This document shows positions 1 to 64,000 of a stretch of 64,000 nt of DNA, piece after piece (the first letter of the stretch is position 1; each line of letters begins with the position of its first letter). Source of the DNA: an uncultured Candidatus Saccharibacteria bacterium (GTDB taxonomy: Bacteria; Patescibacteriota; Minisyncoccia; Phycocordibacterales; UBA9973). The notes beneath the pieces were generated by a model that was not told where the DNA came from, ran no database searches, and saw only the letters and a list, made by a program, of their open reading frames with translations. The stretch spans positions 1,374 through 65,373 of the forward strand of contig CAYVDC010000007.1 of the NCBI GenBank assembly GCA_964450735.1, in the 5' to 3' direction. A program made the position numbers and the translations under genes.

Positions 1-893
1 GTGACAACGTCCTGTGCTGAGATCGTGCGGCGTTCCATTTCCTTTGCTTCCATATCTTTGTTGAAGCGCTGGTTGAATCGGAATCGTCCGACCGGTGAAA
101 GGTCGTAACGCTCGGTACCAAAGAGTGAGTTGATGAATTCTTTTGCGTTATCTGCGGTAGCAAGATCGCCGTCGCGGAGTCGCTTGTAGATTTCTGTGTA
201 TGCTTCAGCCAATGTTTTAGCTGGGTCTTTTTCAACCTGGAGCTTGATAGCATCAAAGTGAGTTGAATCCTTGAACGCATTCAAGATTTCTTCATCAGTG
301 TGCAAGCCCAAAACGCGCAACAATGATGTTGCTGGGAATTTTCGCTTCTTGTCGATACGGACAACGAGTGATCCATCAGTATCTGTTTCGATTTCAATCC
401 AAACTCCTCGAGCTGGAATGATTTTTGCACCGAAGTGCTTTTTGCCCTTCAATTCTTCTTCAGTGAAGAAGATACCGAATGAACGCGCGAGCTGCGGAAC
501 GATAACACGTTCTACGCCGTTGATGATGAATGTACCGTGACCAGTCATCAATGGCACATCGGCCATGAAGATTTCCTGCTCTTTGGTTTCGTTCAACATC
601 TTGTTAGTAAGTTTTACGCGAGCTTTGAGCTGTCCTTCGTATGACACCTTGTTTGCTTTTGCGTAATGCTCATCGTACTTCGGTTCACCGAGAGTGAATG
701 AAGTAAAATGAAGCTCGAACTTTTTGCCTGAGTAGTCAGACAACGGAGAAAACTCCTTAAAGACTTCCTTGAATCCTGTCTCCACGAGCCACGCAAATGA
801 CGTGAGCTGCGTTTCGAGAAGATTCGGGAACGGAGCCAATGGCTCCTTGTACTTCGCAAAATACTTTTGCGGCAACGCTGTTCTTTTCGGCAT
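1..893 (-). CDS. rpoB: DNA-directed RNA polymerase beta subunit, N-terminal ~297 aa; gene continues past the left window edge
   Basis: Minus-strand translation from ATG (revcomp of cat at 891-893) reads MPKRTALPQKYFAKYKEPLAPFPNLLETQLTSFAWL...EIFMADVPLMTGHGTFIINGVERVIVPQLARSFGIFF...RIDKKRKFPATSLLRVLG...RYDLSPVGRFRFNQRF, colinear with the RpoB N-terminal domain. It is not in the ORF track because it is open at the window edge. Confidence 0.85.
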   Translation of the reverse strand, partial: MPKRTALPQKYFAKYKEPLAPFPNLLETQLTSFAWLVETGFKEVFKEFSPLSDYSGKKFELHFTSFTLGEPKYDEHYAKANKVSYEGQLKARVKLTNKMLNETKEQEIFMADVPLMTGHGTFIINGVERVIVPQLARSFGIFFTEEELKGKKHFGAKIIPARGVWIEIETDTDGSLVVRIDKKRKFPATSLLRVLGLHTDEEILNAFKDSTHFDAIKLQVEKDPAKTLAEAYTEIYKRLRDGDLATADNAKEFINSLFGTERYDLSPVGRFRFNQRFNKDMEAKEMERRTISAQDVV

Positions 894-1100
894 AATATGC
901 TGTTCCAGAGGAAAAACGCCGGAGAGCTCTAAAATAAAAAAACTCGAAAGAAGGCTAGAACTTTCGGGAATTCGATTTTAGAGGGTGCACGAGGTTTGGT
1001 TCCTCAAGAATATAAACGTTTTAGTGTTAATAACACCAAAGCGAGGACGTAACTCATTCGTGCTTTAGTAATACTATATTACTCTATTTAGCAGAAAAAG

Positions 1101-1133
1101 TCAATAAAAACGGCGCCGAGGTTCCCCGGCGCC
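1101..1133 (-). terminator. Rho-independent terminator downstream of plsC
   Basis: GC hairpin GGCGCCG-aggttcc-CGGCGCC, followed on the minus strand by TTTTTATTGAC. Confidence 0.5.
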
Positions 1134-1159
1134 TTATACAATATAGTGATATTTCTATT

Positions 1160-1966
1160 TTACACTGGTGCAATAGTGCTTGCAGGATGCATACAATGCA
1201 TCGCTGCATAAGTATAGTCCCGAAGTTCTTCTGCGGTATTGAACTTTTCTGTACAAATTATATCCCCAAAGTGGACAGTGACGATGCCTGGCTTAATATT
1301 TAAAAAGCCCATATTTGCATTGTTTATTTCGTACAGGTTTTCCATGCATAACGGAAGGATATTCATGTTCGCAGCTCGCGCTAATTCAAAACCTCCGCGT
1401 TTGAAGCGCTGAAGCTTGCCTGTCTTTGTACGCGTTCCTTCGGCAGCAACTAGCAAGTTAAGCCCGTACTCACCGCAAAGCACCGCAACATCAAGCATAC
1501 TCTGTCGATCGCCTTTTGGGTCTTTGCCATTTCGTTCTACGGGAACAACAAAGAGTAATCTAATTACATCACCAAAAATTGGAATTCTAAAATTTTCCTT
1601 TTTCGATACTGCAGTTACCGGCACGCCATGGAATACATAGCCCCAAACAAACATATCAAGCCACGAAACATGGTTTGAAACGATGATGAGCGGGCTCGTA
1701 TTTGTTGGAAGTTCGCCTTTGATTTCAATTTGTATGCCGAACAAATCCAGCATCTGTTTCGAAAGTTCAAATATCAATTGGTGCGCTTCGCGTATCTTGC
1801 TGTCGCGATCATGTTTCCATATGGCGCTCCTCGCCTGCCGCATAAGCTTAGCGATACGATATGCATGTAGAAGAAAAATACGAATTGCAGTAAAAAATGT
1901 TTTCGCTTTCATAGAAGATTGTTTTTCTGCATATTGGCAATAAAAACTTTGTATGTCAACACACAC
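1160..1966 (-). CDS. plsC: 1-acyl-sn-glycerol-3-phosphate acyltransferase (lysophospholipid acyltransferase)
   Basis: HX4D acyltransferase motif (SNHVSWLD) and AEGTRTKTG motif; length typical. Confidence 0.75.
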   Translation of the reverse strand: MCVDIQSFYCQYAEKQSSMKAKTFFTAIRIFLLHAYRIAKLMRQARSAIWKHDRDSKIREAHQLIFELSKQMLDLFGIQIEIKGELPTNTSPLIIVSNHVSWLDMFVWGYVFHGVPVTAVSKKENFRIPIFGDVIRLLFVVPVERNGKDPKGDRQSMLDVAVLCGEYGLNLLVAAEGTRTKTGKLQRFKRGGFELARAANMNILPLCMENLYEINNANMGFLNIKPGIVTVHFGDIICTEKFNTAEELRDYTYAAMHCMHPASTIAPV

Positions 1967-2022
1967 CGTTTTTTCTTGCTAAATAGAGAAAAATATTGTA
2001 CTTTTAAAAAAAATATAAAACT

Positions 2023-2589
2023 ATGAATCTACTGCAACTTGTTTTTATTCCCATGATCTTGGGAACATTCATTCAAATTGGATTATATTTCAAAACTAAA
2101 ATTACCGTTTGGACCGTACTTCTTTCTTTGGCATTAGGCCTGTTTGTAACAATTCTATTTTTTCAGGCTCAAAACAATTTCTACATCAGCGATTTTTTCT
2201 ACCCTCGCGACGGCCTAAGCTACTATCTGCAAATCATCATCAGCTTGGCGCTCTTTATTGCAGTAATAAATTTCTCCAATAAAACCGACTTACGCTCGGA
2301 GAAACAAATCGCAATGGATACATTCAAAGCTATTTTTGACAGCATTGAAAAAACTAACGATGATTGTCTAACAAAAGATCAGATAGCTGAACTGATAGAA
2401 GATCCGGAGATACACGGCTTCAAAGACCATGTGGAATACACAAAGCAAATTGGAGACCGGTATTCAATACTGCTTCACGCAAAAGACCATAACGAAAAGA
2501 AGGCATGCTTTCTGCTTGAACTTCGTAAAAACGGAGACTTGGCGGCTAGCTGGAATTCAACTGGCGGATTCATTGACTGGGCGCAATAA
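2023..2589 (+). CDS. hypothetical membrane protein (N-terminal TM helices plus soluble C-terminal domain)
   Basis: ORF with hydrophobic N-terminus; followed by a clear terminator. Confidence 0.45.
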   Translation: MNLLQLVFIPMILGTFIQIGLYFKTKITVWTVLLSLALGLFVTILFFQAQNNFYISDFFYPRDGLSYYLQIIISLALFIAVINFSNKTDLRSEKQIAMDTFKAIFDSIEKTNDDCLTKDQIAELIEDPEIHGFKDHVEYTKQIGDRYSILLHAKDHNEKKACFLLELRKNGDLAASWNSTGGFIDWAQ

Positions 2590-2614
2590 CACATACATAT
2601 CTAGAATGCAAAAA

Positions 2615-2643
2615 CGGGAACCACAGGTTCCCGCTTTTTTTAT
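2615..2643 (+). terminator. Rho-independent terminator
   Basis: CGGGAACC-acag-GGTTCCCG hairpin followed by CTTTTTTTAT. Confidence 0.6.
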
Positions 2644-2655
2644 ATTCAGATTGTA

Positions 2656-3639
2656 TTAGTAACACTTCCCAGAAGCCGGGAGCAGTGAAGTTTCTTTTGC
2701 AGTTCCGTTATTGTCTGCGCAATAGTACTTGGTCGATTCTGCCATAAGTTTTGAGTAAACGGCAATATTCTTTTCTGTCGCTGAACAATGCAAGCGTGGA
2801 CCGTTGTGCTCAATATTTGAAGCAATAGTTTTTAGCATGGTCGCAGGCGAAATATCTTCGAGAGTATTAACCGGACAAACATCTGTATATGGACGTACTC
2901 CATCTGTTTCAATTTCAACTTGCGCGAGCGCGCTTACAACGCCTGCCTTGATGGCAGCATCTTGTCCGCGAGTTCGAGCAGTAGAAAGTGAAGCAAGAAC
3001 GATCGAAGCAAGTATTCCTATGATTGCAAATACACCGATAGCAATTGCGGCGATCACGATCCAATTATTTGATTTTTCACTTTTCAGACTATCAAGATCG
3101 ATGCTTTTTACATCCACTTCTGTGTAGTCCGCCGGAACAACTAAGGTCTTTGTTAGACGATCATGCCATCCTCGTGGATGAGAACCAACCAAGAAAGAAA
3201 ACGGTTCGAACGGAATAAATCGGCAAAGCGTTCGAAGTAATACTGTTGTAAAACCCGGTTCTGTTCCGTCCATCATGACGACTTTTGTTTTGGTAATCCA
3301 TTTTCCTGGGGTACGCGCCCACATGCTTTCAAAGAAGAGATGATAGCCACCGAGAACTGAAACGGCCACGATCCATCCTGAATTTTCACCAAAAAGAGCA
3401 AAGAGTGCGAGCCCGATCGCGTATGCGCCGATTCTATCGATGAAATAGTTAGCCAATCTTCGTCCCGAGGAAGCTGGCTTTTTCTGCTTAAGCAATTCTT
3501 CTTTTAATTGCTTTGCAGCATCGAGAGTAAGAGGATTCCCGCATGAGCTGCAAAATTTCGATTCCCCTTCTATTTTATTTCCACATTTCTGGCAGAACAT
3601 ATTATTTGTCTTTTTGTGCTCGTACCTTGTATCGAACAT
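2656..3639 (-). CDS. RDD-family membrane protein with N-terminal zinc-ribbon and C-terminal Cys-containing extracytoplasmic domain
   Basis: N-terminal CxxC...CxxC (FCQKCGN...CSSCGN); central block RRLANYFIDRIGAYAIG...ARTPGKWITKTKVV typical of the RDD domain. Confidence 0.65.
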   Translation of the reverse strand: MFDTRYEHKKTNNMFCQKCGNKIEGESKFCSSCGNPLTLDAAKQLKEELLKQKKPASSGRRLANYFIDRIGAYAIGLALFALFGENSGWIVAVSVLGGYHLFFESMWARTPGKWITKTKVVMMDGTEPGFTTVLLRTLCRFIPFEPFSFLVGSHPRGWHDRLTKTLVVPADYTEVDVKSIDLDSLKSEKSNNWIVIAAIAIGVFAIIGILASIVLASLSTARTRGQDAAIKAGVVSALAQVEIETDGVRPYTDVCPVNTLEDISPATMLKTIASNIEHNGPRLHCSATEKNIAVYSKLMAESTKYYCADNNGTAKETSLLPASGKCY

Positions 3640-3883
3640 AGTCGATCACAGCGAAACCAAGCGTGATAAATCCAAGAATAGCCAGGCTTGAACCGAGCAC
3701 TACTGCGTTTTCAAACGTAGCGATAAATCGTAACAAGATATAGCACGCGAAGAACGAAAGTATTGACACAATAATAAGCAAGTCATGCTTGAGGTGCGCG
3801 TCGATCTTTTCAAAATGATTATTCATGCTCATAGAGAGATAGTTTTTATAATAATTGGCGATCGTCAGAACGCCGTAATACAT
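3602..3883 (-). CDS. small hypothetical membrane protein
   Basis: 93-aa ORF with two hydrophobic segments; overlaps the start of the RDD gene; weak support. Confidence 0.25.
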   Translation of the reverse strand: MYYGVLTIANYYKNYLSMSMNNHFEKIDAHLKHDLLIIVSILSFFACYILLRFIATFENAVVLGSSLAILGFITLGFAVIDYVRYKVRAQKDK

Positions 3884-3936
3884 GTGGAGTATAACGTAGA
3901 GAGATTCAAAAATCCATAGCGGAGTTTAGAAAAAAT

Positions 3937-4626
3937 TTAGATTTTGCTTCGCTTCCATTCTTCTATCTTTTTGTGGTCTCCAGATTTCAATACTTCTGGC
4001 ACTGCATACTTTTTTTTCTTCCATTCGAGAACCTCTGGACGGGTATAAAATTCTGGCGATGACACGCGTTCTTCTTCTCGCGAATCAAAATTGCCGAGAA
4101 CTCCCGGTATCTGGCGTGACATACAATCAATAAGAATCATCGCAGGAAGTTCGCCCCCGGTAAGAACATAGTTTCCAATTGAAACATCTTCTGGCTTCAA
4201 GATCTTTTGAACGCGGGCGTCAATTCCTTCGTAGCGGCCAGAAATCATGACGACATCGGTGTATTTCGCAGCATTTGTCTTTGCATACTCTGTATCAAAC
4301 AATTTTCCAGACGGACTGAAAAAAATGATTTTTACTTTCGGCTTCTTTGCTTTTGTCTTTGAAATTTTCGTCAGGGCCTTGTCTACTGCTTTCAAAACTG
4401 GCTCAGCGCGCATGATCATACCCGGACCGCCGCCATATGGTCGGTCATCAACCACGCGAGAAACGTTGCCGTCCGGCCAAACTTTTTTGTATTTACCAGT
4501 AACAAAGTCGCGCGGATTGTAAAAGCTGATCTTGATCAGCTTTGATTTGATCGCGCGTCCAATAATAGACTCGGCGAGGTATGAATCGAATGATTCGGGA
4601 AATAATGTGATGATATGGAAATGCAT
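3937..4626 (-). CDS. trmD: tRNA (guanine37-N1)-methyltransferase TrmD (start placed at internal Met MHFHIITLFPE)
   Basis: MHFHIITLFPESF...GGGPGMIM...ISGRYEGIDARV...VLTGGELPAM are TrmD SPOUT signatures. The longer ORF in the track (to 4770) overlaps the upstream KH-protein gene, so the later start at 4626 is preferred. Confidence 0.85.
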   Translation of the reverse strand: MHFHIITLFPESFDSYLAESIIGRAIKSKLIKISFYNPRDFVTGKYKKVWPDGNVSRVVDDRPYGGGPGMIMRAEPVLKAVDKALTKISKTKAKKPKVKIIFFSPSGKLFDTEYAKTNAAKYTDVVMISGRYEGIDARVQKILKPEDVSIGNYVLTGGELPAMILIDCMSRQIPGVLGNFDSREEERVSSPEFYTRPEVLEWKKKKYAVPEVLKSGDHKKIEEWKRSKI

Positions 4627-4655
4627 GTATCTATAGACTATAGAATGTAAGGGAA

Positions 4656-4679
4656 AATGCAAGTAAAAATCCCCTTTCG
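4656..4679. terminator. bidirectional hairpin (terminator/attenuator) between KH-protein gene and trmD
   Basis: AAAAATCCCC-tttc-GGGGATTTTT. Confidence 0.45.
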
Positions 4680-4702
4680 GGGATTTTTGCAATTCTTTTG
4701 AA

Positions 4703-5011
4703 TTAGAGGTTTTTGAGATCTTCCATCGCTTCGTCAACTGCTGACGTAGGATTTGCTGATTTCGTTCCACCTTCTGGTTCGTTGATCTTGAGATTAACGC
4801 GAGCGTTATTCTTCATACCAATGACTCGGAGGAGTGTTCGGATAGCTTTTGCTGTGTTTCCCATGCGGCCGATGATCTTGCCCATATCTGCTGGGTTTAC
4901 TGAAAGAGTGATCAATACGCCCATTTCGTCAACGACGCGATCGATTTTTACATCATTAGGGTTGTCTACCAATGCTTTTACAACGTACTCGAGAAATGCC
5001 TTATCATCCAT
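4703..5011 (-). CDS. KH-domain RNA-binding protein (UPF0109/YlqC-like), usual neighbour of rpsP
   Basis: GKIIGRMGNTAKAIRTLL is the KH GXXG loop; gene order rpsP-KH-trmD is conserved in many bacteria. Confidence 0.7.
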   Translation of the reverse strand: MDDKAFLEYVVKALVDNPNDVKIDRVVDEMGVLITLSVNPADMGKIIGRMGNTAKAIRTLLRVIGMKNNARVNLKINEPEGGTKSANPTSAVDEAMEDLKNL

Positions 5012-5173
5012 ATCGTTCTTATATGTAAACTTGTAATCTGTAAGTGGGGCGACTGTTTCCCCGCTTATCTAATGAGTATACAATTTTTTGGACACCACCG
5101 CAATATATATTCTTATTATCATGACCATGAAAAAATAAAATGCGCTCGATTTCTCGGCGCATTTTATTTTTTA

Positions 5174-5491
5174 TTATGCCTGCTTCAATTCTTTTCGCTT
5201 CTTCGTAGGAGCCTTCTTGGAGAGAACGTTTACTTTCTTTCCTTCGATGATCTTCTCGTGAACGAGGAAGTTGTGAACAGTGTCAGAGAGCTGAGCTCCT
5301 TTGCTGATCCATTCCTTGATTCGATCTGCCTTGAATGAAGTTCGGTTTTCCTTGAGCTTTGGGCTGTAGGTTCCGAGGATTTCTAAAAATCGTCCGCTTT
5401 TTGCTGCATTCTTGTGGTCGGTCAAAACTACTCGGAAAGCCGGGTCGTTCTTGCGTCCAATGCGCTGTAATCTGATCATTAACATAGGCAC
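5174..5491 (-). CDS. rpsP: 30S ribosomal protein S16
   Basis: MLMIRLQRIGRKNDPAFRVV...GRFLEILGTYSP matches the S16 N-terminal consensus. Confidence 0.85.
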   Translation of the reverse strand: MPMLMIRLQRIGRKNDPAFRVVLTDHKNAAKSGRFLEILGTYSPKLKENRTSFKADRIKEWISKGAQLSDTVHNFLVHEKIIEGKKVNVLSKKAPTKKRKELKQA

Positions 5492-5573
5492 TATCTTATC
5501 AGAATATCGGCATATGTCAACCCGTAACTTTTAGGCAAAAAAATAAGCCTCCCCTTTCGGTTTGGCTTATAAG

Positions 5574-6530
5574 CTATATAACTTCAATTTCCATTAATTC
5601 CCTTAAAAGTCCGGTATTACTTCCGGCGAGAGTTTTTTTATGGTCATCGGTAGCGAATCCTGTTTTGGCGATGGAACATGCAACACCTTGGTCTTTGTTA
5701 CTCTTATCCCACAGTACCATCATCTCATCAATCGAGAAAAGTTTTGTTTCAACTCCACGTGATACTACTGGCCAGTGATGCCCAGATGCTTCCAAAACTT
5801 TTTCAACTTGCTCTCTGGAAAGTACTGCGGTTTTAATCATGGCTTGTAGCGCGTGATTGTGGTTGTAACTTAGCTTTCCTAAAAACAAGATCGAAATCAA
5901 CGTACCAGCAGAAAATTTCCTTTGTGTAACAGCCAATTCAACTGCTTTTGTGTGGAAGTTGCTTCTCGAAATTATTTTAAGCATTTCATCCGTAGAAATT
6001 TTTTCCCACTCTACTAACTCTGAAATTGCTTTTTTGAAAAAATCACACACCTCACGGTGTCTGAATTTCTGTTCGCCCAAAGCTTTTATTTCATAGTCAT
6101 CGGTAATTTTTTCAGCAATTCTAAACAATTCATCCGCAATGCGCACTTCTGACATTTCTTGTACAGCCAGCATTCCTTTTCTTAGTGCGATGGCAACTGC
6201 TTCAGTAACACAGAATGGTAAATGTTCGTCATTGAGTAGTAAGTAAAGCATTTCATTTTCTGTAAGGTTGCCGGTGTTAATGATAGCAACAGCAACTGGC
6301 CATTTTTGTTTTGCTTTTGAGTAAATCTCCAAAAGCTGTTTTCCTGAATACTTAGAATAGCTGAGCTGCCAATTTGTTTGTGTTGCAGCCATCATTGGAA
6401 TTTCAAAAAAGTCGGTATCGTCAAATTGGTTAGACAAGGCAAATTCTATCAATTCTTCATTAGTAAATTTGCTTTGGTCTTTTAATTGCAGTAGTTCAAA
6501 AATTTTTTTTGGGTTTAATGCTTGTTCCAT
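5574..6530 (-). CDS. hypothetical protein (318 aa, no recognisable domain)
   Basis: Long uninterrupted ORF with good coding texture; no motif recognised. Confidence 0.5.
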   Translation of the reverse strand: MEQALNPKKIFELLQLKDQSKFTNEELIEFALSNQFDDTDFFEIPMMAATQTNWQLSYSKYSGKQLLEIYSKAKQKWPVAVAIINTGNLTENEMLYLLLNDEHLPFCVTEAVAIALRKGMLAVQEMSEVRIADELFRIAEKITDDYEIKALGEQKFRHREVCDFFKKAISELVEWEKISTDEMLKIISRSNFHTKAVELAVTQRKFSAGTLISILFLGKLSYNHNHALQAMIKTAVLSREQVEKVLEASGHHWPVVSRGVETKLFSIDEMMVLWDKSNKDQGVACSIAKTGFATDDHKKTLAGSNTGLLRELMEIEVI

Positions 6531-6695
6531 TGGAAGTATATTTATATTTATATTTAGAGATATTCTCTACTTTAGGCATGCTTACAACCTGCGCAAAGTA
6601 GAGAATATTTCCGTTTTCAAAGAATAGAGATTTGAGAATTATAGCATACTTAATTAAGTATGTCAAAGTGACTCTATATATGGTATAGTAGTGGA

Positions 6696-8756
6696 GTGAA
6701 AAACCAACAAAAACCCCACCAAAACACTACTGGGCACCATACTGCAAAACCAGCTCACAACGGCAAAAAAGGTTCTCAGAAAAGAACAAACACTGGCGCT
6801 AAAAAATTCCATCATGCAACACCTGCGCACAAACAGCACAAAGGCCCGTCTATAAAATCCGGCACTCCCCTTGTCGGAACACTTTTGGTATCTGCACGCG
6901 GATACGGAAATGTCAGATTGCCTGACCAGAAAGAAAACATCAGCATCGACCCATCAGAACTAAACACAGGACTTCACGGCGATACAGTAGAAGTAGTCAT
7001 CGATACAAAAACAAAACGCTACCCCACTGCAAAGGTCACCAAGGTTATTTCGAGAGGCAAAGTTGGATTTACTGGCGTGCTTACGCAGACCGATGGTGTC
7101 TATCAGCTCAAAGCTGACGATCCACGCATGTATCGCACCATGATCATCCCAAAAGATGCTCTCCACGGAGCAAAAGCTGGTGAAAAAGTATTTTGTGAAA
7201 TTACTAAATGGGAAGATGCAAAAGCAGAACCGATTGGTAAAGTTTCAAAAATTCTCGGCATGCCCGGACATAACAATGCTGAAATGACAGGTATCGCTCT
7301 CGAGCGTGGATTCTCTGCTGACTTCCCTCGCGATATTGAGATGGAGGCAAATGAACTTGCAGAAAAAGGAATCACTGCCGATGAAATTGCCGGCCGCCGC
7401 GATATGCGAAACGTTCCGACATGCACCATCGACCCAGTCGACGCAAAAGACTTCGATGACGCCCTCTCAGTAAAAGCGCTTCCAGATGGAAACTATGAGA
7501 TCGGCATCCACATCGCCGATGTGTCTCACTATGTTCGTCCAGGGACTGCACTTGATCGCGAAGCTCTCGCTCGTGCGACTTCGGTGTATCTTGTTGACCG
7601 AACGATCCCCATGCTTCCTGAAGCACTTTCAAACGATCTCTGTAGCTTGAAACCAAACGTTGACCGATTGGCGATGAGCGCTATCCTTACACTCACTCCT
7701 GACGCTCGCATCATCGGAGCGTGGTATGGCAAAACAGTCATACATTCCGCAAAACGATTTGCCTATGAAGAAGCGCAGGTAGTTCTCGAAAGCGGCGTAG
7801 GACCGATGAAGGACGAACTCCTTATTCTCAACACGCTCGCTAAAAAATTGCTTGCTAAGCGAATCGAGGAAGGAACGCTCATCCTCGATACCGACGAAGT
7901 GAAATTCGAGCTCGATGAACATGGAGTTCCAATTCGCGCATACCGAAAAGTTCGCGTCGACGCTCACAAGCTCATCGAAGAATTTATGCTTCTCGCCAAC
8001 AAAAAAGTCGCCGAAGTTTTCAAAGCTGAAGAAAAGAAAGACGGCATCGGCGTCTACCGTATTCACGGACTTCCTGATGCAGACAAGATCGCTGATTTTA
8101 CATTTCTAGTAGAAAATCTTGGCTACAATGTTCCCAAGGGACCGATGACTCCAAAGATATTTGATTCGCTACTCAAAGAACTTGCGGACGCTCCAGAAAA
8201 AGACATGATCACCAGCGTTCTTATACGCTCGATGGCTAAGGCAATCTACTCCACAAAAAATATCGGTCACTTCGGACTTGGCTTCGACGACTACACTCAT
8301 TTCACATCTCCAATCCGCCGATACCCTGACCTCGTTGTACACCGCATGCTTCAAGCAATTCTCACGCATCACTCTATCCGCAGCAAAGATGTAAAGCATT
8401 ATGAAAAAATGATGAATCATTCATCGGAACGCGAGCGCAATGCGGCCGATGCAGAGCGTGCATCTATCAAATACAAACAGGTAGAATACATGATGACACG
8501 CATCGGTTCAGAATATCTCGGCGTCATTACCGGCCTGACTGAACGCGGATTGTTCGTTGAGGAACTCGAAACCAAATCAGAAGGCATGGTACAATTAAAA
8601 GAGCTCGGCAACGACATTTTTGTTCTTGGAGAACGAGACCTCGCTCTTATTGGAAAGAAAACAAAAAAGCGTTTCCGCGTTGGCGATCAGATCAAAATCA
8701 AAGTACTTCGCGCCGACCTTGCTGATCGAGTGATCGACTACGGACTCGCTGCCTAA
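6696..8756 (+). CDS. rnr: ribonuclease R (RNB-family 3'-5' exoribonuclease) with basic N-terminal tail and C-terminal S1 domain
   Basis: RNB motifs CTIDPVDAKDFDDALSV and HFGLGFDDYTHFTSPIRRYPDLVVHR; C-terminal S1-like segment. Confidence 0.9.
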   Translation: MKNQQKPHQNTTGHHTAKPAHNGKKGSQKRTNTGAKKFHHATPAHKQHKGPSIKSGTPLVGTLLVSARGYGNVRLPDQKENISIDPSELNTGLHGDTVEVVIDTKTKRYPTAKVTKVISRGKVGFTGVLTQTDGVYQLKADDPRMYRTMIIPKDALHGAKAGEKVFCEITKWEDAKAEPIGKVSKILGMPGHNNAEMTGIALERGFSADFPRDIEMEANELAEKGITADEIAGRRDMRNVPTCTIDPVDAKDFDDALSVKALPDGNYEIGIHIADVSHYVRPGTALDREALARATSVYLVDRTIPMLPEALSNDLCSLKPNVDRLAMSAILTLTPDARIIGAWYGKTVIHSAKRFAYEEAQVVLESGVGPMKDELLILNTLAKKLLAKRIEEGTLILDTDEVKFELDEHGVPIRAYRKVRVDAHKLIEEFMLLANKKVAEVFKAEEKKDGIGVYRIHGLPDADKIADFTFLVENLGYNVPKGPMTPKIFDSLLKELADAPEKDMITSVLIRSMAKAIYSTKNIGHFGLGFDDYTHFTSPIRRYPDLVVHRMLQAILTHHSIRSKDVKHYEKMMNHSSERERNAADAERASIKYKQVEYMMTRIGSEYLGVITGLTERGLFVEELETKSEGMVQLKELGNDIFVLGERDLALIGKKTKKRFRVGDQIKIKVLRADLADRVIDYGLAA

Positions 8757-8766
8757 CTAATTACCA

Positions 8767-11073
8767 ATGAAAGAACAAATATACAACTTCATACAGAGCT
8801 ATAAAAAACAGCTCCTAATTGGAGTTAGCGTATTTGTTGTTCTTGCTCTAGCACTGACAGTATTCCTTGTCGTCAGACACAATTCACGAGATGTTGAAAC
8901 TGCAGGCGCTTCATACCAAGTAGATACTTCAAGCCCGCTCTCAATGCCCGTGCCCGATGTGCCGACGAATATTTCATTTGAAAATATTCCCGATGAATCA
9001 TTCCTGCCCCCTCAGACAGGCAAATTGATCCGCGCAAACATTGTGACCATGCAGCTTGTCAGATACGAGAACGGCCAGATTGTCGGAACTCCAATGAAAA
9101 TCCTCGCCAAAGGTAAGACTGGTTCATTCTGGGAAACACCTGGCGGAAGCTACCCTATTATAGACTCCGAAGAAGACTACTATTCAGAAAAAGCTGGAGC
9201 GTTTTTCCCATACACCATGCACCTCTTTGGAAACTACATGATACACGGAGAGCCGCATGACAAAAACAACATCACCCTTTCCAAAAACCAAAATGGCGGC
9301 ATCAGGCTTTCAAACGACGATGCCAAAACATTGTACGTATGGTCCGATAGCGACACTCGAGTTTCGGTTTACAGCGATAGCAAGATCAAGCCGCAAGCAA
9401 TTTCATCGGAGTCTGTCTATGTAACTGCAACTGGATCCGTCCTGCCAAAAGTATCAGCCGAGAGCTATATCGTTGCCGACCTCGATACTGGCGAGGTAAT
9501 TCTTGAAAACAACATGGATGTTGTTCATCCAATTGCTTCAGTTTCAAAACTCATGACTGCCCTCATTTCTCTCGACACAATGAATCAGTTCGAGTTTGCA
9601 ACTGTTTCCAAAAAAGCGACGCAAGTATACAGCGTCAACAAATTTACCCCTGGTGAGCAGATCGCTCTATCCAATCTGATCTATCCGCTTCTTCTGCCTT
9701 CAAGCAATGTTGCGGCAGAAATCATCGCCGAACATCCAGGCCGAGAAAAATTCATGACTGAAATGAATGAAAAGGCTGCGGCGCTTGGAATGAAGAATAC
9801 TCACTATGATGATCCATCAGGACTTTCAGCGAACAACACTTCTACTGCCTACGATCTCTTTTTGCTCACCCAAAACCTCTTCAAAGAAAAATCATTCGTT
9901 TTTAATATCACTCTTGTTCCCTCGTATAACGCCCAAGGACACTACTGGAAAAATATCAGCCAATTCCTCAAGGTTCCTGGCTACCTCGGCGGCAAAAGCG
10001 GACAAACAGGAGAAGCAAAGCAGTCAAACGTTGCGCTCTTCAAACTACCGCTCTCAGAGTCCGATAATCGAAACATCGCTATCATAGTATTGCGTTCAAA
10101 TGACCGATATACAGATACGATGAAAATCTTTAACTTTGTTAAAAGCCGTGTTGTTTATGGCAGCAACAAGAACATTGTCATTACCGACAACAATGACCTC
10201 TCGAGCAATATCACGCTCGCTTTTGCTGGCGATATCATGCTTGATCGCGGCGTTAAATTTTCCGTACGCAAAAACTTTGCCGGAGATTACTCAGAACTTT
10301 TCAAAAATCTCGATATCATGCAAAAAAGCGATATAGCTTTTGCAAACTTAGAAGGACCGGTTTCCGACAAAGGCACCGACCTGCACAATTTGTACTCATT
10401 CCGCATGGACCCTCCTGTCCTTGATATTATCAAAAACGCTGGCTTTGACGTGCTGTCATTTGCAAACAATCACGTTGGAGACTGGGGTAATGAAGCATTC
10501 AATGATAGCTTGGACCGCATGAATACTGCGGGGATTACATATGTTGGCGCCGGCAAAACACGGAAGGAAGCAATCCAGCCGGTAATTCAAACTATCAAGG
10601 GAATGAAGATCGGCTTCATTGGTTTTACCGATGTTGGACCTGATAAGCTTGCCGTAACAGACAATACTCCCGGCGTCTTGCTCGCAAGCGATCCAGATTT
10701 TGAAAGCATTATTTCAAACGCAAAACAGCAAGTCGACTCGCTCGTGGTTACGTTTCATTGGGGTATTGAATACCAACAGAGCTCTTCCACTCGCCAGCAA
10801 GAACTTGCTCACAGAGCTATTGATGCTGGCGCGAACCTTATCATCGGAACCCATCCTCATGTAACGCAAGAAATCGAAACATACCGGGGAGGATTAATAG
10901 CCTACTCGCTCGGCAATCTCATCTTTGATCAAAACTTTTCCGAAGCAACCATGCGTGGCACGATCCTCCAAGTTACCCTCGACGCAAGAACAAAATCATT
11001 CAAGCGCTACGACAAATATATCGTCAGATTTACGCCTCAATTTCAACCACTTGTTCCAGAACTCTCACAATAA
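8767..11073 (+). CDS. tri-domain membrane-anchored cell-wall protein: L,D-transpeptidase-like (YkuD fold, Cys to Gly) + serine D-Ala-D-Ala carboxypeptidase (peptidase S11/PBP5-like) + CapA/PGA_cap metallophosphatase-like domain
   Basis: N-terminal TM helix. The YkuD-like block is TPGGSYPI...MIHGEP...SKNQNGGIRLSNDDAKTLY, which lacks the HGC-IRL cysteine. The S11 domain has SxxK (ASVSKLM), SxN (PSSNVAA) and KSG (GGKSGQTG). The C-terminal block FAGDIMLDRG...SFANNHVGDWG...IIGTHPHVTQ is typical of CapA-type metallophosphoesterases. Confidence 0.8.
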   Translation: MKEQIYNFIQSYKKQLLIGVSVFVVLALALTVFLVVRHNSRDVETAGASYQVDTSSPLSMPVPDVPTNISFENIPDESFLPPQTGKLIRANIVTMQLVRYENGQIVGTPMKILAKGKTGSFWETPGGSYPIIDSEEDYYSEKAGAFFPYTMHLFGNYMIHGEPHDKNNITLSKNQNGGIRLSNDDAKTLYVWSDSDTRVSVYSDSKIKPQAISSESVYVTATGSVLPKVSAESYIVADLDTGEVILENNMDVVHPIASVSKLMTALISLDTMNQFEFATVSKKATQVYSVNKFTPGEQIALSNLIYPLLLPSSNVAAEIIAEHPGREKFMTEMNEKAAALGMKNTHYDDPSGLSANNTSTAYDLFLLTQNLFKEKSFVFNITLVPSYNAQGHYWKNISQFLKVPGYLGGKSGQTGEAKQSNVALFKLPLSESDNRNIAIIVLRSNDRYTDTMKIFNFVKSRVVYGSNKNIVITDNNDLSSNITLAFAGDIMLDRGVKFSVRKNFAGDYSELFKNLDIMQKSDIAFANLEGPVSDKGTDLHNLYSFRMDPPVLDIIKNAGFDVLSFANNHVGDWGNEAFNDSLDRMNTAGITYVGAGKTRKEAIQPVIQTIKGMKIGFIGFTDVGPDKLAVTDNTPGVLLASDPDFESIISNAKQQVDSLVVTFHWGIEYQQSSSTRQQELAHRAIDAGANLIIGTHPHVTQEIETYRGGLIAYSLGNLIFDQNFSEATMRGTILQVTLDARTKSFKRYDKYIVRFTPQFQPLVPELSQ

Positions 11074-11076
11074 AAA

Positions 11077-11102
11077 ACAGCCCTCGAATATTCGAGAGCT
11101 GT
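11077..11102. terminator. bidirectional terminator between convergent genes
   Basis: Perfect palindrome CTCGAATATTCGAG extended by ACAGC/GCTGT, flanked by A/T runs. Confidence 0.5.
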
Positions 11103-11123
11103 GTATAAAATCTAAATCAATGC

Positions 11124-12362
11124 TTAGCAAATGTGCCAGTAACCCAACAAGTAGGTTATCAAAGCAGCAACTGCCGTAGGAAATGTCAGAACGAACCATA
11201 ATGCGGCAACTTTGCATGTCCATGGCTTGGTTGCCCAGTACGCTCTTTGTTTCAAAAACCATCCAATGGCAGGGCCAGAATTTCTTGAAACGAAATTCAT
11301 AAACCAGCGTATAAGTAGGTAGAACCCAATAGCGCCAAAGAAGGCGAAAAAGTAATTCCAGAAATAGATTATCAGTGCAACAATGCCTAAGCACACAATG
11401 ATCAAACCTATCAACAACCAGTTCATCCATTCAGTGCCTTTTTCAGGAGCACGCCTGGTGTACACAAACTGTGGAGTTTCTTCTATTGCATATTCTTTTA
11501 CAACTATCGCTGAAGGTTTTTTGTATAAACTATACAGGAACCATCCTAGGGCGATCAGGCCAAGTAAGGATAATAACTCTATCGGAAACGCAACGGGTGC
11601 GGTTGCCGGAATTACAGTAACTTGTCTCAGTCTTGCATGCCCATCTATGATTACATAGCGCATGTCTGGCAAGGATGCTACAACATACAATGAATCTGTT
11701 TCATCGGTTTCCGAGAATTGCTCCTCGTTCCAGGTGATTCCAGTCACCGTTACGCTATCGTAACCTTTTGCATGCAGGTTCTCTACAATCAACGGCGTAG
11801 TACGTTCTACACGTGCTTGTGCAACTTGCGCATTCTCTGGCTCTAAAACGCCAGGTTGAATACTTGCCATGAAGCCGTTCTTGATCGCTTCAGGCGATGC
11901 AGTACCGTGTGCTGAAAAGTAAATTTCCGGCGTAGTTATAGAAAAGTTTTTAATTCCCTGAGCCTTGCGTACGGCTACTGCTTGTTTGTCATAATCCAAC
12001 AACAAGTCGAATTTGAACTTTTCTATCGAATCTGCCAGCAAGTTCGCCAATGTAGCAGCAACCTGTGCTTCTACATTATCGCTCGGAGCGACAATTTCGA
12101 ATTTCGGAGCTACCGGATATGGCACCTTAAAGCTGAAGGTAACGACCGTGTCGGTGTACTTTTGGCTTTCAACTTGTACTGGGGAAAGAATTCCCAGCCA
12201 GTTGAATGTGCGCTTACCATTCTCCATTTTATAGAAGCGGTGGTATGCGGTAACATTATTACCTTTTTTGTATTGGGTAATAGCGAAAACTACTAAAAAC
12301 AGGGCGCTTACGGTTAATAGAATTGCTGAGATTACAACGGAGGTACGGAATACTTTTTTCAT
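11124..12362 (-). CDS. hypothetical membrane protein (signal anchor, large extracytoplasmic domain, C-terminal multi-TM bundle)
   Basis: ORF with N-terminal hydrophobic segment and four or more C-terminal TM helices. Confidence 0.5.
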   Translation of the reverse strand: MKKVFRTSVVISAILLTVSALFLVVFAITQYKKGNNVTAYHRFYKMENGKRTFNWLGILSPVQVESQKYTDTVVTFSFKVPYPVAPKFEIVAPSDNVEAQVAATLANLLADSIEKFKFDLLLDYDKQAVAVRKAQGIKNFSITTPEIYFSAHGTASPEAIKNGFMASIQPGVLEPENAQVAQARVERTTPLIVENLHAKGYDSVTVTGITWNEEQFSETDETDSLYVVASLPDMRYVIIDGHARLRQVTVIPATAPVAFPIELLSLLGLIALGWFLYSLYKKPSAIVVKEYAIEETPQFVYTRRAPEKGTEWMNWLLIGLIIVCLGIVALIIYFWNYFFAFFGAIGFYLLIRWFMNFVSRNSGPAIGWFLKQRAYWATKPWTCKVAALWFVLTFPTAVAALITYLLGYWHIC

Positions 12363-12464
12363 ACGTGGTTTTGTTTTTATTTAGGTGAACCAAAGCGAAA
12401 CCCGCGATTTTCTCGCGACCTTTGCTTTGGTTACACCCTTATTTCTCAAGGTATATATTGAGTA

Positions 12465-12494
12465 TATTATAGCACATTACTTGACATATTGTCA
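12465..12494 (-). promoter_or_regulatory. candidate sigma70-type promoter (TTGACA-N18-TATAAT on the minus strand) for the 11124..12362 gene, with a hairpin in the 5' leader
   Basis: Revcomp of tgtcaa (12489-12494) gives TTGACA and revcomp of attata (12465-12470) gives TATAAT. Downstream leader has hairpin AACCAAAGC...GCTTTGGTT. Confidence 0.35.
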
Positions 12495-12506
12495 ATATAT
12501 TGTAAA

Positions 12507-12534
12507 AGCCCTATTTCCAGGGCTTTTTTCTATA
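12507..12534. terminator. terminator hairpin downstream of smc-like gene
   Basis: AAAAGCCCT-atttcc-AGGGCTTTTTT. Confidence 0.5.
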
Positions 12535-12544
12535 CTGCACAAGG

Positions 12545-14827
12545 TTATTTAGCTATTTTTACTGCCTCATCAAACTTGATTGAAAGGAGCTTGGATCCCC
12601 CGTCGGCACCAATGGTCACACCATAGAGGACGCGTGCTCGGGACATTGTTTCGCGATTGTGCGTGACGACGATAAGCTGAGAATACTTTGAGAGGCTTTC
12701 GATCATGTCGCCATAGCGTCGTGAGTTTGCCTCATCAAGAGCTGCGTCAGTTTCATCGAGCACCAAGAATGGCGGCGGATTGACCTGTGACATAGCAAAG
12801 AGAAGCGCGATAGAAGTAAGCGATCGTTCTCCTCCTGAGAGCATGTGGAGGTCTTTGACTTTTTTGTGCGGGAGCGAAACGTTGATCTCAATGCCGCGTT
12901 CGAATTCAAAGTCAGCGTCATTTGCAACAGGGATCTCATCCGCTTCTTCGTCTTCGCCTTTTGATGGACGCTTGTGCTCAACGACGATTGAAAGGAATGC
13001 ATGTCCGCCGCCGAACATGAGTGAGAAGAAGTTAGTGAATTCTTTGTTGATCTTTTCCACACCGGTTTTGAATTCAGTGTCGATCTTTTGTTTGAGATCG
13101 CTAATGAGTGCGCGGAGTTCGGTTACCGCCTGATCGATATCTTGAAGTTCACGAGCCAAGAACTCGTCTCGAGAAACTGTTTCTTCGAATTCTTTGACGA
13201 CTTCGGTTCCACCTTGAGCGCCAGCGTCTTCGAGCTTGTATTTGATTCGGTCAATTTTCTTTTTGAGCTCTTCCTGCTGATGCTTGTCGGCGATTTCTTC
13301 GCTTGGCTGGAATCGCACAGCTTCAAGGCCCACGAGGATGCTTGCCTGCTTGAGTTCGTCCTCAAACTCAGCTTCGATGCGCGCGAGGTTTTCCCGTTCA
13401 AGAGCAATGAGACGTAATTCGGATTCGAGTTCCTGCTTCTTTGCTTTGAGTTCGTAGTATGCTCGTTCCTGATCACGAATGACGCTTTCATCTGATTTCT
13501 TTTCTGATTGGAGTTTGGCGATCTCAGCCTGCACTGCCATTTTGGCTGTATCAAGTTCAGCGATCTCATTTTCAACAGACTGAATGCCGTCGCGAAGTGT
13601 CTTGATCTGCGCCTCTACATGAGAGCGGTCTACAATGGGACTCTGATTTTTGTCCGTCTTTCGGTAATAAATAAACTGTTCGAATGTCTCGCGCACGCGA
13701 GCAACAGTCTCACGGATCTCACCGATATCCTGAAGTGAAAGAATTGTTGCCAAATCTCGGTCAAGTTCGCTAAACAATCCTTCAACTTCCTGAAGAGAAA
13801 CAGCAATGTCTTCTGGAGATCGTTCCTTTTCTGGAGCGCGGAGCTGCTCCTCGAGGAGTGCGATTGAGCCTTCTACGCGTCCGAGTTTGCGAGTAAGTTC
13901 AGCTTGGGATGTGAGGTGCTTGCTGTATTCAGTCTGAAGTCGCGCAGCCTCTGCGCTTGTTCCAGTATCAACGGTTGCTGTCTGGTTCTGAGATGATTCA
14001 TGGGTGCGAATATTCGCCTCTGCCTCGGAAATTTTCTCTCGGAGCGCATTTGTTTTTTCTTCTTGGGCAGCTTTTTCTTTTGCAATAAATGCTGATTGTT
14101 TGCTGAAATATTCTTTGTACAATCCCCCAACTTCGGTGCGGAGTTCCTGCGCCTTTTCGATTTTCTCTACCTGCTTTTTCAAGAATCCAATGTGCGGAGC
14201 GATCTCTCGGCGGAGCGACTGCACTTCTTTCATGTTCGCAAGCGTCTTGTCTAGTTTGCGCTCGCTTTCGCGGAGGCGGTACTGGTATACACGAAGACCA
14301 AGCGCATCCTCGATCATGCCGCGGCGGTCTTTTGGATTTGCTGAGAGCAATCGGTCTGCTTCACCTTGGGAAATAATATGGTGGCCAGATGAGCCGATAT
14401 TTACAGAAGCAACGAGCTCAAGAATATCTTTGAGGCGAACTTCAGTGCCGTTTAGTTTGTAGGTATTTGATCCATCGCTGTATACCTCGCGAGAAATAGA
14501 GATCTCATCGAAGTCGAGATTGATTGCTTTGTCCCCCGTCTTTGGAAGTGAGAATACTTTGCGTGAGTTGTCGAAAACGATCGTGACTGATGCGCGAGAA
14601 AGAGACGCCAATGCTTTGGAGCCTTTGAAGATCATGTCTGCTCCGCCTTTGCCGCGGAGAGATTTGATGGATTGTTCTCCGAGCACGAAACGAATTGATT
14701 CAACGACGTTTGATTTTCCTGATCCATTTGGGCCGACGATAGCCGTTACCGGCGTATCGAAATCAAGCATCGTTTTTTTGGCGAAGGATTTGAATCCGGA
14801 GAGTTCGAGGCGTTTCAACATCAGCAT
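12545..14827 (-). CDS. smc: SMC-like chromosome segregation ATPase (short, 760 aa)
   Basis: N-terminal Walker A (GPNGSGKSN), long coiled-coil middle, C-terminal signature LSGGERSLTSIALLFA plus Walker B LVLDETDAALD. At 760 aa it is shorter than canonical SMC, so RecN/SbcC-like cannot be fully excluded. Confidence 0.7.
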   Translation of the reverse strand: MLMLKRLELSGFKSFAKKTMLDFDTPVTAIVGPNGSGKSNVVESIRFVLGEQSIKSLRGKGGADMIFKGSKALASLSRASVTIVFDNSRKVFSLPKTGDKAINLDFDEISISREVYSDGSNTYKLNGTEVRLKDILELVASVNIGSSGHHIISQGEADRLLSANPKDRRGMIEDALGLRVYQYRLRESERKLDKTLANMKEVQSLRREIAPHIGFLKKQVEKIEKAQELRTEVGGLYKEYFSKQSAFIAKEKAAQEEKTNALREKISEAEANIRTHESSQNQTATVDTGTSAEAARLQTEYSKHLTSQAELTRKLGRVEGSIALLEEQLRAPEKERSPEDIAVSLQEVEGLFSELDRDLATILSLQDIGEIRETVARVRETFEQFIYYRKTDKNQSPIVDRSHVEAQIKTLRDGIQSVENEIAELDTAKMAVQAEIAKLQSEKKSDESVIRDQERAYYELKAKKQELESELRLIALERENLARIEAEFEDELKQASILVGLEAVRFQPSEEIADKHQQEELKKKIDRIKYKLEDAGAQGGTEVVKEFEETVSRDEFLARELQDIDQAVTELRALISDLKQKIDTEFKTGVEKINKEFTNFFSLMFGGGHAFLSIVVEHKRPSKGEDEEADEIPVANDADFEFERGIEINVSLPHKKVKDLHMLSGGERSLTSIALLFAMSQVNPPPFLVLDETDAALDEANSRRYGDMIESLSKYSQLIVVTHNRETMSRARVLYGVTIGADGGSKLLSIKFDEAVKIAK

Positions 14828-14880
14828 ATGATGGGTTTATTTTAGCATTTTATTGAGTATTAAAACAACTGGATTATTGT

Positions 14881-15112
14881 TCCGGGAGAGCGCTTACGGT
14901 GCACTTTTGATCGGACACCTTTGTGCTCCGCTCAAAAGTGCACCGACGCGCTATGAACATCTTTCATCCATCTGTATTCCAATCACCACTCTTTACCGTA
15001 AAGGTGGTGATTGGAAGTGAGTATGGTGATGAGATGCACAGGGCGCGAAGCAGTAGTTCTCCTGACGCAGCGTAAGCAAGTCAGGAAACTACTGCTGGTG
15101 CGCTCTCCGGGG
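14881..15112. repeat. structured intergenic element: three strong hairpins bounded by an imperfect terminal inverted repeat (candidate ncRNA or MITE/REP-like element)
   Basis: Terminal inverted repeat is CCGGGAGAGCGC (14882-14893) against GCGCTCTCCGG (15100-15110). Internal hairpins are GGTGCACTTTTGA...TCAAAAGTGCACC (13 bp), CCAATCACCAC(T)CTTTAC-cg-GTAAAGGTGGTGATTGG (~17 bp) and CAGTAGTT-CCTGAC...GTCAGG-AACTACTG. Confidence 0.5.
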
Positions 15113-15115
15113 ACT

Positions 15116-15811
15116 TTAGTCCAACCAGTTTTTGACTACCAATGCAGCCTCAGCTGCTTTGGTTTCTGCTTCTTGTTTTGACTTGCCTTTTCCAGACGCC
15201 ACTAGTTCATCGCCAAAATAAATACCAATAGTGAAATGTTTGTCGTGGTCAGGACCGCTCTCTGCCGTAACTTTGTACGCAGGTGTAACATGAACGAATT
15301 CCTGGGCTTTTTCCTGGATCAAGCTTTTCGGATCGCGCCATAATTTCTTTTTGACGATCTCGTCGAGTTTTGGGAACAAAGCGTTTTTTATGAATGTCTC
15401 GCAAGCATCATATCCCTGGTCAAGAAAAAGCGCGCCAGTAAATGACTCGAACGTGTTTGCAAGAATGTGCATGCGCGCCTTGCCGACGTCGCGGCTCTCG
15501 CCTTTTGAAAGGAGCAAGTACTCATTCATACCAAGGTTAGCTGCAGTCTCAGAAAGAACAACTGCATTTACGAGCGCAGAACGGTATGCAGTAAGCTCGC
15601 CTTCTGGAGCTGACTTATATGTTTTATAGAGATGATCTGTGACCACCAATTCCAAAACTGCATCGCCCAAAAATTCCAAACGCTCATTGTGAGAGAAATT
15701 GCTGCCTGGATTTTCGTTGATGAACGAACGGTGAATAAATGCCTGACGAAGAAGTTCCTTGTTTTTGAACGATACTGCTACTTTTTTTTCAAAGTCTGTG
15801 AAATCAATCAT
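15116..15811 (-). CDS. rnc: ribonuclease III
   Basis: RNase III signature ERLEFLGDAVLELVVTDHLY; C-terminal dsRBD (GKGKSKQEAETKAAEAAL). Confidence 0.9.
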   Translation of the reverse strand: MIDFTDFEKKVAVSFKNKELLRQAFIHRSFINENPGSNFSHNERLEFLGDAVLELVVTDHLYKTYKSAPEGELTAYRSALVNAVVLSETAANLGMNEYLLLSKGESRDVGKARMHILANTFESFTGALFLDQGYDACETFIKNALFPKLDEIVKKKLWRDPKSLIQEKAQEFVHVTPAYKVTAESGPDHDKHFTIGIYFGDELVASGKGKSKQEAETKAAEAALVVKNWLD

Positions 15812-15897
15812 GAATTGAAAGGATAAAGAAGTAAGACTATATGAGATACTCTTGCTTCTTCATCCCTGATTAGGGATTACTAAATAGTATTGAACGC

Positions 15898-16803
15898 TTA
15901 GCGCTTTCCAGTGATGATTGGAATAGCCTTGGCGATCAATGCCGTCACACTATCATACATGCGGAGGCTTGTCACCTCTTTCAAAGTGAACCATTTGCAG
16001 TCGTCCAAACCGCCTGAAGTTGATTCAAGTTTGACTGGAGTGTATGCAGATTCGCCCAAATAAAAGACCACTTGCTTTCGGATTTTGCCTTTTTGCGGAT
16101 GTGAGGCAACGTACTCATCATCACCAAGCTTTTCGATGATGCGCATATCGAGACTCATTTCTTTTTTGATTTCTCGGATAGCGGCCTGCTCTGAAGTCTC
16201 GCCTTCTTGAGCGCCTCCTTTTGAAAGTGTCCAATATCCGAAGACATCGTGCACGAGCGCAAGATAAATTTCACCATTGTCGATTGCGTATACGACAGCT
16301 CCAGCCTTCACTTCAATTGGAAGTTTTGAAATATCTACCGGCTCATCTTTCATCTGTCGCTTTGATTTCTGATCTTTGCCTGGCTCACCGAGTTCTTTGT
16401 AGACAGCTCCCAATACTCCGTTGATGAATCGTGACGAAGAGTCTGAACCGAATGTCTTTGCAAGTTCAATCGCTTCGTTGATAGAAACTTTTGGAGGAAC
16501 TTCATTGTGGTCGCCAAAAAGAAGCTCAGCAAGTCCCATGCGGAGAATGTTTCGGTCTACAGCATTGATCTTGTCGATCGGCCACTCTGGCGCAGCTTTG
16601 GCGATAATCTCATCAACAAGGTCCTTTTTGCGAACAACGTTCATAGCAAGCGTTTGCATGAACGGCAAGTCTTCGAGGCCTGGTGCGAACTCCTCAGAGT
16701 TGCGCTTCAAAATCTCCTCAATATCTGAGTCTGGCTTACCTTTAAAATCCCACTCGAAGAGGGTTTGGAGAATAACTGAACGTGATAGATGACGATTTGC
16801 CAT
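15898..16803 (-). CDS. nusB: NusB-like antitermination domain fused to a C-terminal NUDIX-like hydrolase domain
   Basis: The N-terminal ~140 aa are NusB-like (ANRHLSRSVILQTLFEWDF...RFINGVLGAVYKEL). The C-terminal ~140 aa carry a degenerate Nudix box (GGAQEGETSEQAAIREIKKEMSL) in a single continuous ORF. Confidence 0.7.
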   Translation of the reverse strand: MANRHLSRSVILQTLFEWDFKGKPDSDIEEILKRNSEEFAPGLEDLPFMQTLAMNVVRKKDLVDEIIAKAAPEWPIDKINAVDRNILRMGLAELLFGDHNEVPPKVSINEAIELAKTFGSDSSSRFINGVLGAVYKELGEPGKDQKSKRQMKDEPVDISKLPIEVKAGAVVYAIDNGEIYLALVHDVFGYWTLSKGGAQEGETSEQAAIREIKKEMSLDMRIIEKLGDDEYVASHPQKGKIRKQVVFYLGESAYTPVKLESTSGGLDDCKWFTLKEVTSLRMYDSVTALIAKAIPIITGKR

Positions 16804-16899
16804 AAAAGAACAATAAAGAACTAAGTATTAGTAAAAGAACAATTAAGCGGTTGATAACGCAACGTTATTAAAAACGAAAAAAGCAAAAGCTTCGATAGA

Positions 16900-17112
16900 C
16901 TATCGAGCTTTTGCTTTTGCCTGCTTTTTCTCAACTTTCGCAACTACATCGATGACTTTCTTGCCACGGTACATGCCAGTTGCCATGTCGACGCGGTGTC
17001 GAAGGTGTGTCGATCCAGTCTTGGAGTCAACAGAAAGAGCTGCGCCCTTTACTTTGTGGTGCGAGCGGCGGTTAGCCGTGTGCGCACGTGTGTGTCTCAT
17101 TCGTACTACCAT
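16900..17112 (-). CDS. rpmF: 50S ribosomal protein L32
   Basis: [40 protein letters not shown] closely matches the L32 consensus (RRSH...VDKTSGE.HLRHH....GYYRGRKVI). Confidence 0.75.
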
Positions 17113-17202
17113 ATAGAGCCATCATACCAGGAATAATAAAAAAAGCAAGTAAAAATGCCGCCTAGGTAAACCTGGCGGCACTGAAGGTAAAAACTTAATA
17201 AG

Positions 17203-17769
17203 CTACAACACTAACCCATCTCTATGCTCGTCATTTAACGGCGTTTTGTTTTTTGAACCAATCAAATGGGTATTGATCGTTGCCAAAACCTCCTCTACCT
17301 TTTTAAAGTGATAAAGAGGTGCTGAACCATTGCTGTAAAAAAGCAAAGCGTATATAGATGAATCGAACTGAAATAAATCATGTGTATTTAACACAGGCAT
17401 AGCAGTTTGAACAAGTAAATCATGCTTTACTAATTTTAGCAGGTCTGGTATCTGTAGCGGAAACAAATCGCTATTTTGTATGGTTGTATCAATAGATACA
17501 AATCTTTCTGCCGCTGAACCTTCAGTCTTTGTTAGGTTGGTTGGGTTCAATAACGTAACGTGAGAAACAAAAGCAGAATCTTTGTAGGCTGCAATCTTTT
17601 CAATTATTTGTTTCTTGTTTGCTAAAAAGATTGATTGGTCTGATTGCTCAAACGGTTTCATTGCCTCAAATTCTTTTTTGTGTTTTTCTAATTCCCACTC
17701 GAACACTAAGTGTTTGGGAATGTTCAAAATACCTGTCTGGGTGGTAGGTCGCGTAGTAATGTACGTCAT
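17203..17769 (-). CDS. hypothetical protein, possibly YceD/DUF177-like (positional inference upstream of rpmF)
   Basis: Only synteny (yceD-rpmF) supports this; no motif recognised. Confidence 0.3.
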   Translation of the reverse strand: MTYITTRPTTQTGILNIPKHLVFEWELEKHKKEFEAMKPFEQSDQSIFLANKKQIIEKIAAYKDSAFVSHVTLLNPTNLTKTEGSAAERFVSIDTTIQNSDLFPLQIPDLLKLVKHDLLVQTAMPVLNTHDLFQFDSSIYALLFYSNGSAPLYHFKKVEEVLATINTHLIGSKNKTPLNDEHRDGLVL

Positions 17770-17852
17770 AAAATACTGTGTTTAAAAAGTGAAAAAAAAT
17801 ATTGTTCTGTAAAAAAACCTATCTATAGAACTTACCACACAATGTTCAATAG

Positions 17853-18482
17853 TCAAATAACCTTTGAAAGGAAGCTTCTTCGGTGATATGGGGTCAATCC
17901 ATGCTTTTTGATGGCTTTGTAGTGCTCAATCGTTCCATAGCCTTTGTGGTTCTCGAATCCGTATTCAGGATGAACTTCGGAAAGGTCTTCCATGACTTGA
18001 TCACGAAGTACCTTTGCAGCTATCGAAGCAAGGGCGATGACTGGTTCTTTTTCATCCCCTTTGATGATTGTTTCCTGATTGAAATATTCTTCTGGAGCAT
18101 GCAGTCCTCCATCGAGCAGCACATGGACATGGTCTGGATTAACATCGAGCCGTGACAAAGACTCCACCAGTGCGCACTGGATGGCATTGGAAATTCCTAC
18201 CGTATCGATATCTTCGGCTGACACATACGCGACGACATAATCAAGCGTTCCTTGTTCTCGCCATTTCTCAATTTCAACAAACCACTCTTCGCGTTTTTGA
18301 GCTGAGAGTTTCTTTGAATCTTTGACATGATCTGGAGGATCGAGTTCCCTGTCTTTCCATACGAGCGCACAAACCGCAACGGGTCCCGCAAGCGGGCCGC
18401 GGCCTACTTCGTCGATACCGATAATATGTTTTGGCGTCTGTCGTAGTAACACTGTACTAAGTATACCAAAATTTTTATGCAA
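17853..18482 (-). CDS. rnhB: ribonuclease HII
   Basis: IIGIDEVGRGPLAGPVAVCALV is the RNase HII N-terminal catalytic motif. Confidence 0.85.
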   Translation of the reverse strand: MHKNFGILSTVLLRQTPKHIIGIDEVGRGPLAGPVAVCALVWKDRELDPPDHVKDSKKLSAQKREEWFVEIEKWREQGTLDYVVAYVSAEDIDTVGISNAIQCALVESLSRLDVNPDHVHVLLDGGLHAPEEYFNQETIIKGDEKEPVIALASIAAKVLRDQVMEDLSEVHPEYGFENHKGYGTIEHYKAIKKHGLTPYHRRSFLSKVI

Positions 18483-18551
18483 TCAATACCTTTTTCACGC
18501 ACAAAAACAGCCCCTTTCGAGGCTGTTTTATATGATTACTGAATCAATAGA

Positions 18552-19148
18552 TTACGGCTGATACTGTTCAGAAATATTTGTCACAACACCATTGTTGAGC
18601 GTGATCCAATAGAGAAGCTTCGATGCCGTGTACTGAGTCGTAGGAGTATTAAACGCAGTCTTGAATGTCGCGAGCGATACTGGCTGGTTGTAGTAGAAGT
18701 TGCCATCAGTAGGATTGTGGCTGTATGTCTGTAGAGTCACTGTTGCATTTGAAGCAACTGGGAAGAATCGCATCTGCGGGCTGCTATTCACCACCTTGTA
18801 ACCGTTCGTACAGTCAGTTGAGTTGCCTGCACAAGTGAGCCACTGAACGTAGTCAATTGAAAGGCCCGTTGTTCCGTTGTTTTGTGTTGCAATAGATTTG
18901 ATGTAGCCAATATATTTTCCGGTGTTCTGATAGCCAGGAATATTTTCTCCTGAAACTGCAGGTGTTCCAGGAACTACGGCAGGAACTTCATCATTATTTT
19001 TTGTATTTGAATCTGCAGCCTGTGATTGCTGATCATTCTTTACAACTCGTTCAGAAGTTTTTTTGCCCATCTGATATGAGAGAACTCCGACAATAATAAT
19101 GAGCCCGAGAGCGACAAGCGCGATGCTGATTTCCCTGTTGTTTTTCAT
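18552..19148 (-). CDS. hypothetical secreted/membrane-anchored protein (Asn/Thr-rich)
   Basis: N-terminal TM anchor (ISIALVALGLIIIVGVL); no domain recognised. Confidence 0.45.
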   Translation of the reverse strand: MKNNREISIALVALGLIIIVGVLSYQMGKKTSERVVKNDQQSQAADSNTKNNDEVPAVVPGTPAVSGENIPGYQNTGKYIGYIKSIATQNNGTTGLSIDYVQWLTCAGNSTDCTNGYKVVNSSPQMRFFPVASNATVTLQTYSHNPTDGNFYYNQPVSLATFKTAFNTPTTQYTASKLLYWITLNNGVVTNISEQYQP

Positions 19149-19281
19149 AAGTTAGTTTTAATTACAAATAATATTAATAATAAATTAAGTATATATGATA
19201 CATCGAACGAGCGCTATATGTGAAATAAAAAACCGTCCCAGTATGTCGGAACGGTTTAAATAAAATAAGCGAAGGTATAAA

Positions 19282-19662
19282 TTATGAACGAGGCAAAACA
19301 CCAGATAATTCTTGAGTGGCCTCAAGTATGGCATCTATTCGTTGAATAAATTGACCGCCATCTCCTGCTGATAGAGTGGTAGATGAGTAAGTATATTCCT
19401 CAAAAAATTGCCGCATTTGTCTAAGGATACTTATCAGTGTATTTGCACGCGCAAGTCCTTGCGGTGGTTCACCTAATTCAAACGATGCTGGAATGAATTG
19501 TATTAATCCTCGTACTTCATTTGATTTACGCAAGATAACCTCAATGGGATTACCTCCGTGATCTTGCTGGTACAAAGGGAAATTAAACCAACAAAACATA
19601 ATAAATTCTAAAATCCTCTGTTCAACTTTCTGTGCTTTTTCGGTTTGTTCTGGAGTTAGCAT
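19282..19662 (-). CDS. hypothetical protein (126 aa)
   Basis: ORF only. Confidence 0.4.
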   Translation of the reverse strand: MLTPEQTEKAQKVEQRILEFIMFCWFNFPLYQQDHGGNPIEVILRKSNEVRGLIQFIPASFELGEPPQGLARANTLISILRQMRQFFEEYTYSSTTLSAGDGGQFIQRIDAILEATQELSGVLPRS

Positions 19663-19684
19663 ATGCCTGTATTTAGTTTATTTT

Positions 19685-19738
19685 AATTAAGAAATACAAC
19701 AGAAAACAGTTTTCTACTTACTGTTGTATTTCTTAATT
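19685..19738. promoter_or_regulatory. 18-bp perfect inverted repeat in divergent promoter region (candidate operator / 5'-UTR hairpin)
   Basis: AATTAAGAAATACAACAG (19685-19702) against CTGTTGTATTTCTTAATT (19721-19738), with an 18-nt spacer that itself contains AAAACAG/TTTTC. Both flanking genes diverge from here, so it is not a terminator. Confidence 0.45.
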
Positions 19739-19870
19739 TATTTTCAAAGTACCACATATATTATATCACATTTATACTTATATTGTCAATAGCGATAGTA
19801 CCTATATTTTACTTAGTAAATAAAGGATTGAGTACTTGAAGATTGGGGCTAAACCCTGTAAGCTGTACCC

Positions 19871-22800
19871 ATGTCATCCAAGTTCGTCCATCTCCATACT
19901 CATAGTCACTATTCCCTCCTGGACGGACTGACCAAGCTCGACGACATGGTCAAAATCGCCAAGAAAAACGACATGACTGCCATCGCCCTCACCGACCACG
20001 GCAACATGTACGGCGCGATCGAGTTCTACAAAATCTGCAAAAAAGAAGGCATCAAGCCGATCATCGGTGTTGAAGCATATGTAACCGCTGGCTCGCGTTT
20101 CGACAAGACAGCGAACACTGACGGTGGCAAGCGCTACTATCACATGATACTTCTTGCAAAAAACCTGCAAGGATACAAAAATCTCATCCGCCTCGTCACC
20201 AAAGCAAACCTCGAGGGCTATTACTACAAGCCACGAATGGACAAAGAAATTTTGCGCGAATTCCATGAAGGAATCATCGCTCTTTCAGGCTGCATGGGCG
20301 GAGAACTTTCGCAGACACTGTTGAAAAGAAATTATGAAAAGGCTGACGAGATCATCAAAGAATCGCAGGATATTTTTGGAAAAGAAAATTACTTCATCGA
20401 AATCCAGTCGCATCCATCAATCGAAAAAGACAAAGAGCTTCGCGACGAACTTGTAAAAATTGCAAAGAAGCACGGCATCCCTACTGTTGCTACTCAAGAC
20501 TCGCACTATCCATGCCAAGACGACCACGAAGCGCATCATACGCTGCTTGCGATCAACACCCAGAGCGACAACAATGCCGGATTGGAATTTTCAAAAGATG
20601 ACTTTTCATTGATCGATGAAAAAACCGCGCTCGAATATTTCAAAGACGTTCCCGAGTCAGTCGGAAACACCATGCTCGTCGCCGATCTTTGCGAAGACTA
20701 TGAAATTGAGCTTGGCGTTGCATACTTCCCTGAGTTTCCTTTGCCGCCAGGCATTACCGCAGATGAAAAACTCCGTGAGCTCGCATACGCAGGTTTTGCG
20801 TTCCGAGAAACAGATCAATCAAAAGAATACGTAGACCGCTTGGAATATGAACTTTCTGTTATCAAGCAAAAAGGATACGCCGGCTACTTCCTTGTAGTGG
20901 GAGACCTTTTGAAGTTCGCTCGCGAAAATGGCATTCTTACCAACATTCGAGGATCGGTTGCGGGATCGCTCACTACGTTTTTGATCGGTATTACGAACGT
21001 AGATCCGTTGATCTATAAACTTCCGTTCGAGCGATTCCTTAACCCAGAGCGTCCATCCCTTCCCGATATCGATATGGACTACGCCGATAACCGACGTGGA
21101 GAAATGATCGAATATGCGAAGCACAAATATGGCGAAGACCACGTAGCCCAAATCGGTACATTCGGTACCATGATGGCAAAGGGTTCAGTTCGCGACGTTG
21201 CTCGCGCACTCGGTTTCCCGTACGCAATCGGCGATCGACTTTCAACGATGATTCCGATGGGCTCCCAAGGATTTCCAATGACAATCAAACATGCAATGGA
21301 AATGGTTCCAGAACTTGCCAAAGCATACAAAGAAGAACCTGACACGAAAAAAATTATTGACCTCGCTCTCAAACTAGAAGGCTGTGTTCGCCATGTTTCT
21401 GTGCACGCTGCAGGCGTGGTGATCGCCCCAAAACCATTGTATGAATTCGCACCGACACAGTACGATCCGAAGGGTGATGCAATTATCACTCAGTACGACA
21501 TGCACTACATAGAAGACGTAGGTCTGCCAAAATTCGACTTCCTTGGAATCCGAAACCTGGCAATTCTTGCTGATGCAGTGACGCTCGTAAAACAATTGCG
21601 CAACGTTGATGTTGACCTCGACCGTGTTGATATCGAGGACATTTCTACATTCCATATGCTTGCTCGTGGAGAAACCATGGGACTCTTCCAATTGAACGGA
21701 GGCGGGATGACTGCATACCTCAAGCAGCTTCGCCCAACGACAATCCACGATATCAATGCGATGGTTGCACTCTACCGCCCTGGACCGATGGAAATGATTC
21801 CTGAATACATCAAGCGAAAGCACGACAATTCTCTGATCCGATATTTGGACCCACGAATGAAAGACATTCTTGATCAGTCATACGGAGTTATTACCTACCA
21901 AGACGACGTCATGATGATTGCGATCAAACTCGCTGGATATTCATGGCTCGAAGCCGACAAGCTCCGAAAAGCCATGGGTAAGAAAATCCCAGCTGAAATG
22001 GAAGCACAGAAAGAAAAACTTCTCACTGGTTTCGTAAAAAATGGCATGACCGAAAAGAAAGCTCAGCAACTCTGGGCGCTCATTGAACCGTTCGCCGCGT
22101 ACGGATTTAACAAAGCCCATGCTGCTTCATATGGCCGCGTCTCATATCAGACTGCCTACATGAAGGCAAACTTCCCTGTCGAATACATGACAGCTATTTT
22201 GACTGCTGAATCAGGCGATGTAGAAAAAATTGCTGAAATCATCCATGAATGTGAAAAAATGGCGATCGAAGTGCTGCCACCGAACGTGAACGAATCTTTC
22301 GGCGGATTTACTGTTATTGAAAATCTTAAGAAAGAAGAAAAGACGGGCGTCATCCGCTTCGGATTTTACACAATCAAAAACCTGGGAACAGATATCGCGG
22401 ACGCCATCATCGCGGAACGAAAAGCAGGCGGTAAATTTACCTCAATCGGAAATTTCCTCGATCGCATCAAGCACAAAAACCTCAATAAAAAATCAATGGA
22501 AGCTTTAATAAAATCCGGTGCAATGGATTCATTCGGCGACCGTGGTGTCCTTCTCGGAAATATGGAGGATATGCTTGCCTACAATAAAGAAGCAAGCAAG
22601 GTTGCTAACCAAGACTCGCTTTTCGGCGACATGCCGGAAGTAATGGCAATGACATTTACGCTTAAGTCAGGTACGAATGCTTTGGATCGCGACAAGCTGA
22701 TCTGGGAAAAAGAACTGCTCGGCCTCTTCGTTTCAGGACATCCACTCAATGAATACCGTGAAAAAATTGAAAACAGCGGCGTGACTATCAAAAAAATTAA

Positions 22801-23062
22801 AGAAGAACTCGAGAAGGATGCGGCAATCGTATTTGGCGGCATTATTGAGGAAGTAAAAGTCGTCATTACCAAGAACAACGAACGCATGGCATTTATGCGC
22901 GTTGCGGACTTTACCGGAGCCGTAGAATCAGTCGTATTTCCGAAGGTTTTTAAGCAGTTTGGCGACAAGCTGATCGTTGATGCTATCGTGGCAATCAAAG
23001 GAAAAGTATCAGTGCGAAAGGAGGAGAAAAGCGTTTTGGTTGATGGGGTGAAGATCCTCTAG
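19871..23062 (+). CDS. dnaE: DNA polymerase III alpha subunit
   Basis: N-terminal PHP domain (HLHTHSHYSLLDG...ALTDHGNMYG), polymerase core (RPSLPDIDMDY), C-terminal OB fold; 1063 aa. Confidence 0.9.
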   Translation: MSSKFVHLHTHSHYSLLDGLTKLDDMVKIAKKNDMTAIALTDHGNMYGAIEFYKICKKEGIKPIIGVEAYVTAGSRFDKTANTDGGKRYYHMILLAKNLQGYKNLIRLVTKANLEGYYYKPRMDKEILREFHEGIIALSGCMGGELSQTLLKRNYEKADEIIKESQDIFGKENYFIEIQSHPSIEKDKELRDELVKIAKKHGIPTVATQDSHYPCQDDHEAHHTLLAINTQSDNNAGLEFSKDDFSLIDEKTALEYFKDVPESVGNTMLVADLCEDYEIELGVAYFPEFPLPPGITADEKLRELAYAGFAFRETDQSKEYVDRLEYELSVIKQKGYAGYFLVVGDLLKFARENGILTNIRGSVAGSLTTFLIGITNVDPLIYKLPFERFLNPERPSLPDIDMDYADNRRGEMIEYAKHKYGEDHVAQIGTFGTMMAKGSVRDVARALGFPYAIGDRLSTMIPMGSQGFPMTIKHAMEMVPELAKAYKEEPDTKKIIDLALKLEGCVRHVSVHAAGVVIAPKPLYEFAPTQYDPKGDAIITQYDMHYIEDVGLPKFDFLGIRNLAILADAVTLVKQLRNVDVDLDRVDIEDISTFHMLARGETMGLFQLNGGGMTAYLKQLRPTTIHDINAMVALYRPGPMEMIPEYIKRKHDNSLIRYLDPRMKDILDQSYGVITYQDDVMMIAIKLAGYSWLEADKLRKAMGKKIPAEMEAQKEKLLTGFVKNGMTEKKAQQLWALIEPFAAYGFNKAHAASYGRVSYQTAYMKANFPVEYMTAILTAESGDVEKIAEIIHECEKMAIEVLPPNVNESFGGFTVIENLKKEEKTGVIRFGFYTIKNLGTDIADAIIAERKAGGKFTSIGNFLDRIKHKNLNKKSMEALIKSGAMDSFGDRGVLLGNMEDMLAYNKEASKVANQDSLFGDMPEVMAMTFTLKSGTNALDRDKLIWEKELLGLFVSGHPLNEYREKIENSGVTIKKIKEELEKDAAIVFGGIIEEVKVVITKNNERMAFMRVADFTGAVESVVFPKVFKQFGDKLIVDAIVAIKGKVSVRKEEKSVLVDGVKIL

Positions 23063-24225
23063 CCTTTTTTCTGCTTACTCAATAAAAAGCCATTGTGATA
23101 GCTCGAGTAAATATCATTATCATAATACTTAGGAACAATGTCCTTCCCGACGAAATCAACATCTTCAATGGCCGCTGGACGATCGGGGCCAACTGCTTTT
23201 ATTCGAGCCTCCTTGGAGAAATCTTTTACCCAGCCATCCATGGCGCCTGAACTGCAAGCATTAGCAATGAGCTGCGAATCATTAGAAAGAAGCTCTTTCA
23301 TTCTAGGAGCCAGCGTACCAATATCTTCTTGTTTAACGAAACTTCCTTCTGCTGGATCCTCGCCGAGATAAAATCCACTGGCTTCACTGTGAGCAGATAA
23401 AACCGTGAGAGACACTTTCTTTTGAAAATCCTGTTGTACCCGCGCCAATTGTTGTTCCATGGCATCTGATGAAGAGCATTCGACAATCCTGAAATTCAAA
23501 TCTTCTTTTTTATTACGAAATACTTTCGTCCACAATTCTTGTTGGTTATCAAAAGAGCCGATCCCGTCACCTGCAGCAAACAACAAAAGACCCACCTCTT
23601 TATTCTGATCTATTACAGCGAGCTGGTTCAAAAGTATTTCCTTTGGATATCGCTGGAAATTCTTGATGCCGAAGTTTTCATTCAGTTTTTTTACAGAACC
23701 TGGCTGTATGATTTCCAGTTCATCCATGGCTTCAAATGATTTTGTTGCCATGTCGTATGATTCTCCGATCTTGAATTCATCAATATTGTTGAAAATCGTA
23801 TTCCAGTCTTTTCCTTCATTAAAAGCTTTTTCCATCGCCTCATCGTTGAACAATGTTCTTTTAAACAATTCAATATTGAAGTCAGCTATCCCAAATTGCT
23901 CCATTGCGGCTTTTTGCCAGCTTTCCTTTACCGCCTCGTAATCTGAAGCATCAATAGCCTGGGAAGTTTGTTCCCAATCTACCAGAGCCCTATTTTCGGA
24001 ATTCTCAATTTCACCAAGGCTTCCTTTTGCCCGCTCAAGATCTTCACTTGACAGATCAATCTTTTCAAATTGAATTTCTGAAAGTTTTGATTCATCCACA
24101 GAAGCACGAAGCTCTGAAGTTTTTTCAGCTGCAAAAGCCTCAAGGTTTATTTCCTTTTCTACAGAGGACTCGAGATGTGTCTTTTTTCCTTCGTTATGTA
24201 AAGAAGTGTTTTCGGGCGTTGGCAT
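23059..24225 (-). CDS. hypothetical protein with acidic N-terminal region and C-terminal domain carrying a caspase-like His...Cys arrangement
   Basis: The C-terminal region has LTVLSAHSEASGF followed ~47 aa later by LIANACSSGAMDG. This His-Gly / Ala-Cys spacing resembles the peptidase C14/CHAT catalytic dyad; the assignment is tentative. Confidence 0.45.
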   Translation of the reverse strand: MPTPENTSLHNEGKKTHLESSVEKEINLEAFAAEKTSELRASVDESKLSEIQFEKIDLSSEDLERAKGSLGEIENSENRALVDWEQTSQAIDASDYEAVKESWQKAAMEQFGIADFNIELFKRTLFNDEAMEKAFNEGKDWNTIFNNIDEFKIGESYDMATKSFEAMDELEIIQPGSVKKLNENFGIKNFQRYPKEILLNQLAVIDQNKEVGLLLFAAGDGIGSFDNQQELWTKVFRNKKEDLNFRIVECSSSDAMEQQLARVQQDFQKKVSLTVLSAHSEASGFYLGEDPAEGSFVKQEDIGTLAPRMKELLSNDSQLIANACSSGAMDGWVKDFSKEARIKAVGPDRPAAIEDVDFVGKDIVPKYYDNDIYSSYHNGFLLSKQKKG

Positions 24226-24231
24226 ATTATT

Positions 24232-24444
24232 TTAACTCAGTAATTCTTTGCGCAGTTTTTCGATTTTATTGGTATCGGATTTTTTCTTTAACTCAGCTAT
24301 GATCTGGCGTTTCTTACTCCCTAAAAACCGAACTCTGTTTTTGACCCGGTTATACAAGCCCACCAGCAGAGATTTCTTCTTAGTTTCTGATATCAGGTTT
24401 ACCATGAATATGGTAAATGTAGCACAAAAAAACGGGAAAAACAT
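24232..24444 (-). CDS. small basic protein, possibly ribosomal protein S21-like
   Basis: Basic Lys/Arg-rich small ORF (LYNRVKNRVRFLGSKKRQIIAELKKK) with loose resemblance to the S21 ALRRFKR... pattern. Confidence 0.3.
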   Translation of the reverse strand: MFFPFFCATFTIFMVNLISETKKKSLLVGLYNRVKNRVRFLGSKKRQIIAELKKKSDTNKIEKLRKELLS

Positions 24445-24566
24445 CTCGCAAAAACCATAGTGATCTCAGCACTAAACTACCTAGACCGCAAAGTGTTTGC
24501 CCTACAGGAATTGTATGGTACTATCTTCGTATTATCACTTGATTCTCCTCGGAGGAATAAACGGAA

Positions 24567-25949
24567 ATGAGTAAAAAAACAGCCGCTTCCAAAAAAATGT
24601 GGAAGCTCGGAGCCAAAGAATTCAATACGCAATACTTTGACTACAACAAAGATGGAGACTTGGTTGTCAAAGAAGGCAACAATACATACAACCTCCGCTA
24701 CTTAGCGGAAAAAATGGGCACATCGCTCGAAATCTTTTTCCCGTTCATCGTTGAAGAACGCGTGGAGGATTTTCTTGATCTCACCACTTCCCTCATTAAG
24801 AAACTAAAGTACCAGGGAAAGTTCTTTTACCACTACCCAATGAAGGTAAACCAAAACAAGGAAGTTGTTATGGCCCTCATCGGCGAAGGCGCGAACATTG
24901 AGACAGCTTCATACAACGAACTCTACTTGGTCAAGAAAATGCTTGAGCAAGGTACTTTCAATACCAATATCCGCATCCTCTGCAATGGACCAAAGACTTC
25001 TGCATACATGTCACTCATCGACGAACTCCAGCACAAAGGCCTCCGTATTGTGCCAATCATCGAAGGACCGAACGAACTCTCAGCGCTTCAGCACTCACGC
25101 TACGACGTTGGTATTCGACTCGACATGCCGGTCAAAGCAGACTCGATCTGGAACAAGCCGATCGACCGCTTCGGATTCCGAGCGGATGAAATTTTGGAAA
25201 TCGGCAAATTCAAGCACCTCCGTATCCTTCACTACCACGTCGGTTCGCAGATCAACAAGGCAAATGATATTCTCGGCCCGATCAAGTACGCGCTCGATGT
25301 CTTCTTTAAATTAAAAGAAAAGAACCCATCACTCGACACGCTAGATATCGGCGGCGGCATGCCAATTCCCTACGAGCGTAAAAAAGGATACAACATCGAG
25401 AAGATCATGGAAAATATCTTCGAGCTTGCAAAGCGTGAAGCCAACAAGCGAGAAATGCCTCACCCAAACATCATCTGTGAATGGGGCCGCTACATGGTCG
25501 CTCCAGCTCAGGTCACTATCTACAAAGTTATCGATACCAAGAAAATCACCTACAAGAAAAGCGATGCCAAAAAATGGTACGTTATCGACGGCTCATTCAT
25601 GAATGACCTCCTCGATACGTGGGCAATCAAGCAGAACTGGTCAATAGTTCCCGTAAACAACGCTCGCGACGAAGATCTCACTGACGTATGGCTCGGCGGA
25701 TCAAGCTGCGACTCAGATGATATTTACAAAGGAACCGACGGAGCACTCCGACTTCCCGACTTCGATTCAAGCGAAGATGCAAAGCCCCTCATGATCGCAG
25801 TCCTCGACACCGGAGCATACCAAGACCCCCTCGCTTCACACCACTGCATGCTCTCCTCACCGCTCAAGCTCATCGCCCAAAACGGACACATCATGGTAGT
25901 CCGCAAACGCGAAACCCCTGACGACGTCGGAAAAGCGTTCGGATGGTAA
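24567..25949 (+). CDS. PLP-dependent (fold-III) decarboxylase, compact SpeA-like arginine decarboxylase
   Basis: YFDYNKDGDLVV resembles the SpeA N-terminus; PLP-Lys motif HYPMKVN; GEGANIETASYNEL; GGG loop LDIGGGMP. Good GGAGG RBS. Specificity for arginine is inferred from neighbouring agmatinase. Confidence 0.65.
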   Translation: MSKKTAASKKMWKLGAKEFNTQYFDYNKDGDLVVKEGNNTYNLRYLAEKMGTSLEIFFPFIVEERVEDFLDLTTSLIKKLKYQGKFFYHYPMKVNQNKEVVMALIGEGANIETASYNELYLVKKMLEQGTFNTNIRILCNGPKTSAYMSLIDELQHKGLRIVPIIEGPNELSALQHSRYDVGIRLDMPVKADSIWNKPIDRFGFRADEILEIGKFKHLRILHYHVGSQINKANDILGPIKYALDVFFKLKEKNPSLDTLDIGGGMPIPYERKKGYNIEKIMENIFELAKREANKREMPHPNIICEWGRYMVAPAQVTIYKVIDTKKITYKKSDAKKWYVIDGSFMNDLLDTWAIKQNWSIVPVNNARDEDLTDVWLGGSSCDSDDIYKGTDGALRLPDFDSSEDAKPLMIAVLDTGAYQDPLASHHCMLSSPLKLIAQNGHIMVVRKRETPDDVGKAFGW

Positions 25950-25965
25950 AGCTATGAATGCCGAA

Positions 25966-26026
25966 GCATATCACTTTCTGAAATTGCCCTGCCCGCTAAG
26001 AGAAACAATTTTAGAAAGTGATATGC
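25966..26026 (+). promoter_or_regulatory. 21-bp near-perfect hairpin between decarboxylase and deoxyhypusine-synthase-like genes (candidate attenuator/processing/binding site)
   Basis: GCATATCACTTTCTGAAATTG against CAATTTTAGAAAGTGATATGC (20/21 complementary) with a 19-nt loop; no downstream U-run. Confidence 0.4.
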
Positions 26027-26082
26027 GTAGGCATCGAAAATAACTGTATCTCGAATTATTTATTAGATAATATTTAGATGTT

Positions 26083-27105
26083 ATGCAAAACAACTTACCA
26101 ACACTTGAATTCATCCTCAAGCATTACCAAAACTTCAACGCTCGTGCGACAAAGGACGCAACTATCGCATACTGGCGCCACATGGAACAAGGCGGCAAGA
26201 TGTTCTGGGCAATTGCAGGTGCGATGTCATCAGCACAGCTCGGTATCGTTCTCGCTCCAGCAATCCGCGCAGGATTGATCCACGGTATTTCTTCAACTGG
26301 CGCAAACCTCGAAGAATCACTCTTCCGACTCGTTGCTCACAATCACTACAAGGACTTCCCAGACTACCGATACTTTACCAAAGAAGACGACACAAAAATC
26401 CTCGAAGACCGCATGCGCCGCGTCACTGACACATCGATCCCAGAAGACGAAGCATTCCGCGTCGTCGAAAAGCAGATCGTACCAACATGGATCAAAGCAA
26501 CCGAGGACGGAACACGAAAATTCTGGCATGAATATTTCTATGATCTCATCCAGTCAGTAGACAAGAAAGATCACCAAGGAAAGACTGAGGAATGCTGGCT
26601 CCTCGCAGCAGCTGAAGCAAAGCTCCCTATCGTTGTTCCAGGATACGAAGACTCAACATTCGGAAACATCTTTGCTGCTCACGTAAAAGCAGGTGAAGCT
26701 TCTGCATCAATCGCAAAATCAGGAATCGAATACATGGGAGAGTTTTATGACAACTACCAGGAACTCTCAAAAGGCGCTGGCGTAGGATTCTTCCAGATCG
26801 GCGGAGGAATCGCTGGTGACTTCCCAATCTGCGTCGTTCCATCACTCAAATACGATATGGAAGTCAAAGACGTAAAGCCGTGGGCTTACTTCTGCCAGAT
26901 CTCAGACTCAACCACTTCATACGGTTCATACTCAGGTGCAACTCCAAACGAAAAGATCACGTGGGACAAGCTCACTCAGGATACACCGATGTTCGTTGTT
27001 GAATCAGATGCAACCATCGTTGTTCCACTTATGCTCAACGCATTGATGGAAGCGAAAGCAAATCCAGAAGCAGCAAACAAACTCATCGCGCAGTACACAA
27101 AATAA
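26083..27105 (+). CDS. deoxyhypusine synthase-like protein (probable homospermidine synthase)
   Basis: DHS-family blocks AIAGAMSSA, GISSTGANLEE, VVPGYEDSTFGN, IGGGIAGDF. Confidence 0.75.
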   Translation: MQNNLPTLEFILKHYQNFNARATKDATIAYWRHMEQGGKMFWAIAGAMSSAQLGIVLAPAIRAGLIHGISSTGANLEESLFRLVAHNHYKDFPDYRYFTKEDDTKILEDRMRRVTDTSIPEDEAFRVVEKQIVPTWIKATEDGTRKFWHEYFYDLIQSVDKKDHQGKTEECWLLAAAEAKLPIVVPGYEDSTFGNIFAAHVKAGEASASIAKSGIEYMGEFYDNYQELSKGAGVGFFQIGGGIAGDFPICVVPSLKYDMEVKDVKPWAYFCQISDSTTSYGSYSGATPNEKITWDKLTQDTPMFVVESDATIVVPLMLNALMEAKANPEAANKLIAQYTK

Positions 27106-27119
27106 TTTTGGAAAGAAAA

Positions 27120-27150
27120 AATGGCAACGGAATACAATTCCGTTGCCATT
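27120..27150. terminator. bidirectional Rho-independent terminator
   Basis: AATGGCAACGGAA-tacaa-TTCCGTTGCCATT flanked by A/T runs. Confidence 0.55.
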
Positions 27151-27168
27151 TTGAATTTAGGGCGCTCT

Positions 27169-27792
27169 CTAATTTTTAGTTAAACTATATGCTGCTTTTA
27201 CATCAAACAGCGAACTTACAAATTTTTTCTGCATGCTGTCGTACGCCGGCCGTAAGAGTTCACATTTTGCTTCAAAAGCCGCATGCGCGTTTTCGATACG
27301 CGTATCGCATTCGCTTGATAGCATGTGCATTTGAGCGTTGTATTTTGCAAACCCTACCGAAGTAGTAGTATTTTCAAAATCCGTAATCCGCTCAAAATTG
27401 TTTGTAGTAAAAACGTCCTTATAACTGCGGTAACCAGCAGAGTCGGTTGCCTGAAATTGATCCATAGCAGAAGCTTCACCTTTAGCGCGAACAGCATTGA
27501 AGCTGTCCTTAAGGGCTTTTTGCTCTTCTAAATACGTTTCAATTTCAGCACGGTATTTGCTGTCATTAGCTTCCAATACTGCTTGCAATAAATTCCACTT
27601 CTCTTCAAGCGTAGCCTTGCTACTCATCAAAGAATCCGTGTTTAATTCATACAAAATAGTACCGGTAACAGGAGCCATAATCTGGTTTTGTGCTTCCACG
27701 ATTGTGGGTTGCACTTCTTTGGTATTACAAGCCATTAAAAATAATACTGCAAAGAAAAATACTGCGGGGTTTGTGAACGTTTTCATTGTCAA
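27169..27792 (-). CDS. hypothetical lipoprotein
   Basis: Signal peptide ending in a lipobox-like LMAC (FFFAVLFLMACNT). Confidence 0.5.
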   Translation of the reverse strand: MTMKTFTNPAVFFFAVLFLMACNTKEVQPTIVEAQNQIMAPVTGTILYELNTDSLMSSKATLEEKWNLLQAVLEANDSKYRAEIETYLEEQKALKDSFNAVRAKGEASAMDQFQATDSAGYRSYKDVFTTNNFERITDFENTTTSVGFAKYNAQMHMLSSECDTRIENAHAAFEAKCELLRPAYDSMQKKFVSSLFDVKAAYSLTKN

Positions 27793-27908
27793 TTGTGTTT
27801 TGTTAGAAAAAACAAAATACTTAGGGTCGCTCAGTACTTAGTTTTTCCAACAAAAATATTTCAAAGAGATTGGGTGTATTATAGCATATATATGCCTATT
27901 AGTCAATA

Positions 27909-27938
27909 TAAAACCCCCTTATTTTATAAGGGGGTTTT
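27909..27938. terminator. bidirectional terminator
   Basis: AAAACCCCCTTA-tttta-TAAGGGGGTTTT. Confidence 0.55.
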
Positions 27939-27957
27939 ATATTGCATGGAGTTACTT

Positions 27958-28230
27958 TTATTCTTTTAACTTCGTACCACATTTGTGGCAGAAATCAGGA
28001 TTCATGTTTTTGCCAAGATAGGTGTGACAAACTGGACAGCGCCAATTCCAAGCCGAGAAAATCAGGCCCGCGATAACAATACATACTGCGATCGCAGTTA
28101 GCGTATCAGTGCTGATAGTCGTATTTCTCAACAAAACCATGCCAACCAACGCGATACCCACTGGTACAGCAACAAAGAGCTGTATCTTTTTTGCCTTCTT
28201 TATCTTTTCAATAACTTCATGATGTTCCAT
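27958..28230 (-). CDS. small membrane protein with C-terminal zinc-ribbon
   Basis: Two TM helices; C-terminal CPVCH...CHKCG. Confidence 0.4.
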   Translation of the reverse strand: MEHHEVIEKIKKAKKIQLFVAVPVGIALVGMVLLRNTTISTDTLTAIAVCIVIAGLIFSAWNWRCPVCHTYLGKNMNPDFCHKCGTKLKE

Positions 28231-28243
28231 ATATGGTACTCAA

Positions 28244-29143
28244 TTATCGCTTCTTCTTCCCTCCCAACAATTTTGTCTTGTAAAACGTATTGATCATATT
28301 GTAGACGATCTGCGCTGCGCCGTATTCGGTAAGTACATTGTCCGGAACTGGAGAAACTTCCACGACGTCTGCACCAACCAACTGTCGGCCTTCGATGACT
28401 GCTTCAAGCAATCGGAGCGTGTAGTACCATTCAAGTCCTCCCTGCACCGGTGTTCCCGTACCTGGCATATACGCAGGATCGATTCCATCCACGTCGATAG
28501 AAATGTAGACTTTCTTTGTTTTGACTGCGGCAATGACACGAGCGATCGATGGAATTTTTTCAGCACCCCATTCGAACACAGAAATATTTTTGTTAGCCAT
28601 GAAGTAGTCGTATTCGTCTTTTGAGAATGCGCGGATACCCACCTGTACGAGACTGTATCCCATTTCATGCGCGCGTCGCATGACTGCTGAGTGTGCGTAC
28701 GGAGTTGGATCAGTGTCATTGTAATCGCTGTCATCTTTACGGAGATCACAGTGCGCGTCGATCTGGAAAATAGTAACGTCTTTGGGATTATGCTTCTCTG
28801 AAAGCGCTTTGAGGGCTCCAAATGACATTGAGTGCTCTCCACCGAGGAGAAATGTAAAAGGAGCTGTGCTTGCCTTGCAGGCAGCAACAACGGCGTTGTG
28901 GGCGTCTTCCGGGGACATCTTTTGGAGACCAGCGATATCCTGAAGTGCGACTTTGATTTTTTCTGGTGATTCGACTCGGTATCGGCGATCGAAGAACTCG
29001 ATCTGAGTATTCAAACAGTCAATGACCTTTTGAGGACCTTCGGCAGTTCCCTTGTGGAACGAAGCGGTCTTGTCGTATGGAGCTGAGATAATAAGTACGT
29101 CCGGGTTGTCTTTGGGGCGTGAATTGATGATTGATTGTGGCAT
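28244..29143 (-). CDS. speB: agmatinase (arginase/ureohydrolase family)
   Basis: Ureohydrolase metal-binding blocks GGEHSMS, IDAHCDL, SIDVDGIDP. Its position next to an Arg-decarboxylase-like gene supports agmatinase over arginase. Confidence 0.75.
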   Translation of the reverse strand: MPQSIINSRPKDNPDVLIISAPYDKTASFHKGTAEGPQKVIDCLNTQIEFFDRRYRVESPEKIKVALQDIAGLQKMSPEDAHNAVVAACKASTAPFTFLLGGEHSMSFGALKALSEKHNPKDVTIFQIDAHCDLRKDDSDYNDTDPTPYAHSAVMRRAHEMGYSLVQVGIRAFSKDEYDYFMANKNISVFEWGAEKIPSIARVIAAVKTKKVYISIDVDGIDPAYMPGTGTPVQGGLEWYYTLRLLEAVIEGRQLVGADVVEVSPVPDNVLTEYGAAQIVYNMINTFYKTKLLGGKKKR

Positions 29144-29190
29144 GTGACTATACTAGCAAAGATATGGGCAAAGTAAACATTTGTACGCAA

Positions 29191-29214
29191 TAAAAAATGC
29201 CTGTTTGGGTAAAC
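29191..29214. terminator. terminator hairpin
   Basis: ATGCCTGTTTGGGTAAACAGGCAT preceded by an A-run. Confidence 0.4.
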
Positions 29215-29245
29215 AGGCATACAGTATCTATTAGATATGAACTAA

Positions 29246-29935
29246 TTATTTTTTACGAAATAACAAAGTCGTTTCGCGTGAATCTATACCCTTAACATAG
29301 TTTTCGTTATTATCGCCGGTATAACCATTGATAGGTTCGAAACCAAGCAAATCCAATGTTTGTAATACAAACTCAATTGGGTGAACGTACATTACTACAT
29401 CATCTTCATCCAAAAAGTTATGTATTTTGCCTTGTGGAGAATTTGCCTTATAGATAAGTAAGTTAAAGCCTAACAATCCGCCTGACTTAAGCACACGAGA
29501 TGCTTCAGTGAAAGGGTGAAGTATATTCTCGATGTACATAAGTGCCGAACAGCAAGTAACCATATCGGCGGTTGCATTCGTTGCTGGCACAGTAGCAGTA
29601 CGCAAATCCATTTCAAATGCTTCAACAGTTATATTGTGCGAAGCAGTAAATTCTGGAAGTTGCGAAAGCATTCCTTCTGAAAAATCTGTTCCCAAGAATT
29701 TTGTAAATCCAAGTAGTGACAGTGTTACGATTGATGTTCCTGAACCGCAGGCCAAGTCTATTAAAAAACCATTTGGGATTTTAAAATCCTTTCCCATTTT
29801 CATTCGCACTAATGTAACTAGTGTTACCGCAATAGGAGAACCTCCCCTTTTACAAAATGCTAAATAGCTTAGGTACGTTTGTGGGTCGTTGTAGTATTCT
29901 TTTGTATCCATCTTTCTTTTGTTTTTCTTTACCAT
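29246..29935 (-). CDS. class I SAM-dependent methyltransferase
   Basis: Motif I LIDLACGSGTS; Rossmann-fold pattern. Confidence 0.65.
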   Translation of the reverse strand: MVKKNKRKMDTKEYYNDPQTYLSYLAFCKRGGSPIAVTLVTLVRMKMGKDFKIPNGFLIDLACGSGTSIVTLSLLGFTKFLGTDFSEGMLSQLPEFTASHNITVEAFEMDLRTATVPATNATADMVTCCSALMYIENILHPFTEASRVLKSGGLLGFNLLIYKANSPQGKIHNFLDEDDVVMYVHPIEFVLQTLDLLGFEPINGYTGDNNENYVKGIDSRETTLLFRKK

Positions 29936-30005
29936 AGCATGGTTTTATGGAAAGTCAAATAAAAAACACCGGCTGCATAATTGCAAGCCGGTATATATTA
30001 GGAAC

Positions 30006-30569
30006 TTATGTTTTTTCAATCGTTTTTTGTTTTTTTGAAAACACGAAGGTTTTCTTAGCAATTTTAAATGCATTCATCGGTAAATATTTCAAGAAAGAAA
30101 AACTTGTAGATGTAGCCTTAGTAGAAGTAGTCCGAATTTCATGCATGTTGAGTGCTAGCAATCCATAGTCTTTTTCCCAAAATGGAAAGTCGGTCTTGGG
30201 TAAATTAACATAAATTGCACGAAGCTCATCGAGCGTAATGTCTTCACAATCCAGCATAAGCCTCGATAGATCTGTCTTTTTACGAATATCACTTGCCGTG
30301 GACAAGTATGGTATCCAGCGAGCTCGAGAAATCTTTCTTGCTTCTGCAAGTTCCCTATATTTGTAATAATCATATGCCGCAAAGCAAATCCAAATGATTA
30401 CAGCGGGCACAGTTGAAAAGAATATTATTTTGAATCCATAATCCACAATGTAGTTCGCCATATGCTTTCGTTTTTTGTCATAGTACATCCAGATTGAAAA
30501 TGTGTAAATAGTTGAAAAACGACCGAGACCGCAGAATAAAAATGCCCCGCTGTTTTTGCAGCGAGGCAT
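30006..30569 (-). CDS. hypothetical membrane protein
   Basis: ORF with several hydrophobic helices. Confidence 0.4.
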   Translation of the reverse strand: MPRCKNSGAFLFCGLGRFSTIYTFSIWMYYDKKRKHMANYIVDYGFKIIFFSTVPAVIIWICFAAYDYYKYRELAEARKISRARWIPYLSTASDIRKKTDLSRLMLDCEDITLDELRAIYVNLPKTDFPFWEKDYGLLALNMHEIRTTSTKATSTSFSFLKYLPMNAFKIAKKTFVFSKKQKTIEKT

Positions 30570-30583
30570 ATATATAAATTGTG

Positions 30584-31240
30584 TTATTTAAGTTTAGCTA
30601 CACATAAGCATTGTGATGTGATGAAACCCTGCATATGGTATTGGTCTGGCAATTCTGCTTCCAACATATCTACTATCGCCAAGTTGGCCTTTTTTAAGCC
30701 GTAACGGATTTCAGCGATAGAATGGCATTTGGAAGTCTGGAATCCAGGCAATGCAAACGGAACATGTTTTGCCTGTATATCATCTGATATCGTCACAGTA
30801 ACAAAACCTAAGTACCCTGTGGGCTTCAGAATTCTCGCCACCTCGCTAAAGCAATGATGCGGAGAGTCAAGATACGGAAGCAATCCCTCGCATAAAACCA
30901 AATCAGCAAATTGAGCTGGCAGAGGAAGCGTGTCGTTGTTTAAATCGGCATACTGGCTAACAAATCGTTTGTTTGCCTTGCGAGCTTCTTGTTTCGCAAG
31001 ATTAAGCATATCGACAGATTGATCAATCCCAGCATATGTTCTAAAACCGAGATGTGAGAAATAATGCAACGTAGTGAACGGACCACAGCCGAGATCAACA
31101 ACGCGACCGCCGGTAAAGTCTTTCTGAGTTTTTGAAAGTACGTAATTGCGAAACATCAACGAAACCGATTTTTCTATTGGATTATATTTATTATCTTCTA
31201 AATACTTTAAAGCATCGCTTTTTTGATTATATGGATTCAT
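30584..31240 (-). CDS. class I SAM-dependent methyltransferase (second copy, distinct sequence)
   Basis: Motif I VVDLGCGPFTT, post-I IDQSVDML. Confidence 0.65.
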   Translation of the reverse strand: MNPYNQKSDALKYLEDNKYNPIEKSVSLMFRNYVLSKTQKDFTGGRVVDLGCGPFTTLHYFSHLGFRTYAGIDQSVDMLNLAKQEARKANKRFVSQYADLNNDTLPLPAQFADLVLCEGLLPYLDSPHHCFSEVARILKPTGYLGFVTVTISDDIQAKHVPFALPGFQTSKCHSIAEIRYGLKKANLAIVDMLEAELPDQYHMQGFITSQCLCVAKLK

Positions 31241-31335
31241 GTGGTATTTTTTTATTACAATAACACATTTTTTAATAAAATCAAGTTCTGCTACTTGTAT
31301 AATAACTCTTCAAAAATAAGGGCCTCCATGCTAGT

Positions 31336-33090
31336 ATGAAACCTATGAACCCAGAAGAACTATCAAAAGTCCGCCATACACTGGCACACTTACTCGCCCA
31401 ATCAGTACAGGCTCACTACCCTGCCGTACAACTCACGCTTGGGCCGGCAGTCGATAACGGCTTCTATTACGATATGGATTTTGGTACCGAAAAAATCGGC
31501 GATGCTGACCTCGGCAAAATCCAGACGACAATGCGCAAGAATCTTTCAAAGTGGACTGAATTCACCCACCGCGAAGTTACCAAAGACGAAGCCCTCGCTC
31601 TCTTTGCTGGAAATCCATACAAGACTGAACTCATCAATGAAATTGCTGACCGTGGTGAGAAGATCACACTCTACTCTTGCGGAGGGTTTGAAGATCTCTG
31701 TCGTGGAGGACATGCTGAAAATCCTGCAAAGGAAATCTCTGCTGACTCATTCAAGCTTGATCGTGTAGCTGGCGCATATTGGCGCGGGGATGAAAAAAAT
31801 CCGATGTTGACTCGTATTTACGGATTGGCATTCGAATCAAAAGACGCACTCACTGCATACATCACTCAACAAGAAGAAGCAAAAAAACGCGATCACCGAA
31901 AGCTCGGCAAAGAAATGGGCTTGTTCGTTTTCTCCGATCTCGTAGGACCAGGACTTCCCCTCTGGACTCCAAAAGGAACTTTCATCCGCGAAGCATTGAA
32001 TGACTATGTATGGTCTCTCCGCAAGAAGAAAGGCTACCAAAAAGTCACTATCCCTCACATCACAAAAAAGGAACTCTACGAGACTTCAGGCCACTGGGCG
32101 AAATACGCTGATGACTTGTTCAAAATCCACACTCGCGAGGATCACCTCTTTGCTATGAAGCCAATGAACTGCCCTCACCACACGCAGATTTTTGACAGCG
32201 AGCCAAGAAGCTATCGTGACATGCCGCAGCGCTATGCTGAGACAACGATGGTATACCGTGATGAACAGTCAGGAGAACTTTCAGGACTCTCACGAGTGAT
32301 CTCAATCACTCAAGACGATGCGCACGTATTTTGCCGAGAGAACCAGATCGAAGTCGAAGCACTCGCAATCTGGGATATTATCGAAACATTTTACAATACG
32401 TTTGGATTTAAACTCCAGGTTCGTTTTTCACGACATGATCCATCTCAGATGGAAAAATACTTGGGCGGAGCAGAAGTATGGGCAAAGGCTGAAGGCGCTC
32501 TTGAGAACCTTATGAAGTCCAAGGGAGTAACGTGGATGGACGGTCTCGGCGAAGCAGCATTCTACGGACCAAAGATCGACTTCATTGCTCGTGACTCGAT
32601 CGGACGCGTTCTCCAGGTTGCGACAATCCAGCTCGACTTCAACCAGCCAAAGAACTTCGGACTTGTTTGTACAAATGAAAAAGGAGAAAAGGAACAGATC
32701 GTTATGATCCATGCAGCGATCATGGGATCGATCGAACGATTCATGTCTACTATGATCGAGCACGTTGCTGGAAATTTCCCAACATGGCTCTCTCCTACTC
32801 AGGTTACGATCGTTCCGATCCGCGAAGAACACGAAGCATTTGCACAGAAATTGAACGACATGCTTTTGGAAAATGACATTCGTGTTAAGCTTGATAACGG
32901 CAAAGACTCTATGGGCAAGCGTATCCGTGAATCAAAAACACAGCGCATTCCATATACAATCGTTATCGGAGATCAGGAATCATCAAGCGGCGTTCTCACT
33001 ATCGAAACACGAAGCGGAGAAAAGCTTCAGATGAATGAAACTGAATTCTTGGCTAAGTTAGTTGAGGAAGTGAAGACAAAGGCATACTAA
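31336..33090 (+). CDS. thrS: threonyl-tRNA synthetase (no N-terminal TGS domain)
   Basis: HRKLGKEMGLFVFSD...PGLPLWTPKG, MNCPHH, class II aaRS motifs, C-terminal anticodon-binding domain. Confidence 0.9.
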   Translation: MKPMNPEELSKVRHTLAHLLAQSVQAHYPAVQLTLGPAVDNGFYYDMDFGTEKIGDADLGKIQTTMRKNLSKWTEFTHREVTKDEALALFAGNPYKTELINEIADRGEKITLYSCGGFEDLCRGGHAENPAKEISADSFKLDRVAGAYWRGDEKNPMLTRIYGLAFESKDALTAYITQQEEAKKRDHRKLGKEMGLFVFSDLVGPGLPLWTPKGTFIREALNDYVWSLRKKKGYQKVTIPHITKKELYETSGHWAKYADDLFKIHTREDHLFAMKPMNCPHHTQIFDSEPRSYRDMPQRYAETTMVYRDEQSGELSGLSRVISITQDDAHVFCRENQIEVEALAIWDIIETFYNTFGFKLQVRFSRHDPSQMEKYLGGAEVWAKAEGALENLMKSKGVTWMDGLGEAAFYGPKIDFIARDSIGRVLQVATIQLDFNQPKNFGLVCTNEKGEKEQIVMIHAAIMGSIERFMSTMIEHVAGNFPTWLSPTQVTIVPIREEHEAFAQKLNDMLLENDIRVKLDNGKDSMGKRIRESKTQRIPYTIVIGDQESSSGVLTIETRSGEKLQMNETEFLAKLVEEVKTKAY

Positions 33091-33207
33091 TTCAAAATAC
33101 TACGACAAAAGAGCGGCGCCTCTTCTCGCTTGGTAATTTATCTTTACAGTATCACGCCGCTCGAAGCGGCTTACCTATCGGTAAGCCGGGCGCGCATCTT
33201 TTTTTAA

Positions 33208-33690
33208 TTATAAATACTTAATTTCTTTCCCCAACTTCGTCACCAAATCATGTTCCCACTGTGCGCCTTTGGATGTTTTCCAATTCGGCATGAAATAAAA
33301 CGTGGTGATTTTTTCCTTGTTCATCAGTGGTAGGTAAAAATCATCAAGGATGCTGTAAGCGTATTCTCCCGGCTTCAGGTCTTTCTTTAATTTCTGCATC
33401 GGCATCTCAAACGGCATCTGGTCAAAAACGTGCAAGCCTTCCGCTTGGAGTTTTTTGATTGTTTCATTGAATGCGTGCAAATTTGCTTCCAAGCTTCCCA
33501 GCCCACCGCTTGCGATCGGTCCGCAGACTTGAACCACCGTTTCCGGCATTCGTGAATACACTCGCTCGGCTATTGCGTACATCGCAGTTGCCGTTTCAGC
33601 GGCTTCCAAATCTGCCCAATCCTGGTCAGTCCAATATTGTAATGTTTCTTTACTTAATTCCATAAAAACTTTTAAGGCAGTTATCTTCAT
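33208..33690 (-). CDS. hypothetical protein, co-operonic with a Nudix hydrolase
   Basis: ORF only (VCGPIASGGLGSLEANL motif unassigned); overlaps the upstream Nudix gene by ~40 nt. Confidence 0.4.
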   Translation of the reverse strand: MKITALKVFMELSKETLQYWTDQDWADLEAAETATAMYAIAERVYSRMPETVVQVCGPIASGGLGSLEANLHAFNETIKKLQAEGLHVFDQMPFEMPMQKLKKDLKPGEYAYSILDDFYLPLMNKEKITTFYFMPNWKTSKGAQWEHDLVTKLGKEIKYL

Positions 33691-34093
33691 CAGGCATTAA
33701 ATACAATTTCAACGCATCTTTGGGAGTAGTCCAAACAAAGTCTATATGCTCGGCTTCACTCAATTTAACCTCAGGAAGGTAATCAAGAACTACCCTGTAA
33801 TTATAATAGATGAAATGTCTGTCACTATTATCATGCGTTACGTAAAATGTAATCGGGTCTTTAAATGATTCAAGATCAATCTGCAATCCTGTCTCTTCGA
33901 ATACTTCACGAGCGATTGCGTGTTTATTACTTAAATCTTCCTTATTTATTTTTCCACCAGGACGGCCATACATTAGTCCTTCGGCTTTATTTGGATGTCG
34001 TTTTAATTCCAAAATTTTTCCATCGCACTCAACAAAACAACCAACCACTTCAATAGGATTATCGAATGAGGCTGGTTGTTTTAGATAAAACAT
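33650..34093 (-). CDS. NUDIX hydrolase
   Basis: Canonical Nudix box GGKINKEDLSNKHAIAREVFEETGL. Confidence 0.8.
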   Translation of the reverse strand: MFYLKQPASFDNPIEVVGCFVECDGKILELKRHPNKAEGLMYGRPGGKINKEDLSNKHAIAREVFEETGLQIDLESFKDPITFYVTHDNSDRHFIYYNYRVVLDYLPEVKLSEAEHIDFVWTTPKDALKLYLMPDEDNCLKSFYGIK

Positions 34094-34096
34094 ACT

Positions 34097-36193
34097 TTAG
34101 ATATCGAGTTCCGCCATCTTGGCATGTGTCTGGATAAATGTTTTGCGAGGAGCAACATCAGATCCCATGAGCATGTCGAAGACTTTGTCTGCGTCAGCTG
34201 CGAGTTCGATGTTCACCTGTTTGATCACGCGTCGGCTTGGATCCATAGTTGTTTCCCAAAGCTCTTCGGCGTTCATTTCTCCCAAACCTTTGTATCGCTG
34301 AACGTTGATTTTGACTGCGCGAGGCTTTCCGTCTTTCATTTCAACGATCTCAACTTCTTCGCCTTCTTCTTCGCCAGATCCATCGCGTTCTGCTTGGGCA
34401 ACCATTTCGTCGAGGTCAACGTCTTTTTCTTGGCCCATGACGGCGACTTTTTCCTCGTCAGAATATGCATAGAAGATTTCCTTGCCTTTCTTGATCTTGT
34501 AGAGCGGCGGCTGAGCGATATAGATAAATCCACCATCAAGCAATGGCTTGAAGTATCGATACAAAAGCGTAAGGATCAGTGTTCGGATGTGCGCACCGTC
34601 AACGTCGGCATCGGTTGCGATGATGACCTTGTGGTAGCGAAGTTTTGAGATATCAAATGTGTCTCCGATCGCAGTTCCGAGAGCAACCACGAGGTTCTTG
34701 ATCTGTTCTGAAGCAAGCATGCGATCAAGGCGTGCTCGTTCAATGTTCAAGATCTTTCCTCGGAGCGGCAAGATAGCCTGTGTCTTTCGGTCACGGCCGG
34801 TCTTTGCAGTACCGCCCGCTGAGTCTCCTTCCACAATAAAGAGTTCGGATTCTTCGGCGCTCTTTGACTGACAGTCAGCGAGTTTGCCTGGAAGTGTCAT
34901 TCCCTCCAAAGCGCCTTTTCGCAAGATTGAATCCTTTGCAGCCTTTGCTGCTTTTCGAGCTCGCACTGCGAGAATCGCCTTGTTGATGATTGATTTTGCC
35001 TGATCTGGGTTTTCTTCAAGGAAGTTAGCAAATGCATCTCCGAAGACCGTTGCTACAGCGCCCTGAGCCTCCATAGAGCCGAGTTTAGCCTTTGTCTGGC
35101 CCTCGAACTGGATCTCAGCAAGTTTGACTGAGATGACCGCTGTAAGACCTTCAAGAACGTCTTCACCGGTAAATCCGCCGTCAGCTTCTTTGATGAGGTT
35201 ATTTTTCTTGCCGTAGGTATTGAGCAGGCGTGTAAGCGCAGTCTTGAAACCGGTTACATGCGTTCCGCCTTCGGGAGTATGGATGTTGTTCGCAAACGGA
35301 ACGATCTTGGTTTCGATTTCGTCGGTATATTGCAATGCAATTTCAACGCCAACATTATCCTGTTCTTTTTCAACATAGAAAACGGATTCCTGAATTGGCT
35401 TCAATCCTTGGTTGTAGTATTTGACCAATGACATCAAGCCACCTTCGAAATAGAACGAGTATGATGGGACTTCTAGCCCGAGGTCGCCAAACCAATATGC
35501 ATCGTCAAGTGAGAATTTCTTGTTGAACAATGTATCAGCATCCATCTCGCGTGCATCAATGATAGTGAGCTTCAAACCTTTGACGAGATATGCCTGCTGG
35601 CGCATGTGGTTGACCACGGTGCTCCAGGTGAACTTTACGCCTTCTTTGAAGATTTCTGGGTCAGGAGAAAATGTTGTGATCGTTCCATGCAATTTTGAAG
35701 AACCAACTTTTTTGACATTGGCTTTCTTTTTTCCCTGAGAGTACTCTTGCATAAAGATGCCGCCGTCTCGGTGAACTATTACCTTTGTGTATATTGAAAG
35801 CGCGTTAACAACAGAAGCACCCACACCGTGGAGACCTCCAGACACTTTGTAACCAGATCCTTCGCCGCCGAATTTTCCACCGGCATGAAGCGTGGTCATA
35901 ACCATTTCAAGCGCTGAAAGTTTTGTCTTTGGGTGAATGTCGGTTGGAATACCGCGACCATTGTCCACGACACGAATGAAGTTGTCAGGAAGAAGCGTGA
36001 TCTCGATGCGGTTTGCATGGCCAGCCATCGCTTCGTCGCGAGAGTTATCGAAAATTTCCCATATCAAATGGTGAAGACCATCAGGACCAGTTGATCCGAT
36101 GTACATACCAGGACGTTTTCGGACAGGTTCAAGTCCCTCGAGCACTTGGATTTGCTCGGCACCGTATTTAGCTTTCGATTCGTCTTTTGCCAT
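34097..36193 (-). CDS. gyrB: DNA gyrase subunit B (start placed at MAKDESKAKYG)
   Basis: GHKL ATPase (GLHHLIWEIFDNSRDEAMAGH), TOPRIM (EGDSAGG), acidic C-terminal insert. Start codon ATG is the revcomp of cat at 36191-36193. Confidence 0.9.
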   Translation of the reverse strand: MAKDESKAKYGAEQIQVLEGLEPVRKRPGMYIGSTGPDGLHHLIWEIFDNSRDEAMAGHANRIEITLLPDNFIRVVDNGRGIPTDIHPKTKLSALEMVMTTLHAGGKFGGEGSGYKVSGGLHGVGASVVNALSIYTKVIVHRDGGIFMQEYSQGKKKANVKKVGSSKLHGTITTFSPDPEIFKEGVKFTWSTVVNHMRQQAYLVKGLKLTIIDAREMDADTLFNKKFSLDDAYWFGDLGLEVPSYSFYFEGGLMSLVKYYNQGLKPIQESVFYVEKEQDNVGVEIALQYTDEIETKIVPFANNIHTPEGGTHVTGFKTALTRLLNTYGKKNNLIKEADGGFTGEDVLEGLTAVISVKLAEIQFEGQTKAKLGSMEAQGAVATVFGDAFANFLEENPDQAKSIINKAILAVRARKAAKAAKDSILRKGALEGMTLPGKLADCQSKSAEESELFIVEGDSAGGTAKTGRDRKTQAILPLRGKILNIERARLDRMLASEQIKNLVVALGTAIGDTFDISKLRYHKVIIATDADVDGAHIRTLILTLLYRYFKPLLDGGFIYIAQPPLYKIKKGKEIFYAYSDEEKVAVMGQEKDVDLDEMVAQAERDGSGEEEGEEVEIVEMKDGKPRAVKINVQRYKGLGEMNAEELWETTMDPSRRVIKQVNIELAADADKVFDMLMGSDVAPRKTFIQTHAKMAELDI

Positions 36194-36274
36194 AGTATGT
36201 ATGTTGATTATAAAAATAAAAAGCGCACCCGGAAACACTAGAAACAGTCGATTTGTACCTAAAAAGTATACCAT

Positions 36275-36300
36275 ATTGCATATGCAAAAACCAGCTCGAA
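36275..36300. terminator. bidirectional terminator
   Basis: AAACCAGC-tcgaaat-GCTGGTTTT. Confidence 0.5.
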
Positions 36301-36340
36301 ATGCTGGTTTTAAGCTTGCAATATAAGGCTTATTATGGCG

Positions 36341-38713
36341 TTACACAGATTCTTGTAGTGGTGTTTCAGGCTCTTCTGCTGGAGCAGCAGGAGTAGGGGT
36401 TTCTTCTGGAACTGGAGTGTCGATAACTGGATTTTCTAATGGTGGAACTACTTCTTGTGTTCCTTCTGTTGTAGGCTCGACAGGTTGCAGTTCTGGCTCA
36501 GGAACTGGATCAGGTTCAGGGGCAGGACTAGGAGCAGGGACAATAACTGCTGTTCCGCACTCACCCGCAGTTTTTACAAAATCACCGTTAGCCAGTGTTA
36601 CGCAGTATGGAAGATGAGAAACAGTATCGTACATTGTAAATCCAGACGGTGTTTCTGGTGTTCCAAAGACAATGCTTTTTACATGAAGTACCATATCTGC
36701 GAATCGGCTTGCGAGCGAACTTGTGTCGCCTATTCCCTGAATAGAAGAAATTTTTATATCAAGTTCCTGAACAGCCTTGGTTAATACTGGAATGATTCCA
36801 GTATAGTTAAGCGAAAGATATTTGCCTTCTGTTACCAAATCTGGGAGAACAGTGCGGACTTCCTGGGCTATGAAGCCGATCTGTGGAGATCCGTCGCTAA
36901 TCATTCGGTATGTTACAGGACGCAGTGAATTGATGGTTTGCAAACCGTATGAGCTCGATGAAATATTTTGTTTCAATCGTTGGTCAGAAGAAATATTCAA
37001 GCTTTGTGTAATAACTCCGGTTGCGAAGATTTTTCCATCAACCTGGAGAAGTGCAGACCCATCGTCGATCTGATTGTTAGTATTTTCAAAATTATTGATA
37101 CCGATTCCAACTTTTCCATTTTTCAAAATTGTAAGAGCATCACTGTCTGAGCCTGTCCCCACACCATTACCAACAACGAAGAGTCGGTCCCTTGCATCAA
37201 AATCCAACGGGTCAAATGGTGTATAGTTTGTAGTGCTCAATCCTACTGACACTTCCGCGAACGATTTTGAAGATAATCTATAACCAATTGCGGTTGAGAC
37301 CTTGCCGCTCGCGGTTGCCTGCTGACCCATTGCAGTAGCATACTGGCCACTTGCAACAGTACCACTACCAAACGCAGTTGAAGTCGAACCTGAAGCAAGC
37401 GTACTCTGTCCGAACGCAGTTGCATTTTCATTGCTTGCGACAGAACCTGTGCCAAACGCGGTTGAAGCGTCAGCGCTTGCCGTACTTGATATTCCAAAAG
37501 CAGTTGCACCTGTACTGGACGCTGTTGTGGCAAAACCAAACGCAGTAGAAGCTATCCCAATGGAATCAGTATCTACTCCAAAGGCCACTGAACCATCATC
37601 ACCGGCATAGGTATTTGTTCCAAACGCTACAGTAAAGCGACCAACTGCATCTGTATTGTAACCGAAGGCCACGGCATAATCCCCAGAAGCGTTATTGCCG
37701 GAACCGAACACTGTCGTAAAATCACCGCTAGAAATAGTTCCGCTTCCGAGCGCTACACTGTGAAGGCCTGAAGCAATTGGTGCATCCAAACCTCGATCAT
37801 TGTCAGCAAAACCGATAGCAACGGAACGGTTGCCAATGTTGCCACCTTGCCATAAGCTGCCATTGACTGAACCAAGGCGTATCGCTTTTTGATCATAATT
37901 GAAGAAGAATTTTTGTTCCTCATTGAATTGGGTTACTGGAGTCATCTGCCACTTTTCTCCATCAATATAATTTGAAGAAACAAATGTAACATATACTCCA
38001 TCCTGCAATAGATCTGGAACTCCCGCATTGATTGGATTTCCTGTTGAAACAGTTACACCATTCAAAGTAAAAGTATAATCCGTTCCGCTTGGTTCAATTA
38101 TTACTGCATATACATCTGTGATACTGGAACCTGTATATGGTCCTTCAAAACCGACATCAGGGAATGAGCCAAAGTTTATAGGATTAGTTGTTGGTCCGAC
38201 GATTATCGTTGTTCCAGTATTATTATTAAAACTATCTGAATTAAATATAAATCCATTGCTTTTTACAGCCAGGCGATTTTGCCCGAGCATAATTTCGTTA
38301 GCTTCACTGGTTACTGCTCCATTCCCAATTGCGAACGAATTTGCCTGGCTTGCTGTACTAGCAGTTCCAAGTGCAATATTACCGATTTGCCCGAATTTCG
38401 CCATTTGAGAATTGTTCGTCTTAATGACAAAATCGGCTGCATCCGTCGTCCCAACAAAATTCGTTGTTCCTCCGTCAGTGCCTGCGTTTCCGGTAAGCCC
38501 CCAACCAACACCGTCACCAGTATTTTGAAAACAATTAGAAGAACCAGGAGCGCAACCTGGGTCGAGAATAGAATCTCCGAACAAATACCCGCCAGATGGA
38601 GGAACCGTGCCTGGAGAAAGCTGCGCAGAAAAAACTACAGCCCCATAACCCAAAACTGACAATACAGCTACGGAAAGAGAGACGAATTTTTTATACGGAA
38701 AAGCACGGAACAT
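36341..38713 (-). CDS. secreted fibre-like surface protein, paralog 1: signal peptide, conserved Cys-containing N-module, Gly/Ala/Ser/Thr-rich repeats (Hep_Hag/beta-helix-like), peptidase S74 intramolecular chaperone autoproteolysis domain, Pro/Glu-rich C-terminal tail
   Basis: N-terminus VLGYGAVVFSAQLSPGTVPPSGGYLFGDSILDPGCAPGSSNCFQNTGDGVGWGLTGNAGTDGGTTNFVGTTDA. The repeat region has recurring ..ATAFG..STASG.. units. The S74 block is SDQRLKQNISSSSYGLQTINSLRPVTYRM...IGFIAQEV...PVLTKAVQEL. The tail is PAPSPAPEPDPVPEPELQPVEP... Confidence 0.75.
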   Translation of the reverse strand: MFRAFPYKKFVSLSVAVLSVLGYGAVVFSAQLSPGTVPPSGGYLFGDSILDPGCAPGSSNCFQNTGDGVGWGLTGNAGTDGGTTNFVGTTDAADFVIKTNNSQMAKFGQIGNIALGTASTASQANSFAIGNGAVTSEANEIMLGQNRLAVKSNGFIFNSDSFNNNTGTTIIVGPTTNPINFGSFPDVGFEGPYTGSSITDVYAVIIEPSGTDYTFTLNGVTVSTGNPINAGVPDLLQDGVYVTFVSSNYIDGEKWQMTPVTQFNEEQKFFFNYDQKAIRLGSVNGSLWQGGNIGNRSVAIGFADNDRGLDAPIASGLHSVALGSGTISSGDFTTVFGSGNNASGDYAVAFGYNTDAVGRFTVAFGTNTYAGDDGSVAFGVDTDSIGIASTAFGFATTASSTGATAFGISSTASADASTAFGTGSVASNENATAFGQSTLASGSTSTAFGSGTVASGQYATAMGQQATASGKVSTAIGYRLSSKSFAEVSVGLSTTNYTPFDPLDFDARDRLFVVGNGVGTGSDSDALTILKNGKVGIGINNFENTNNQIDDGSALLQVDGKIFATGVITQSLNISSDQRLKQNISSSSYGLQTINSLRPVTYRMISDGSPQIGFIAQEVRTVLPDLVTEGKYLSLNYTGIIPVLTKAVQELDIKISSIQGIGDTSSLASRFADMVLHVKSIVFGTPETPSGFTMYDTVSHLPYCVTLANGDFVKTAGECGTAVIVPAPSPAPEPDPVPEPELQPVEPTTEGTQEVVPPLENPVIDTPVPEETPTPAAPAEEPETPLQESV

Positions 38714-38807
38714 GTGCCTAAATTATATCATATTGGCTTGATAATACTAATAAAAAAGCCAGCCCCATTACTGGAAACTGGCTCTATAAAATTTAAAATC
38801 AAAGTTG

Positions 38808-40493
38808 TTACTGCACTACTACTTTTGCGGTAGTATCACCCGCTTTTAGGAAATAAATTCCTTTCGGCAAGTCTAATTGCAGTTGCTGTTTTGGAGAAGT
38901 AAGCTGATACGAAATCTGCTTGCTACCAATTACGTCATAAACATCTACCTTACCCAGGTTACGATAATCCTCGCTGGTTACAAAAAATGTACCATTATTA
39001 GGATTTGGGAATACTGTAAATGCGGTTTTAGAAACCGAAGCAACACCGGTCGGCGTGGCTATGGCAGGATATGTTTCAACCCGTAATTTGCTTGCATCCG
39101 CTCCGAACATCTCTGCTCGTATACCAGCGGGGAATTTGTAAATAAGGTTGTTGTACCTCATTTTCATATCAACCGTAGTGCCAGCAGGGATCGTTCCCTG
39201 TTGTACATACTGCACAGCTTTACTTTCAACCTGCAATGAGTTATCCGATGCATCAGGATTAAATATTTCTATTACTGAATTTTGGACAACCGTATCGAAT
39301 GGCGCTGCGCCAAGCGTGAACGGATTGTTTGCAGTACTGCTTACATAATACATCGGCAACCGCATGTCGGGGCCAATCTGCACATCTCTGTTTTGAGCAG
39401 GAATGTGTGTAGTAGCGAAATATTTCTCTTTCCAAAAAACGGAGCTCGCTAGATCAATCTGATTTCCATTTACGATAGCGAAATTAAATTTCGTAAAAAT
39501 CGTCATCAAGGCTGAATCTGACGCTCCAGGAAACATGTTTCTGAACACATCGAGCAACGCATCGATACCTACAGTATCACCAGCATGCCTGCCGTCATTA
39601 AAGGCTTGTGCCGCTTGAGCGGTACCAGTGTCGATAATAAACGTTGGAAACACATAACTAAACGTTATGGATTGTCCTGGAAGGAGTTTTAATTTTCCGT
39701 CCATATCCATAGTAGGAAACTGCTCCATTGGTGCGTAGGTTACTGGGTTGCGAGTGAAGAAATCTGCATACATCTCATTGCTAACTTCTGTTAGTTCGTA
39801 ACAGGAACGCGTTGGTGTTGTATAGCAATATCTTTTGGATGAATCCAGCCAAGAACGATGTTGAATGATATCTTCGGCAGACATGTAATTGTCGATCGTA
39901 CCGGGAACCTTATCCAAGGACCGCGGCTCGCCATCATCAGTATCAACCAAAATAGTATCGTTATTGTGGAACAATTCACCAAGGGTATGACCCTCGGTAG
40001 TCACAATACGCAGTGAGTCAGCTGAAATCATTCCTGTTTCCACCGCTACATGGTTGAAGAAGTTTTCACGTTCTCCGCACATGTGCGAGGCATTAGCCAG
40101 AAAAAATCCGCATGGGGTAAACTGCTTGCGTGCAACAAACCGGTCGAATCCATTGGGGCCGTACGAAGTGTACTCGGGATTCCGCAGGTGTACGATGTAC
40201 GGGCTTTTAACAAGCCTGGTCATCTCTCTGGTAAATCCGAAGGGGTCGCCTGTTGAAGCCATGTGATCATAATATGTTTGCTTGGTAGCAAAAATTATAT
40301 TATCACTGTCTTCAAACTGGGTTAGTAGGTAGAACTCCATGGGTACTGAATCGGTGTTTTGAATCGTCACACTAAAGCTGTCATTCGGGTTTGGAACATT
40401 CGCCGGAAAGCCTTTGAATAGTTCAACAACTTGTGCGTGTGAGGTAAAGGTAAAAAGCATTGCGGCAAAAGCCAGTAGATAGAATTTTTTCAT
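38808..40493 (-). CDS. secreted protein with C-terminal T9SS-type (Por) sorting domain
   Basis: Signal peptide MKKFYLLAFAAMLFTFTSHAQ. Last ~70 aa FPNPNNGTFFVTSEDYRNLGKVDVYDVIGSKQISYQLTSPKQQLQLDLPKGIYFLKAGDTTAKVVVQ match the Por_Secre_tail pattern (NP..., YD..G, LP.G(I/V)YF.K, K.V..). Confidence 0.6.
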   Translation of the reverse strand: MKKFYLLAFAAMLFTFTSHAQVVELFKGFPANVPNPNDSFSVTIQNTDSVPMEFYLLTQFEDSDNIIFATKQTYYDHMASTGDPFGFTREMTRLVKSPYIVHLRNPEYTSYGPNGFDRFVARKQFTPCGFFLANASHMCGERENFFNHVAVETGMISADSLRIVTTEGHTLGELFHNNDTILVDTDDGEPRSLDKVPGTIDNYMSAEDIIQHRSWLDSSKRYCYTTPTRSCYELTEVSNEMYADFFTRNPVTYAPMEQFPTMDMDGKLKLLPGQSITFSYVFPTFIIDTGTAQAAQAFNDGRHAGDTVGIDALLDVFRNMFPGASDSALMTIFTKFNFAIVNGNQIDLASSVFWKEKYFATTHIPAQNRDVQIGPDMRLPMYYVSSTANNPFTLGAAPFDTVVQNSVIEIFNPDASDNSLQVESKAVQYVQQGTIPAGTTVDMKMRYNNLIYKFPAGIRAEMFGADASKLRVETYPAIATPTGVASVSKTAFTVFPNPNNGTFFVTSEDYRNLGKVDVYDVIGSKQISYQLTSPKQQLQLDLPKGIYFLKAGDTTAKVVVQ

Positions 40494-40580
40494 TGTGTAA
40501 AGTGGTTATTGGTTATGTAAAATAATTTTTAGACTGACTTATACTATGCCACAAAATGGTAAATTTTACAAGACCTACCA

Positions 40581-40606
40581 AAAACCCCTCTAATAGAGGG
40601 GTTTTT
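40581..40606. terminator. terminator downstream of fibre paralog 2
   Basis: AAAACCCCTCTA-ata-GAGGGGTTTTT. Confidence 0.55.
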
Positions 40607-40613
40607 GGAATGA

Positions 40614-43229
40614 TTATGATGCAGGAGCGATTTCTGGAGTAGGTTCTGGGGCAGGTTCAGAAGCTGGTTCTGGAGCAGGTTCTGGGGTTGGTTCTACGGT
40701 AGGTTCTGGAGTTGGTTCTAGTGTCGGTGGGGTTTCTACCAGCGGCTCTTCTGTCACCGTTTCCGGCTGAGGTTCTGTCGGGGTTTCCGAAACAACTGGT
40801 TCTTCTTGCGGAACTGGTTGCTGTGTCTGGCCGCCAGAATTATAGTTGTTTTGCTGAGGCAATAGCTGCTTGAGCTGCTGAAGTTGCGCACGTGTTATAC
40901 ATTCATCCGCATATCCTTCTTCTGACAAACAAATTTCATGAGTAAATATTCGCGCGATGCCATTGCTTGCATTTCCCAACCATCCGCTGATCGATGACAA
41001 AAATGTGCTGCTTGGGGTTGTAAGAGTATCCATTGAAGCTACTTTCAAATTGAGCTCTTGGACTGATTTAATGAGCAACGGGATAAATGTCTTGTAATCA
41101 ACCATCATATATCCATCTGTTCGATGACCTACAGCCTCTGGATAGAGTGGCTCAACTTGCTGCGCCAAGACTCCGGTATGCTGCTTATTATTGTCATTGA
41201 TGATAGATTGATCGTACATAAAATCAACCACTCTGATATTTTTCAAAACATCCAAACCGTATGAGGTATCAATGATATTTTGTTTTGTGCGCTGGTCGGA
41301 AGGAGCGGTCGTATCAATTGTGTTTGTTCCAATATAGAGAGTAGATGAGCCTGAACCGCTAGTAACGTCGCTAATCTTGTTGCTATCGCTATCAACACCA
41401 ATACGGAGACCAGTACGGAAAAAGTTCTGTGCTTCAGCATCGTCAATAAAGAGAGCATACTCCATACCTGAAGTCCCCTGGAGTGACGCATTGCTGAAAT
41501 AAATACCATAGACATCCGCAGCAGTCAGTGAAGGAACATCCGTTACACCATCAAAGGTGCTGCTGAAATTTATACCTTTGATTAAGTTTATTGCTTCAAT
41601 ACCTGGCTGATAGACACTTCCTTGCATTCCAGAAGAAAAGTTGATTCCATTCGTACTAAAAATAGAACCGGTGTTTCGAATGAACGAAGTAAGATGCATA
41701 ACGTCCGCATTATTAACAATACCTCCACTCTGTACAGTCACTCGAGCATCAATTCCAAAAGCATTATTGATGGTTGCGCCCGAAACGTTACTTGAAACCA
41801 CACTGTTGATTCCATATGCAGTATTTACGACTCCGGTTGCACTTAAGTTGGTTACACTGCCGTTAATTCCTTTCATGGCGTTAACAGTTCCTGTTCCCAA
41901 ATTTCCCGCCAGATTGTTTAAGCCATACAAATTATCAATATTGCCGGAACCTTGATGAAGTGCAGTACTATTGATACCGTTCATATTACTGATTGTTCCA
42001 GATGAAGTAGGGCTTGAAGCAACAGAAGCAGTAATACCCGCTATTCCACCAGTACCTGAGGCAGTAGAAACGTTAAAAGCGCCACCGTCCCAAACTGTTG
42101 AACCTGAGAGCGTAGAATATGCGGTATTGGTTGTATTTCCGGTAGCAGTCAAGGTGCCTTCAAATGTATTAAAGGTTCGGTTTGTAGAAGATGCAACTTC
42201 TGTAGATGCAATACCTCTGAAGCGGCCATTTAATTTCAAACGAATTGAAGTTGCATCAGAATCTCCTTCCCAGTTATTGATGCCGAATGCCGAGTTTCCA
42301 TTTTTTAGAATAGTAAACGCATCATTTTTGTCTGGCCATACACCCAATAGTGAATTATTGCCCGAGTCATTATCTCCATTACCGATACTAAACACCCGGT
42401 CTGTCGGTGACAAAAATTGCCCCAAACCAAGTGGAGTCGGTGTGTAATCTGTTCCATATGCACCAATAGATGTTTCATATGCAGAACGAGCGAAACTGCT
42501 CTGTCCAAAAGCAGTTGAAGCATAACCCGAGGCAATAGTGTCATAACCAAAAGCTGTCGAAGCAGAGTTGCTTGCTAATGTACCCTGACCAAAAGCAGTT
42601 GAGTCTGAGCCTGAAGCGGTATTGCTTGTTCCAAACGCGGTTGCGTTTTCTTCAATAGCACTTGTTCGGTCTCCAAATGCAGTAGCATATGGGCCAGTCG
42701 CCTTTGTACCAACGCCCCATGCAGTCGAAAGCTGTCCAGAAGCAAAAGGATAATCATAGTTACCTGTGCTTCCGCCCCACGCCATCGCTCCTTGTCCAGA
42801 CGCTGTTACTGCAATATTGCCATTAGTATCTGGTCCAACAAGAACACCATCAGTGTAATTTCCAAATGCGATATTTCCATTTTGGCCAAACCGGCCTATT
42901 TCTGCTCCATTGGTTTTTACAACAAAATCTACAGCATCAGTTGTTCCGATGAAATTTGTTGTTCCTCCGTCAGTTCCTGCATCACCGGTAAGAGCCCACC
43001 CCACACCATCCCCAGTATTTTGATAACAGTTGGCACTGCCCGGAGCACATCCTGGATTGAGAATACTGTCACCTGCTGCATATCCGCCACTTGGTGGCGT
43101 TGTGCCATCAGCTAGTTGCGCACCAAACACAACCACTCCATATCCGACAATGGAAAGCAGTGTGATAAAAAAAGAAAGAATCTTTCGGTGGGAAAAAAAC
43201 AATGATTTCATGTACAAAAAGTATACCAC
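40614..43229 (-). CDS. secreted fibre-like surface protein, paralog 2 (same architecture as paralog 1; 871 aa)
   Basis: Conserved N-module LSIVGYGVVVFGAQLADGTTPPSGGYAAGDSILNPGCAPGSANCYQNTGDGVGWALTGDAGTDGGTTNFIGTTDA. Gly/Thr/Asn-rich repeats. S74 block SDQRTKQNIIDTSYGLDVLKNIRVVDFMY...TGVLAQQVE...IPLLIKSVQELNLK. Pro-rich tail PEPTVEPTPEPAPEPASEPAPEPTPE. Confidence 0.75.
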   Translation of the reverse strand: MVYFLYMKSLFFSHRKILSFFITLLSIVGYGVVVFGAQLADGTTPPSGGYAAGDSILNPGCAPGSANCYQNTGDGVGWALTGDAGTDGGTTNFIGTTDAVDFVVKTNGAEIGRFGQNGNIAFGNYTDGVLVGPDTNGNIAVTASGQGAMAWGGSTGNYDYPFASGQLSTAWGVGTKATGPYATAFGDRTSAIEENATAFGTSNTASGSDSTAFGQGTLASNSASTAFGYDTIASGYASTAFGQSSFARSAYETSIGAYGTDYTPTPLGLGQFLSPTDRVFSIGNGDNDSGNNSLLGVWPDKNDAFTILKNGNSAFGINNWEGDSDATSIRLKLNGRFRGIASTEVASSTNRTFNTFEGTLTATGNTTNTAYSTLSGSTVWDGGAFNVSTASGTGGIAGITASVASSPTSSGTISNMNGINSTALHQGSGNIDNLYGLNNLAGNLGTGTVNAMKGINGSVTNLSATGVVNTAYGINSVVSSNVSGATINNAFGIDARVTVQSGGIVNNADVMHLTSFIRNTGSIFSTNGINFSSGMQGSVYQPGIEAINLIKGINFSSTFDGVTDVPSLTAADVYGIYFSNASLQGTSGMEYALFIDDAEAQNFFRTGLRIGVDSDSNKISDVTSGSGSSTLYIGTNTIDTTAPSDQRTKQNIIDTSYGLDVLKNIRVVDFMYDQSIINDNNKQHTGVLAQQVEPLYPEAVGHRTDGYMMVDYKTFIPLLIKSVQELNLKVASMDTLTTPSSTFLSSISGWLGNASNGIARIFTHEICLSEEGYADECITRAQLQQLKQLLPQQNNYNSGGQTQQPVPQEEPVVSETPTEPQPETVTEEPLVETPPTLEPTPEPTVEPTPEPAPEPASEPAPEPTPEIAPAS

Positions 43230-43254
43230 AAAATGGTATATCAGTGCTTGTGGA

Positions 43255-45060
43255 TTAACGAATTTGCCAGCCCTCGTGGCCTTCGATCACCTTCTGAATG
43301 CTTTCCATGATTGGATTTATCTCTGCATCGGTCAATGTTCGGTCTATAGCCTGGAAAACAAGGTGAAATGCATATGAGGTTCGCCCTTCTTTGGTAAATT
43401 GGTCGAAGAGGTCTGGCTCGCGCGCAAGAAGAGCGGTTCCCAATTTTGTATACAGCGACTTTAATTCTTCTGAAGTTACACTTTCTGGGACCCAGACAGC
43501 AATATCGCGGGAAATAAATGGGTACTGGCTCCACTGAATAAAATGCTGCGTATTTTCATTTGTCGGAAGAATTTTTTCGTATGAATCCCCTGCGGTTATC
43601 ACATTCTTTTCGCAGAATTCTTCGAGGGTCATTTCTATTACTCCTTTTTTGTCTGCAAAAGCAACATGAACAATCTCGCCTTCTTTTGGAAACACCGTTC
43701 CAATTTCAAAAATCTTCATGTCAGAAATTCCAAGGAGCGGCGCATTCAAGCGATTCATTTCATATGCCTCTTTCAGTCCTTCTGCGAGGTCTGTTCTGAG
43801 CGCACCTTTATCGCCAACCCCGCGCGCAACTTCGAATATTCCCTTTTTGCGGAATGCATAGGTGATCGTTTCGCGGTAACCATCAGCAACAAGCTTTGCG
43901 CGAGCTGCATTCATTTTGTAAAAAATTTCGTTCTTTTTTGGATTTGGAGGTAGTTCAACTGGAACAGCCTGGATTTTTTCTAATCCATACAGTCTTGCAA
44001 CTTCTTCGGCAATGTCGTGCTGTCCGGTGAGATCAAGACGTAGATATGGAACAGCCAATGTCCCAATATCTCCTACTCCGGATATCTGATATCCATAATC
44101 AGTCAGTATCTTTATTATTTCCCCTTCCGTGAGAGCAGTGCCAAGATACTTATTTATTTTAGAAATTGAAAAATTCACTACGCGACCAATTTCAGGTTTT
44201 GGGTAGACGTCGACGATTTCTTCAAAAACAGCATCAGGACACATTTCAGCAATAACTGCACTCAAGTCGCGCATTCCCCATGGAGCATGTTCAGCAAAAA
44301 GATCATTCTCAAATCGCTTTGCAGAATCAGAAAGCAAGTTCAAACGACGTGCAGTTTTACGAACAGCGACAGGATCAAAGTTCGCGACTTCGAGAACAAT
44401 GTCAGTCGTTGTGTCAGTAACTCCAGAATCAAGTCCCCCCTTCACCCCTGCAAGCGCGAGCGGTTTTACAAAATCCATAACCACAGTATCCGTAGCTTTC
44501 AATTTGGCGACTACTTGCTCACGTCCGAGAACCGGCAGCTCCTGTCCTTCGCTGGCATTGGTAATACGAATGCCTCCTTCAATTTTTGAAAGATCAAACG
44601 CATGGCATGGCTGTCCGCAATCGTACATGACCAGGTTTGTTGCGTCGACGATGTTATTAATCGAGCGTTGGCCGATTGATTCGAGATGCTTCACTATCCA
44701 TTCCGGTGATGGACCAACTTTGATATTGCGAACTATTCGCCCCATATATCGTCGGCAATTTTCTGTTTGAATTTCAATTTTGAGTTCAGTTGGTTTTGAT
44801 TCTGGAACTTTATAGAGAGGAGTTGGGTCTTTGAATTTGAAACCGAGAAGTCCGGCGACTTCTTTTGCCACGCCGTGGTGCGAAAGCAAATCATGTGCAC
44901 GGTTTGGAAGAATATTCAAATCCAAAACAGTATCGCCGTTCGGCAATTTTTCGATGCCTTCCACTTCGCAGAGTTTGAACGTCAAAATATCTGCCAACAC
45001 TTCAGGAGTTGGAAGCTCGCCGTCTACATACCATTTAAGCCAGTCGTAAGAAATTTTCAT
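43255..45060 (-). CDS. pheT: phenylalanyl-tRNA synthetase beta subunit (short form, 601 aa)
   Basis: MKISYDWLKWYVDGELPTPEVLADILTFKLCEVEG is the PheT N-terminus; B3/4 and B5 regions recognisable. Confidence 0.9.
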   Translation of the reverse strand: MKISYDWLKWYVDGELPTPEVLADILTFKLCEVEGIEKLPNGDTVLDLNILPNRAHDLLSHHGVAKEVAGLLGFKFKDPTPLYKVPESKPTELKIEIQTENCRRYMGRIVRNIKVGPSPEWIVKHLESIGQRSINNIVDATNLVMYDCGQPCHAFDLSKIEGGIRITNASEGQELPVLGREQVVAKLKATDTVVMDFVKPLALAGVKGGLDSGVTDTTTDIVLEVANFDPVAVRKTARRLNLLSDSAKRFENDLFAEHAPWGMRDLSAVIAEMCPDAVFEEIVDVYPKPEIGRVVNFSISKINKYLGTALTEGEIIKILTDYGYQISGVGDIGTLAVPYLRLDLTGQHDIAEEVARLYGLEKIQAVPVELPPNPKKNEIFYKMNAARAKLVADGYRETITYAFRKKGIFEVARGVGDKGALRTDLAEGLKEAYEMNRLNAPLLGISDMKIFEIGTVFPKEGEIVHVAFADKKGVIEMTLEEFCEKNVITAGDSYEKILPTNENTQHFIQWSQYPFISRDIAVWVPESVTSEELKSLYTKLGTALLAREPDLFDQFTKEGRTSYAFHLVFQAIDRTLTDAEINPIMESIQKVIEGHEGWQIR

Positions 45061-45063
45061 AAC

Positions 45064-45966
45064 TTATAAATCAAAAAAATCAGTATCGATTTTATATATT
45101 TTTAACTCTTGTTCTTGGGTTACCCCTAAACCAACACTAAGCATTAACTCGGCCAGCTTTTCCCCATTAATAAGCACAATCTGAACATGGGAAATTGCAG
45201 CAACAGAAACAGCATCATTATTGAAATCAGAGGTAGTAATAAAAACGCCTTTCTTTGCATTTTTACCTAAAATATCTCCGATAAATTGCGACACTTCCCT
45301 TCGGCCAACCTTATTACCCCATCTTTTGGCTTGTACATATATTTTTTCAAACCCGAGATGGTCCCCCTTAATAATACCATCTATACCACCATCACTTGTA
45401 TAGCGGGTAACTTCGCCGACGCCGTACCCCATTTTAACCAATAAATCTACGACTAATTTTTCAAATAATTGAGGATGCATGGATGCCACTTTTTCCAAAA
45501 TCTCTTCCTTTACAAGATCATTGATTTTGTTTACATTGGCAATTATATTTTCTTGAGGAGTAATATTTGAATCTTCCGAAACATCTTCGCCTTCGCTCCT
45601 ATTTTTTTCATCCTTATTTCCCCAGGTCTTCACATCCCAAAAATCAGGAAATTTCTTTAGATCTTTGACACTTAAACTTGTTAGGTTTTGTTTTAGTAGA
45701 TCTAGCCCCCTTTCTGTAATAATATATTTCCTTTTCTCCTGTGTTTTATCTATCAGCTTCGCTTTAAAAATAAAAGTTCTTGCCCATGCCAGTCTGTCGA
45801 GAAAAATTTTTCTTCCTGGAGTGTTTGGATATTGGGCGTTTTTATCTTCATCAGTCAAATGAACCTTTTGGGCAATAACATCTTCAAAAACCTGCCAATC
45901 ATGCGGCTGGCCATCCTTAAAGCATTCTAATAATGGGAGCATCAGCTCATTAAATTTGGGAATCAT
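45064..45966 (-). CDS. mrr: Mrr-family restriction endonuclease (Mrr_N winged-helix + Mrr_cat PD-(D/E)xK nuclease)
   Basis: The C-terminal block EKLVVDLLVKMGYG...YTSDGGIDGIIKGDHLGFEKIYVQAKRW is the Mrr_cat signature (D...IDG...E.K, VQAKR). The N-terminal winged-helix-like region (MIPKFNELMLPLLECFKDGQPH...) resembles Mrr_N. The gene sits 4 nt from the pheT start and 14 nt from the pheS stop. Confidence 0.8.
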   Translation of the reverse strand: MIPKFNELMLPLLECFKDGQPHDWQVFEDVIAQKVHLTDEDKNAQYPNTPGRKIFLDRLAWARTFIFKAKLIDKTQEKRKYIITERGLDLLKQNLTSLSVKDLKKFPDFWDVKTWGNKDEKNRSEGEDVSEDSNITPQENIIANVNKINDLVKEEILEKVASMHPQLFEKLVVDLLVKMGYGVGEVTRYTSDGGIDGIIKGDHLGFEKIYVQAKRWGNKVGRREVSQFIGDILGKNAKKGVFITTSDFNNDAVSVAAISHVQIVLINGEKLAELMLSVGLGVTQEQELKIYKIDTDFFDL

Positions 45967-45979
45967 AAAAATTATTTAT

Positions 45980-46702
45980 TTACCATTGATTAATTCTCAA
46001 ATCTCCCTGATACAGGAATCGCACATCGGAAATATCGTACTTCACCATGAGAATGCGATCTACTCCTCCGCCGAATGCAAAGCCCTGATATTTTTCAGGA
46101 TCAATGCCGGCGTTTTTGAGAACATTCGGATGAATCATTCCCGCACCCATGACTTCGAGCCATCGGTTGCGGAATTTGATCCAGACTTCGAGACCTGGTT
46201 CAACGAATGGGAAATAGCTTGGTCGCAATTGAATTTCAACATCTTCGCCAAGCAAACCACGGTAGAGTTTCAAAAGCGTGTCTTTGAGATTTCCAAGATT
46301 GATATTTTCTCCGATTGCGCAGCCGTCTACCTGGAAGAACTGCATTTCGTGAGTGGCATCAGTAGCTTCGTTTCGGAATACTTTTCCGACTGAAACATAG
46401 CCGCATGGAAATGAATCATTTTTTACTGCCTGTTCGAGTGCGCGTGACGTTGCGTTGGTTGCATGCGTTCGCATGACCATTCCCTCTTGGTTTTTGATAT
46501 AAAACGTGTCCTGCATGTCGCGAGCCGGATGGTCTTTGGAAACGTTCAGCGCGTCGAAGTTATACCATTCAGTTTCCATTTCAGGACCGATAGCAACTTC
46601 AAAGCCAAGTTTGTCGAAAATGCGAACGATATCGTTCGTCATGATGGTGATGGGATGCAATTTTCCTTTTTCGTTGTTCATATTATTTATGCTTGCTTCC
46701 AT
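45980..46702 (-). CDS. pheS: phenylalanyl-tRNA synthetase alpha subunit (catalytic core only, 240 aa)
   Basis: HPITIMTNDIVRIFDKLGFEV...SKDHPARDMQDTFYI, FRNEATDATHEMQFFQVDG and GGGVDRILM are PheS class II motifs. Confidence 0.9.
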   Translation of the reverse strand: MEASINNMNNEKGKLHPITIMTNDIVRIFDKLGFEVAIGPEMETEWYNFDALNVSKDHPARDMQDTFYIKNQEGMVMRTHATNATSRALEQAVKNDSFPCGYVSVGKVFRNEATDATHEMQFFQVDGCAIGENINLGNLKDTLLKLYRGLLGEDVEIQLRPSYFPFVEPGLEVWIKFRNRWLEVMGAGMIHPNVLKNAGIDPEKYQGFAFGGGVDRILMVKYDISDVRFLYQGDLRINQW

Positions 46703-46992
46703 TCAAGTTTATAACTCCCTCCTGATTTTTTGTGGAGTTTATACGTATATCCCTTTGCTTCAAATTTATAATAGTTATTACCTCCTGGTTCAGTGCCATT
46801 TTTTAGGGCTTTAAACATTTCTTCAGCTTCTTTGTGGTGTTTATGGAGATAGTCCAAAGCATGCTTCATATGGCCCATGTGGTTGGTCTTGTAGACGACT
46901 GAATGGGTCAGAATACTATCTTCGCCCATTCCTGAAGGTTCTGGGCTTTCTTTGGCTGGTCCTGGTTGGTCTTCGTAATCGTAATCATCCAT
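46687..46992 (-). CDS. small His-rich hypothetical protein
   Basis: 101-aa ORF (HMGHMKHALDYLHKHHKEAEEMF), overlaps pheS start by 16 nt; weak. Confidence 0.3.
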   Translation of the reverse strand: MDDYDYEDQPGPAKESPEPSGMGEDSILTHSVVYKTNHMGHMKHALDYLHKHHKEAEEMFKALKNGTEPGGNNYYKFEAKGYTYKLHKKSGGSYKLEWKQA

Positions 46993-47029
46993 ATATCCAC
47001 TATATCATAAAGCTATTCCAATAAAAGCC

Positions 47030-50000
47030 TTACTTCGCAACCTTGCTCAAACCATAAATATCCTTGGCTAGCTTGCAGTACGGACACTCAGTTTGTTGTC
47101 CAAACGGCTTAAATGAACACGGACGGTGTATCCATTCCCTGCTTGCAACCGAACCATCATAATCCTTGATATCGCGGACGAGCGAATCTATCTGTTCTTC
47201 GCCAATATGCGTACGATATACCGCATCTTTGCTCTTTGGATCTTCTTCGAGATACAGAAGTTGTGATTCAATAACTCGAGATTCTTTTTCTACACCCTGA
47301 ATTAAATAGGTGTACATAACGAGCTGTCGCAAATAGCCACTCAATCGTCCTTCTTCGGTTTCTTTTTCGATTGCAGATTTTGTCTTAGAAGATCCTGTTT
47401 TGAAATCAATCACGCGAACAGTTCCATCGGGAAAACGTTCAGTGAGGTCGATCTTTCCATACATCGTAAGGTTTGGAAATGTTTTGTCATGGAACGACAG
47501 CGGCCGCTCAGTATCTCGTTTCTTTTCAAGCGTTGGCAAATATTTTTCTGAAAAATTGGCCAGGACGGTTTTTGCTTGCGCAAACAATCGCTCGCGCGTT
47601 TTTCCGTCAAGAATAAACTCGCGCTCGATTGCTTCTTCAAAAACCGCCTCGAGTTCTTTTTCTGAAACTTTTTTCGGAGCAGAAAGAATACTGTCGAGTC
47701 CGGCATGAACAATCGTTCCAAATATCAAGCTTTCTGTTTTTGGTTCTGGCAGCTGGAGGAAGTTTCGGAAATACCATTTCCATGGGCATTCGAAGAAGTT
47801 ATTTAGAAGCGTTACGGAGACTTTAGTTTTTGAATATTCTTCTTTGACGCTTTCAGTCAATTTCTCAATCTCGCTTTCATCAACTGCTTTTGCCTGCTTG
47901 GAAACATACATTCGGATATCGCTTGCTTCAAATTCTTTGCGAGTGTCTTCGAGTGTTTTGCGAGTGAAGTGCTTCTCAGGAATATCCATCACGACATGGG
48001 CAATCTCTTGCTCACCGCCCGTGTGATTGGAACGCGAATATGAGAGCGTGCAAAATCGCTTTGCTCGAGTGAGGGCAACATAGACTTCCCTTTTTACCAC
48101 TGCTTGGTCTTTGGATTCAATTTTTGCTTCCACTGATTCCGGCAAGGTAAATCCCATGCGCTTGCCGCTCATGAGCGTCTTTTCGTTCATATGGGCAATC
48201 CAGACGAAATCGAATTCCAATCCTTTGGAAGCATGGAAGGTCATGACGCGAATACCTGAAACGCCGGAAATAGTTGCGACCGGTATATGAGCGCCGTAGC
48301 TTTCAAGACGATCGAGGTATTCCAAGAAGCCGGCAAGTGTAAGTTTTGAATTGCGCTCACGGCTCGTCAGTATCAAGTGCAAAAACGTTCGAATAATTTC
48401 AACTCGGCGAATCAATGTTTCGTGATCGGTAGAAGATTTCAAAAAGAGCTCATCGCCGATTTTTTGAACGAGTGAATAAATGTCAGACTTCCCTGCTTCA
48501 TTTACCAAATCACCGAGGACTTTGCCCCATGTCGCAACTGGATTAATTTCCGCAAACAAATTTCCAGCTGCTTCAGCGCTTGAAAGAGAATAAACGGAAA
48601 GATCGCGGGACTTAGTTTCTCTTAGAAATGTATGAGCTTCCAAAGGCTTTACCCCTGAAATCGGATCAAGGAGCGATTGACCGACTGCAACTGCATTGTA
48701 TGGATCATTGACGATTGAGAGTATGCGGCGTAGTGAGGCGGTCTCGGAAAGATCAAAGAATGAGATAGATTCGTCCGCGCGGACCGGGAGGCCCAAGTCA
48801 CGAAGGATGGTTACCCCCGCGCGGACGTGCTTATTCTTTGGAACCAAAACTGCGCATTCCTTTGGTTCCAATCCATTTTTGATTGCTGCCTGTATTGCAA
48901 GCCCGGCTGCCAGAATTTCATCCCGTGGATATTGATATTCGGCAAGCGTGAGCTCATGATTTTCTTTGTGGTTGCTTCGCAATTTTTCTGTCGCCAATGT
49001 GCTCGCCAAAAGCGCATCGGCAGTATCGAGGATTTTTTGCGTTGAGCGGTAATTTTCTACCAGCGTAATTAACTTCGCTTTTCCGAATGCAGTTTTAAAA
49101 TCCTCAAAGTAAGCAAGCGATGCGCCGCCAAATCCGTAAATCAATTGTCGGTCATCTCCCACTACAAAAATATTCGGCTTCTCTTCCCCCTGCCAAACCG
49201 CTTTTAAAAACGAATTTTGAATACCGCTTGAGTCTTGGTGTTCGTCAACCAAAACATAGAGATAATCTTCCCGCAGCGTCGCGCTGACATCTTCGGAATT
49301 CTGAACAAGGGTAACCGCATATTCAAGCACATCATCATAGTCCATGAGTCCGCGGTCGCGTTTTGTCTTTTCATAGAGTTCGTAAAATCGAACAACTTCA
49401 CGGGTTCGCTCCAGGCCTTCGATTTTTTTCTCCACTTCTTTTTTTAGCTGGCCCTTTGATTCACCGCGAGTTGAAATGCTTGCTGGATCATTTTTGAATT
49501 CGGAAATCGAATTTTCAATTTCTTGCAAAAAATCGGCAGGGCTTAATCGTTCGCGCTTGAGAAGCGAGACAAGTGATTTGAGATCATTGAAATAGAGCGC
49601 AGAGTTTCCACGCGGGCGCAAATACTCCCATTCATTTTCATGAAGCATTTCATCCACCAGTAATACGGCTTCCCGCTCATCGAGCAATTTCGGCGTAATT
49701 TCAAAATCTAAGAATTCGTAGTTCTTTTCTATCAGTCCGATGGCAAAGGCATGGAATGTTGTAATACGAACATTGCCGGCGGCCGATCCGATGAAGCTGA
49801 AAAGGCGTTCCCTCATTGCGGACACGCCGGCGTTCGTAAACGTAAGACAGAGAATCCCCCCTGGAGGCGTATCAGTCTTTTGGAGGATATTAGCGATGCG
49901 AAGCGAGAGAACCTGGGTCTTTCCAGTTCCAGGACCAGCAACTACCATCACAGGACCGTCTATGGCGTCTACTGCCTGCCGTTGGGCTGGATTGAGTTTG

Positions 50001-50035
50001 GTAAGGGCTTTTTCGAAGGCTTCGCTGGTTGGCAT
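47030..50035 (-). CDS. UvrD/PcrA-family ATP-dependent DNA helicase fused to C-terminal RecB/Cas4-like PD-(D/E)xK nuclease domain with Cys cluster
   Basis: N-terminal Walker A (AGPGTGKTQV), UvrD motifs (VDEHQDSS, FVVGDDRQLIYGFGGAS, MTFHASKGLEFD). The C-terminus has ECPWKWYF...GTIVHAGLD...Y-x-EL motifs and a terminal CxxC (C-X-Y-C) plus upstream Cys, the Cas4/AddB-style Fe-S nuclease arrangement. Confidence 0.8.
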   Translation of the reverse strand: MPTSEAFEKALTKLNPAQRQAVDAIDGPVMVVAGPGTGKTQVLSLRIANILQKTDTPPGGILCLTFTNAGVSAMRERLFSFIGSAAGNVRITTFHAFAIGLIEKNYEFLDFEITPKLLDEREAVLLVDEMLHENEWEYLRPRGNSALYFNDLKSLVSLLKRERLSPADFLQEIENSISEFKNDPASISTRGESKGQLKKEVEKKIEGLERTREVVRFYELYEKTKRDRGLMDYDDVLEYAVTLVQNSEDVSATLREDYLYVLVDEHQDSSGIQNSFLKAVWQGEEKPNIFVVGDDRQLIYGFGGASLAYFEDFKTAFGKAKLITLVENYRSTQKILDTADALLASTLATEKLRSNHKENHELTLAEYQYPRDEILAAGLAIQAAIKNGLEPKECAVLVPKNKHVRAGVTILRDLGLPVRADESISFFDLSETASLRRILSIVNDPYNAVAVGQSLLDPISGVKPLEAHTFLRETKSRDLSVYSLSSAEAAGNLFAEINPVATWGKVLGDLVNEAGKSDIYSLVQKIGDELFLKSSTDHETLIRRVEIIRTFLHLILTSRERNSKLTLAGFLEYLDRLESYGAHIPVATISGVSGIRVMTFHASKGLEFDFVWIAHMNEKTLMSGKRMGFTLPESVEAKIESKDQAVVKREVYVALTRAKRFCTLSYSRSNHTGGEQEIAHVVMDIPEKHFTRKTLEDTRKEFEASDIRMYVSKQAKAVDESEIEKLTESVKEEYSKTKVSVTLLNNFFECPWKWYFRNFLQLPEPKTESLIFGTIVHAGLDSILSAPKKVSEKELEAVFEEAIEREFILDGKTRERLFAQAKTVLANFSEKYLPTLEKKRDTERPLSFHDKTFPNLTMYGKIDLTERFPDGTVRVIDFKTGSSKTKSAIEKETEEGRLSGYLRQLVMYTYLIQGVEKESRVIESQLLYLEEDPKSKDAVYRTHIGEEQIDSLVRDIKDYDGSVASREWIHRPCSFKPFGQQTECPYCKLAKDIYGLSKVAK

Positions 50036-50082
50036 AGGGCTATTTTAGCATGAGTAGGAACGCCCAGATACACCTGGACAGA

Positions 50083-51384
50083 TTACAATAATGCTTCTCC
50101 AATTTGATAAGCTTCCCCTGCGCCCATGGTCACCAACACATCATTGGGGCCAAGATTTCTGCGCTGCAATGTTTCGAAAGCTTCCTGGAATGTATCAAAT
50201 GCATCGGCATTGATTTTGTGTCCGCGGATTTTTTCGGCGAGCATTTCGCTTGATACACTTCCGTCGTTTTCTTCGCGTGCGGCGTAGATCGGAAGAATGA
50301 TCACATGATCAGCCTGTGTAAATGATGCACCAAAATCATCGAGCAATAATTTTGTTCGTGAATACAAATGCGGTTGAAATACTACCGTAACTTCTTTTTG
50401 TCCATACGGATAAATTTCACGGAAGCCCTGCAGTGTTGCGGTAATTTCGGTTGGGTGATGAGCATAATCATCGTAGACGGGGGTTCCGCTTTTCAATTCT
50501 CCTTTGTATTCAAAACGTCTCCATGTTCCAGGAAATGTTGCAAGATATTTATCAGCAGTAAATTCCTCTACGCCAATAAGGCTGACCGCTGCTCCTGCTG
50601 CAGCCGCATCTGCCTGGTTGTGCGCGCCTGGAATTTTCAATTCGCGCGCGTGATAAAAATCATGGTAGTTCACAATCTGTGCCTGCACGCCGGAAATTAC
50701 TTCTTTTACCACTTCATCATTTGCGTTACAGACAATGTATCCATCGGCTGGAACTTTTTCACAGAGCTCGCGAAACGCGCTCTTGATATCGGCAATGTCC
50801 TTGTAGTAATCAAGATGATCTGCTTCGATGTTCGTAATAACCAAAATCTTTGGATTGATATTCAAAAATGATCGGCGATATTCACAAGCTTCAACCACAA
50901 AGTATTCGCTCTTGCCCGCCATGAAATTGCTTTTCTCATTTACCATGAGCGAACCCACAATAACCGTAGGATCCTTGCCAGCATTTTTCATAACATGCGC
51001 GATCATTGCCGTCGTTGTAGTTTTGCCGTGTGTTCCCGCGACGGCGATCGTATACTTGCCTTCGGTAACAATATGGAGCATCTGGGGGTATGAGCGGGTT
51101 GGAATAGTTCCTGACTGGAGTGCGGCGAATAACTCTGGATCATAATTTTCGATAGCAATCGTATAAACGATCAAATCAACGTCCTTTGGAATAAGATCAA
51201 TACCCTGTCCGATCTTCACGATCGCGCCGGCGTCCCGCAATTCCTTCACTACTTCCCCTTCAGAAACATCAGAACCTATTACCTCTTTACCCTCCTGCAA
51301 AAACATCCGAGCAACAGCCGAAATGCCAATGCCGCCAATGCCGACAAAGAAGACTTTTTTGATTGTACTTAGATTTAATTCCAT
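50083..51384 (-). CDS. murC: UDP-N-acetylmuramate--L-alanine ligase
   Basis: VFFVGIGGIGISAVARMFLQEGKEVIGSD, AGTHGKTTTTAMIAHV. Confidence 0.9.
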   Translation of the reverse strand: MELNLSTIKKVFFVGIGGIGISAVARMFLQEGKEVIGSDVSEGEVVKELRDAGAIVKIGQGIDLIPKDVDLIVYTIAIENYDPELFAALQSGTIPTRSYPQMLHIVTEGKYTIAVAGTHGKTTTTAMIAHVMKNAGKDPTVIVGSLMVNEKSNFMAGKSEYFVVEACEYRRSFLNINPKILVITNIEADHLDYYKDIADIKSAFRELCEKVPADGYIVCNANDEVVKEVISGVQAQIVNYHDFYHARELKIPGAHNQADAAAAGAAVSLIGVEEFTADKYLATFPGTWRRFEYKGELKSGTPVYDDYAHHPTEITATLQGFREIYPYGQKEVTVVFQPHLYSRTKLLLDDFGASFTQADHVIILPIYAAREENDGSVSSEMLAEKIRGHKINADAFDTFQEAFETLQRRNLGPNDVLVTMGAGEAYQIGEALL

Positions 51385-51947
51385 AATTTTTCAATTAATT
51401 TCTTTTCAATTTGATCCGTCTCTGTCTCTGATTTTATAACAAAAAATTCATCAAATAACGAAGCTTCTGGGGGCTGCATTCTAGTTTTCTGTTTCTCAAT
51501 CAATTCTTTAAAATCTTTTGTGATTCGAAGTACATTCGTCGATCGTTCTGATTTTTCAATTCGGTTCAAAACCAGTTCTTCTGGGAGTTCAAAATATACA
51601 CAGATAGTTTTATATTGAAATTTTTTTGCCAATTCTAAAACCAACTCGCGACCTTTAATCCACATATTCGAATTAGAAAGTACAATCGGCTTTCCCAGAG
51701 CCATAGTAAACTCAACAAACAATAAAAAAGTTCTGAACTTTAGGGCAATGTTGCTAAATAAGCCATTGTGCTCTGCATCATCTACTTCTCTCAATTTTGG
51801 AAATTGCTCTTTCATAAAAACCGCAATCGGGTCGGCTTCGAGGATAATTAGATCCTTTACTTTTTCTTCAATTTTCCTTGCGAGCGTTGTCTTGCCGGAG
51901 TGAGTCTTGCCAACAAACATTATTAAGATTTTGCCTTTATTATCCAT
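51375..51947 (-). CDS. P-loop NTPase / predicted small kinase (AAA_33 or zeta-toxin-like fold)
   Basis: Walker A FVGKTHSGKTTLA near the N-terminus; 190 aa; overlaps the murC start by 10 nt and abuts murD. Confidence 0.5.
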   Translation of the reverse strand: MDNKGKILIMFVGKTHSGKTTLARKIEEKVKDLIILEADPIAVFMKEQFPKLREVDDAEHNGLFSNIALKFRTFLLFVEFTMALGKPIVLSNSNMWIKGRELVLELAKKFQYKTICVYFELPEELVLNRIEKSERSTNVLRITKDFKELIEKQKTRMQPPEASLFDEFFVIKSETETDQIEKKLIEKLWN

Positions 51948-51948
51948 A

Positions 51949-53292
51949 TTATTTCAACCCCTTAATTATCTTCACAAACTGCTCTCCTCGATCATACTCA
52001 TTCTTGAACAATTCAAACGATGAGAACGCTGGCGAGAACAAAACAATATCACCCTTTTGTGCTGACTTCACAGCTCTTGCCACCTGCTTCTTCAGGTCAA
52101 GTTCTTCGCTAAAGGTGAATCCCTTCTGCGCAAGCAGCGGCTTTAATTTTTCGGTTCCAGAACCTTTCAATAATACAACCTGGTTTGCGAACTCTGGAAT
52201 TGCGTTTGCAAGTGCTTTTGCATCAAGGGCTTTGTCGGTACCACCAGCAAGGAGGATGAGGTTATGGGGTTTTGCGAGCGGGGCGAGCGCAGCGAGCCCC
52301 GCCACGCATGCCTCAGGAGTGGTCGCACAAGTATCATTGAAAATCGAAATTCCTTTGTACTTTCGTACAAACTCCAAGCGTCCCGGTACGCCCTTGAATG
52401 ATTCGACGGCTGCTTTGATTTTTGTCTCAGGGATTTTTAAATATCGCGCAACAGCAACAGCACATGAAGCATTTTCTCGTACATGCTCACCTGGGGTTTT
52501 AAGCTTCCAGTTTTTTGGAATGTCAGCGCTTGTTGTGGCGATCAACTTCCCTTTCGTTTTGCCTTTTACCAACGGCATTAGCGCCGATCGAACAACTAAA
52601 ACGTCGTCTTTTTTTTGATGCAGAAATATCTGCGCCTTGTCTTTAAAATAGAGATCAATATCGTTCTTGTAGTAATTCATGTGATCAGGCATGAAGCTCG
52701 TGAAAACAGCAATCTCAGGAGAAATTTGTGCCTCGCCAAATCCTTGCAACTGCCATGAAGATAATTCAAACACAACGAAATCGCCTTTTTTGACTTTTGA
52801 CAGGAGTGGGAGTGCCGCAGTGCCTTTGATATTTCCGCCAAGATGCGCGCGCTTGCCTGATTTTTTGAGAATATGGTAAATCAGTTCAGTCGTAAATGTT
52901 TTGCCTCGCGTGCCGGTAATACCGATCATGCGAACGTCCGGAGCAAATTTGAAAAACAGCGTTTCGTCCATTTCGATCGGAATGCCATTTTTTCTCGCAT
53001 GGGCAATATACAGAGAATCCAACGGAACTCCTTGGCCTTTGATGATAAAATCTTTGTTCTCAAAATCCTGCATGCGATGCTCGCCCAAAACAAAGGTAAT
53101 ATTTTTGTATCCCTTGAGCGCATCGATCGATGACTTTAGTTCTTTTGCGGTTTTAAGGTCTGTGACGGTAACCGAGGCGCCGTTTTTTGAGAGGAACTGG
53201 ATATCACCCAAAAGCTTGCCCAAAAGGCCAAGGCCCAGGACGGTGACCTGTTTCCCTTTGCAATAGGCTCTGAAATCCTTGGCTGACTGCAT
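51949..53292 (-). CDS. murD: UDP-N-acetylmuramoylalanine--D-glutamate ligase
   Basis: VTVLGLGLLGKLLGDIQFLSKNGASVTVTD, GITGTRGKTFTTELI. Confidence 0.9.
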   Translation of the reverse strand: MQSAKDFRAYCKGKQVTVLGLGLLGKLLGDIQFLSKNGASVTVTDLKTAKELKSSIDALKGYKNITFVLGEHRMQDFENKDFIIKGQGVPLDSLYIAHARKNGIPIEMDETLFFKFAPDVRMIGITGTRGKTFTTELIYHILKKSGKRAHLGGNIKGTAALPLLSKVKKGDFVVFELSSWQLQGFGEAQISPEIAVFTSFMPDHMNYYKNDIDLYFKDKAQIFLHQKKDDVLVVRSALMPLVKGKTKGKLIATTSADIPKNWKLKTPGEHVRENASCAVAVARYLKIPETKIKAAVESFKGVPGRLEFVRKYKGISIFNDTCATTPEACVAGLAALAPLAKPHNLILLAGGTDKALDAKALANAIPEFANQVVLLKGSGTEKLKPLLAQKGFTFSEELDLKKQVARAVKSAQKGDIVLFSPAFSSFELFKNEYDRGEQFVKIIKGLK

Positions 53293-53320
53293 ATACTGCC
53301 TATTTTACCATATTTGCCAA

Positions 53321-54280
53321 TTATTGCTTTGGCAGCTTGAAATGAGTCACATGCTTATCGCCAGTGTACTCAGCTTCAAAATTGTCTTCTCCCAACACGA
53401 CAGGATGAATCTTTTTAACAAGGAATCCTGTGCCTCGTTTCATTCGTCGAATAAGGAACCAGAGTCCGACTGAAACAAGGACAATGATCACGAGGATGTA
53501 GATAAGGAACGGCATTATGTAACAGACAAAAAATGAATTTGAGATTGGCTGAACTTTGACTTGGTACATTACGCGCGAAATCACTTCAACCATTTTGGCA
53601 TCTCGCTCAATCAATTCTTTTTTTGAAAGTGTTTCGACGGTAGCCGCATCAAGATATTGTGGAACATACGTTGAAAATGCTTCGGTTGCGAACGCGTGCT
53701 GGCTTTTTGCCTTGCCGAGCCATTTTGGCTTTTCGAGAGAAATACGGAACGTGTCCCCGCTTGCGCTTACATGAAGATAATAGTTCGTTGGCACAAACCC
53801 CCACTTTTTTGCAGGCTGGAGATAATACATATCGATCTTTCCATCAAGAATATATACAGATCTCAAACGCAGATCATTGAGCGCTGCATTTTGGATAACA
53901 TCAACAATTTTTTCTTTGGTGTTTACTGGATCAGCTCCCAAATTCCATTCAGTCGGAAGCGTTTCGCCAGCCTTGCATTGATCTCCAACTCCTTGTTCGT
54001 CAACAAGAAGATGCGTATCGAGCTTTACGGCGATAGTCGGCGTGCCAGGAGTAACCGGTGGTGTTGTTGGCTGTTCAACATGGGCTCCAGTTGTTGGGCC
54101 ATAGTCCAAGTCCGGAATTACTGGAACAGAACCTGGGACATACACTGTTCCAGGAGGAGTTGGTCGTGGATCAGTCCATCCAGCAGGATGATCAATATCA
54201 GGAATTACCACCTGAGCAAGCGCAACCACCGGAAACAAAAGAGCGAGTAAGAAAAAAATACGGATAGATTTCATGAACAT
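53321..54280 (-). CDS. hypothetical secreted/membrane protein (signal peptide, Pro/Thr-rich region, C-terminal TM)
   Basis: ORF with N-terminal signal (FFLLALLFPVVALAQ) and C-terminal TM. Confidence 0.45.
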   Translation of the reverse strand: MFMKSIRIFFLLALLFPVVALAQVVIPDIDHPAGWTDPRPTPPGTVYVPGSVPVIPDLDYGPTTGAHVEQPTTPPVTPGTPTIAVKLDTHLLVDEQGVGDQCKAGETLPTEWNLGADPVNTKEKIVDVIQNAALNDLRLRSVYILDGKIDMYYLQPAKKWGFVPTNYYLHVSASGDTFRISLEKPKWLGKAKSQHAFATEAFSTYVPQYLDAATVETLSKKELIERDAKMVEVISRVMYQVKVQPISNSFFVCYIMPFLIYILVIIVLVSVGLWFLIRRMKRGTGFLVKKIHPVVLGEDNFEAEYTGDKHVTHFKLPKQ

Positions 54281-54290
54281 AGTATATCAA

Positions 54291-54983
54291 TTATGCACTA
54301 CGAGTAAAAGAAAGCAGTTCTTGAGATGAACGCGTAAGTGATACAAAACCTTTCTTGGTTATTACTCCAGTGTCTTCAATTCGTATTCCAAGCTTATTTG
54401 GAATATAGATTCCAGGCTCAACTGTTACCACCATATTCTCTCGGAAATACGGCCGCTCTCGTCGCCAATAAATACGCGGCGCTTCATGAATGCGAGTTCC
54501 AACACCATGCCCGAGCGTATGTACAAAGTATTTGTTGTACTCGCCCATAACCTCTCTTGAACGAAGATCTGAAAACGCCGCTTTTACATCTGGGAGATAC
54601 AATTTCTCTGCTTCAGTTTTTGATTTCAATACCATCGCATAGAGATCTTTTTCTTCTTTGGTTGGCTTGCCGACAAACACGGTACGCGTCATGTCAGACA
54701 TGTAGCCCTGAAAGATCACTCCGAAATCCAAAATAACAAAGCCTTCGAGTTTCGAATCAGTTGGTTTTGGATGAATGTCATTTCCTGCGCGAGCACCAGA
54801 AGTAACGATCGGAGGAAAGCTCGGTTTCAATCCGCGCTTTTTTATTTCAGAAGAAATAAAAGCCTGCAATTCAACCTCTGTCTTCCATTTAAAATTACTG
54901 ATGATTTTTTTGAAAATCTGATCGGTAATCTCGCAGGCTTTTTTTATTTTTGCTATTTCAGTTTTAGTTTTGACCTGGGCCAT
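54291..54983 (-). CDS. M24-family metallopeptidase (Xaa-Pro aminopeptidase/prolidase-like, short)
   Basis: Pita-bread fold metal ligands in DFGVIFQGYMSDMTRT, HTLGHGVGTRIHE, VVTVEPGIY, IEDT. Confidence 0.7.
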   Translation of the reverse strand: MAQVKTKTEIAKIKKACEITDQIFKKIISNFKWKTEVELQAFISSEIKKRGLKPSFPPIVTSGARAGNDIHPKPTDSKLEGFVILDFGVIFQGYMSDMTRTVFVGKPTKEEKDLYAMVLKSKTEAEKLYLPDVKAAFSDLRSREVMGEYNKYFVHTLGHGVGTRIHEAPRIYWRRERPYFRENMVVTVEPGIYIPNKLGIRIEDTGVITKKGFVSLTRSSQELLSFTRSA

Positions 54984-55581
54984 AAATATATTCCTTTATA
55001 AGTGAGAAAGAATCTGGACGAAGAGCAAAAAGTGGATCTTCCCCAGCATACACACGTTCAAGCTCGACTAGAGAAAAATATTTTGACCCCTCTACTTCAT
55101 CATTAACTGGAATATCATCTGCATCAACAAAAACTGCGGTCACATATACATCGACAAGTTCATTCTCGGTAAAATCTTCAGATACATACGAACTATGTCT
55201 CACCGTGCCGAGATAGACCATTTCCTCGGGCTCTTTTTGAATTCCCATTTCTTCAAATAGCTCACGTGCAGCTGCAACCTTGCTTTCTTCTTGAGTATCA
55301 ATGTGCCCGCCTGGAATCGCCCACTTGCCTGGATCAAGTTTTTTTGTCATTGCACGCTTCTGCAAGAGAAGATGTCCTGTATCATTTAATAGCCAGATTT
55401 GGGCAATTCGGTGTAATATGCCATGCTTGTGAATTTCAGACTTTGGAAGCACTTCTCCTGTTTCCATTCCATCCTCTCCGTATACATCCAAAAGTTCGTT
55501 ATTATTTTCCAGCATTTTTTTCTTCAGTGTTAGTAGTATCTTTCTCGCCCCATCTCCATCTTGGCTCTTCACCTGTAACAT
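54964..55581 (-). CDS. NUDIX hydrolase (start may be the internal Met near 55515)
   Basis: Nudix box GGHIDTQEESKVAAARELFEEMGI. Confidence 0.75.
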   Translation of the reverse strand: MLQVKSQDGDGARKILLTLKKKMLENNNELLDVYGEDGMETGEVLPKSEIHKHGILHRIAQIWLLNDTGHLLLQKRAMTKKLDPGKWAIPGGHIDTQEESKVAAARELFEEMGIQKEPEEMVYLGTVRHSSYVSEDFTENELVDVYVTAVFVDADDIPVNDEVEGSKYFSLVELERVYAGEDPLFALRPDSFSLIKEYIYGPGQN

Positions 55582-55792
55582 AACAAATAGTAATCAAAAA
55601 TATAGTCAGTATGATTATGTTAGGAAAAAAGTGGAAAAAGAGACCATTAAGTGACTGTGGATTCTGACTAACAAAGAGCCCATTGAAAAAGAGGCCTGCG
55701 ATATACAAAGCGAGCACAGCCCAGCCCTGCCAAGTAACTGGTGTCCATCCCCAGCCATATGTTTTTGCCTTAAACCATAGTTTATCTTTCAT
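55502..55792 (-). CDS. small hypothetical membrane protein
   Basis: 96-aa ORF with two TM helices; weak. Confidence 0.3.
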   Translation of the reverse strand: MKDKLWFKAKTYGWGWTPVTWQGWAVLALYIAGLFFNGLFVSQNPQSLNGLFFHFFPNIIILTIFLITICYVTGEEPRWRWGEKDTTNTEEKNAGK

Positions 55793-55854
55793 ATATACCT
55801 ATTATAGCAAAAACCGCTTCATGTTCCCATGAAGCGGTTTTTTATAGAAAGGTA

Positions 55855-56322
55855 TTAGCCGATGTACTTTGACATAAGCAACCACGCGAGAGTGCTCAAC
55901 AAGACGACAACGAGCTGATAGCCAGCTGTGAGGCCGAACATCATCCATGAGTGTCGCTTTGACTTGCCGCTCCAAAGCGCGCCTACTGTCAAAACAGGAA
56001 CAATAAATCCGAGCCAGATAAATACTCCATACATGAGTGCGCCGAGGACTGTAAGACCACCGACGGTGATCACGAGCAATGCTGCGACAAAACCGAGGGC
56101 GTAGTACTGAGCAAATGAAACTACGAAGTTCGTAAGATAGGTAGGGATCATTGCCTTCTGCATTGCCATCATTTCAGCCTTTGAAAGGCCAGATGGCATT
56201 TTGCTGCCGATGACTTCTGCCCACTGCTTTCCAAACAATGGACCATACCAAATAACTCCGACGATCATGCTCAAGACTGCACCAGCGAGTGCTGTCAAAG
56301 CTGTAAAAGCAAAAAGTGACAT
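55855..56322 (-). CDS. hypothetical integral membrane protein (four TM helices)
   Basis: Hydrophobic ORF; WYGPLFGKQW motif unassigned. Confidence 0.4.
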   Translation of the reverse strand: MSLFAFTALTALAGAVLSMIVGVIWYGPLFGKQWAEVIGSKMPSGLSKAEMMAMQKAMIPTYLTNFVVSFAQYYALGFVAALLVITVGGLTVLGALMYGVFIWLGFIVPVLTVGALWSGKSKRHSWMMFGLTAGYQLVVVLLSTLAWLLMSKYIG

Positions 56323-56401
56323 ACTATTTTATAACTGCTTAGTTTGTAAATCTTTCACTCCGAATAAAGGCTCGGCCGAAAGTGTCTGTGCGACAAGGCT
56401 A

Positions 56402-56962
56402 TTATACACCGAAAATCGCTGTGCGGAAATTTTCTTTATACACAGGATCAAGTGCTGCTTTGATGCAATCCATAGAAAGCTCGCCCACTCGAAAATCCTT
56501 GTGTTCAGACATAACGAGAAACTCATCAAATGTTACAAGCATGGTTTCGTGAAGACGCTCCCCTGCATCGAGCTTCGGTTCAGCTATTTTTTTACAGTTT
56601 GAAGCAATCACAACGAACGTTGATTTTTCAACAGTTCCAGCGAGCACTCGAGCGCGCATGAGCCTATAGTCCTCTGCCTCATATCCTGTTTCTTCGAGAA
56701 GTTCACGCTTGGCTACGCTGATTGGATCAGTTTCTTCTCGGTCAAAACGGCCCGCAGGCAGGCCGATATAAATACCTTCGTTCGGCTGTTCTTCTTTGTG
56801 CAAATATATTTTGTCGCCAATGGTCGGAATAATGATGACATTGTCGAGCGGACGAACAGCTTCGAATGTCTTGGTTGTACCATCAAAAAGCTCCTGTTCC
56901 CATTGGTAAACATCGAAGATCACTCCTTCAAAGACTTTTTTTGCGTGTTTGGGAATTGCCAT
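56402..56962 (-). CDS. NUDIX hydrolase (ADP-ribose pyrophosphatase-like)
   Basis: Nudix box GRFDREETDPISVAKRELLEETGYE. Confidence 0.8.
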   Translation of the reverse strand: MAIPKHAKKVFEGVIFDVYQWEQELFDGTTKTFEAVRPLDNVIIIPTIGDKIYLHKEEQPNEGIYIGLPAGRFDREETDPISVAKRELLEETGYEAEDYRLMRARVLAGTVEKSTFVVIASNCKKIAEPKLDAGERLHETMLVTFDEFLVMSEHKDFRVGELSMDCIKAALDPVYKENFRTAIFGV

Positions 56963-57000
56963 ATGCTGCTATGATACGTTTTCTAATAAAAAATGCAAAA

Positions 57001-57597
57001 TTACTGATCGCCGTATTTTTTTGAAATTTCTCCGAGCACCAACATTATTTCTTCTTTGTGGTCGACAAAATCGATCTCTTTTGCAGCAAGCTTGTTCGCA
57101 AATGTTTTCCAATGCATGAGGTCTAGTCCTGCTGTATCGCGTTTATCAAGTTCAAGATCATTCTCATTCAAATCATGTTCGATCAAGTATACAGAAACAA
57201 ATTGCTTGCCGATCTTTCCATCATATCTAGTCTCTAGCTGCTTTATGATTCCAATTTTTCTAAACAGCGATTCGTCGATCGTGATCCCCAGTTCTTCTGA
57301 TAATTCGGTTTTGACTGCATCCATCTCTGTCTGATCCCCATCAACATATCCCCCAAATGATTCTGCCCACTTGCCGGGATTATTCATGACATGCATCGAG
57401 CGCTGTACCAGATATAATTCCCCTTTTGAATTGATGATCCATGCGTGAACTGATTTGCACCACAATCCTTGGTTGACGGCGTCATCAATCGTTCCCATTC
57501 CAACGAGTATGCGATCTTCATTGTAAATGCCAACCGGAGTGCGGCTCAGCACCACTTCGTTTCCAGCTATTATGATTGTTTCTGGTTGTTCTTCCAT
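57001..57597 (-). CDS. NUDIX hydrolase (start placed at MEEQPETIII; the longer ORF in the track would overlap the tRNA)
   Basis: Nudix-like box GGYVDGDQTEMDAVKTELSEELGI (Arg replaced by Thr). The in-frame ATG at 57597 sits immediately before the tRNA-Leu 3' end. Confidence 0.7.
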   Translation of the reverse strand: MEEQPETIIIAGNEVVLSRTPVGIYNEDRILVGMGTIDDAVNQGLWCKSVHAWIINSKGELYLVQRSMHVMNNPGKWAESFGGYVDGDQTEMDAVKTELSEELGITIDESLFRKIGIIKQLETRYDGKIGKQFVSVYLIEHDLNENDLELDKRDTAGLDLMHWKTFANKLAAKEIDFVDHKEEIMLVLGEISKKYGDQ

Positions 57598-57598
57598 G

Positions 57599-57682
57599 TG
57601 CTGGGAGGGAGACTCGAACTCCCACGGCCTTGCGGCCACTTGCACCTGAAGCAAGCGCGTCTACCAATTCCGCCATTCCAGC
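57599..57682 (-). tRNA. tRNA-Leu (anticodon CAG), type II with long variable arm; CCA not encoded
   Basis: Revcomp GCTGGAATGGCGGAATTGGTAGACGCGCTTGCTTCAGGTGCAAGTGGCCGCAAGGCCGTGGGAGTTCGAGTCTCCCTCCCAGCA: 7-bp acceptor stem, D arm, anticodon loop TTCAGGT, variable stem-loop GGCCGCAAGGCC, T arm GGGAG-TTCGAGT-CTCCC. Confidence 0.8.
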
Positions 57683-57738
57683 ATTTGTTAGTGCAAACTA
57701 TACCGTATTTGCGGGCTCTTTGCTAGGCAAAGAAATAC

Positions 57739-57769
57739 AAAAGGCCGCCGGCGTAGCCGGCGGCCTTTT
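57739..57769 (-). terminator. Rho-independent terminator downstream of RRM-protein gene
   Basis: AAAAGGCCGCCGGC-gtag-CCGGCGGCCTTTT; on the minus strand it is followed by TTTTGTATTTC. Confidence 0.6.
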
Positions 57770-57780
57770 GCTTCACGACA

Positions 57781-58053
57781 TTAGAATCGGCGAGGTGCGC
57801 CTTCTTCCTTTGGACGTGCAACAGCGACATGAATCATGCGGCCATCGAGTTCTTTGCCGTCAAGCATTGAAATCGCATTGTCCGCTTCTTCATCAGAAGC
57901 CATTTCAACAAAGCCGAAGCCGCGTGAGCGACCTGATACTTTGTCCATGACTACTGAAGCGCTGGAAACAGTTCCTGCAGCTGCGAAAGCATTGCGGAGG
58001 CTGTCATCGTTTGTAGCCCACGCGAGTGAGCTAACATAGAGTTTTTTTGCCAT
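57781..58053 (-). CDS. RRM-type RNA-binding protein
   Basis: RNP-2 LYVSSL and RNP-1 RGFGFVEM; ~90 aa with Gly/Arg-poor short tail. Confidence 0.8.
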   Translation of the reverse strand: MAKKLYVSSLAWATNDDSLRNAFAAAGTVSSASVVMDKVSGRSRGFGFVEMASDEEADNAISMLDGKELDGRMIHVAVARPKEEGAPRRF

Positions 58054-58069
58054 TGTTCAAATAGATACA

Positions 58070-58108
58070 AACTGGTTATCTCGACCGTACTTTTGCCGCA
58101 AACCGGGA
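58070..58108 (-). promoter_or_regulatory. hairpin in 5' leader of RRM-protein gene
   Basis: CTCGACCGT...ACGGTCGAG 9-bp stem with inner CCG/CGG pairing, 17-55 nt upstream of the start codon. Confidence 0.35.
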
Positions 58109-58236
58109 AACGGTCGAGCCCAAATACAGTGGTATTTAATCATATACGAGATGAAAAGTAAATAAAGAAAAAATCAAAGAAAAATGCCTGGAACACAAAG
58201 TGCCCAAGCATATAAAAAAAAATAAATAGCAGTTAA

Positions 58237-59961
58237 TTATGGGAGAGAGTCCCAAAACAATTTAAAATTTCTGGAACTAGCCAGTTTGCCACGATCGCGA
58301 GCAAATATAAATCTCAAGCTTGTGCTGGTACCGTAGTTCACGTCAAAATCCAGGCTTACGGTGTGCCAACCTGGTCCTACCGTACAAAGTCCGGAAAGTG
58401 CAGTATTAGGAAAAAGACTTTCTTCCACTCTATACTCTGTACCATTAAAAGCCACAGAAGTATCTCCATACAATTCACCCTGGATCCTAACGTGGAATTT
58501 ACCTGCAGGGATTGATTGGCTTATTGCACTCGCAAATGAATGCGGTGCATTAGTTGTGTCTCGGTCAATTTGAGCGAGACTTAATTTTACTCCATGAATA
58601 GGAGTAAAACCTGTTGGACCAGTGGGGCCAGTTGGGCCTCCACCTGAACCAGTTGCACCAGGTATACCTTGAGGTCCAGTTGCACCTGTGTTTCCGGCAA
58701 TTCCTTGCGGGCCAGTATCTCCAGTCGGACCATTTTGGCCATTGGTACCATTCGTACCTGAGGGACCTTGTGGGCCGGTTGGACCGGTTGGACCAGTAGC
58801 ACCAAAACCTGTAGGTCCGGTGTTTCCTTGTAAACCAGTTGCTCCCGTTGCACCAACTAAACCCTGAATGCCTTGCAATCCTGTTGCACCGGTAGGACCA
58901 GTGTTTCCAGAAACGCCTTGTGCACCAGTTGCTCCTTGTAAACCTGTTGCTCCAGTGTTGCCGATTAAACCTTGTGGTCCAGTATTTCCGGTTGCGCCTT
59001 GAGTGCCGCTAATTCCGGGAATGCCTTGAGGTCCAGTTACACCTTGTGCTCCCTGCAAACCAGTAGCTCCTGTAGCTCCAATCAAGCCTTGTGGGCCAGT
59101 GGGGCCAGTTGCGCCGCCACCTGCACCAGTCGGTCCTTGTAAGCCTGTAGGGCCAGTTGCTCCAGTAATACCAATTCCAGTTACGCCAGGTAATCCTGTC
59201 GAACCTGTAATTCCAGGAATACCCTGAGCACCGGTTGGACCGGTTACTCCTTGCAAACCCGTTACTCCACTTGCACCAGTAGGCCCTTGAAGCCCTAAAG
59301 CTCCTTGGGGTCCCGTTGGGCCAGTTATGCCAGTAGTACCTTGCAAACCTTGTGGTCCAGTATTTCCGGTTGCGCCTGTAATTCCCTGCGGGCCAGTAGT
59401 TCCATTAAGACCAGTTGAACCAGTTGCGCCGCGAGCACCAACAGTGCCGTTTAATCCTTGGACGCCAGCAGGTCCGGTTACACCGGGTATACCTTGCGGG
59501 CCAATTTGGCCTGCTGGGCCAGTTGCGCCAGTCGGGCCAGGATTATCAGCATACAAAGCACGAGCTGCATAAAGTGAGTATGGTACGCTCTCTAACTTGG
59601 TCGAACCCATATTGATATATGCAGTACCGCCGTTAGGATCAAGCTCAACTAGTAAATACACATCTGCTCCACCCCATGGAATGGTTGGAAAATCATATCG
59701 TGTATCAGTTGGCATGCCGCTGCCGATAACATGCGTAAACAGTCCGAATCGGTTGGTAGTCGCTGTATCAGTCTCCTGATACAATGGAAAACCATTGTTA
59801 ACGCGGTGCGTGAGGGTAAGTCGAAAATTTACAAGACGGCCAGCAAGCGCATTTCCGGAAGCGTCCCGGGCAATGGCTTGGTAATTGATGCCTTGCGGTG
59901 CCTGTGCATCCGCCACTAAAGTCATCAACGCAATAAGCGTGAGTAGTATGGTTGTTTTCAT
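58237..59961 (-). CDS. collagen-like triple-helix repeat protein with signal peptide and N- and C-terminal globular domains
   Basis: Signal peptide [21 protein letters not shown]. About 100 uninterrupted Gly-X-Y triplets ([25 protein letters not shown]...) rich in Thr/Gln/Pro. The ~125-aa C-terminal non-collagenous domain may be C1q/TNF-like. Confidence 0.8.
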
Positions 59962-60049
59962 AAAATATAATTGAGTATGTTGTTTTAAAATAAGTGTATT
60001 TCGTTCAGAGTGGCTGTGTTCAGACAGTTGCTTCGTATCGTAGCATTTA

Positions 60050-60079
60050 TTGACAAAAAGTCAAAAAATCGTTATAACG
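60050..60079. repeat. 30-nt perfect palindrome (nested with TTGACAAAAAGTCAA) between fibre paralog 3 stop and collagen-like gene start
   Basis: GTCAAAAAATCGTTA|TAACGATTTTTTGAC; AT-rich stem, so it could be a terminator or a protein-binding operator. Confidence 0.45.
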
Positions 60080-60109
60080 ATTTTTTGACTTTTTGATGCA
60101 GTTATTAGG

Positions 60110-62494
60110 CTATTCAACGGTTGGCTCGATGACTGGTGGATTATTCCCTTCTTCTGGCGTTGTAGGTTCTTGCGGCGCGACTGGTTCCTCGCTCGGAGGA
60201 GGCACGTCTTGTACGACTGGTTCCTGCGGTGGTGGTGGTAATTGACCTTGATAATTTGCTCCGCCAGCAATACCGTTTTTATCAAGAAGCTCGTTGAACT
60301 GGGCTTCAGTGATACAACGTTCTCCAACACAAATCTGATCTTTTGCTTTGATAGTACCGGCTACAATTTTCACAATACCGTTTGCTTGATTGCCGAGCCA
60401 ATCTCCCAATTTGTGGGCAAATGCGGTGTCGCTTGCATCAAAATTCTCAATGCCTTTTATTTTCAGATTAAGTTCTTTTATTCCCTCAGCAAGAACTGGG
60501 GTGATGTTTGCATAATTTACCGCGAGCATTCCATCAGCATTTTGAGAAATCAACTCTGGGAAGAATTGCTGAATGTTCTGAGCGATAAAACCGATGTGGT
60601 TCTGAGTAAGATCATCGCCTGAGTTCCATTTGTATTTGACCGTTCGAAGCTGATCGATCAGCTCAAGCGTATTGTTTGGAAGTGGAACAATATCGGTCTT
60701 CAAACGTTCATCAGAAGAACAGCTTACGCCCGAACCAACTACGATCGAACAGCTGTTGCCGATTCCGCCGTTGAAAACGATTTGGTTAATTCGGAAAGTC
60801 GTCGAGCCCAACATGAGCTCATTGGACGCATTATTTATAGCACCAGTACCGAGAGCGATGCTATTTGAAAATCCGCCAGTATTTGTGTCCTCACCGATCA
60901 AAATAGATGTTTGACCTCTCGTACTAGTAAGTACTGTTCCTGTTGCTCCATTTCCTACTCCTGTAATAGTTTCTCCATTTACGTATAGCACGGTTGTTGA
61001 GTTAGCAAACGTCAGTGTCGTACCATTAACAGAAACTATGACATTGCTAGCCCCCGATATTGATCCGAGTACTGTGTCGCCCGGAACGAAAGTTCCTGAT
61101 CCTGGAGTAAACGTAACCGTTGTAAGGGTGTTATTTATAGTATCAGAATAGCCGGCGTTTCTACCGATAAAGATCGAGTTGCGAGCAGTAGCCGCGGCCG
61201 ATCCTGCATTCATACCAATGAACATGGAGCCACCAGCTGAAGTAGCGCTTTTACCGGAATTTTCTCCAATAAAGATTGCCTGCGATGCACCTGTAGCATT
61301 TAAACCCGATTGATTACCAAAGAAAAATGAATGTGAGGCATTTGTTGCTCCTTTTCCGGCATAGATACCGACATATGTTGAGTCGTTGGCATTGGTTGCA
61401 TTCATACCGGCTTCAAATCCGATGATTGTTGTTCCGCTGGCATTTATTGCGTCCATACCGGCCCGAGCACCAAGAAATGTCGAAGAATAAGCACCTTCTC
61501 CGCTTGTTATAGAACCAGGAGAATATCCACTCATGTAGCCTGCGCGATACCCAATGAATGTTGAAACTGTTGCGAGATTTGCTTTATATCCTGATTCCGC
61601 TCCCAAGAAAGTTGATTGAGCTGCTCCTGATGCTCCATATCCCGCTTGGTAACCAATAAAATTTGAGCCTCCACTAAACCCCAAACCATTGGCGGTTGGT
61701 CCAAGAAAATCCGCAGTGCTTTGAGCATTGTATCCTGCCTGATACCCAAACAGGTTGGAATTATTCGCACCTTCAGCTCCCACCAATGCTGGACCTGCTC
61801 CTGCTTCATATCCAAAAATATTTGAGTCGTGAGCATTGTCCGCTCCATCACCGGCGCGGTATCCGAAGAAGTTAGAATTAAAAGCACCAGTCGCTGTATT
61901 TCCAGCAAGGGCGCCGACAAAGTTTGAATACGTTGCATCAGTTGCTCCAAAACCTGCGCGGTCACCGAAGAAAGTAGAGAATGCTCCGTTCACCGCGTCC
62001 TCACCCGCTCTGTTTCCGAAGAAGTTTGCATTGTTCGCTTCGCTTGCTCCGCAACCAGCGCGAAATCCGAAAAAGTTTGCATCGTTGGCGTTGATTGCGT
62101 TACAACCAGAAAGCTCGCCGAAATAGTTCGAGTGGTCAGCGTTCGTTGCGTTAAGTCCTGCGTTGGTACCAATGAAATTCGAGAAGCCAGCATTGTCAGC
62201 ATTCAAGCCTGCGTTGATACCAATAAATACTGTGTTGTCTTGTGAACCACCACTATCTCCGGCTCCATTTCCAAGCCATGTGTAGCTGCCTGTAGTAACC
62301 AGATAGTAGGGGTCAACAACGCAGTCAGTTGATTGCGGAGCGCAGCCCGGATTGAGAATACTATCGTTACCTGCTGAATATCCTCCTGTTGGAGGCAAAG
62401 TGCCATCTGGTAATTGTGCTGCAAAAACAACAAAGCCGTAGCCGATAATGGAAAGAATCGTTATAGAAAAAGTAAGAAGTTTTTTCGAGAACAT
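60110..62494 (-). CDS. secreted fibre-like surface protein, paralog 3 (same N-module and S74 domain; central region of ~14-residue Asn/Ala/Gly/Phe periodic repeats)
   Basis: N-module LSIIGYGFVVFAAQLPDGTLPPTGGYSAGNDSILNPGCAPQSTDC. Repeats ..NANFFGNRAGEDAVNGAFSTFFGDRAGFGATDATYSNFVGALAG.. S74 block SSDERLKTDIVPLPNNTLELIDQLRTVKYKW...IGFIAQNIQ...PVLAEGIKELNLK. Tail PPPPQEPVVQDVPPPSEEPVAPQEPTTPEE. Confidence 0.75.
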   Translation of the reverse strand: MFSKKLLTFSITILSIIGYGFVVFAAQLPDGTLPPTGGYSAGNDSILNPGCAPQSTDCVVDPYYLVTTGSYTWLGNGAGDSGGSQDNTVFIGINAGLNADNAGFSNFIGTNAGLNATNADHSNYFGELSGCNAINANDANFFGFRAGCGASEANNANFFGNRAGEDAVNGAFSTFFGDRAGFGATDATYSNFVGALAGNTATGAFNSNFFGYRAGDGADNAHDSNIFGYEAGAGPALVGAEGANNSNLFGYQAGYNAQSTADFLGPTANGLGFSGGSNFIGYQAGYGASGAAQSTFLGAESGYKANLATVSTFIGYRAGYMSGYSPGSITSGEGAYSSTFLGARAGMDAINASGTTIIGFEAGMNATNANDSTYVGIYAGKGATNASHSFFFGNQSGLNATGASQAIFIGENSGKSATSAGGSMFIGMNAGSAAATARNSIFIGRNAGYSDTINNTLTTVTFTPGSGTFVPGDTVLGSISGASNVIVSVNGTTLTFANSTTVLYVNGETITGVGNGATGTVLTSTRGQTSILIGEDTNTGGFSNSIALGTGAINNASNELMLGSTTFRINQIVFNGGIGNSCSIVVGSGVSCSSDERLKTDIVPLPNNTLELIDQLRTVKYKWNSGDDLTQNHIGFIAQNIQQFFPELISQNADGMLAVNYANITPVLAEGIKELNLKIKGIENFDASDTAFAHKLGDWLGNQANGIVKIVAGTIKAKDQICVGERCITEAQFNELLDKNGIAGGANYQGQLPPPPQEPVVQDVPPPSEEPVAPQEPTTPEEGNNPPVIEPTVE

Positions 62495-62604
62495 CAGTGC
62501 ACTTAGTATACCAAAAAACCTATATTCCGCATAGAAAAATCCTCTCTTTGTGGGGATATTTCTATAAGTAAATCCAACTACCGTAACCCGCTTCTGCGGG
62601 CGAA

Positions 62605-62693
62605 GGCGGAGAGAGGGAGATTCGAACTCCCGATACCATTTCTGATATACAACCTTTCCAGGGTTGCCGTTTCAACCGCTCACGCATCTCTCC
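62605..62693 (-). tRNA. tRNA-Ser (anticodon GGA), type II
   Basis: Revcomp GGAGAGATGCGTGAGCGGTTGAAACGGCAACCCTGGAAAGGTTGTATATCAGAAATGGTATCGGGAGTTCGAATCTCCCTCTCTCCGCC: perfect 7-bp acceptor stem, anticodon stem CAACC/GGTTG, loop CTGGAAA, long variable arm, T arm GGGAG-TTCGAAT-CTCCC. Confidence 0.8.
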
Positions 62694-62721
62694 AATGCAT
62701 AGTACCTTACTATGATTTCAT

Positions 62722-63612
62722 TTATTTTCCAAGAAGCGCCTTGATGCGATCTTCGACTCGTGGATGCGTAGCGAACAATGAACTAACATGTTTTGCGAAT
62801 TTACCTGAACCTTCTGGGTTAGCAAGATACAAGTGCGCGATCGCTGAAGACTGTCGCTGCATAGGCTTGCCGTATTCGCCGATTTTTTTGAGAGCGCTTG
62901 CCAATCCTTCTGGATAACGAGTAAGCAGAGCACCGGAAGCGTCAGCCAAATATTCACGCTTTCGAGAAATCGCAAGTTGAATGAGCATTGCAAAAATTGG
63001 TGCGAGAATTGCAAGAACAATCCCTACAACCATGAGCAATCCCCCACCTTCACGATTGTCACGATCACGGAAACCAAAAAGCTGCGAGCGCAAAAAAATA
63101 TCAGCAACGATAGAAACAAAACCTGCAAGCACAACAGCAACAGTCGAAACAAGCATGTCTCGATTGCCCACGTGAGAAAGTTCATGAGCCAAAACACCCT
63201 CGAGTTCTTTTCGTTCCATAATCTGTAGTAGTCCAGTAGTCACTGCAACCGCTGCATGTTTTGGATCTCTTCCGGTTGCAAATGCGTTTGGGGATGGGTC
63301 GGTGATGACGTAAATCTTTGGGACTGGAAGTCCGGCGGTAATAGAAAGATTTTCGATGATATTATGTAAGTCAGGAAACTGTGCTTTGAGAGCAAGTTTG
63401 GCACCGGAAAGTGAAATCACAACTTTGTCTGAAAACCAGTACGCCGTAATATTCATCACGATAGAAAATACAGCGAACCCGATTAGAATGCTTGGATTGC
63501 CGTAATAGTAGCTAAAGAACCAGCCAAGGCCGATAACTATGACTAAAAAGGTGGTCATGAGGAGCCACGTTTTGGTGATATTTGAAGATTGATGGGTATA
63601 TAAAGTAGCCAT
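62722..63612 (-). CDS. htpX: zinc metalloprotease HtpX (peptidase M48)
   Basis: HEXXH (LAHELSHVGNRD), four TM helices, N-terminal region MATLYTHQSSNITKTWLL typical of HtpX. Confidence 0.85.
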   Translation of the reverse strand: MATLYTHQSSNITKTWLLMTTFLVIVIGLGWFFSYYYGNPSILIGFAVFSIVMNITAYWFSDKVVISLSGAKLALKAQFPDLHNIIENLSITAGLPVPKIYVITDPSPNAFATGRDPKHAAVAVTTGLLQIMERKELEGVLAHELSHVGNRDMLVSTVAVVLAGFVSIVADIFLRSQLFGFRDRDNREGGGLLMVVGIVLAILAPIFAMLIQLAISRKREYLADASGALLTRYPEGLASALKKIGEYGKPMQRQSSAIAHLYLANPEGSGKFAKHVSSLFATHPRVEDRIKALLGK

Positions 63613-63624
63613 AGGATGTAGTAT

Positions 63625-63650
63625 ATCACAATCAAAAACCTCCCATATAT
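63625..63650. terminator. bidirectional terminator
   Basis: AAAACCTCCCATATATGGGAGGTTTT. Confidence 0.55.
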
Positions 63651-63680
63651 GGGAGGTTTTATCTGTATCTGGATATTATT

Positions 63681-63995
63681 TTATAGTGCCGGCGTTGTGG
63701 CCGCTGCCCGCTCTGGCATATAGACGCTGTCACCCAATCCGAGTATGGGATAGAAGATGAACGGAACGAAGAGCAATCCAACAGTGAACCAGCCACCGTG
63801 TCCGAACTTGATTGAAAGCTGGTGGGTAATGATGATATAGATCACTATGTTTACGATTGGAACAAGCAAAAGCAAAATCCACCATCCCGGCTTGCCGGTG
63901 ATCTTGATGAGGATATAGGTGCTGTAAATTGGAATGATTGCTTCCCACCATGCGTGATTCGCTTTCTGGAAAATGCGAATACGCGCATACACCAT
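63681..63995 (-). CDS. hypothetical small membrane protein (N-terminus may extend beyond the window)
   Basis: ORF with three hydrophobic helices; reaches the right edge of the window. Confidence 0.35.
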   Translation of the reverse strand: MVYARIRIFQKANHAWWEAIIPIYSTYILIKITGKPGWWILLLLVPIVNIVIYIIITHQLSIKFGHGGWFTVGLLFVPFIFYPILGLGDSVYMPERAAATTPAL

Positions 63996-64000
63996 GAGAA

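Follow-up and report, generated by a model that had tools for sequence, protein, structure and literature searches.

Within the analyzed window (the whole 64-kb stretch of DNA), an open reading frame (ORF) on the plus strand starts with ATG at position 8767, ends at position 11073 and encodes a protein of 768 aa in a single uninterrupted frame. It starts 10 nt past the stop codon of rnr and joins one N-terminal transmembrane (TM) helix to three domains, which were all matched by their Pfam models: YkuD, the L,D-transpeptidase (LDT) fold, Peptidase_S11 and PGA_cap. The extent of the ORF, its membrane anchor, the presence of the three domains in one protein and the position directly after rnr had been put forward in the original prediction and were all borne out. 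The features relevant to the following analysis are listed here by position in the window.

6696..8756, plus strand: rnr (RNase R/RNB), immediately upstream and separated by 10 nt (ORF list; pair conserved)
8767..11073, plus strand: whole gene, encoding a bitopic membrane protein with the order TM, YkuD-like, S11, PGA_cap (ORF list, Pfam, AF2)
8806..8883, plus strand: N-terminal TM anchor, residues ~14–39 (AF2 helix 13–39; Kyte–Doolittle)
8890..8955, plus strand: disordered, fast-evolving linker, residues 42–63 (pLDDT <50; high dN)
8965..9381, plus strand: YkuD-fold LDT-like domain without nucleophile, residues 67–205 (Pfam, profile versus PDB, Foldseek, dN)
9244..9246, plus strand: His160 codon at the retained catalytic-His position (IHG), invariant in 73/73 tri-domain homologues and aligned to the YkuD His
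9298..9300, plus strand: Gly178 codon GGC at the catalytic-Cys position (GGIRL for canonical GCIRL; profile alignment)
9445..10158, plus strand: S11 (class C low-molecular-weight penicillin-binding protein, PBP) DD-peptidase domain, residues 227–464 (Pfam, 3mfd, Foldseek)
9538..9549, plus strand: SxxK motif S258-V-S-K261 (ASVSKLM) with the acylation serine; over 83 sequences, K261 invariant and S258 conserved in at least 90%
9700..9708, plus strand: SxN motif S312-S-N314 (PSSNVAA); S312 and S313 invariant, N314 in at least 90%
9994..10002, plus strand: K(T/S)G motif K410-S-G412 (GGKSGQT); K410 in at least 90%, G412 invariant
10207..11031, plus strand: PGA_cap domain (CapA/PgsA/MslH-type, calcineurin-like fold), residues 481–755 (Pfam; MslH 8gq9 by sequence and Foldseek)
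11077..11102, no strand assigned: hairpin of 11 bp (6 G-C) between convergent genes (terminator scan; T-run on the minus strand)

Kyte–Doolittle hydropathy peaked at 2.97 for residues 16–36 and remained at or below 1.6 in all other segments, identifying this as the sole hydrophobic segment. The full-length AF2 model of the 768-aa protein had a pLDDT of 90.8 and a pTM of 0.73. A protein of this composition might in principle be an artefact, with separate genes fused by misassembly or a frameshift, or might carry a decaying pseudogene domain; the sole hint in this direction was a weak Pfam score for the YkuD domain (33.6 bits). The protein was 100% matched by P0001 from a 66.7-kb NCBI contig. 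Among the best 120 homologues, drawn from independent NCBI, JGI, ENA and Logan assemblies, 73 contained the same three domains at lengths of 709–812 aa. Architecture and length are thus shared across more than 70 independent Paceibacterota (Patescibacteria) assemblies, where the gene usually follows rnr directly. These homologues and the confident three-domain AF2 model exclude an assembly fusion of three genes. Considering also the unbroken ORF and a nonsynonymous divergence (dN) four times lower in the Cys-less domain than in the linker, we regard any artefactual origin as vanishingly improbable.

The original prediction had described the protein as a concatenation of three normally separate enzymes. 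While the three enzyme-family domains are present, the description as normally separate is overstated, since fusions of S11 with PGA_cap and of YkuD with S11 are common in the phylum. S11–PGA_cap represents the common core architecture in Paceibacterota, and YkuD–S11 fusions are abundant (120 of the 151 closest representatives). With both being standard fusions, the tri-domain protein can be understood as their union. In databases, the family is already labeled ‘CapA family protein / D-alanyl-D-alanine carboxypeptidase’. In the literature on PGA_cap in connection with peptidoglycan, and on Patescibacteria with CapA and DD-carboxypeptidase, we did not find the fusion. Elsewhere in the 64-kb window, no paralogues of the YkuD, S11 or PGA_cap domains were found.

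The genomic neighborhood was similarly consistent across relatives. An RNB gene lies upstream of the orthologue in four loci (L001, L002, L004 and L005) and, in a set of 85 loci, precedes 21 of 23 S11–PGA_cap genes and 7/9 tri-domain genes. Rnr and the tri-domain gene are probably cotranscribed; the gap between them contained no promoter better than background. In L003, a gene for Amidase_3 plus PG_binding_1 abuts the orthologue. Its other neighbors are housekeeping genes, and its position is conserved throughout the class. MurC- and MurD-like ligases are encoded in the window, indicating that the organism makes peptidoglycan and has its own wall. The window is also rich in surface-fibre-like proteins, including YadA_head with Peptidase_S74 and collagen repeats.

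Assignment of the N-terminal domain to the YkuD fold rests on several methods. Pfam YkuD (PF03734) matched residues 87–201 (E = 7.2e-08, 33.6 bits versus a gathering cut-off of 23.4), and residues 64–226 were modeled by AF2 with a pLDDT of 86.7. The top 50 Foldseek matches of this domain in the PDB were all of the LDT/YkuD fold, with TM scores of 0.5–0.63 and 5bmq as the best match (E = 5e-8, TM 0.63). A single-sequence phmmer search of the domain against the PDB returned chance matches to LytS only (E ~0.8); a profile built from 28 family members matched 5bmq at 1e-13 and Bacillus subtilis YkuD at 2.5e-7. With YkuD-type LDTs (YkuD 1Y7M, Stackebrandtia 5BMQ and Ldtfm 1ZAT), the domain shares the fold, the His, the Arg of GxIRL and the 18-residue spacing between H160 and position 178, which lies within the 14–18 residues expected for the catalytic His.

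It differs from these enzymes at the nucleophile. In the segment SKNQNGGIRL (residues 172–181), the column holding ‘GC’ in the family profile lines up with the Cys of ‘SKGCIRM’ in B. subtilis YkuD, and the residue in our protein is G178. This position was obtained by aligning the profile with YkuD, Ldtfm and 5bmq, upholding the proposed loss of the nucleophilic Cys; the Cys of the (S/T)xGC(I/L)(R/N) motif that marks a competent YkuD enzyme is replaced by Gly. A Cys that is present but shifted was ruled out, since the whole 768-aa protein contains 0 cysteines. The G178 codon, GGC, is one transversion away from TGC. In addition to the Cys, the subfamily residue H138 is also replaced.

To place this loss in an evolutionary context, we compared the nucleophile position across relatives. 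It is occupied by G, D, A or S in 37 of 39 close relatives, referred to here as the query clade; W was also seen there once. More distant and sister tri-domain proteins keep GCIRL, and the Cys is kept in 119/120 YkuD–S11 relatives. Cys loss is confined to the query clade and a few independent losses and is not family-wide. Two proteins nested within the Cys-less clade, P0017 and P0019, have Cys at this position, suggesting that the site may toggle or be lost repeatedly. Residues retained across Cys-bearing and Cys-less groups include W122, E123, S140, H160, G177 and R180; H160, R180 and about 20 further site or fold residues are invariant, and only two positions, H138Y and F153L, switch between the groups. 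Relative to the L006 orthologue, the best match in the GTDB species set (83%), dN was 0.100 for the YkuD-like domain, 0.063 for S11, 0.106 for PGA_cap and 0.414 for the linker region (residues 1–66); dN alone was compared between domains, as synonymous sites were saturated (pS of at least 0.75). Mean pairwise identities were likewise close, at 0.56 for the Cys-less domain, 0.60 for S11 and 0.61 for PGA_cap. Judged from these sequence comparisons, the Cys-less YkuD-like domain is still under purifying selection.

What is being selected could be binding or an altered chemistry. The domain might still be an enzyme, for example performing Ser/His or water-mediated hydrolysis as an L,D-carboxypeptidase or amidase through S140 and H160. 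S140, H160 and R180 are indeed invariant in Cys-bearing and Cys-less groups, the domain is selected as strongly as the two catalytic ones, and a YafK-type YkuD-fold protein, Lpg1514, is reported to show Ser132-dependent, Cys-independent β-lactam turnover (PMC13400389). However, that reported activity is weak and directed at β-lactams rather than peptidoglycan, and S140, which differs in its spacing to the His, is an uncertain equivalent of Ser132 in Lpg1514. Moreover, the variation at position 178 among G, D, A and S (once W) indicates that no replacement nucleophile became fixed there, and H138, a conserved residue of Cys-bearing relatives, disappeared along with the Cys. We therefore consider a changed chemistry unlikely. 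The best-supported reading of the variable position 178, the invariant site residues and the low dN is the one originally suggested, with the Cys-less module acting as a binder and not a catalyst: this strongly conserved domain most likely serves to bind the wall and no longer to cross-link it.

The second domain retains the features of an S11 peptidase. Pfam Peptidase_S11 (PF00768) covered residues 227–423 (E = 1.1e-36, 127 bits), and the match to B. subtilis DacB (3mfd, 1.7e-28) spanned all three motifs. Foldseek recovered the penicilloyl-serine transferase fold with TM scores of 0.8–0.83 to 4rye, 5zqa, 5tr7 and 1skf at an rmsd of 2–3 Å. SxxK, SxN and K(T/S)G are all intact, the latter two at canonical spacing, in agreement with the complete motif set reported earlier; the middle residue of K(T/S)G varies to an unusual degree among family members (S, G, R, N, P or T). 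None of the NCBIfam equivalogs (DacA, DacD, PbpG and others) was reached, the best being PRK11669 with 101 bits versus a cut-off of 294, which identifies the domain as an S11 family member and not an orthologue of a characterized PBP. Class C PBPs (DacB/PBP5* 3MFD, Mycobacterium tuberculosis Rv2911 4RYE/4P0M and PbpG-type proteins) share the motifs at 25–32% identity and a TM score of about 0.8. Unlike these, our domain relies on an N-terminal TM helix for anchoring and has two flanking domains; it also lacks the C-terminal β-sandwich and amphipathic anchor of the PBP5 type. Since all catalytic motifs of such enzymes are kept, it is a putative DD-carboxypeptidase or endopeptidase.

For the C-terminal domain, Pfam PGA_cap (PF09587) matched over its full length (residues 483–722, model positions 1–255 of 255, E = 1.3e-72, 245 bits). 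The best match to residues 481–755 in both sequence (3e-21) and structure (Foldseek 2.8e-22) was MslH (8GQ9), a Ca-dependent C-terminal peptide epimerase and the only biochemically characterized PGA_cap homologue (PMC10406935), which epimerizes the C-terminal Trp of a lasso peptide. Putative site residues are D489, E529, N568, H569, D572, H664, E668, H696 and H698; among 83 sequences, D489, E529, H569 and D572 were invariant and N568, H664, E668 and H698 were conserved in at least 90%. Seven of the eight functional residues of MslH are kept (D11, E44, N87, H88, D91, H259 and H295, corresponding to D489, E529, N568, H569, D572, H664 and H698). The eighth, His261, corresponds to Gly666, with the conserved E668 nearby. 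Our domain thus keeps the metal ligands of MslH along with its two His/Asp dyads, in line with the metalloenzyme-type domain that had been predicted. Several differences separate the two proteins: identity is only about 20%, and MslH, a RiPP enzyme of roughly 440 aa, is soluble and cytoplasmic and carries an additional domain for substrate recognition. Against NF038314, the NCBIfam model for MslH, our protein scored 80.6 bits, far below the cut-off of 700, and it is therefore not an MslH orthologue; no lasso-peptide cluster was found near the gene.

A closer parallel in topology is PgsA/CapA of Bacillus, which belongs to the same Pfam family and likewise places its PGA_cap domain outside the membrane behind a single N-terminal TM helix (PMC7490850). 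PgsA stands alone, at about 380 aa and with its gene in a pgsBCA(E) operon, whereas our domain is fused to wall peptidases with no pgsB or pgsC nearby. In the structural and functional literature on PgsBCA, we found no defined activity for PgsA. Fusion partners of S11–PGA_cap are stem-peptide-terminus enzymes only, with YkuD at the N terminus and, in P0103, VanY at the C terminus. By this guilt by fusion, PGA_cap may itself act on peptidoglycan.

The original prediction had instead assigned PGA_cap a role in attaching a polymer to the wall, with D-Ala trimming coupled to covalent attachment of a poly-γ-glutamate or capsule-like polymer and PGA_cap helping to make or anchor that polymer. Family membership is compatible with this proposal, as the founding members CapA and PgsA are required for poly-γ-glutamate production, and so is the extracytoplasmic location shared with PgsA; furthermore, the ancestral versions, which still bear the Cys, include an LDT, and in other bacteria this fold attaches proteins to peptidoglycan (reviewed in PMC12729407). 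However, no PgsB/PgsC (CapB/CapC) genes were found within 8–10 kb in the window or in L001–L005, and the sole domain able to perform a transpeptidation-type attachment has no nucleophile in the query clade. In Bacillus anthracis, the capsule is anchored by CapD and not by CapA. CapA is without demonstrated activity, and its authors propose epimerization (PMC8179263), the reaction type of MslH. Polymer attachment is thus not supported, and we consider it improbable.

We favor the interpretation, at a probability of roughly 60%, that the protein is a membrane-anchored extracytoplasmic processor of peptidoglycan stem-peptide termini in which a former LDT is kept as a noncatalytic, probably stem-binding module. 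It would be a type II (N-in, C-out) enzyme of an ultrasmall Paceibacterota bacterium, acting on the C-terminal end of stem peptides. Its ancestor was presumably an active LDT joined in one protein with the DD-peptidase supplying the tetrapeptide donor of that LDT. Enterococcus faecium DdcY and Ldtfm form such a functional pair of DD-carboxypeptidase and LDT. A second case is Escherichia coli PBP5, which feeds YcbB (PMC5089857). In both, a tetrapeptide-making DD-peptidase is coupled to a YkuD user, a scheme fitted by the Cys-bearing YkuD–S11 and tri-domain relatives, and the solved fusion 4XXT shows the same coupling between a Zn DD-carboxypeptidase-like and a YkuD domain. The query clade departs from these pairs in having an LDT half unable to form the thioester and an added PGA_cap domain that is without counterpart there.

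Within the query clade, LDT chemistry would have been given up and the domain kept as a noncatalytic module; its conservation suggests, as its most probable role, binding of tetrapeptide stems together with positioning or regulation of the two active domains. S11 may then remove D-Ala5 or cleave 4-3 cross-links, and PGA_cap may subsequently act on the same stem terminus through a metal-dependent acid/base reaction, which is the least certain step. By analogy to MslH, the leading candidate for this step is epimerization of the C-terminal residue, with hydrolysis as an alternative. A more specific version of this scheme, in which PGA_cap is a Paceibacterota stem-peptide enzyme, perhaps an MslH-like epimerase, and the Cys-less LDT captures tetrapeptide stems and hands them over, is speculative and in our estimation unlikely.

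The same activities could also be directed at a different wall, with the protein used by an epibiont for attack or scavenging, releasing D-Ala from, or processing stems of, the host bacterium's peptidoglycan. Patescibacteria are often epibionts with reduced biosynthesis (PMC11665869), and the surface-fibre-like proteins in the window would also speak for this. A host target is nonetheless very doubtful: the uncleaved N-terminal TM helix and the short linker (about 25 residues) hold the protein at its own membrane, the gene occupies a class-wide conserved position in a housekeeping neighborhood, and the Mur ligases point to a wall of the organism's own.

Every single domain of this protein is of an already known kind. 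Together, they provide a clean natural case of an LDT domain turned pseudoenzyme, with active sister lineages for comparison and a dead domain that is still selected, as well as an S11–PGA_cap core at a conserved genome position in a very large uncultivated class. To our knowledge, cell-wall metabolism in Patescibacteria is essentially uncharacterized, and the protein would offer an accessible recombinant target for work on it. The stem-terminus partners YkuD and VanY yield the testable hypothesis that the CapA/PgsA family acts on peptide C termini at the cell surface. If the reading as a stem-peptide enzyme is true, this would represent a new peptidoglycan-modifying activity at a conserved core-genome position of a large uncultivated lineage.

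The gene at 8767-11073(+) is a single unbroken ORF with an ATG start that encodes a 768-aa protein, in agreement with the coordinates of the original prediction. The three domains proposed for it all exceeded Pfam gathering thresholds:

YkuD (L,D-transpeptidase, LDT), residues 87-201: 33.6 bits (cut-off 23.4), E = 7e-8
Peptidase_S11, residues 227-423: 127 bits
PGA_cap, residues 483-722: 245 bits, whole model covered

Every motif quoted earlier was located (SKNQNGGIRL at residues 172-181, S258xxK261, S312xN314 and K410SG412). No named NCBIfam equivalog was reached, with best scores for a PbpG-type endopeptidase (101 bits, cut-off 294) and MslH (80.6 bits, cut-off 700). A confident AlphaFold2 model based on an 83-sequence alignment (mean pLDDT 90.8, pTM 0.73) comprises an N-terminal helix (13-39), a disordered linker (42-63) and three folded domains; residues 16-36 are the sole hydrophobic segment. 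The S11 and fold assignments are established.

A search across 5.8 billion proteins found more than 851 relatives. The identical three-domain layout recurs at 709-812 aa in 73 of the 120 best relatives, drawn from independent NCBI, JGI, ENA and Logan assemblies; the possibility that the ORF is an artefactual assembly fusion, for which a check had been proposed, is therefore rejected. YkuD is absent from 47 of the 120, comprising 46 S11-PGA_cap proteins of ~590-640 aa and homologue P0103, in which VanY is added (S11-PGA_cap-VanY). Named sources were Candidatus Paceibacterota, Nomurabacteria and Patescibacteria. A scan of GTDB species representatives turned up no fewer than 595 loci, which belong to Paceibacterota/Parcubacteria lineages, among them Nomura-, Vogel-, Yanofsky-, Nealson-, Colwell-, Portnoy- and Falkowbacteria. 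This set does not include the genome of the window itself; the closest match was locus L006, with 83% identity. Family members already carry the database labels ‘CapA family protein’ and ‘D-alanyl-D-alanine carboxypeptidase’; our literature search found no paper on a YkuD-S11-PGA_cap fusion.

As a single sequence, the N-terminal domain of the query gave no LDT match in the PDB. A profile from 28 family members aligned with solved LDTs (5bmq, 1e-13; B. subtilis YkuD, 2.5e-7; the fusion 4xxt, 5e-7; E. faecium Ldtfm, 1.5e-4), placing ‘GC’ of the family motif ‘sgGCiRL’ opposite the Cys of YkuD ‘SKGCIRM’ and ‘iHG’ opposite the catalytic His. The query carries Gly178 in the nucleophile column (codon GGC, one transversion from TGC) and His160 in the His column. 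With an AlphaFold2 model of residues 64-226 (pLDDT 86.7), the top 50 Foldseek matches were exclusively LDT-fold structures. Since the 768-aa protein contains no cysteine anywhere, a shifted Cys is impossible; the alignment to YkuD bears out the predicted loss of the nucleophile.

At position 178, the 73 tri-domain proteins have Cys (32), Gly (25), Asp (7), Ser (4), Ala (4) or Trp (1). In a neighbour-joining tree of the S11-PGA_cap region, the query belongs to a single clade of homologues sharing at least about 50% identity (P0001-P0039), 37 of whose 39 members lack the Cys. The exceptions, P0017 and P0019, form a nested pair with Cys at the equivalent of window codon 9298-9300 and share the clade’s Y138 and ‘IPHN’ features; this reflects either a G-to-C reversion or repeated independent losses. 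Beyond the clade, the canonical form ‘YSGGCIRL’ predominates, with three isolated losses in P0046 (Asp), P0051 (Trp) and P0061/P0084 (Ser). A profile search run exhaustively over 1.84 billion representatives identified 6132 proteins of this YkuD subfamily (E up to 1e-3), and the architecture was classified for the top 151:

YkuD-S11 two-domain: 120 of 151, Cys in 119
YkuD only: 19 of 151, Cys in 18
Tri-domain: 12 of 151, Cys in 9

Nucleophile loss therefore concentrates in proteins that also bear PGA_cap.

Mean pairwise identity within the Cys-less group was 0.56 for the YkuD-like, 0.60 for the S11 and 0.61 for the PGA_cap domain. Because synonymous sites were saturated (pS at least 0.75) between the query and its 83%-identical L006 orthologue, only dN could be compared between domains:

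YkuD-like domain: dN 0.100
S11 domain: dN 0.063
PGA_cap domain: dN 0.106
TM anchor and linker: dN 0.414

Nearly all residues conserved in Cys-bearing relatives are kept in the Cys-less group (W122, E123, P125, G127, S140, P148, F154-N156, H160, G161, P163, G177, I179, R180, L181, A186 and T197), the only between-group switches being H138Y and F153L. Judged from these sequences, the Cys-less domain is still under selection. Residue 178 itself varies (G/D/A/S), and thus no replacement nucleophile has been fixed. On the simplest reading, the domain is a pseudoenzyme whose substrate cleft is retained, as anticipated by the proposal of a binding rather than catalytic module, and the transpeptidase step is predicted to be no longer possible in this clade. 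The domain may instead have a Cys-independent activity; Ser-dependent beta-lactam turnover was recently reported for a YafK-type YkuD-fold protein (PMC13400389), although S140 of the query is not established as the equivalent of Ser132 in that protein.

Next to this putative pseudoenzyme, the S11 and PGA_cap domains look active. Among 83 sequences, four S11 residues never vary (K261, S312, S313 and G412) and three are at least 90% conserved (S258, N314 and K410). The closest solved relatives are B. subtilis DacB (1.7e-28) and short S11 enzymes (TM ~0.8), the query S11 region has no PBP5-type C-terminal domain, and either carboxypeptidase or endopeptidase specificity would fit. For PGA_cap, MslH is the sole homologue with both a solved structure and a defined biochemistry; it ranked first in Foldseek for the whole query model (E = 2.8e-22). 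MslH requires Ca(II) to epimerise the C-terminal residue of a peptide and has metal ligands E44, N87, H259 and H261 and dyads H88/D91 and H295/D11 (PMC10406935). HMMER aligned seven of these eight functional residues with D489, E529, N568, H569, D572, H664 and H698 of the query; H261 lies opposite G666, with E668, at least 90% conserved, nearby. An epimerase function has also been proposed for CapA/PgsA by the group that discovered MslH (PMC8179263), and the PgsA domain was experimentally located outside the membrane (PMC7490850), the same topology as in the query.

As predicted, the gene directly follows rnr, starting 10 nt past its stop, and this gap contains no convincing promoter. Surrounding features are:

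6638-6666(-): perfect 12/12 sigma-70 consensus (TTGACA, 17 nt, TATAAT, with TG), upstream of the no-Pfam gene 5574-6530
6696-6860(+): low-complexity start of the divergent rnr ORF, ~55 residues with abundant Lys, His and Gln
11077-11102: strong hairpin between the query gene and the convergent downstream gene
11124-12362(-): convergent gene, 412-aa membrane protein, no Pfam match
12545-14827(-): SMC_N-family protein

The order S16-KH ..., rnr, query gene and then, in convergent orientation, an unknown membrane protein, a short SMC and RNase III is kept in the related loci L001 and L002 (at 52% identity), L004 (Cys-bearing tri-domain) and L005 (two-domain orthologue). Across 85 loci, rnr precedes 21 of 23 S11-PGA_cap genes and 7 of 9 tri-domain ones; as both share this linkage, the locus is orthologous and belongs to the core genome, with YkuD as an N-terminal addition that varies. 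Other family members bring different wall modules, such as VanY in P0103 or the Amidase_3+PG_binding_1 gene abutting the L003 orthologue. Of 55 PGA_cap-only ORFs in the 85 loci, 12 likewise come immediately after rnr, so the conserved linkage of rnr may be with PGA_cap rather than S11. In L005, the gene immediately downstream of S11-PGA_cap is a stand-alone second PGA_cap gene (9893-11059(+), 388 aa). The convergent slot holds a no-Pfam protein of 553 aa in L001 (10579-12240(-)) and L002 and may encode a conserved unknown partner. The SMC_N protein measures 750-760 aa in the window, L001 (12264-14531), L004 (12600-14867) and L005 (12536-14788), compared with ~1,180 aa for canonical bacterial SMC; the shared length suggests that the coiled coil is genuinely shorter in the lineage.

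Elsewhere, the window encodes:

24567-25949(+): Orn/Arg/DAP decarboxylase
26083-27105(+): adjoining deoxyhypusine-synthase-like gene
36341-38713(-), 40614-43229(-), 58237-59961(-), 60110-62494(-): S74/collagen cluster
38808-40493(-): 561 aa, C-terminal Por_Secre_tail (33.8 bits, cut-off 27)
43255-45060(-): pheT, phenylalanyl-tRNA synthetase beta subunit (B3_4/B5/FDX-ACB)
45064-45966(-): Mrr-type restriction endonuclease (Mrr_N, Mrr_cat), splitting the usual pheS-pheT pair
45980-46702(-): pheS, phenylalanyl-tRNA synthetase alpha subunit (tRNA-synt_2d)

The first two look like a polyamine (homospermidine-type) pair in an otherwise metabolically minimal genome. Peptidase_S74 (endosialidase intramolecular chaperone) occurs in three large proteins, two also with YadA_head repeats, and a 574-aa protein of the cluster has six collagen triple-helix repeat stretches; these look like surface-fibre or adhesin-like proteins, possibly serving host attachment by an epibiont. 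Por_Secre_tail, a T9SS C-terminal sorting signal, is unexpected outside Bacteroidota-type secretion systems.

MurC- and MurD-like ligases encoded in the window indicate that the organism builds peptidoglycan; paralogues of YkuD, S11 or PGA_cap and PgsB- or PgsC-like neighbours are absent from the window. The suggested link to polymer or capsule attachment is unsupported, because synthetase partners are missing nearby, the sole domain capable of transpeptidation-type attachment is the inactivated one, and the capsule-anchoring enzyme of B. anthracis is CapD, not CapA.

LDT donors are tetrapeptides rather than pentapeptides, and in E. coli the S11 enzyme PBP5 is both required and sufficient for their supply to YcbB (PMC5089857). 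On this basis, a YkuD-S11 fusion unites producer and consumer of the tetrapeptide stem, which explains why Cys-bearing YkuD-S11 and tri-domain proteins are abundant. In the query, the S11 domain would trim D-Ala5 or open 4-3 cross-links, the former LDT domain would bind the resulting tetrapeptide stem without reaction, and PGA_cap would act on the same stem terminus by metal-dependent acid/base chemistry, either epimerisation, the sole precedent, or hydrolysis. We infer that binding function, and the substrate of PGA_cap, from conservation and the consistent fusion partners, and assign this overall explanation a probability of about 60%. The narrower proposal of PGA_cap as a peptidoglycan stem-peptide epimerase served by a repurposed LDT as substrate-capture module appears unlikely.

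All three domains are of already known kinds. What is new is that a whole clade carries an LDT domain which lacks its nucleophile yet is under selection, with active sister lineages available for comparison, and that the S11-PGA_cap core of Paceibacterota offers a testable proposal for what the CapA family does.

Follow-up and report, generated by a model that had tools for sequence, protein, structure and literature searches.

A MITE-like palindromic element between rnc and smc in a Patescibacterium, probably one copy of a previously undescribed dispersed repeat family

Correia elements (CREE/nemis) of Neisseria are small, non-coding repeats with terminal inverted repeats of ∼25 nt, which occupy transcribed intergenic insertion sites and vary in presence between close relatives. 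Once transcribed they form a long helix that is bound or cleaved by RNase III (PMC2649163). The element described here, which lies between the RNase III gene (rnc) and a short smc gene of a Patescibacterium, resembles Correia elements in these traits of DNA and setting, and a TA target is proposed here too. However, there is no sequence similarity between the two; the element measures 240-270 nt as against 100-155 nt for Correia elements with their 26-bp repeat; two subterminal hairpins and a long central hairpin are arranged in a four-way junction; the host is a Patescibacterium; and copy number looks low here, whereas Correia elements occur in hundreds. Membership of the Correia family was rejected on the lack of a homology match, the length of 262 nt and the different phylum, and the likeness is an analogy of architecture only.

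Bacterial MITEs more generally (PMC10969869, PMC3184786, PMC2229807) share with the element its size, its terminal repeats, its non-coding nature and its intergenic location, as well as insertion in both orientations and the occurrence of truncated or modular forms; they differ in that only few copies were seen here, with no autonomous IS partner in the loci examined. REP and BIME sequences are likewise extragenic palindromes after stop codons, and like them the element could stabilise upstream mRNA, but REPs are single hairpins of 20-40 nt, present in high copy and linked to RAYT. Membership of REP/BIME was rejected, the unit here being 240-270 nt long with terminal repeats and no Y1/RAYT gene having been seen in the loci examined. 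The long imperfect palindromes of the ERIC or IRU type found in enterobacteria are transcribed, intergenic and patchily distributed among relatives, with compensatory stems, as here; they differ in being single hairpins of ∼127 bp from a different phylum, with no homology to the element. Lastly, 6S RNA has a similar length (∼200 nt) and paired 5' and 3' ends, but it is rod-shaped, with a bubble in its centre, and its gene is a universal housekeeping one, whereas the element is absent from close relatives. By architecture the closest analogues are Correia elements and ERIC-type palindromes, and the element is a member of no named family. A full-text literature search found no paper on MITEs in Patescibacteria.

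The element was analysed within a window of 64 kb (i.e. the whole stretch of DNA under study) from a Patescibacterium whose relatives are labelled Paceibacterota, Nomurabacteria and similar. An earlier note, made from the sequence of the window, had named the flanking genes as rnc and smc, and Pfam hits on both sides agree with it. Gene order on the minus strand is a nusB-NUDIX fusion (15898-16803), rnc, the element and the short smc, with the element starting at the rnc stop codon and smc downstream of it. From rnc to smc, the features are:

15116-15811, minus strand: rnc, encoding RNase III (231 aa; Pfam Ribonucleas_3_3 and dsrm)
15100-15123: terminal inverted repeat, rnc-proximal arm, TGGACTAAAGTCCCCGGAGAGCGC on the minus strand, pairing with 14870-14893
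15049-15096: subterminal hairpin A, two-tiered, CAGTAGTT/CCTGAC with GTCAGG/AACTACTG
14946-15048: central long hairpin, with base CGCGC/GCGCG and a CCATA/TATGG block
14897-14945: subterminal hairpin C, CGGTGCACTTTTGATCGGA / TCCGCTCAAAAGTGCACCG, with the conserved CACTTTTGA/TCAAAAGTG motif
14870-14893: terminal inverted repeat, smc-proximal arm, TGGATTATTGTTCCGGGAGAGCGC on the plus strand
14839-14847, minus strand: TGCTAAAAT, an extended -10-like motif whose end lies 11 nt upstream of the smc start codon (ATG)
12545-14827, minus strand: smc, encoding a short SMC of 760 aa (Pfam SMC_N, residues 3-742)

A typical bacterial SMC is ∼1,200 aa long and the 760-aa protein is much shorter; both the short SMC and the NusB-NUDIX hydrolase fusion are common to the clade. 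The spacer downstream of smc (12363-12544) is moderately structured on the minus strand (z -3.4), and its length is conserved at 176-189 nt in three relatives (L034, L036 and L057).

The rnc-smc spacer is 288 nt long and consists mostly of one compound palindrome of 262 nt (14866-15127), for which a four-way junction was predicted, with a closing stem of ∼24 bp enclosing three long hairpins. In the outer inverted repeat, CCGGGAGAGCGC (14882-14893) pairs with GCGCTCTCCGG (15100-15110), and the pairing extends to arms of 24 nt (14870-14893 and 15100-15123) with 79% complementarity; the rnc-proximal arm overlaps the rnc stop codon together with the last two sense codons. Arms of 19 nt (95%) form the hairpin at 14897-14945, which includes a perfect 13-mer already recorded in the earlier note, and the hairpin at 14977-15016, with perfect 13-nt arms, is the tip of the longer central stem (∼14946-15048), where CCAATCACCAC...GTGGTGATTGG surround a conserved TTACSGTAA centre. 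All four inverted repeats that the earlier note had described were present in the places it gave, and the fold is extreme on both strands. As RNA, minimum free energies were -133.6 kcal/mol for the minus strand (z -13.6) and -146.4 kcal/mol for the plus strand (z -12.4), i.e. z about -13 on both, with 0/200 shuffles as good in either case; with DNA parameters the value was -82.5 kcal/mol (z -15.2). A GC-corrected sliding scan of the whole 64-kb window placed the element as by far the top outlier on both strands (z -6.8 and -6.5).

Coding capacity is lacking, with stops in all six frames in each of the copies examined (4/4) and a longest overlapping ORF of 56 aa; with a size of 262 nt, the element falls within the MITE size range of about 50-500 bp. 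Neither self-BLAST nor a profile search found a second copy in the 64-kb window. Two other palindromic intergenic stretches were observed there, namely a perfect 42-nt palindrome without loop at 60054-60095 (CAAAAAGTCAAAAAATCGTTA|TAACGATTTTTTGACTTTTTG) and an inverted repeat with 29-nt arms at 25958-26034; both are probably terminators or operators.

The sequence between the element and smc was compared across the window's own clade, defined by rnc products 79-91% identical in protein. TTTCAnTG(n)TAAAAT is conserved throughout the clade at 10-17 nt upstream of the smc start codon, whether the spacer is filled or empty (the window, L003, L034, L004, L005, L036, L057, L058 and L002). Judged by its sequence, this motif resembles an extended -10 promoter, and smc probably has a promoter of its own. 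If so, the smc mRNA would be leaderless or have a very short leader, and the element would be flanked by the stop codon of rnc on one side and an independent promoter of smc on the other. A promoter and terminator scan of 14600-15400 found no promoter-like site in the element and no terminator-like site on the minus strand, its two weak plus-strand matches being at chance level. As there is no terminator between rnc and the element, nusB-rnc transcripts probably continue into the element, which would form their 3' part.

In most relatives smc begins only 3-25 nt downstream of rnc. Within the clade, the spacer contents varied as follows (identities are those of rnc):

Empty spacer of 53-57 nt with the same flanks: L034 (91% identical), L003 (89%) and L057 (80%)
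Homologous element in the spacer: L004 and its strain variant L055 (87%), and L005 (82%)
Unrelated insert, L036 3697-3959, identical in L037-L039: 263 nt, two long near-perfect hairpins
Unrelated insert, L035 3697-3733: contig ends within the insert
Unrelated insert, L002 4694-5341: 648 nt
Unrelated insert, L051 3697-3863: 167 nt with a hairpin, plus an AAA_33/zeta-toxin-like kinase gene
Unrelated insert, L058 3697-3815: 119 nt

On the rnc tree, lineages with the element alternate with lineages that have an empty site. The rnc C-terminus, KNWLD*, is identical in filled and empty sites, and thus the element does not supply coding sequence. The copy in L005 is without hairpin C. The stop codon is TAA in empty sites and TAG in L004 and L005, whose element begins with G, although this is a post-hoc reading. 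Some insert, of at least four unrelated kinds, was present in 8 of the 11 clade lineages, and neighbouring spacers are of near-constant length. A search for further copies around rnc, using nhmmer with a five-sequence profile against ∼370 kb of related loci, found none. The three rnc-site copies could all stem from one ancient insertion that was later lost precisely in some lineages, and hence represent few independent insertions.

The rnc-smc spacer, which is unusually variable in this clade, acts like an insertion hot spot. A further hairpin of ∼130 nt was observed in L034, where the rnc-smc spacer is empty, between nusB and rnc (2781-3000), a spacer of 43-86 nt elsewhere; it consists of GGTGCAGGTCTTG...CAAGACCTGCACC inside TTTTGAAAAT...ATTTTCAAAA.

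Copies in other contexts were sought by scanning metagenome contigs with a strict, context-free DNA pattern derived from the inner element. Ten matches were obtained, nine of them chance matches of high GC and one a full homologue (L047). No rnc, smc or nusB lies near this copy; its neighbour is a polA-PEMT-holB cluster, with the stop codon of the holB-like gene immediately before the element and a canonical intrinsic terminator after it. The same copy is present in L060, whose holB is 93% identical to that of L047. In L062/L063 (holB 83% identical), a variant with the same terminal repeat and a different interior, cut by the contig end, follows holB, and a half copy lies 4.6 kb upstream of it in a third context (nhmmer E 3e-16). 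This half copy (L062 3922-4064) comprises the terminal repeat, a subterminal hairpin and half of the central stem, and the 14.5-kb contig of L062 therefore holds two copies. Across the relatives, the element thus occupies at least three genomic contexts (the rnc-smc spacer, the holB 3' region and L062 3922-4064), and truncated and module-lacking variants exist (L005, L062a). Further copies, on which the earlier note had made a MITE depend, were missing from the rest of the 64-kb window but present in related contigs, and its suggestion of a MITE/REP-like element is supported by the presence/absence polymorphism, by the copies with shared repeats in two other contexts and by the contig that holds two copies.

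The L047 copy also bears on the fallback offered in the earlier note, i.e. that the hairpins are only terminators. For ordinary terminators of rnc transcription, the position directly after the stop codon would be suitable, as would a T-rich tract (GTTGTTTT) after the extended closing stem on the minus strand. However, on the transcribed minus (sense) strand 0/3 internal hairpins are followed by a T-run, the two plus-strand scan matches are weak and at chance level, the relatives with empty sites have no terminator there, and L047 has a distinct canonical terminator after the element. We find the terminator explanation scarcely credible.

A fuzzy search recovered a 24-mer terminal-repeat consensus, TGGAWTAnAGTyCyCGGAGAgCGC, at every end, including those of the copies in L004, L055, L005, L047, L060 and L062, and CACTTTTGA/TCAAAAGTG occurs four times per full copy. 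At 6/9 ends a TA is present 1-3 nt beyond the TGGAWT block, which is a post-hoc reading; the right flank of the window's copy is TG, and its junctions and exact boundaries are ambiguous. No clear target-site duplication was found at the copy junctions examined. The loci examined contained no extra terminal repeat and no element-linked transposase that would indicate an autonomous partner, and in none of them did a Y1 transposase, RAYT or recombinase gene lie beside the element. Three pattern scans of viral contigs gave 0, 22 and 1 matches, none confirmed by profile, and blastn against phage and plasmid collections found no relative.

Four Logan (k-mer assembled) contig sets extend to a copy of the family, and all four break off within that copy (L001, L056, L061 and L062/63), which fits a repeated or polymorphic sequence but does not prove it. 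Logan contigs were also seen to stop consistently 31-109 nt into structured inserts (L001, L035, L040, L056, L061 and L062/L063), and it is probable that Patescibacteria assemblies are repeatedly fragmented by such inserts.

Conservation of the structure was assessed by covariation in a five-sequence alignment (A4) that represents four independent lineages. The consensus is the same four-way junction, with 86% of cells paired and compensatory (both-sided) change in 23/82 pairs. Hairpin A corresponds to consensus helix 2, with compensatory change in 7/13 pairs; the central hairpin corresponds to helices 3-7, its tip helix showing compensatory changes; and hairpin C is helix 8, which is 100% paired with compensatory change in 3 pairs. 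In control analyses, 0/500 shuffles reached any of the five measures and slid 3' partners gave 2-9 pairs. Since the covariation exceeds both the shuffled and the slid controls, pairing is under constraint.

This constraint is not specific to one strand. In every copy the two strands are about equal in folding, that antisense to rnc being slightly better in three, and a tally of pair types gave 21 G-U cells on the modelled strand vs 15 A-C cells, which are G-U on the other. Pairwise identity between copies is 61-68% whichever orientation is taken, and between a copy and its own reverse complement it is 64-73%; alignment does not settle their orientation, as mean column identity is 64% vs 66% for the two orientations. 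By its closing-stem arm variants, the holB-site copy is inverted relative to its upstream gene when compared with the rnc-site copies. Such an orientation-independent element with mirrored halves looks like a transposon-derived foldback repeat, unlike a dedicated RNA gene.

The same observations weigh on the proposal that the element is an independent small-RNA gene, 6S-like or of another housekeeping type, transcribed from either strand under a promoter of its own. The pairing of the 5' and 3' ends in a closing stem, a covarying conserved structure and the slightly better fold of the strand antisense to rnc in three copies would all be expected of one. However, the element has no promoter- or terminator-like site of its own, it is absent from the closest relatives, its orientation to neighbouring genes is not constant, and truncated and module-lacking copies occur (L005, L062a). 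The earlier note had raised a small structured RNA of 6S-like kind, and here neither the Rfam comparison nor the fold was in agreement: no Rfam family matches the element at E≤1, 6S included, and the fold is a four-way junction and not the 6S rod. At gathering thresholds, Rfam returned one tRNA only across the whole window (ARAGORN found two tRNA genes), and a permissive search of 14000-16000 returned two chance matches only, with E above 0.6. We therefore regard a small-RNA gene as very unlikely.

A site acting at the level of DNA, in single-stranded or cruciform form, offers another account of the symmetry, whether as the ends of a hairpin-recognising element of the IS200/IS605 or REP/RAYT type or as a recombination or replication site near smc. 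The fold is equally extreme with DNA parameters (z -15.2), the element is symmetric with no strand preference, and CACTTTTGA/TCAAAAGTG and TTACSGTAA are short palindromic blocks that resemble protein-binding sites. IS200/IS605 and REP types, however, are asymmetric and have no long terminal repeats, whereas the element has terminal repeats of 24 nt; the loci examined contain no adjacent Y1 transposase, RAYT or recombinase gene; and the dispersed copies after unrelated genes disfavour a chromosome-organising site. Such a DNA-level role is, in our estimation, unlikely.

The location beside rnc also invites a regulatory explanation, in which the element is a cis-acting RNA of the rnc 3' region, cleaved by RNase III for feedback on rnc and/or for setting the level of read-through into smc, with the other copies being secondary. 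RNase III substrates have double-stranded helices of ∼20 bp or more, and the lengths predicted here (13-19 bp, mismatches being few or absent, and ∼24 bp in the closing stem) would suit the enzyme; its cleavage or binding of Neisseria Correia MITE transcripts is documented (PMC2649163). Maintenance of the structure by compensatory change is also in keeping with this explanation, as are the other hairpin-rich inserts in the same spacer (L036, L035, L051 and L058), the L034 hairpin upstream of rnc and the near-constant length of neighbouring spacers. Against it, three of the closest relatives have an empty spacer of 53-57 nt; the same element occurs after holB, where its orientation to transcription is the opposite, and in a third context; the G-U pairs show no strand bias; strongly structured stretches occur in other spacers too; and the promoter-like motif separates the element from smc. 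The earlier note's idea of an RNase III-processed RNA controlling smc is weakened in particular, because copies are not tied to rnc and because the conserved promoter-like TGnTAAAAT stands between the element and smc. On balance we consider a cis-regulatory role rather unlikely.

A related proposal is that the rnc spacer is a selected landing pad, where unrelated hairpin-rich elements (the present family, the L036 and L035 types and others) are captured time and again, the benefit being that long double-stranded RNA in the rnc transcript provides RNase III feedback and the uncoupling of smc; we judge this improbable. If it were true, domestication would have turned a mobile four-way-junction RNA/DNA element into an autoregulatory module, in organisms whose regulatory repertoires are minimal. 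Enrichment of structured inserts beside rnc was not established, since a sliding-fold analysis of 21 loci placed similarly strong hairpins in other spacers and inside smc. The most structured stretch of the 21 loci (L015 7050-7300; z -7.9) consists of three consecutive near-perfect hairpins of unrelated sequence, and a perfect hairpin of ∼20 bp (GCGGACGCCTTGCTTCCGC...GCGGAAGCAAGGCGTCCGC) was observed at L013 ∼6065-6115, inside the expected smc coding region.

The observed structure, its compensatory conservation, the empty sites in close relatives and the copies in other contexts lead us to favour, as probable, the reading that the element belongs to a hitherto undescribed, low-copy repeat family, MITE-like and of "foldback" type, whose small, palindromic and non-coding copies are dispersed in a Patescibacteria (Paceibacteria/Nomurabacteria-like) clade. 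Its position beside rnc is most likely incidental. Against this reading stand the low copy number, with one copy in the 64-kb window, no further one in the ∼370 kb around rnc in relatives and one new metagenome match with a strict pattern, and the lack of a clear target-site duplication or an autonomous partner in the loci examined; compensatory evolution of stems is also expected of a functional RNA.

In anatomy, the family has a terminal repeat of ∼24 nt, subterminal hairpins (CACTTTTGA...TCAAAAGTG) that may be present at either end, and a long central hairpin built on TTACSGTAA, so arranged that the unit nearly equals its own reverse complement. In the window, insertion would have occurred at or immediately after the rnc stop codon and upstream of the smc promoter-like motif. 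Movement, now or once, may have relied on a transposase encoded elsewhere and acting in trans on the terminal repeats, with TA as a suggested target, and CACTTTTGA/TCAAAAGTG and TTACSGTAA are candidate protein-binding sites. The element would then form part of the 3' untranslated or intercistronic portion of the nusB-rnc transcript, where its helices, of 13 to ∼24 bp, may act as a barrier to 3' exonucleases and/or present a candidate RNase III cleavage site. By analogy with the Correia elements of Neisseria, a cut by RNase III would uncouple rnc from the downstream RNA.

As an object, the element is tidy but of an ordinary kind. The genomes of Patescibacteria (CPR) are small and streamlined, and hardly any mobile DNA or non-coding repeats have been described in them; a repeat family with clear terminal repeats would be useful as a marker of strain-level variation, as a likely cause of breaks in MAG assemblies and as a handle on the transposase that moves it. 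Furthermore, if RNase III cuts the transcribed element, this would be a simple case in nature of a mobile element that rewires expression of the nuclease's own operon.

Follow-up and report, generated by a model that had tools for sequence, protein, structure and literature searches.

What are the three large open reading frames (ORF1-3) that lie among the housekeeping genes of an uncultured Candidatus Saccharibacteria bacterium, and could their products hold such a cell on its partner? How CPR/Patescibacteria recognize and hold their hosts is, to our knowledge, largely unknown beyond type IV pili. The DNA analysed here is a stretch of 64,000 nucleotides (the window), and positions are counted from its first letter. 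A first-pass annotation had read the three frames as a paralogous family of secreted fibre-like proteins; all are present where it placed them, on the minus strand:

36341..38713, minus strand: ORF1, predicted 790-aa fibre protein
40614..43229, minus strand: ORF2, 871 aa from a GTG at 43229, or 865 aa from an ATG at 43211
60110..62494, minus strand: ORF3, predicted 794-aa fibre protein, between tRNA-Ser (62605-62693) and a collagen-like gene

The source bacterium is itself a small-genome, Patescibacteria/CPR-like organism. The syntenic relatives are Paceibacterota and Saccharibacteria, in keeping with the earlier description of the genome as CPR-like.

ORF1-3 probably represent a Patescibacteria-wide family of Sec-exported surface fibres, most likely homotrimeric, and this reading, including the mechanism proposed below, is the best explanation of the data. 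The paralogy proposed for the three genes is borne out by a layout common to all of them. A predicted Sec-type signal peptide is followed by a 31-aa Cys-loop peptide, a divergent beta-solenoid core and a Peptidase_S74 domain, and after S74 come a conserved module with a Cys pair and a tail that is acidic and rich in Pro and Glu. The features at the N-terminus are as follows:

38624..38713, minus strand: ORF1 predicted signal peptide, residues 1-30, with a KK n-region, a hydrophobic segment of about 20 aa and a site between VFSA and QL
38531..38623, minus strand: ORF1 Cys-loop peptide, residues 31-61, QLSPGTVPPSGGYLFGDSILDPGCAPGSSNC, the family-specific N-module
43026..43118, minus strand: ORF2 Cys-loop peptide, residues 38-68 (871-aa numbering)
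62321..62416, minus strand: ORF3 Cys-loop peptide, residues 27-58
38339..38530, minus strand: ORF1 residues 62-125, a GWxLTGNAGT...NFIGTTD...FVIKTN...FGQxGN unit, a widespread repeat that is not family-specific

Each of the three proteins has one hydrophobic segment, which is N-terminal and combines a KK n-region with a VFA-type site. The n-, h- and c-region features of the proposed signal peptide can be seen. In ORF1 this sole hydrophobic segment has a Kyte-Doolittle score of 2.17. Models show the segment as a helix, which spans residues 6-29 in ORF1 (AlphaFold2) and 3-21 in ORF3. With a length of about 20 aa and a sequence (LSIxGYGxxVFAA) kept more strictly than is usual in signal peptides, it might escape cleavage and serve as a signal-anchor, in which case the fibres would be anchored in the membrane, no docking partner would be needed and the Cys-loop would form a membrane-proximal stalk. 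This arrangement is unlikely, however, as the segment is directly followed by a conserved, canonical small-residue site (V-F-A/S/G at -3 to -1), and the hydrophobic core becomes less conserved in more distant homologues, which is the usual course for signal peptides. On the reading of exported fibres with a cleaved signal peptide, the next element is the Cys-loop peptide, for which no docking partner was identified in the gene neighbourhood.

The Cys-loop peptide common to ORF1-3 comprises 31 aa (QLxxGTxPPxGGYxxGxSILxPGCAPxSxxC) and is kept across Patescibacterial homologues, with a pLDDT below 50 in the ORF1 and ORF3 models. The peptide has no NCBIfam match even at E<=10, and Pfam searches with the full-length proteins gave no family over the region. 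The sharing of an N-module is real, since its profile recovers family members at E ~1e-50 from a library of 1.84 billion proteins, but its earlier description as near-identical was an overstatement: the 31-aa peptide is 68-77% identical between copies, and the unit of about 55 aa that follows it is 64% identical between ORF1 and ORF2 and just 23-27% identical between either and ORF3. Positions 65-122 of the N-module give repeated matches in many very large proteins, with up to 22 copies each, and the whole module of about 125 aa was therefore rejected as family-specific, these positions being a common repeat unit. A blastn comparison of the N-modules gave 76-78% identity along some 144 bp of DNA, and long tracts of identity were absent. 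On this basis recombination or gene conversion among the three copies was rejected, and the suggestion of recent recombination or cassette switching is not supported.

Beyond the N-module the proteins diverge, and their cores are just 20-24% identical between copies. The following segments were delimited:

37931..38239, minus strand: ORF1 non-repetitive insert, residues 159-261, pLDDT below 50, no Pfam match
37094..37921, minus strand: ORF1 YadA-head-like beta-roll, residues 265-540, PF05658 at 3e-29, pLDDT above 90
42435..42752, minus strand: ORF2 YadA-head-like repeats, residues ~160-265, PF05658 at 1.4e-7, BpaC 7o23 at 1.5e-12
61205..62242, minus strand: ORF3 beta-solenoid, residues ~85-430, repeats of about 17 residues (xSNFxGxxAGxxAxxAx)
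60890..61177, minus strand: ORF3 inserted beta-rich domain, residues ~440-535, pLDDT 80-96, weak beta-barrel matches only

The cores had been described as YadA-like or beta-helical, and both forms occur: PF05658 (YadA_head) matches ORF1 and ORF2 at the E-values listed, and ORF3, in which a Pfam search did not find this family, has a beta-helix of 17-residue repeats. The fold of the ORF1 beta-roll is matched by BpaC (7o23, at 6e-8) as well as by CbpF, UspA1 and BoaA (Foldseek), and PDB sequence matches agree. With YadA_head repeats in two of the proteins, trimeric autotransporter heads as best PDB matches, and some homologues named 'trimeric autotransporter adhesin' by JGI, ORF1-3 might be taken for adhesins of type Vc. 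Yet Pfam detects neither YadA_anchor (PF03895) nor YadA_stalk in any of the three, and their C-terminus is occupied by S74 instead. Lacking an outer-membrane anchor domain, ORF1-3 are therefore not trimeric autotransporters, an identity to which we give almost no credence. The relatives, moreover, are Patescibacteria, a group not known to possess an outer membrane.

On another reading the proteins are secreted, trimeric, tailspike-like depolymerases that act on the polysaccharides of a host capsule or cell wall, which would make them enzymes and not adhesins. No catalytic family was found with Pfam or NCBIfam, and identity to enzymes is 5-10%, so the likeness is at the level of a generic beta-helix. 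Moreover, the ORF1 and ORF2 cores consist of YadA-head repeats, which are known adhesin modules, and the 17-residue turn of ORF3 is shorter than the turns of pectate-lyase-type helices. An enzymatic role is accordingly quite improbable.

Towards the C-terminus lies the predicted chaperone domain:

36734..36988, minus strand: ORF1 S74, residues 576-660, PF13884 at 1.4e-14, putative nucleophile Ser576 with catalytic partner Lys581 in SDQRLK
41031..41300, minus strand: ORF2 S74, residues 644-733, PF13884 at 2.1e-11, Ser644 in SDQRTK
60446..60715, minus strand: ORF3 S74, residues 594-683, PF13884 at 2.7e-16, Ser594 in SDERLK

The profile search that had been proposed places Peptidase_S74 (PF13884) above its Pfam gathering cut-off of 22 bits in all three proteins, with 54.5 bits for ORF1, 44.4 for ORF2 and 60.0 for ORF3. 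Together with sequence matches to PDB chains that carry the same domain (3gud, 6f45) and with fold matches, these scores establish the chaperone domain as genuine. In Foldseek searches with monomer models of the S74 part (pLDDT 80-93), the intramolecular chaperone domain (ICA) of MyRF, 7dc3, was matched at 6.5e-4 to 1e-3 with TM 0.58-0.63, and 3gud and 3gw6 were matched as well. ORF1 (pLDDT 83-93) matches 7dc3 and 3gw6, and the values of 6.5e-4 and TM 0.63 belong to ORF3. In the alignment with chain 3gud, which starts at the equivalent Ser, Ser594 of ORF3 falls on residue 1. The SDxRxK motif is intact in all three proteins, and 60-65 homologues show little or no variation in its Ser, Asp and Lys or in the GF(I/L)AQ motif.

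It is from phage fibres that S74 is best known. PHROG tail-fibre families match all three proteins, there are matches to 458 phage records, and the model of ORF3 is similar to tailspikes and receptor-binding proteins of phages. ORF1-3 could thus be virion proteins, namely tail fibres or tailspikes of a phage or prophage, or the remnants of such proteins. However, the PHROG and phage matches are essentially to S74 only, and the phage records cover at most 20% of the query. Each protein has a predicted N-terminal signal peptide, the N-module was not found in IMG/VR, and the ORF2 locus is syntenic in three relatives. The genes stand singly among gyrB, pheST and a tRNA gene, with no phage genes in the 64 kb; the flanking genes are housekeeping ones (gyrB, pheST, murCD). 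Virion proteins are therefore highly improbable here; an ancient phage origin of the S74 module itself is likely.

The sequence that follows S74 comprises these segments:

36554..36733, minus strand: ORF1 C-terminal extension, residues 661-720, Cys704/Cys719 pair, diverging from the family consensus
36344..36553, minus strand: ORF1 acidic Pro/Glu tail, residues 721-790, 29% Pro, 19% Glu, net charge -15, pLDDT below 50
40860..41030, minus strand: ORF2 C-terminal extension, WLGNASNGI, then the Cys767...Cys777 pair, then ITRAQLQQL
40617..40859, minus strand: ORF2 acidic Pro/Glu/Thr tail, 81 aa
60260..60445, minus strand: ORF3 C-terminal extension, a helix (WLGNQANGIV), a Cys722/Cys727 beta-hairpin and another helix, pLDDT 63-73
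60113..60259, minus strand: ORF3 acidic Pro/Glu tail, 49 aa, pLDDT below 50

The position of S74 ahead of the C-terminus had been considered unusual. This is partly an artefact, because the Pfam model spans the first 58 residues of a domain of 120-155 aa, the rest of which is the chaperone's long helix. Much of what follows the Pfam match is thus the chaperone itself; a Cys-pair module of about 55-60 aa and a disordered tail do remain as extra sequence. The Pro/Glu-rich tail is likewise present in all three proteins, although its length is 49-81 aa and not the 50-70 aa first given. The tails of ORF1, ORF2 and ORF3 (70, 81 and 49 aa) contain 28-31% Pro, 16-20% Glu and no Lys or Arg, with a net charge of -9 to -16, and a 12/24/36-bp tandem repeat at 40632-40719 encodes part of the ORF2 tail. 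The window holds 64 open frames with 150 aa or more, and of these only ORF1-3 have such a tail.

The region after the Ser spans 201-228 aa in ORF1-3. In sequences that carry the N-module (n=78) its median length is 209 aa, 91% of them have a Cys pair and 76% have WLxxxxNGI, in contrast to a median of 136 aa and 17% for either feature in sequences without the N-module (n=120). A comparison of 60 homologues shows no variation at the equivalent of ORF3 Cys727, and Cys722 and Asn705 are kept in 90% or more. ORF1 and ORF2 have just four Cys each, as two local pairs, a pattern typical of extracytoplasmic proteins. We speculate that the Cys-pair module and tail adapt the chaperone to folding outside the cytoplasm, by disulfide locking and by solubility or spacing. 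The conserved module nevertheless falls on the fragment that is predicted to be discarded, for which a pure chaperone role offers no obvious explanation.

The family is widespread in Patescibacteria, frequently with 2-3 copies per contig, and on other CPR contigs 2-3 copies lie within about 20 kb. A genome scan with a 6-sequence N-module alignment found 4 loci only, the window's own genome not being among them. In three syntenic loci (L001, L003, L008) ORF2 has orthologues at the same position, but no ORF1 lies between gyrB and the T9SS-CTD gene. In another locus (L002) both ends of the protein are as in the family and the core is unrelated. A 588-aa protein without S74 (P0044) was rejected as a natural variant and attributed to frameshift errors, because its contig breaks both ORF2 and gyrB into pieces. 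Among the papers that a literature search covered, none was relevant to proteins of Patescibacteria or Saccharibacteria with S74, tail-fibre or YadA features.

Each gene also appears to have its own promoter element, of a type that consists of a -10 box only and was predicted in a custom scan of the sequence. ORF1 has a TG-extended -10 box (TGATATAAT) 8 nt upstream of its ATG, preceded by a terminator-like hairpin at 38755-38785, and ORF3 has a -10 box (TGGTATACT) 10 nt upstream of its ATG. For ORF2, the ATG at 43211 is more likely to be the start than the GTG at 43229, because the database gene model (P0041, 865 aa) begins there and a TG-extended -10 box (TGGTATACT) lies 8 nt upstream of it. 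A sigma-70 scan, which misses such -10-only elements, found promoter-like sites to be no commoner than in shuffled sequence.

These features suggest a mechanism in five steps. First, the -10 element of each gene would probably give rise to a leaderless or near-leaderless mRNA. Second, the precursor would be exported unfolded through Sec, the signal peptide probably being cleaved between VF(A/S/G)-A and QL. Third, S74, as the last part to emerge, would trimerise and template the folding of the shaft from the C- to the N-terminus, because the S74 domains of endosialidase, the T5 tail fibre, MyRF and the Bdellovibrio MAT (mosaic adhesive trimer) protein Bd3182 behave in this way; in ORF1 and ORF2 the shaft would be a beta-roll like that of YadA heads, in ORF3 a beta-helix of 17-residue repeats. 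Fourth, S74 would cleave itself at the Ser of SDxRxK (Ser576, Ser644 and Ser594), releasing a fragment of about 200-230 aa with the family-specific Cys-pair module and the acidic, disordered Pro/Glu tail. Fifth, the mature fibre would be held on the cell by the 31-aa Cys-loop peptide, docked on a common surface partner, and the divergent shaft and tip would confer binding specificity. By analogy with known S74 proteins, trimerisation of the fibres is most likely. Their likeliest role, as for MAT fibres and phage receptor-binding proteins, would be that of adhesins for a partner cell, a host cell or a surface. Host attachment by these fibres is plausible on the same analogy; within the 64-kb window no link of the fibre genes to a host was found.

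As its members resemble the prey-recognition fibres of Bdellovibrio, the family offers credible candidates for how such symbionts may grip their hosts. It forms a concrete, sequence-definable set of predicted attachment proteins that are secreted, fibre-like, multi-copy, mosaic and variable between close relatives. Autocleavage of S74 at a known Ser, if it occurs as predicted, would provide a biochemical handle that requires no culture of the organism, and the post-chaperone module raises the mechanistic question of why a conserved sequence should sit on a fragment that is thrown away. If the reading is true, a fibre-folding module of phages has been borrowed by a cell that lives on cells, which would extend this recently described practice from Bdellovibrio to a second lifestyle and envelope type, unrelated to the first. 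A bolder version, possible if doubtful, would make ORF1-3 the patescibacterial counterpart of phage receptor-binding proteins and MAT fibres: a phylum-wide, fast-turnover repertoire of S74-folded fibres, docked to one surface base via the Cys-loop peptide, that decides to which host cells an episymbiont can attach. The lineage-specific Cys-hairpin and acidic tail would then be an export-coupled switch, holding back trimerisation for as long as the chain is still in the Sec channel.

Several known systems resemble ORF1-3 in part. The phage S74 chaperones (K1F endosialidase 3GW6, GA-1 neck appendage 3GUD, T5 pb1 4UW8 and the long-tail-fibre distal subunit 6F45) have the S74 motif and fold in common with them. 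The phage proteins fold in the cytoplasm and have no signal peptide or N-module, whereas ORF1-3 add the WLxxxxNGI/Cys-hairpin module and a disordered tail. In structure, the S74 part of the ORF1 and ORF3 models is matched best by the ICA domain of MyRF (7DC3), which for ORF3 is also the top match overall. MyRF is a eukaryotic transcription factor of the ER membrane in which a transmembrane helix and a luminal domain come after the ICA, so that a non-terminal S74 domain was already known from eukaryotes. Unlike MyRF, ORF1-3 have no hydrophobic segment at the C-terminus.

Among bacterial proteins, the heads of YadA, BpaC, CbpF and UspA1 have left-handed beta-roll repeats in common with ORF1 and ORF2. 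The trimeric autotransporters differ in their membrane-anchor beta-barrel, which is missing here, and in ORF1-3 S74 would drive trimerisation. The 'tail fiber domain-containing proteins' of Bacteroidota and Ignavibacteriota come closer, with YadA_head followed by S74 and 30-47% identity over the repeats and S74. Their N-terminus, however, is an AQVGINTTxP (PF26696) or INYQAVxRD module, weakly like the MAT N-domain, and the 100-150 aa after the Ser finish in a coiled-coil-like end and include neither a Cys module nor a Pro/Glu tail.

Of the systems described so far, the MAT fibre family of Bdellovibrio is the nearest analogue. In it a signal peptide and conserved N-domain precede a trimeric fibre and S74, and cleavage has been demonstrated by experiment (PMC10769870). 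In the S74 subgroup, Bd3182 is cleaved at S782 of 922, leaving 140 aa after the Ser (Caulton et al. 2024; PMC10769870). A conserved N-domain with a variable fibre and S74 has already been described for MAT (PMC10769870); what is extra in ORF1-3 is the post-chaperone Cys module and tail. Both families are sets of multi-copy paralogues, encoded by non-phage chromosomal genes in a bacterium living on other cells, and their architectures are analogous: a signal peptide (predicted in ORF1-3), a conserved post-signal module, a variable beta-helical fibre and a C-terminal S74 with SDxxxK. Despite these similarities, the N-termini are not homologous: the MAT N-domain has about 130 aa, as opposed to a 31-aa Cys-loop peptide and a common repeat unit in ORF1-3, and its profile (NF053851) has no match in the first 160 aa of ORF1-3 at E<=10. 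The collagen-like neighbour protein scores 33.4 bits with this profile, under the cut-off of 60. Furthermore, the 201-228 aa after the Ser in ORF1-3, with the Cys-pair module and acidic tail, exceed the 140 aa of Bd3182, and the organism that carries ORF1-3, unlike Bdellovibrio, is probably monoderm.

The three large open reading frames reported by the first-pass annotation are present on the minus strand with the same boundaries, and encode paralogous fibre-like proteins:

36341-38713, minus strand: ORF1, 790 aa
40614-43229, minus strand: ORF2, 871 aa
60110-62494, minus strand: ORF3, 794 aa

Each protein has one strongly hydrophobic segment, which is N-terminal, preceded by Lys/Arg and followed by VF(S/G/A)A-QL. 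The Peptidase_S74 intramolecular-chaperone domain (S74), previously proposed from motifs, was matched above the Pfam gathering score in all three (E=1.4e-14 for ORF1, 2.1e-11 for ORF2, and 2.7e-16 for ORF3). YadA_head repeats were likewise found in ORF1 (3e-29) and ORF2 (1.4e-7), but the Pfam search returned no family for the ORF3 core. In a three-way alignment with region-by-region comparison, identity between copies is 43-65% in the signal-peptide region, 68-77% in the 31-aa Cys-loop peptide QLxxGTxPPxGGYxxGxSILxPGCAPxSxxC, 20-24% in the core, 27-41% in S74, and 8-32% in the post-S74 module, while the ~55-aa unit next to the 31-aa peptide is 64% identical between ORF1 and ORF2 and 23-27% with ORF3. 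The shared N-terminal module (N-module) is therefore real, but it is short, and its 31-aa part falls below the near-identity first described. The N-terminal loop and the post-S74 module of ORF1 and ORF2 each hold two Cys, the only ones in these proteins. Cassette switching between copies had also been suggested; however, blastn among the three genes gave 76-78% identity over ~144 bp in the N-module and no longer match, and so no evidence of recent conversion.

AlphaFold2 models built with homologue alignments had a mean pLDDT of 71.7 for ORF1 and 73.9 for ORF3. The ORF1 model comprises an N-terminal helix (residues 6-29), the Cys-loop and an insert (159-261), both at low confidence, a very confident beta-roll (265-540), a confident S74 domain (580-660), and a disordered tail from residue 716 onward. 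Foldseek relates this model to trimeric-autotransporter heads (BpaC, 6e-8; also CbpF, UspA1, and BoaA) and to the MyRF ICA domain (1e-3, TM ~0.6), with weaker matches to the endosialidase chaperone 3GW6 and T5 pb1. The ORF3 model has one strand per 17 residues (89-426), a beta-rich insert (440-535), and S74 (590-683, pLDDT 80-92), followed by a helix (690-701), a Cys722/Cys727 hairpin, and a second helix (730-739), all at pLDDT 63-73, and then a disordered tail.

The claim that S74 is not terminal holds in part. The Pfam model covers 58 positions, whereas solved chaperone chains have ~130-255 residues (the ~255-aa chains of 3GW6 include part of the upstream stalk), which places the long helix after the Pfam block within the same domain; the conserved Cys module and acidic tail are genuinely extra. 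When C-termini are aligned, N-module relatives show the helix, a conserved ~55-60-aa module, WLxxxxNGIxxIF...C...C(I/V)Txx(Q/E)LxxLL, and a low-complexity acidic tail, whereas Bacteroidota-type relatives end in a short coiled-coil-like stretch.

Table. C-terminal features of sequences with (n=78) and without (n=120) the N-module; the Ser is the putative nucleophile of SDxRxK.
Median residues after the Ser: with, 209; without, 136
Cys pair present: with, 91%; without, 17%
WLxxxxNGI present: with, 76%; without, 17%
Tail with at least 30% Pro+Glu: with, 53%; without, 11%

Cys727 never varies across a 60-sequence alignment, in which conservation of Cys722 and Asn705 is 90% or higher; this is about the level of the catalytic motif. 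The extra Pro/Glu-rich tails noted earlier measure 70 aa (ORF1), 81 aa (ORF2), and 49 aa (ORF3), with 28-31% Pro, 16-20% Glu, and zero basic residues, and of the window's 64 long open frames no others carry such tails. In ORF2, the PEPTPEPAPEP stretch of the tail derives from a 12/24/36-bp tandem repeat (40632-40719), where length variation is possible.

Searches at E<=1e-5 returned 483 homologues from ORF1 and 854 from ORF3. Among named homologues, those sharing the N-module are annotated 'tail fiber domain-containing protein' and come from Candidatus Paceibacterota/Pacebacteria; the homologues also include one Saccharibacteria and one 'Patescibacteria group' entry, and YadA+S74 proteins with different N-termini from Bacteroidota, Ignavibacteriota, and others. 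At E<=1e-3, an N-module profile matched 5729 cluster representatives. Most were matched only at positions 65-122, often many times per protein, which makes this half a generic repeat and leaves the Cys-loop half as the mark of the family. A genome scan located the N-module in a Paceibacterota MAG, a Saccharibacteria-labelled MAG, and an unclassified MAG. Synteny with the window extends to three loci in relatives (L001, L003, and L008), where the gene order is pheS, pheT, ORF2 homologue, T9SS-CTD protein, gyrB (84-87% DNA identity in L001 and L003), with a uvrD-like gene also upstream in L003 and L008. ORF1 is absent between the CTD gene and gyrB in all three, so fibre gene content differs between close lineages. 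This polymorphism, together with a 788-aa protein at L002 (same MAG as L003) in which the N- and C-terminal modules of the family enclose an unrelated core, supports module shuffling over evolutionary time.

The ORF2 orthologues are frameshift-split in L003 (6001-8549) and L008 (6001-8524). In L008 an assembly error is likely, since gyrB is also split there, into three pieces; the L003 break, directly after the N-module, may be either genuine or erroneous. In other CPR contigs, S74 genes number two or three per ~20 kb (L005, 5132-12472 and 22172 onward; L007, 5774-15864), and those of L005 split a ribosomal-protein array between rplB and rpsS.

PHROG and phage-genome matches are essentially confined to the S74 region, with phage records covering at most 20% of the query, and the N-module was not found in IMG/VR. 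No phage genes were seen among the ORFs listed or scanned in the window, where the fibre genes neighbour gyrB, pheST, murC/murD-like genes, and a tRNA.

By pattern matching, a TG-extended -10 box (TGATATAAT or TGGTATACT) ends 8-10 nt before the ATG of all three fibre genes, only 4 of 39 genes in the window have a Shine-Dalgarno motif, and upstream of the ORF1 promoter lies a terminator-like hairpin of 12 pairs. The box positions and the rarity of Shine-Dalgarno motifs suggest separate, leaderless or near-leaderless fibre-gene transcripts. For ORF2, the box favours a start at the ATG at 43211, as in the database gene model. Such a box lies 6-11 nt before the ATG at eight of the 39 gene starts, including the three fibre genes, SMC-like, uvrD-like, and murD-like genes, and the last gene (62722-63612), which suggests that leaderless transcripts may be widespread in the window.

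Other features accompany the fibre genes:

24567-29143: polyamine-related cluster (PLP-dependent Orn/Arg decarboxylase, deoxyhypusine-synthase-family, and arginase/agmatinase-family proteins)
38808-40493, minus strand: 561-aa T9SS-CTD protein, between ORF2 and ORF1
45064-45966, minus strand: Mrr-type restriction endonuclease (Mrr_N + Mrr_cat), between pheS and pheT
58237-59961, minus strand: 574-aa collagen-triple-helix protein (PF01391, 3e-42), adjoining ORF3

The 561-aa protein, whose gene position is conserved in L001, L003, and L008, starts with a signal peptide in the Bacteroidota style (...TSHAQ) and carries at its C-terminus a type-A T9SS sorting domain (Por_Secre_tail, 33.8 bits, cut-off 27; TIGR04183, 33.3, cut-off 23). 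Such a domain would not be expected in a Patescibacteria-like genome, where neither an outer membrane nor a T9SS should be present; acquisition from Bacteroidota by horizontal transfer or repurposing of the beta-sandwich domain could account for it. The collagen-like protein probably adds a fourth trimeric surface fibre, of another type, to the set. Its residues 10-85 give a weak match to the MAT N-domain of Bdellovibrio (NF053851, 3.4e-8; 33 bits against a cut-off of 60), and it shares the N-terminal motif INYQAxxRD with Bacteroidales YadA+S74 proteins such as P0020. The Mrr-type gene does not separate pheS and pheT in L003 and L008.

The best reading of ORF1-3 is a Patescibacteria-wide family of predicted Sec-exported, S74-folded, self-cleaving surface fibres; the initial observation is thereby confirmed and its interpretation partly supported. 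Host adhesion may reasonably be inferred for these proteins and is testable. No publication on Patescibacterial S74 fibres turned up in a search of a limited literature collection. Lacking the anchor domain, the proteins are not trimeric autotransporters. Among described systems they come closest to the Bdellovibrio MAT fibres, a family of 21 paralogues with a signal peptide, an N-domain of ~130 conserved aa, and a trimeric beta-helical fibre; 13 of the 21 have S74 at the C-terminus, and Bd3182 has been shown to cleave itself at the Ser (S782 of 922 residues) (PMC10769870). The N-termini of ORF1-3 do not match NCBIfam Bdello_MAT_N even at E<=10. ORF1-3 would on paper work in a MAT-like manner, yet are not members of the MAT family, and their distinctive features are the short N-terminal Cys-loop peptide and the conserved Cys-pair module and acidic tail on the chaperone.
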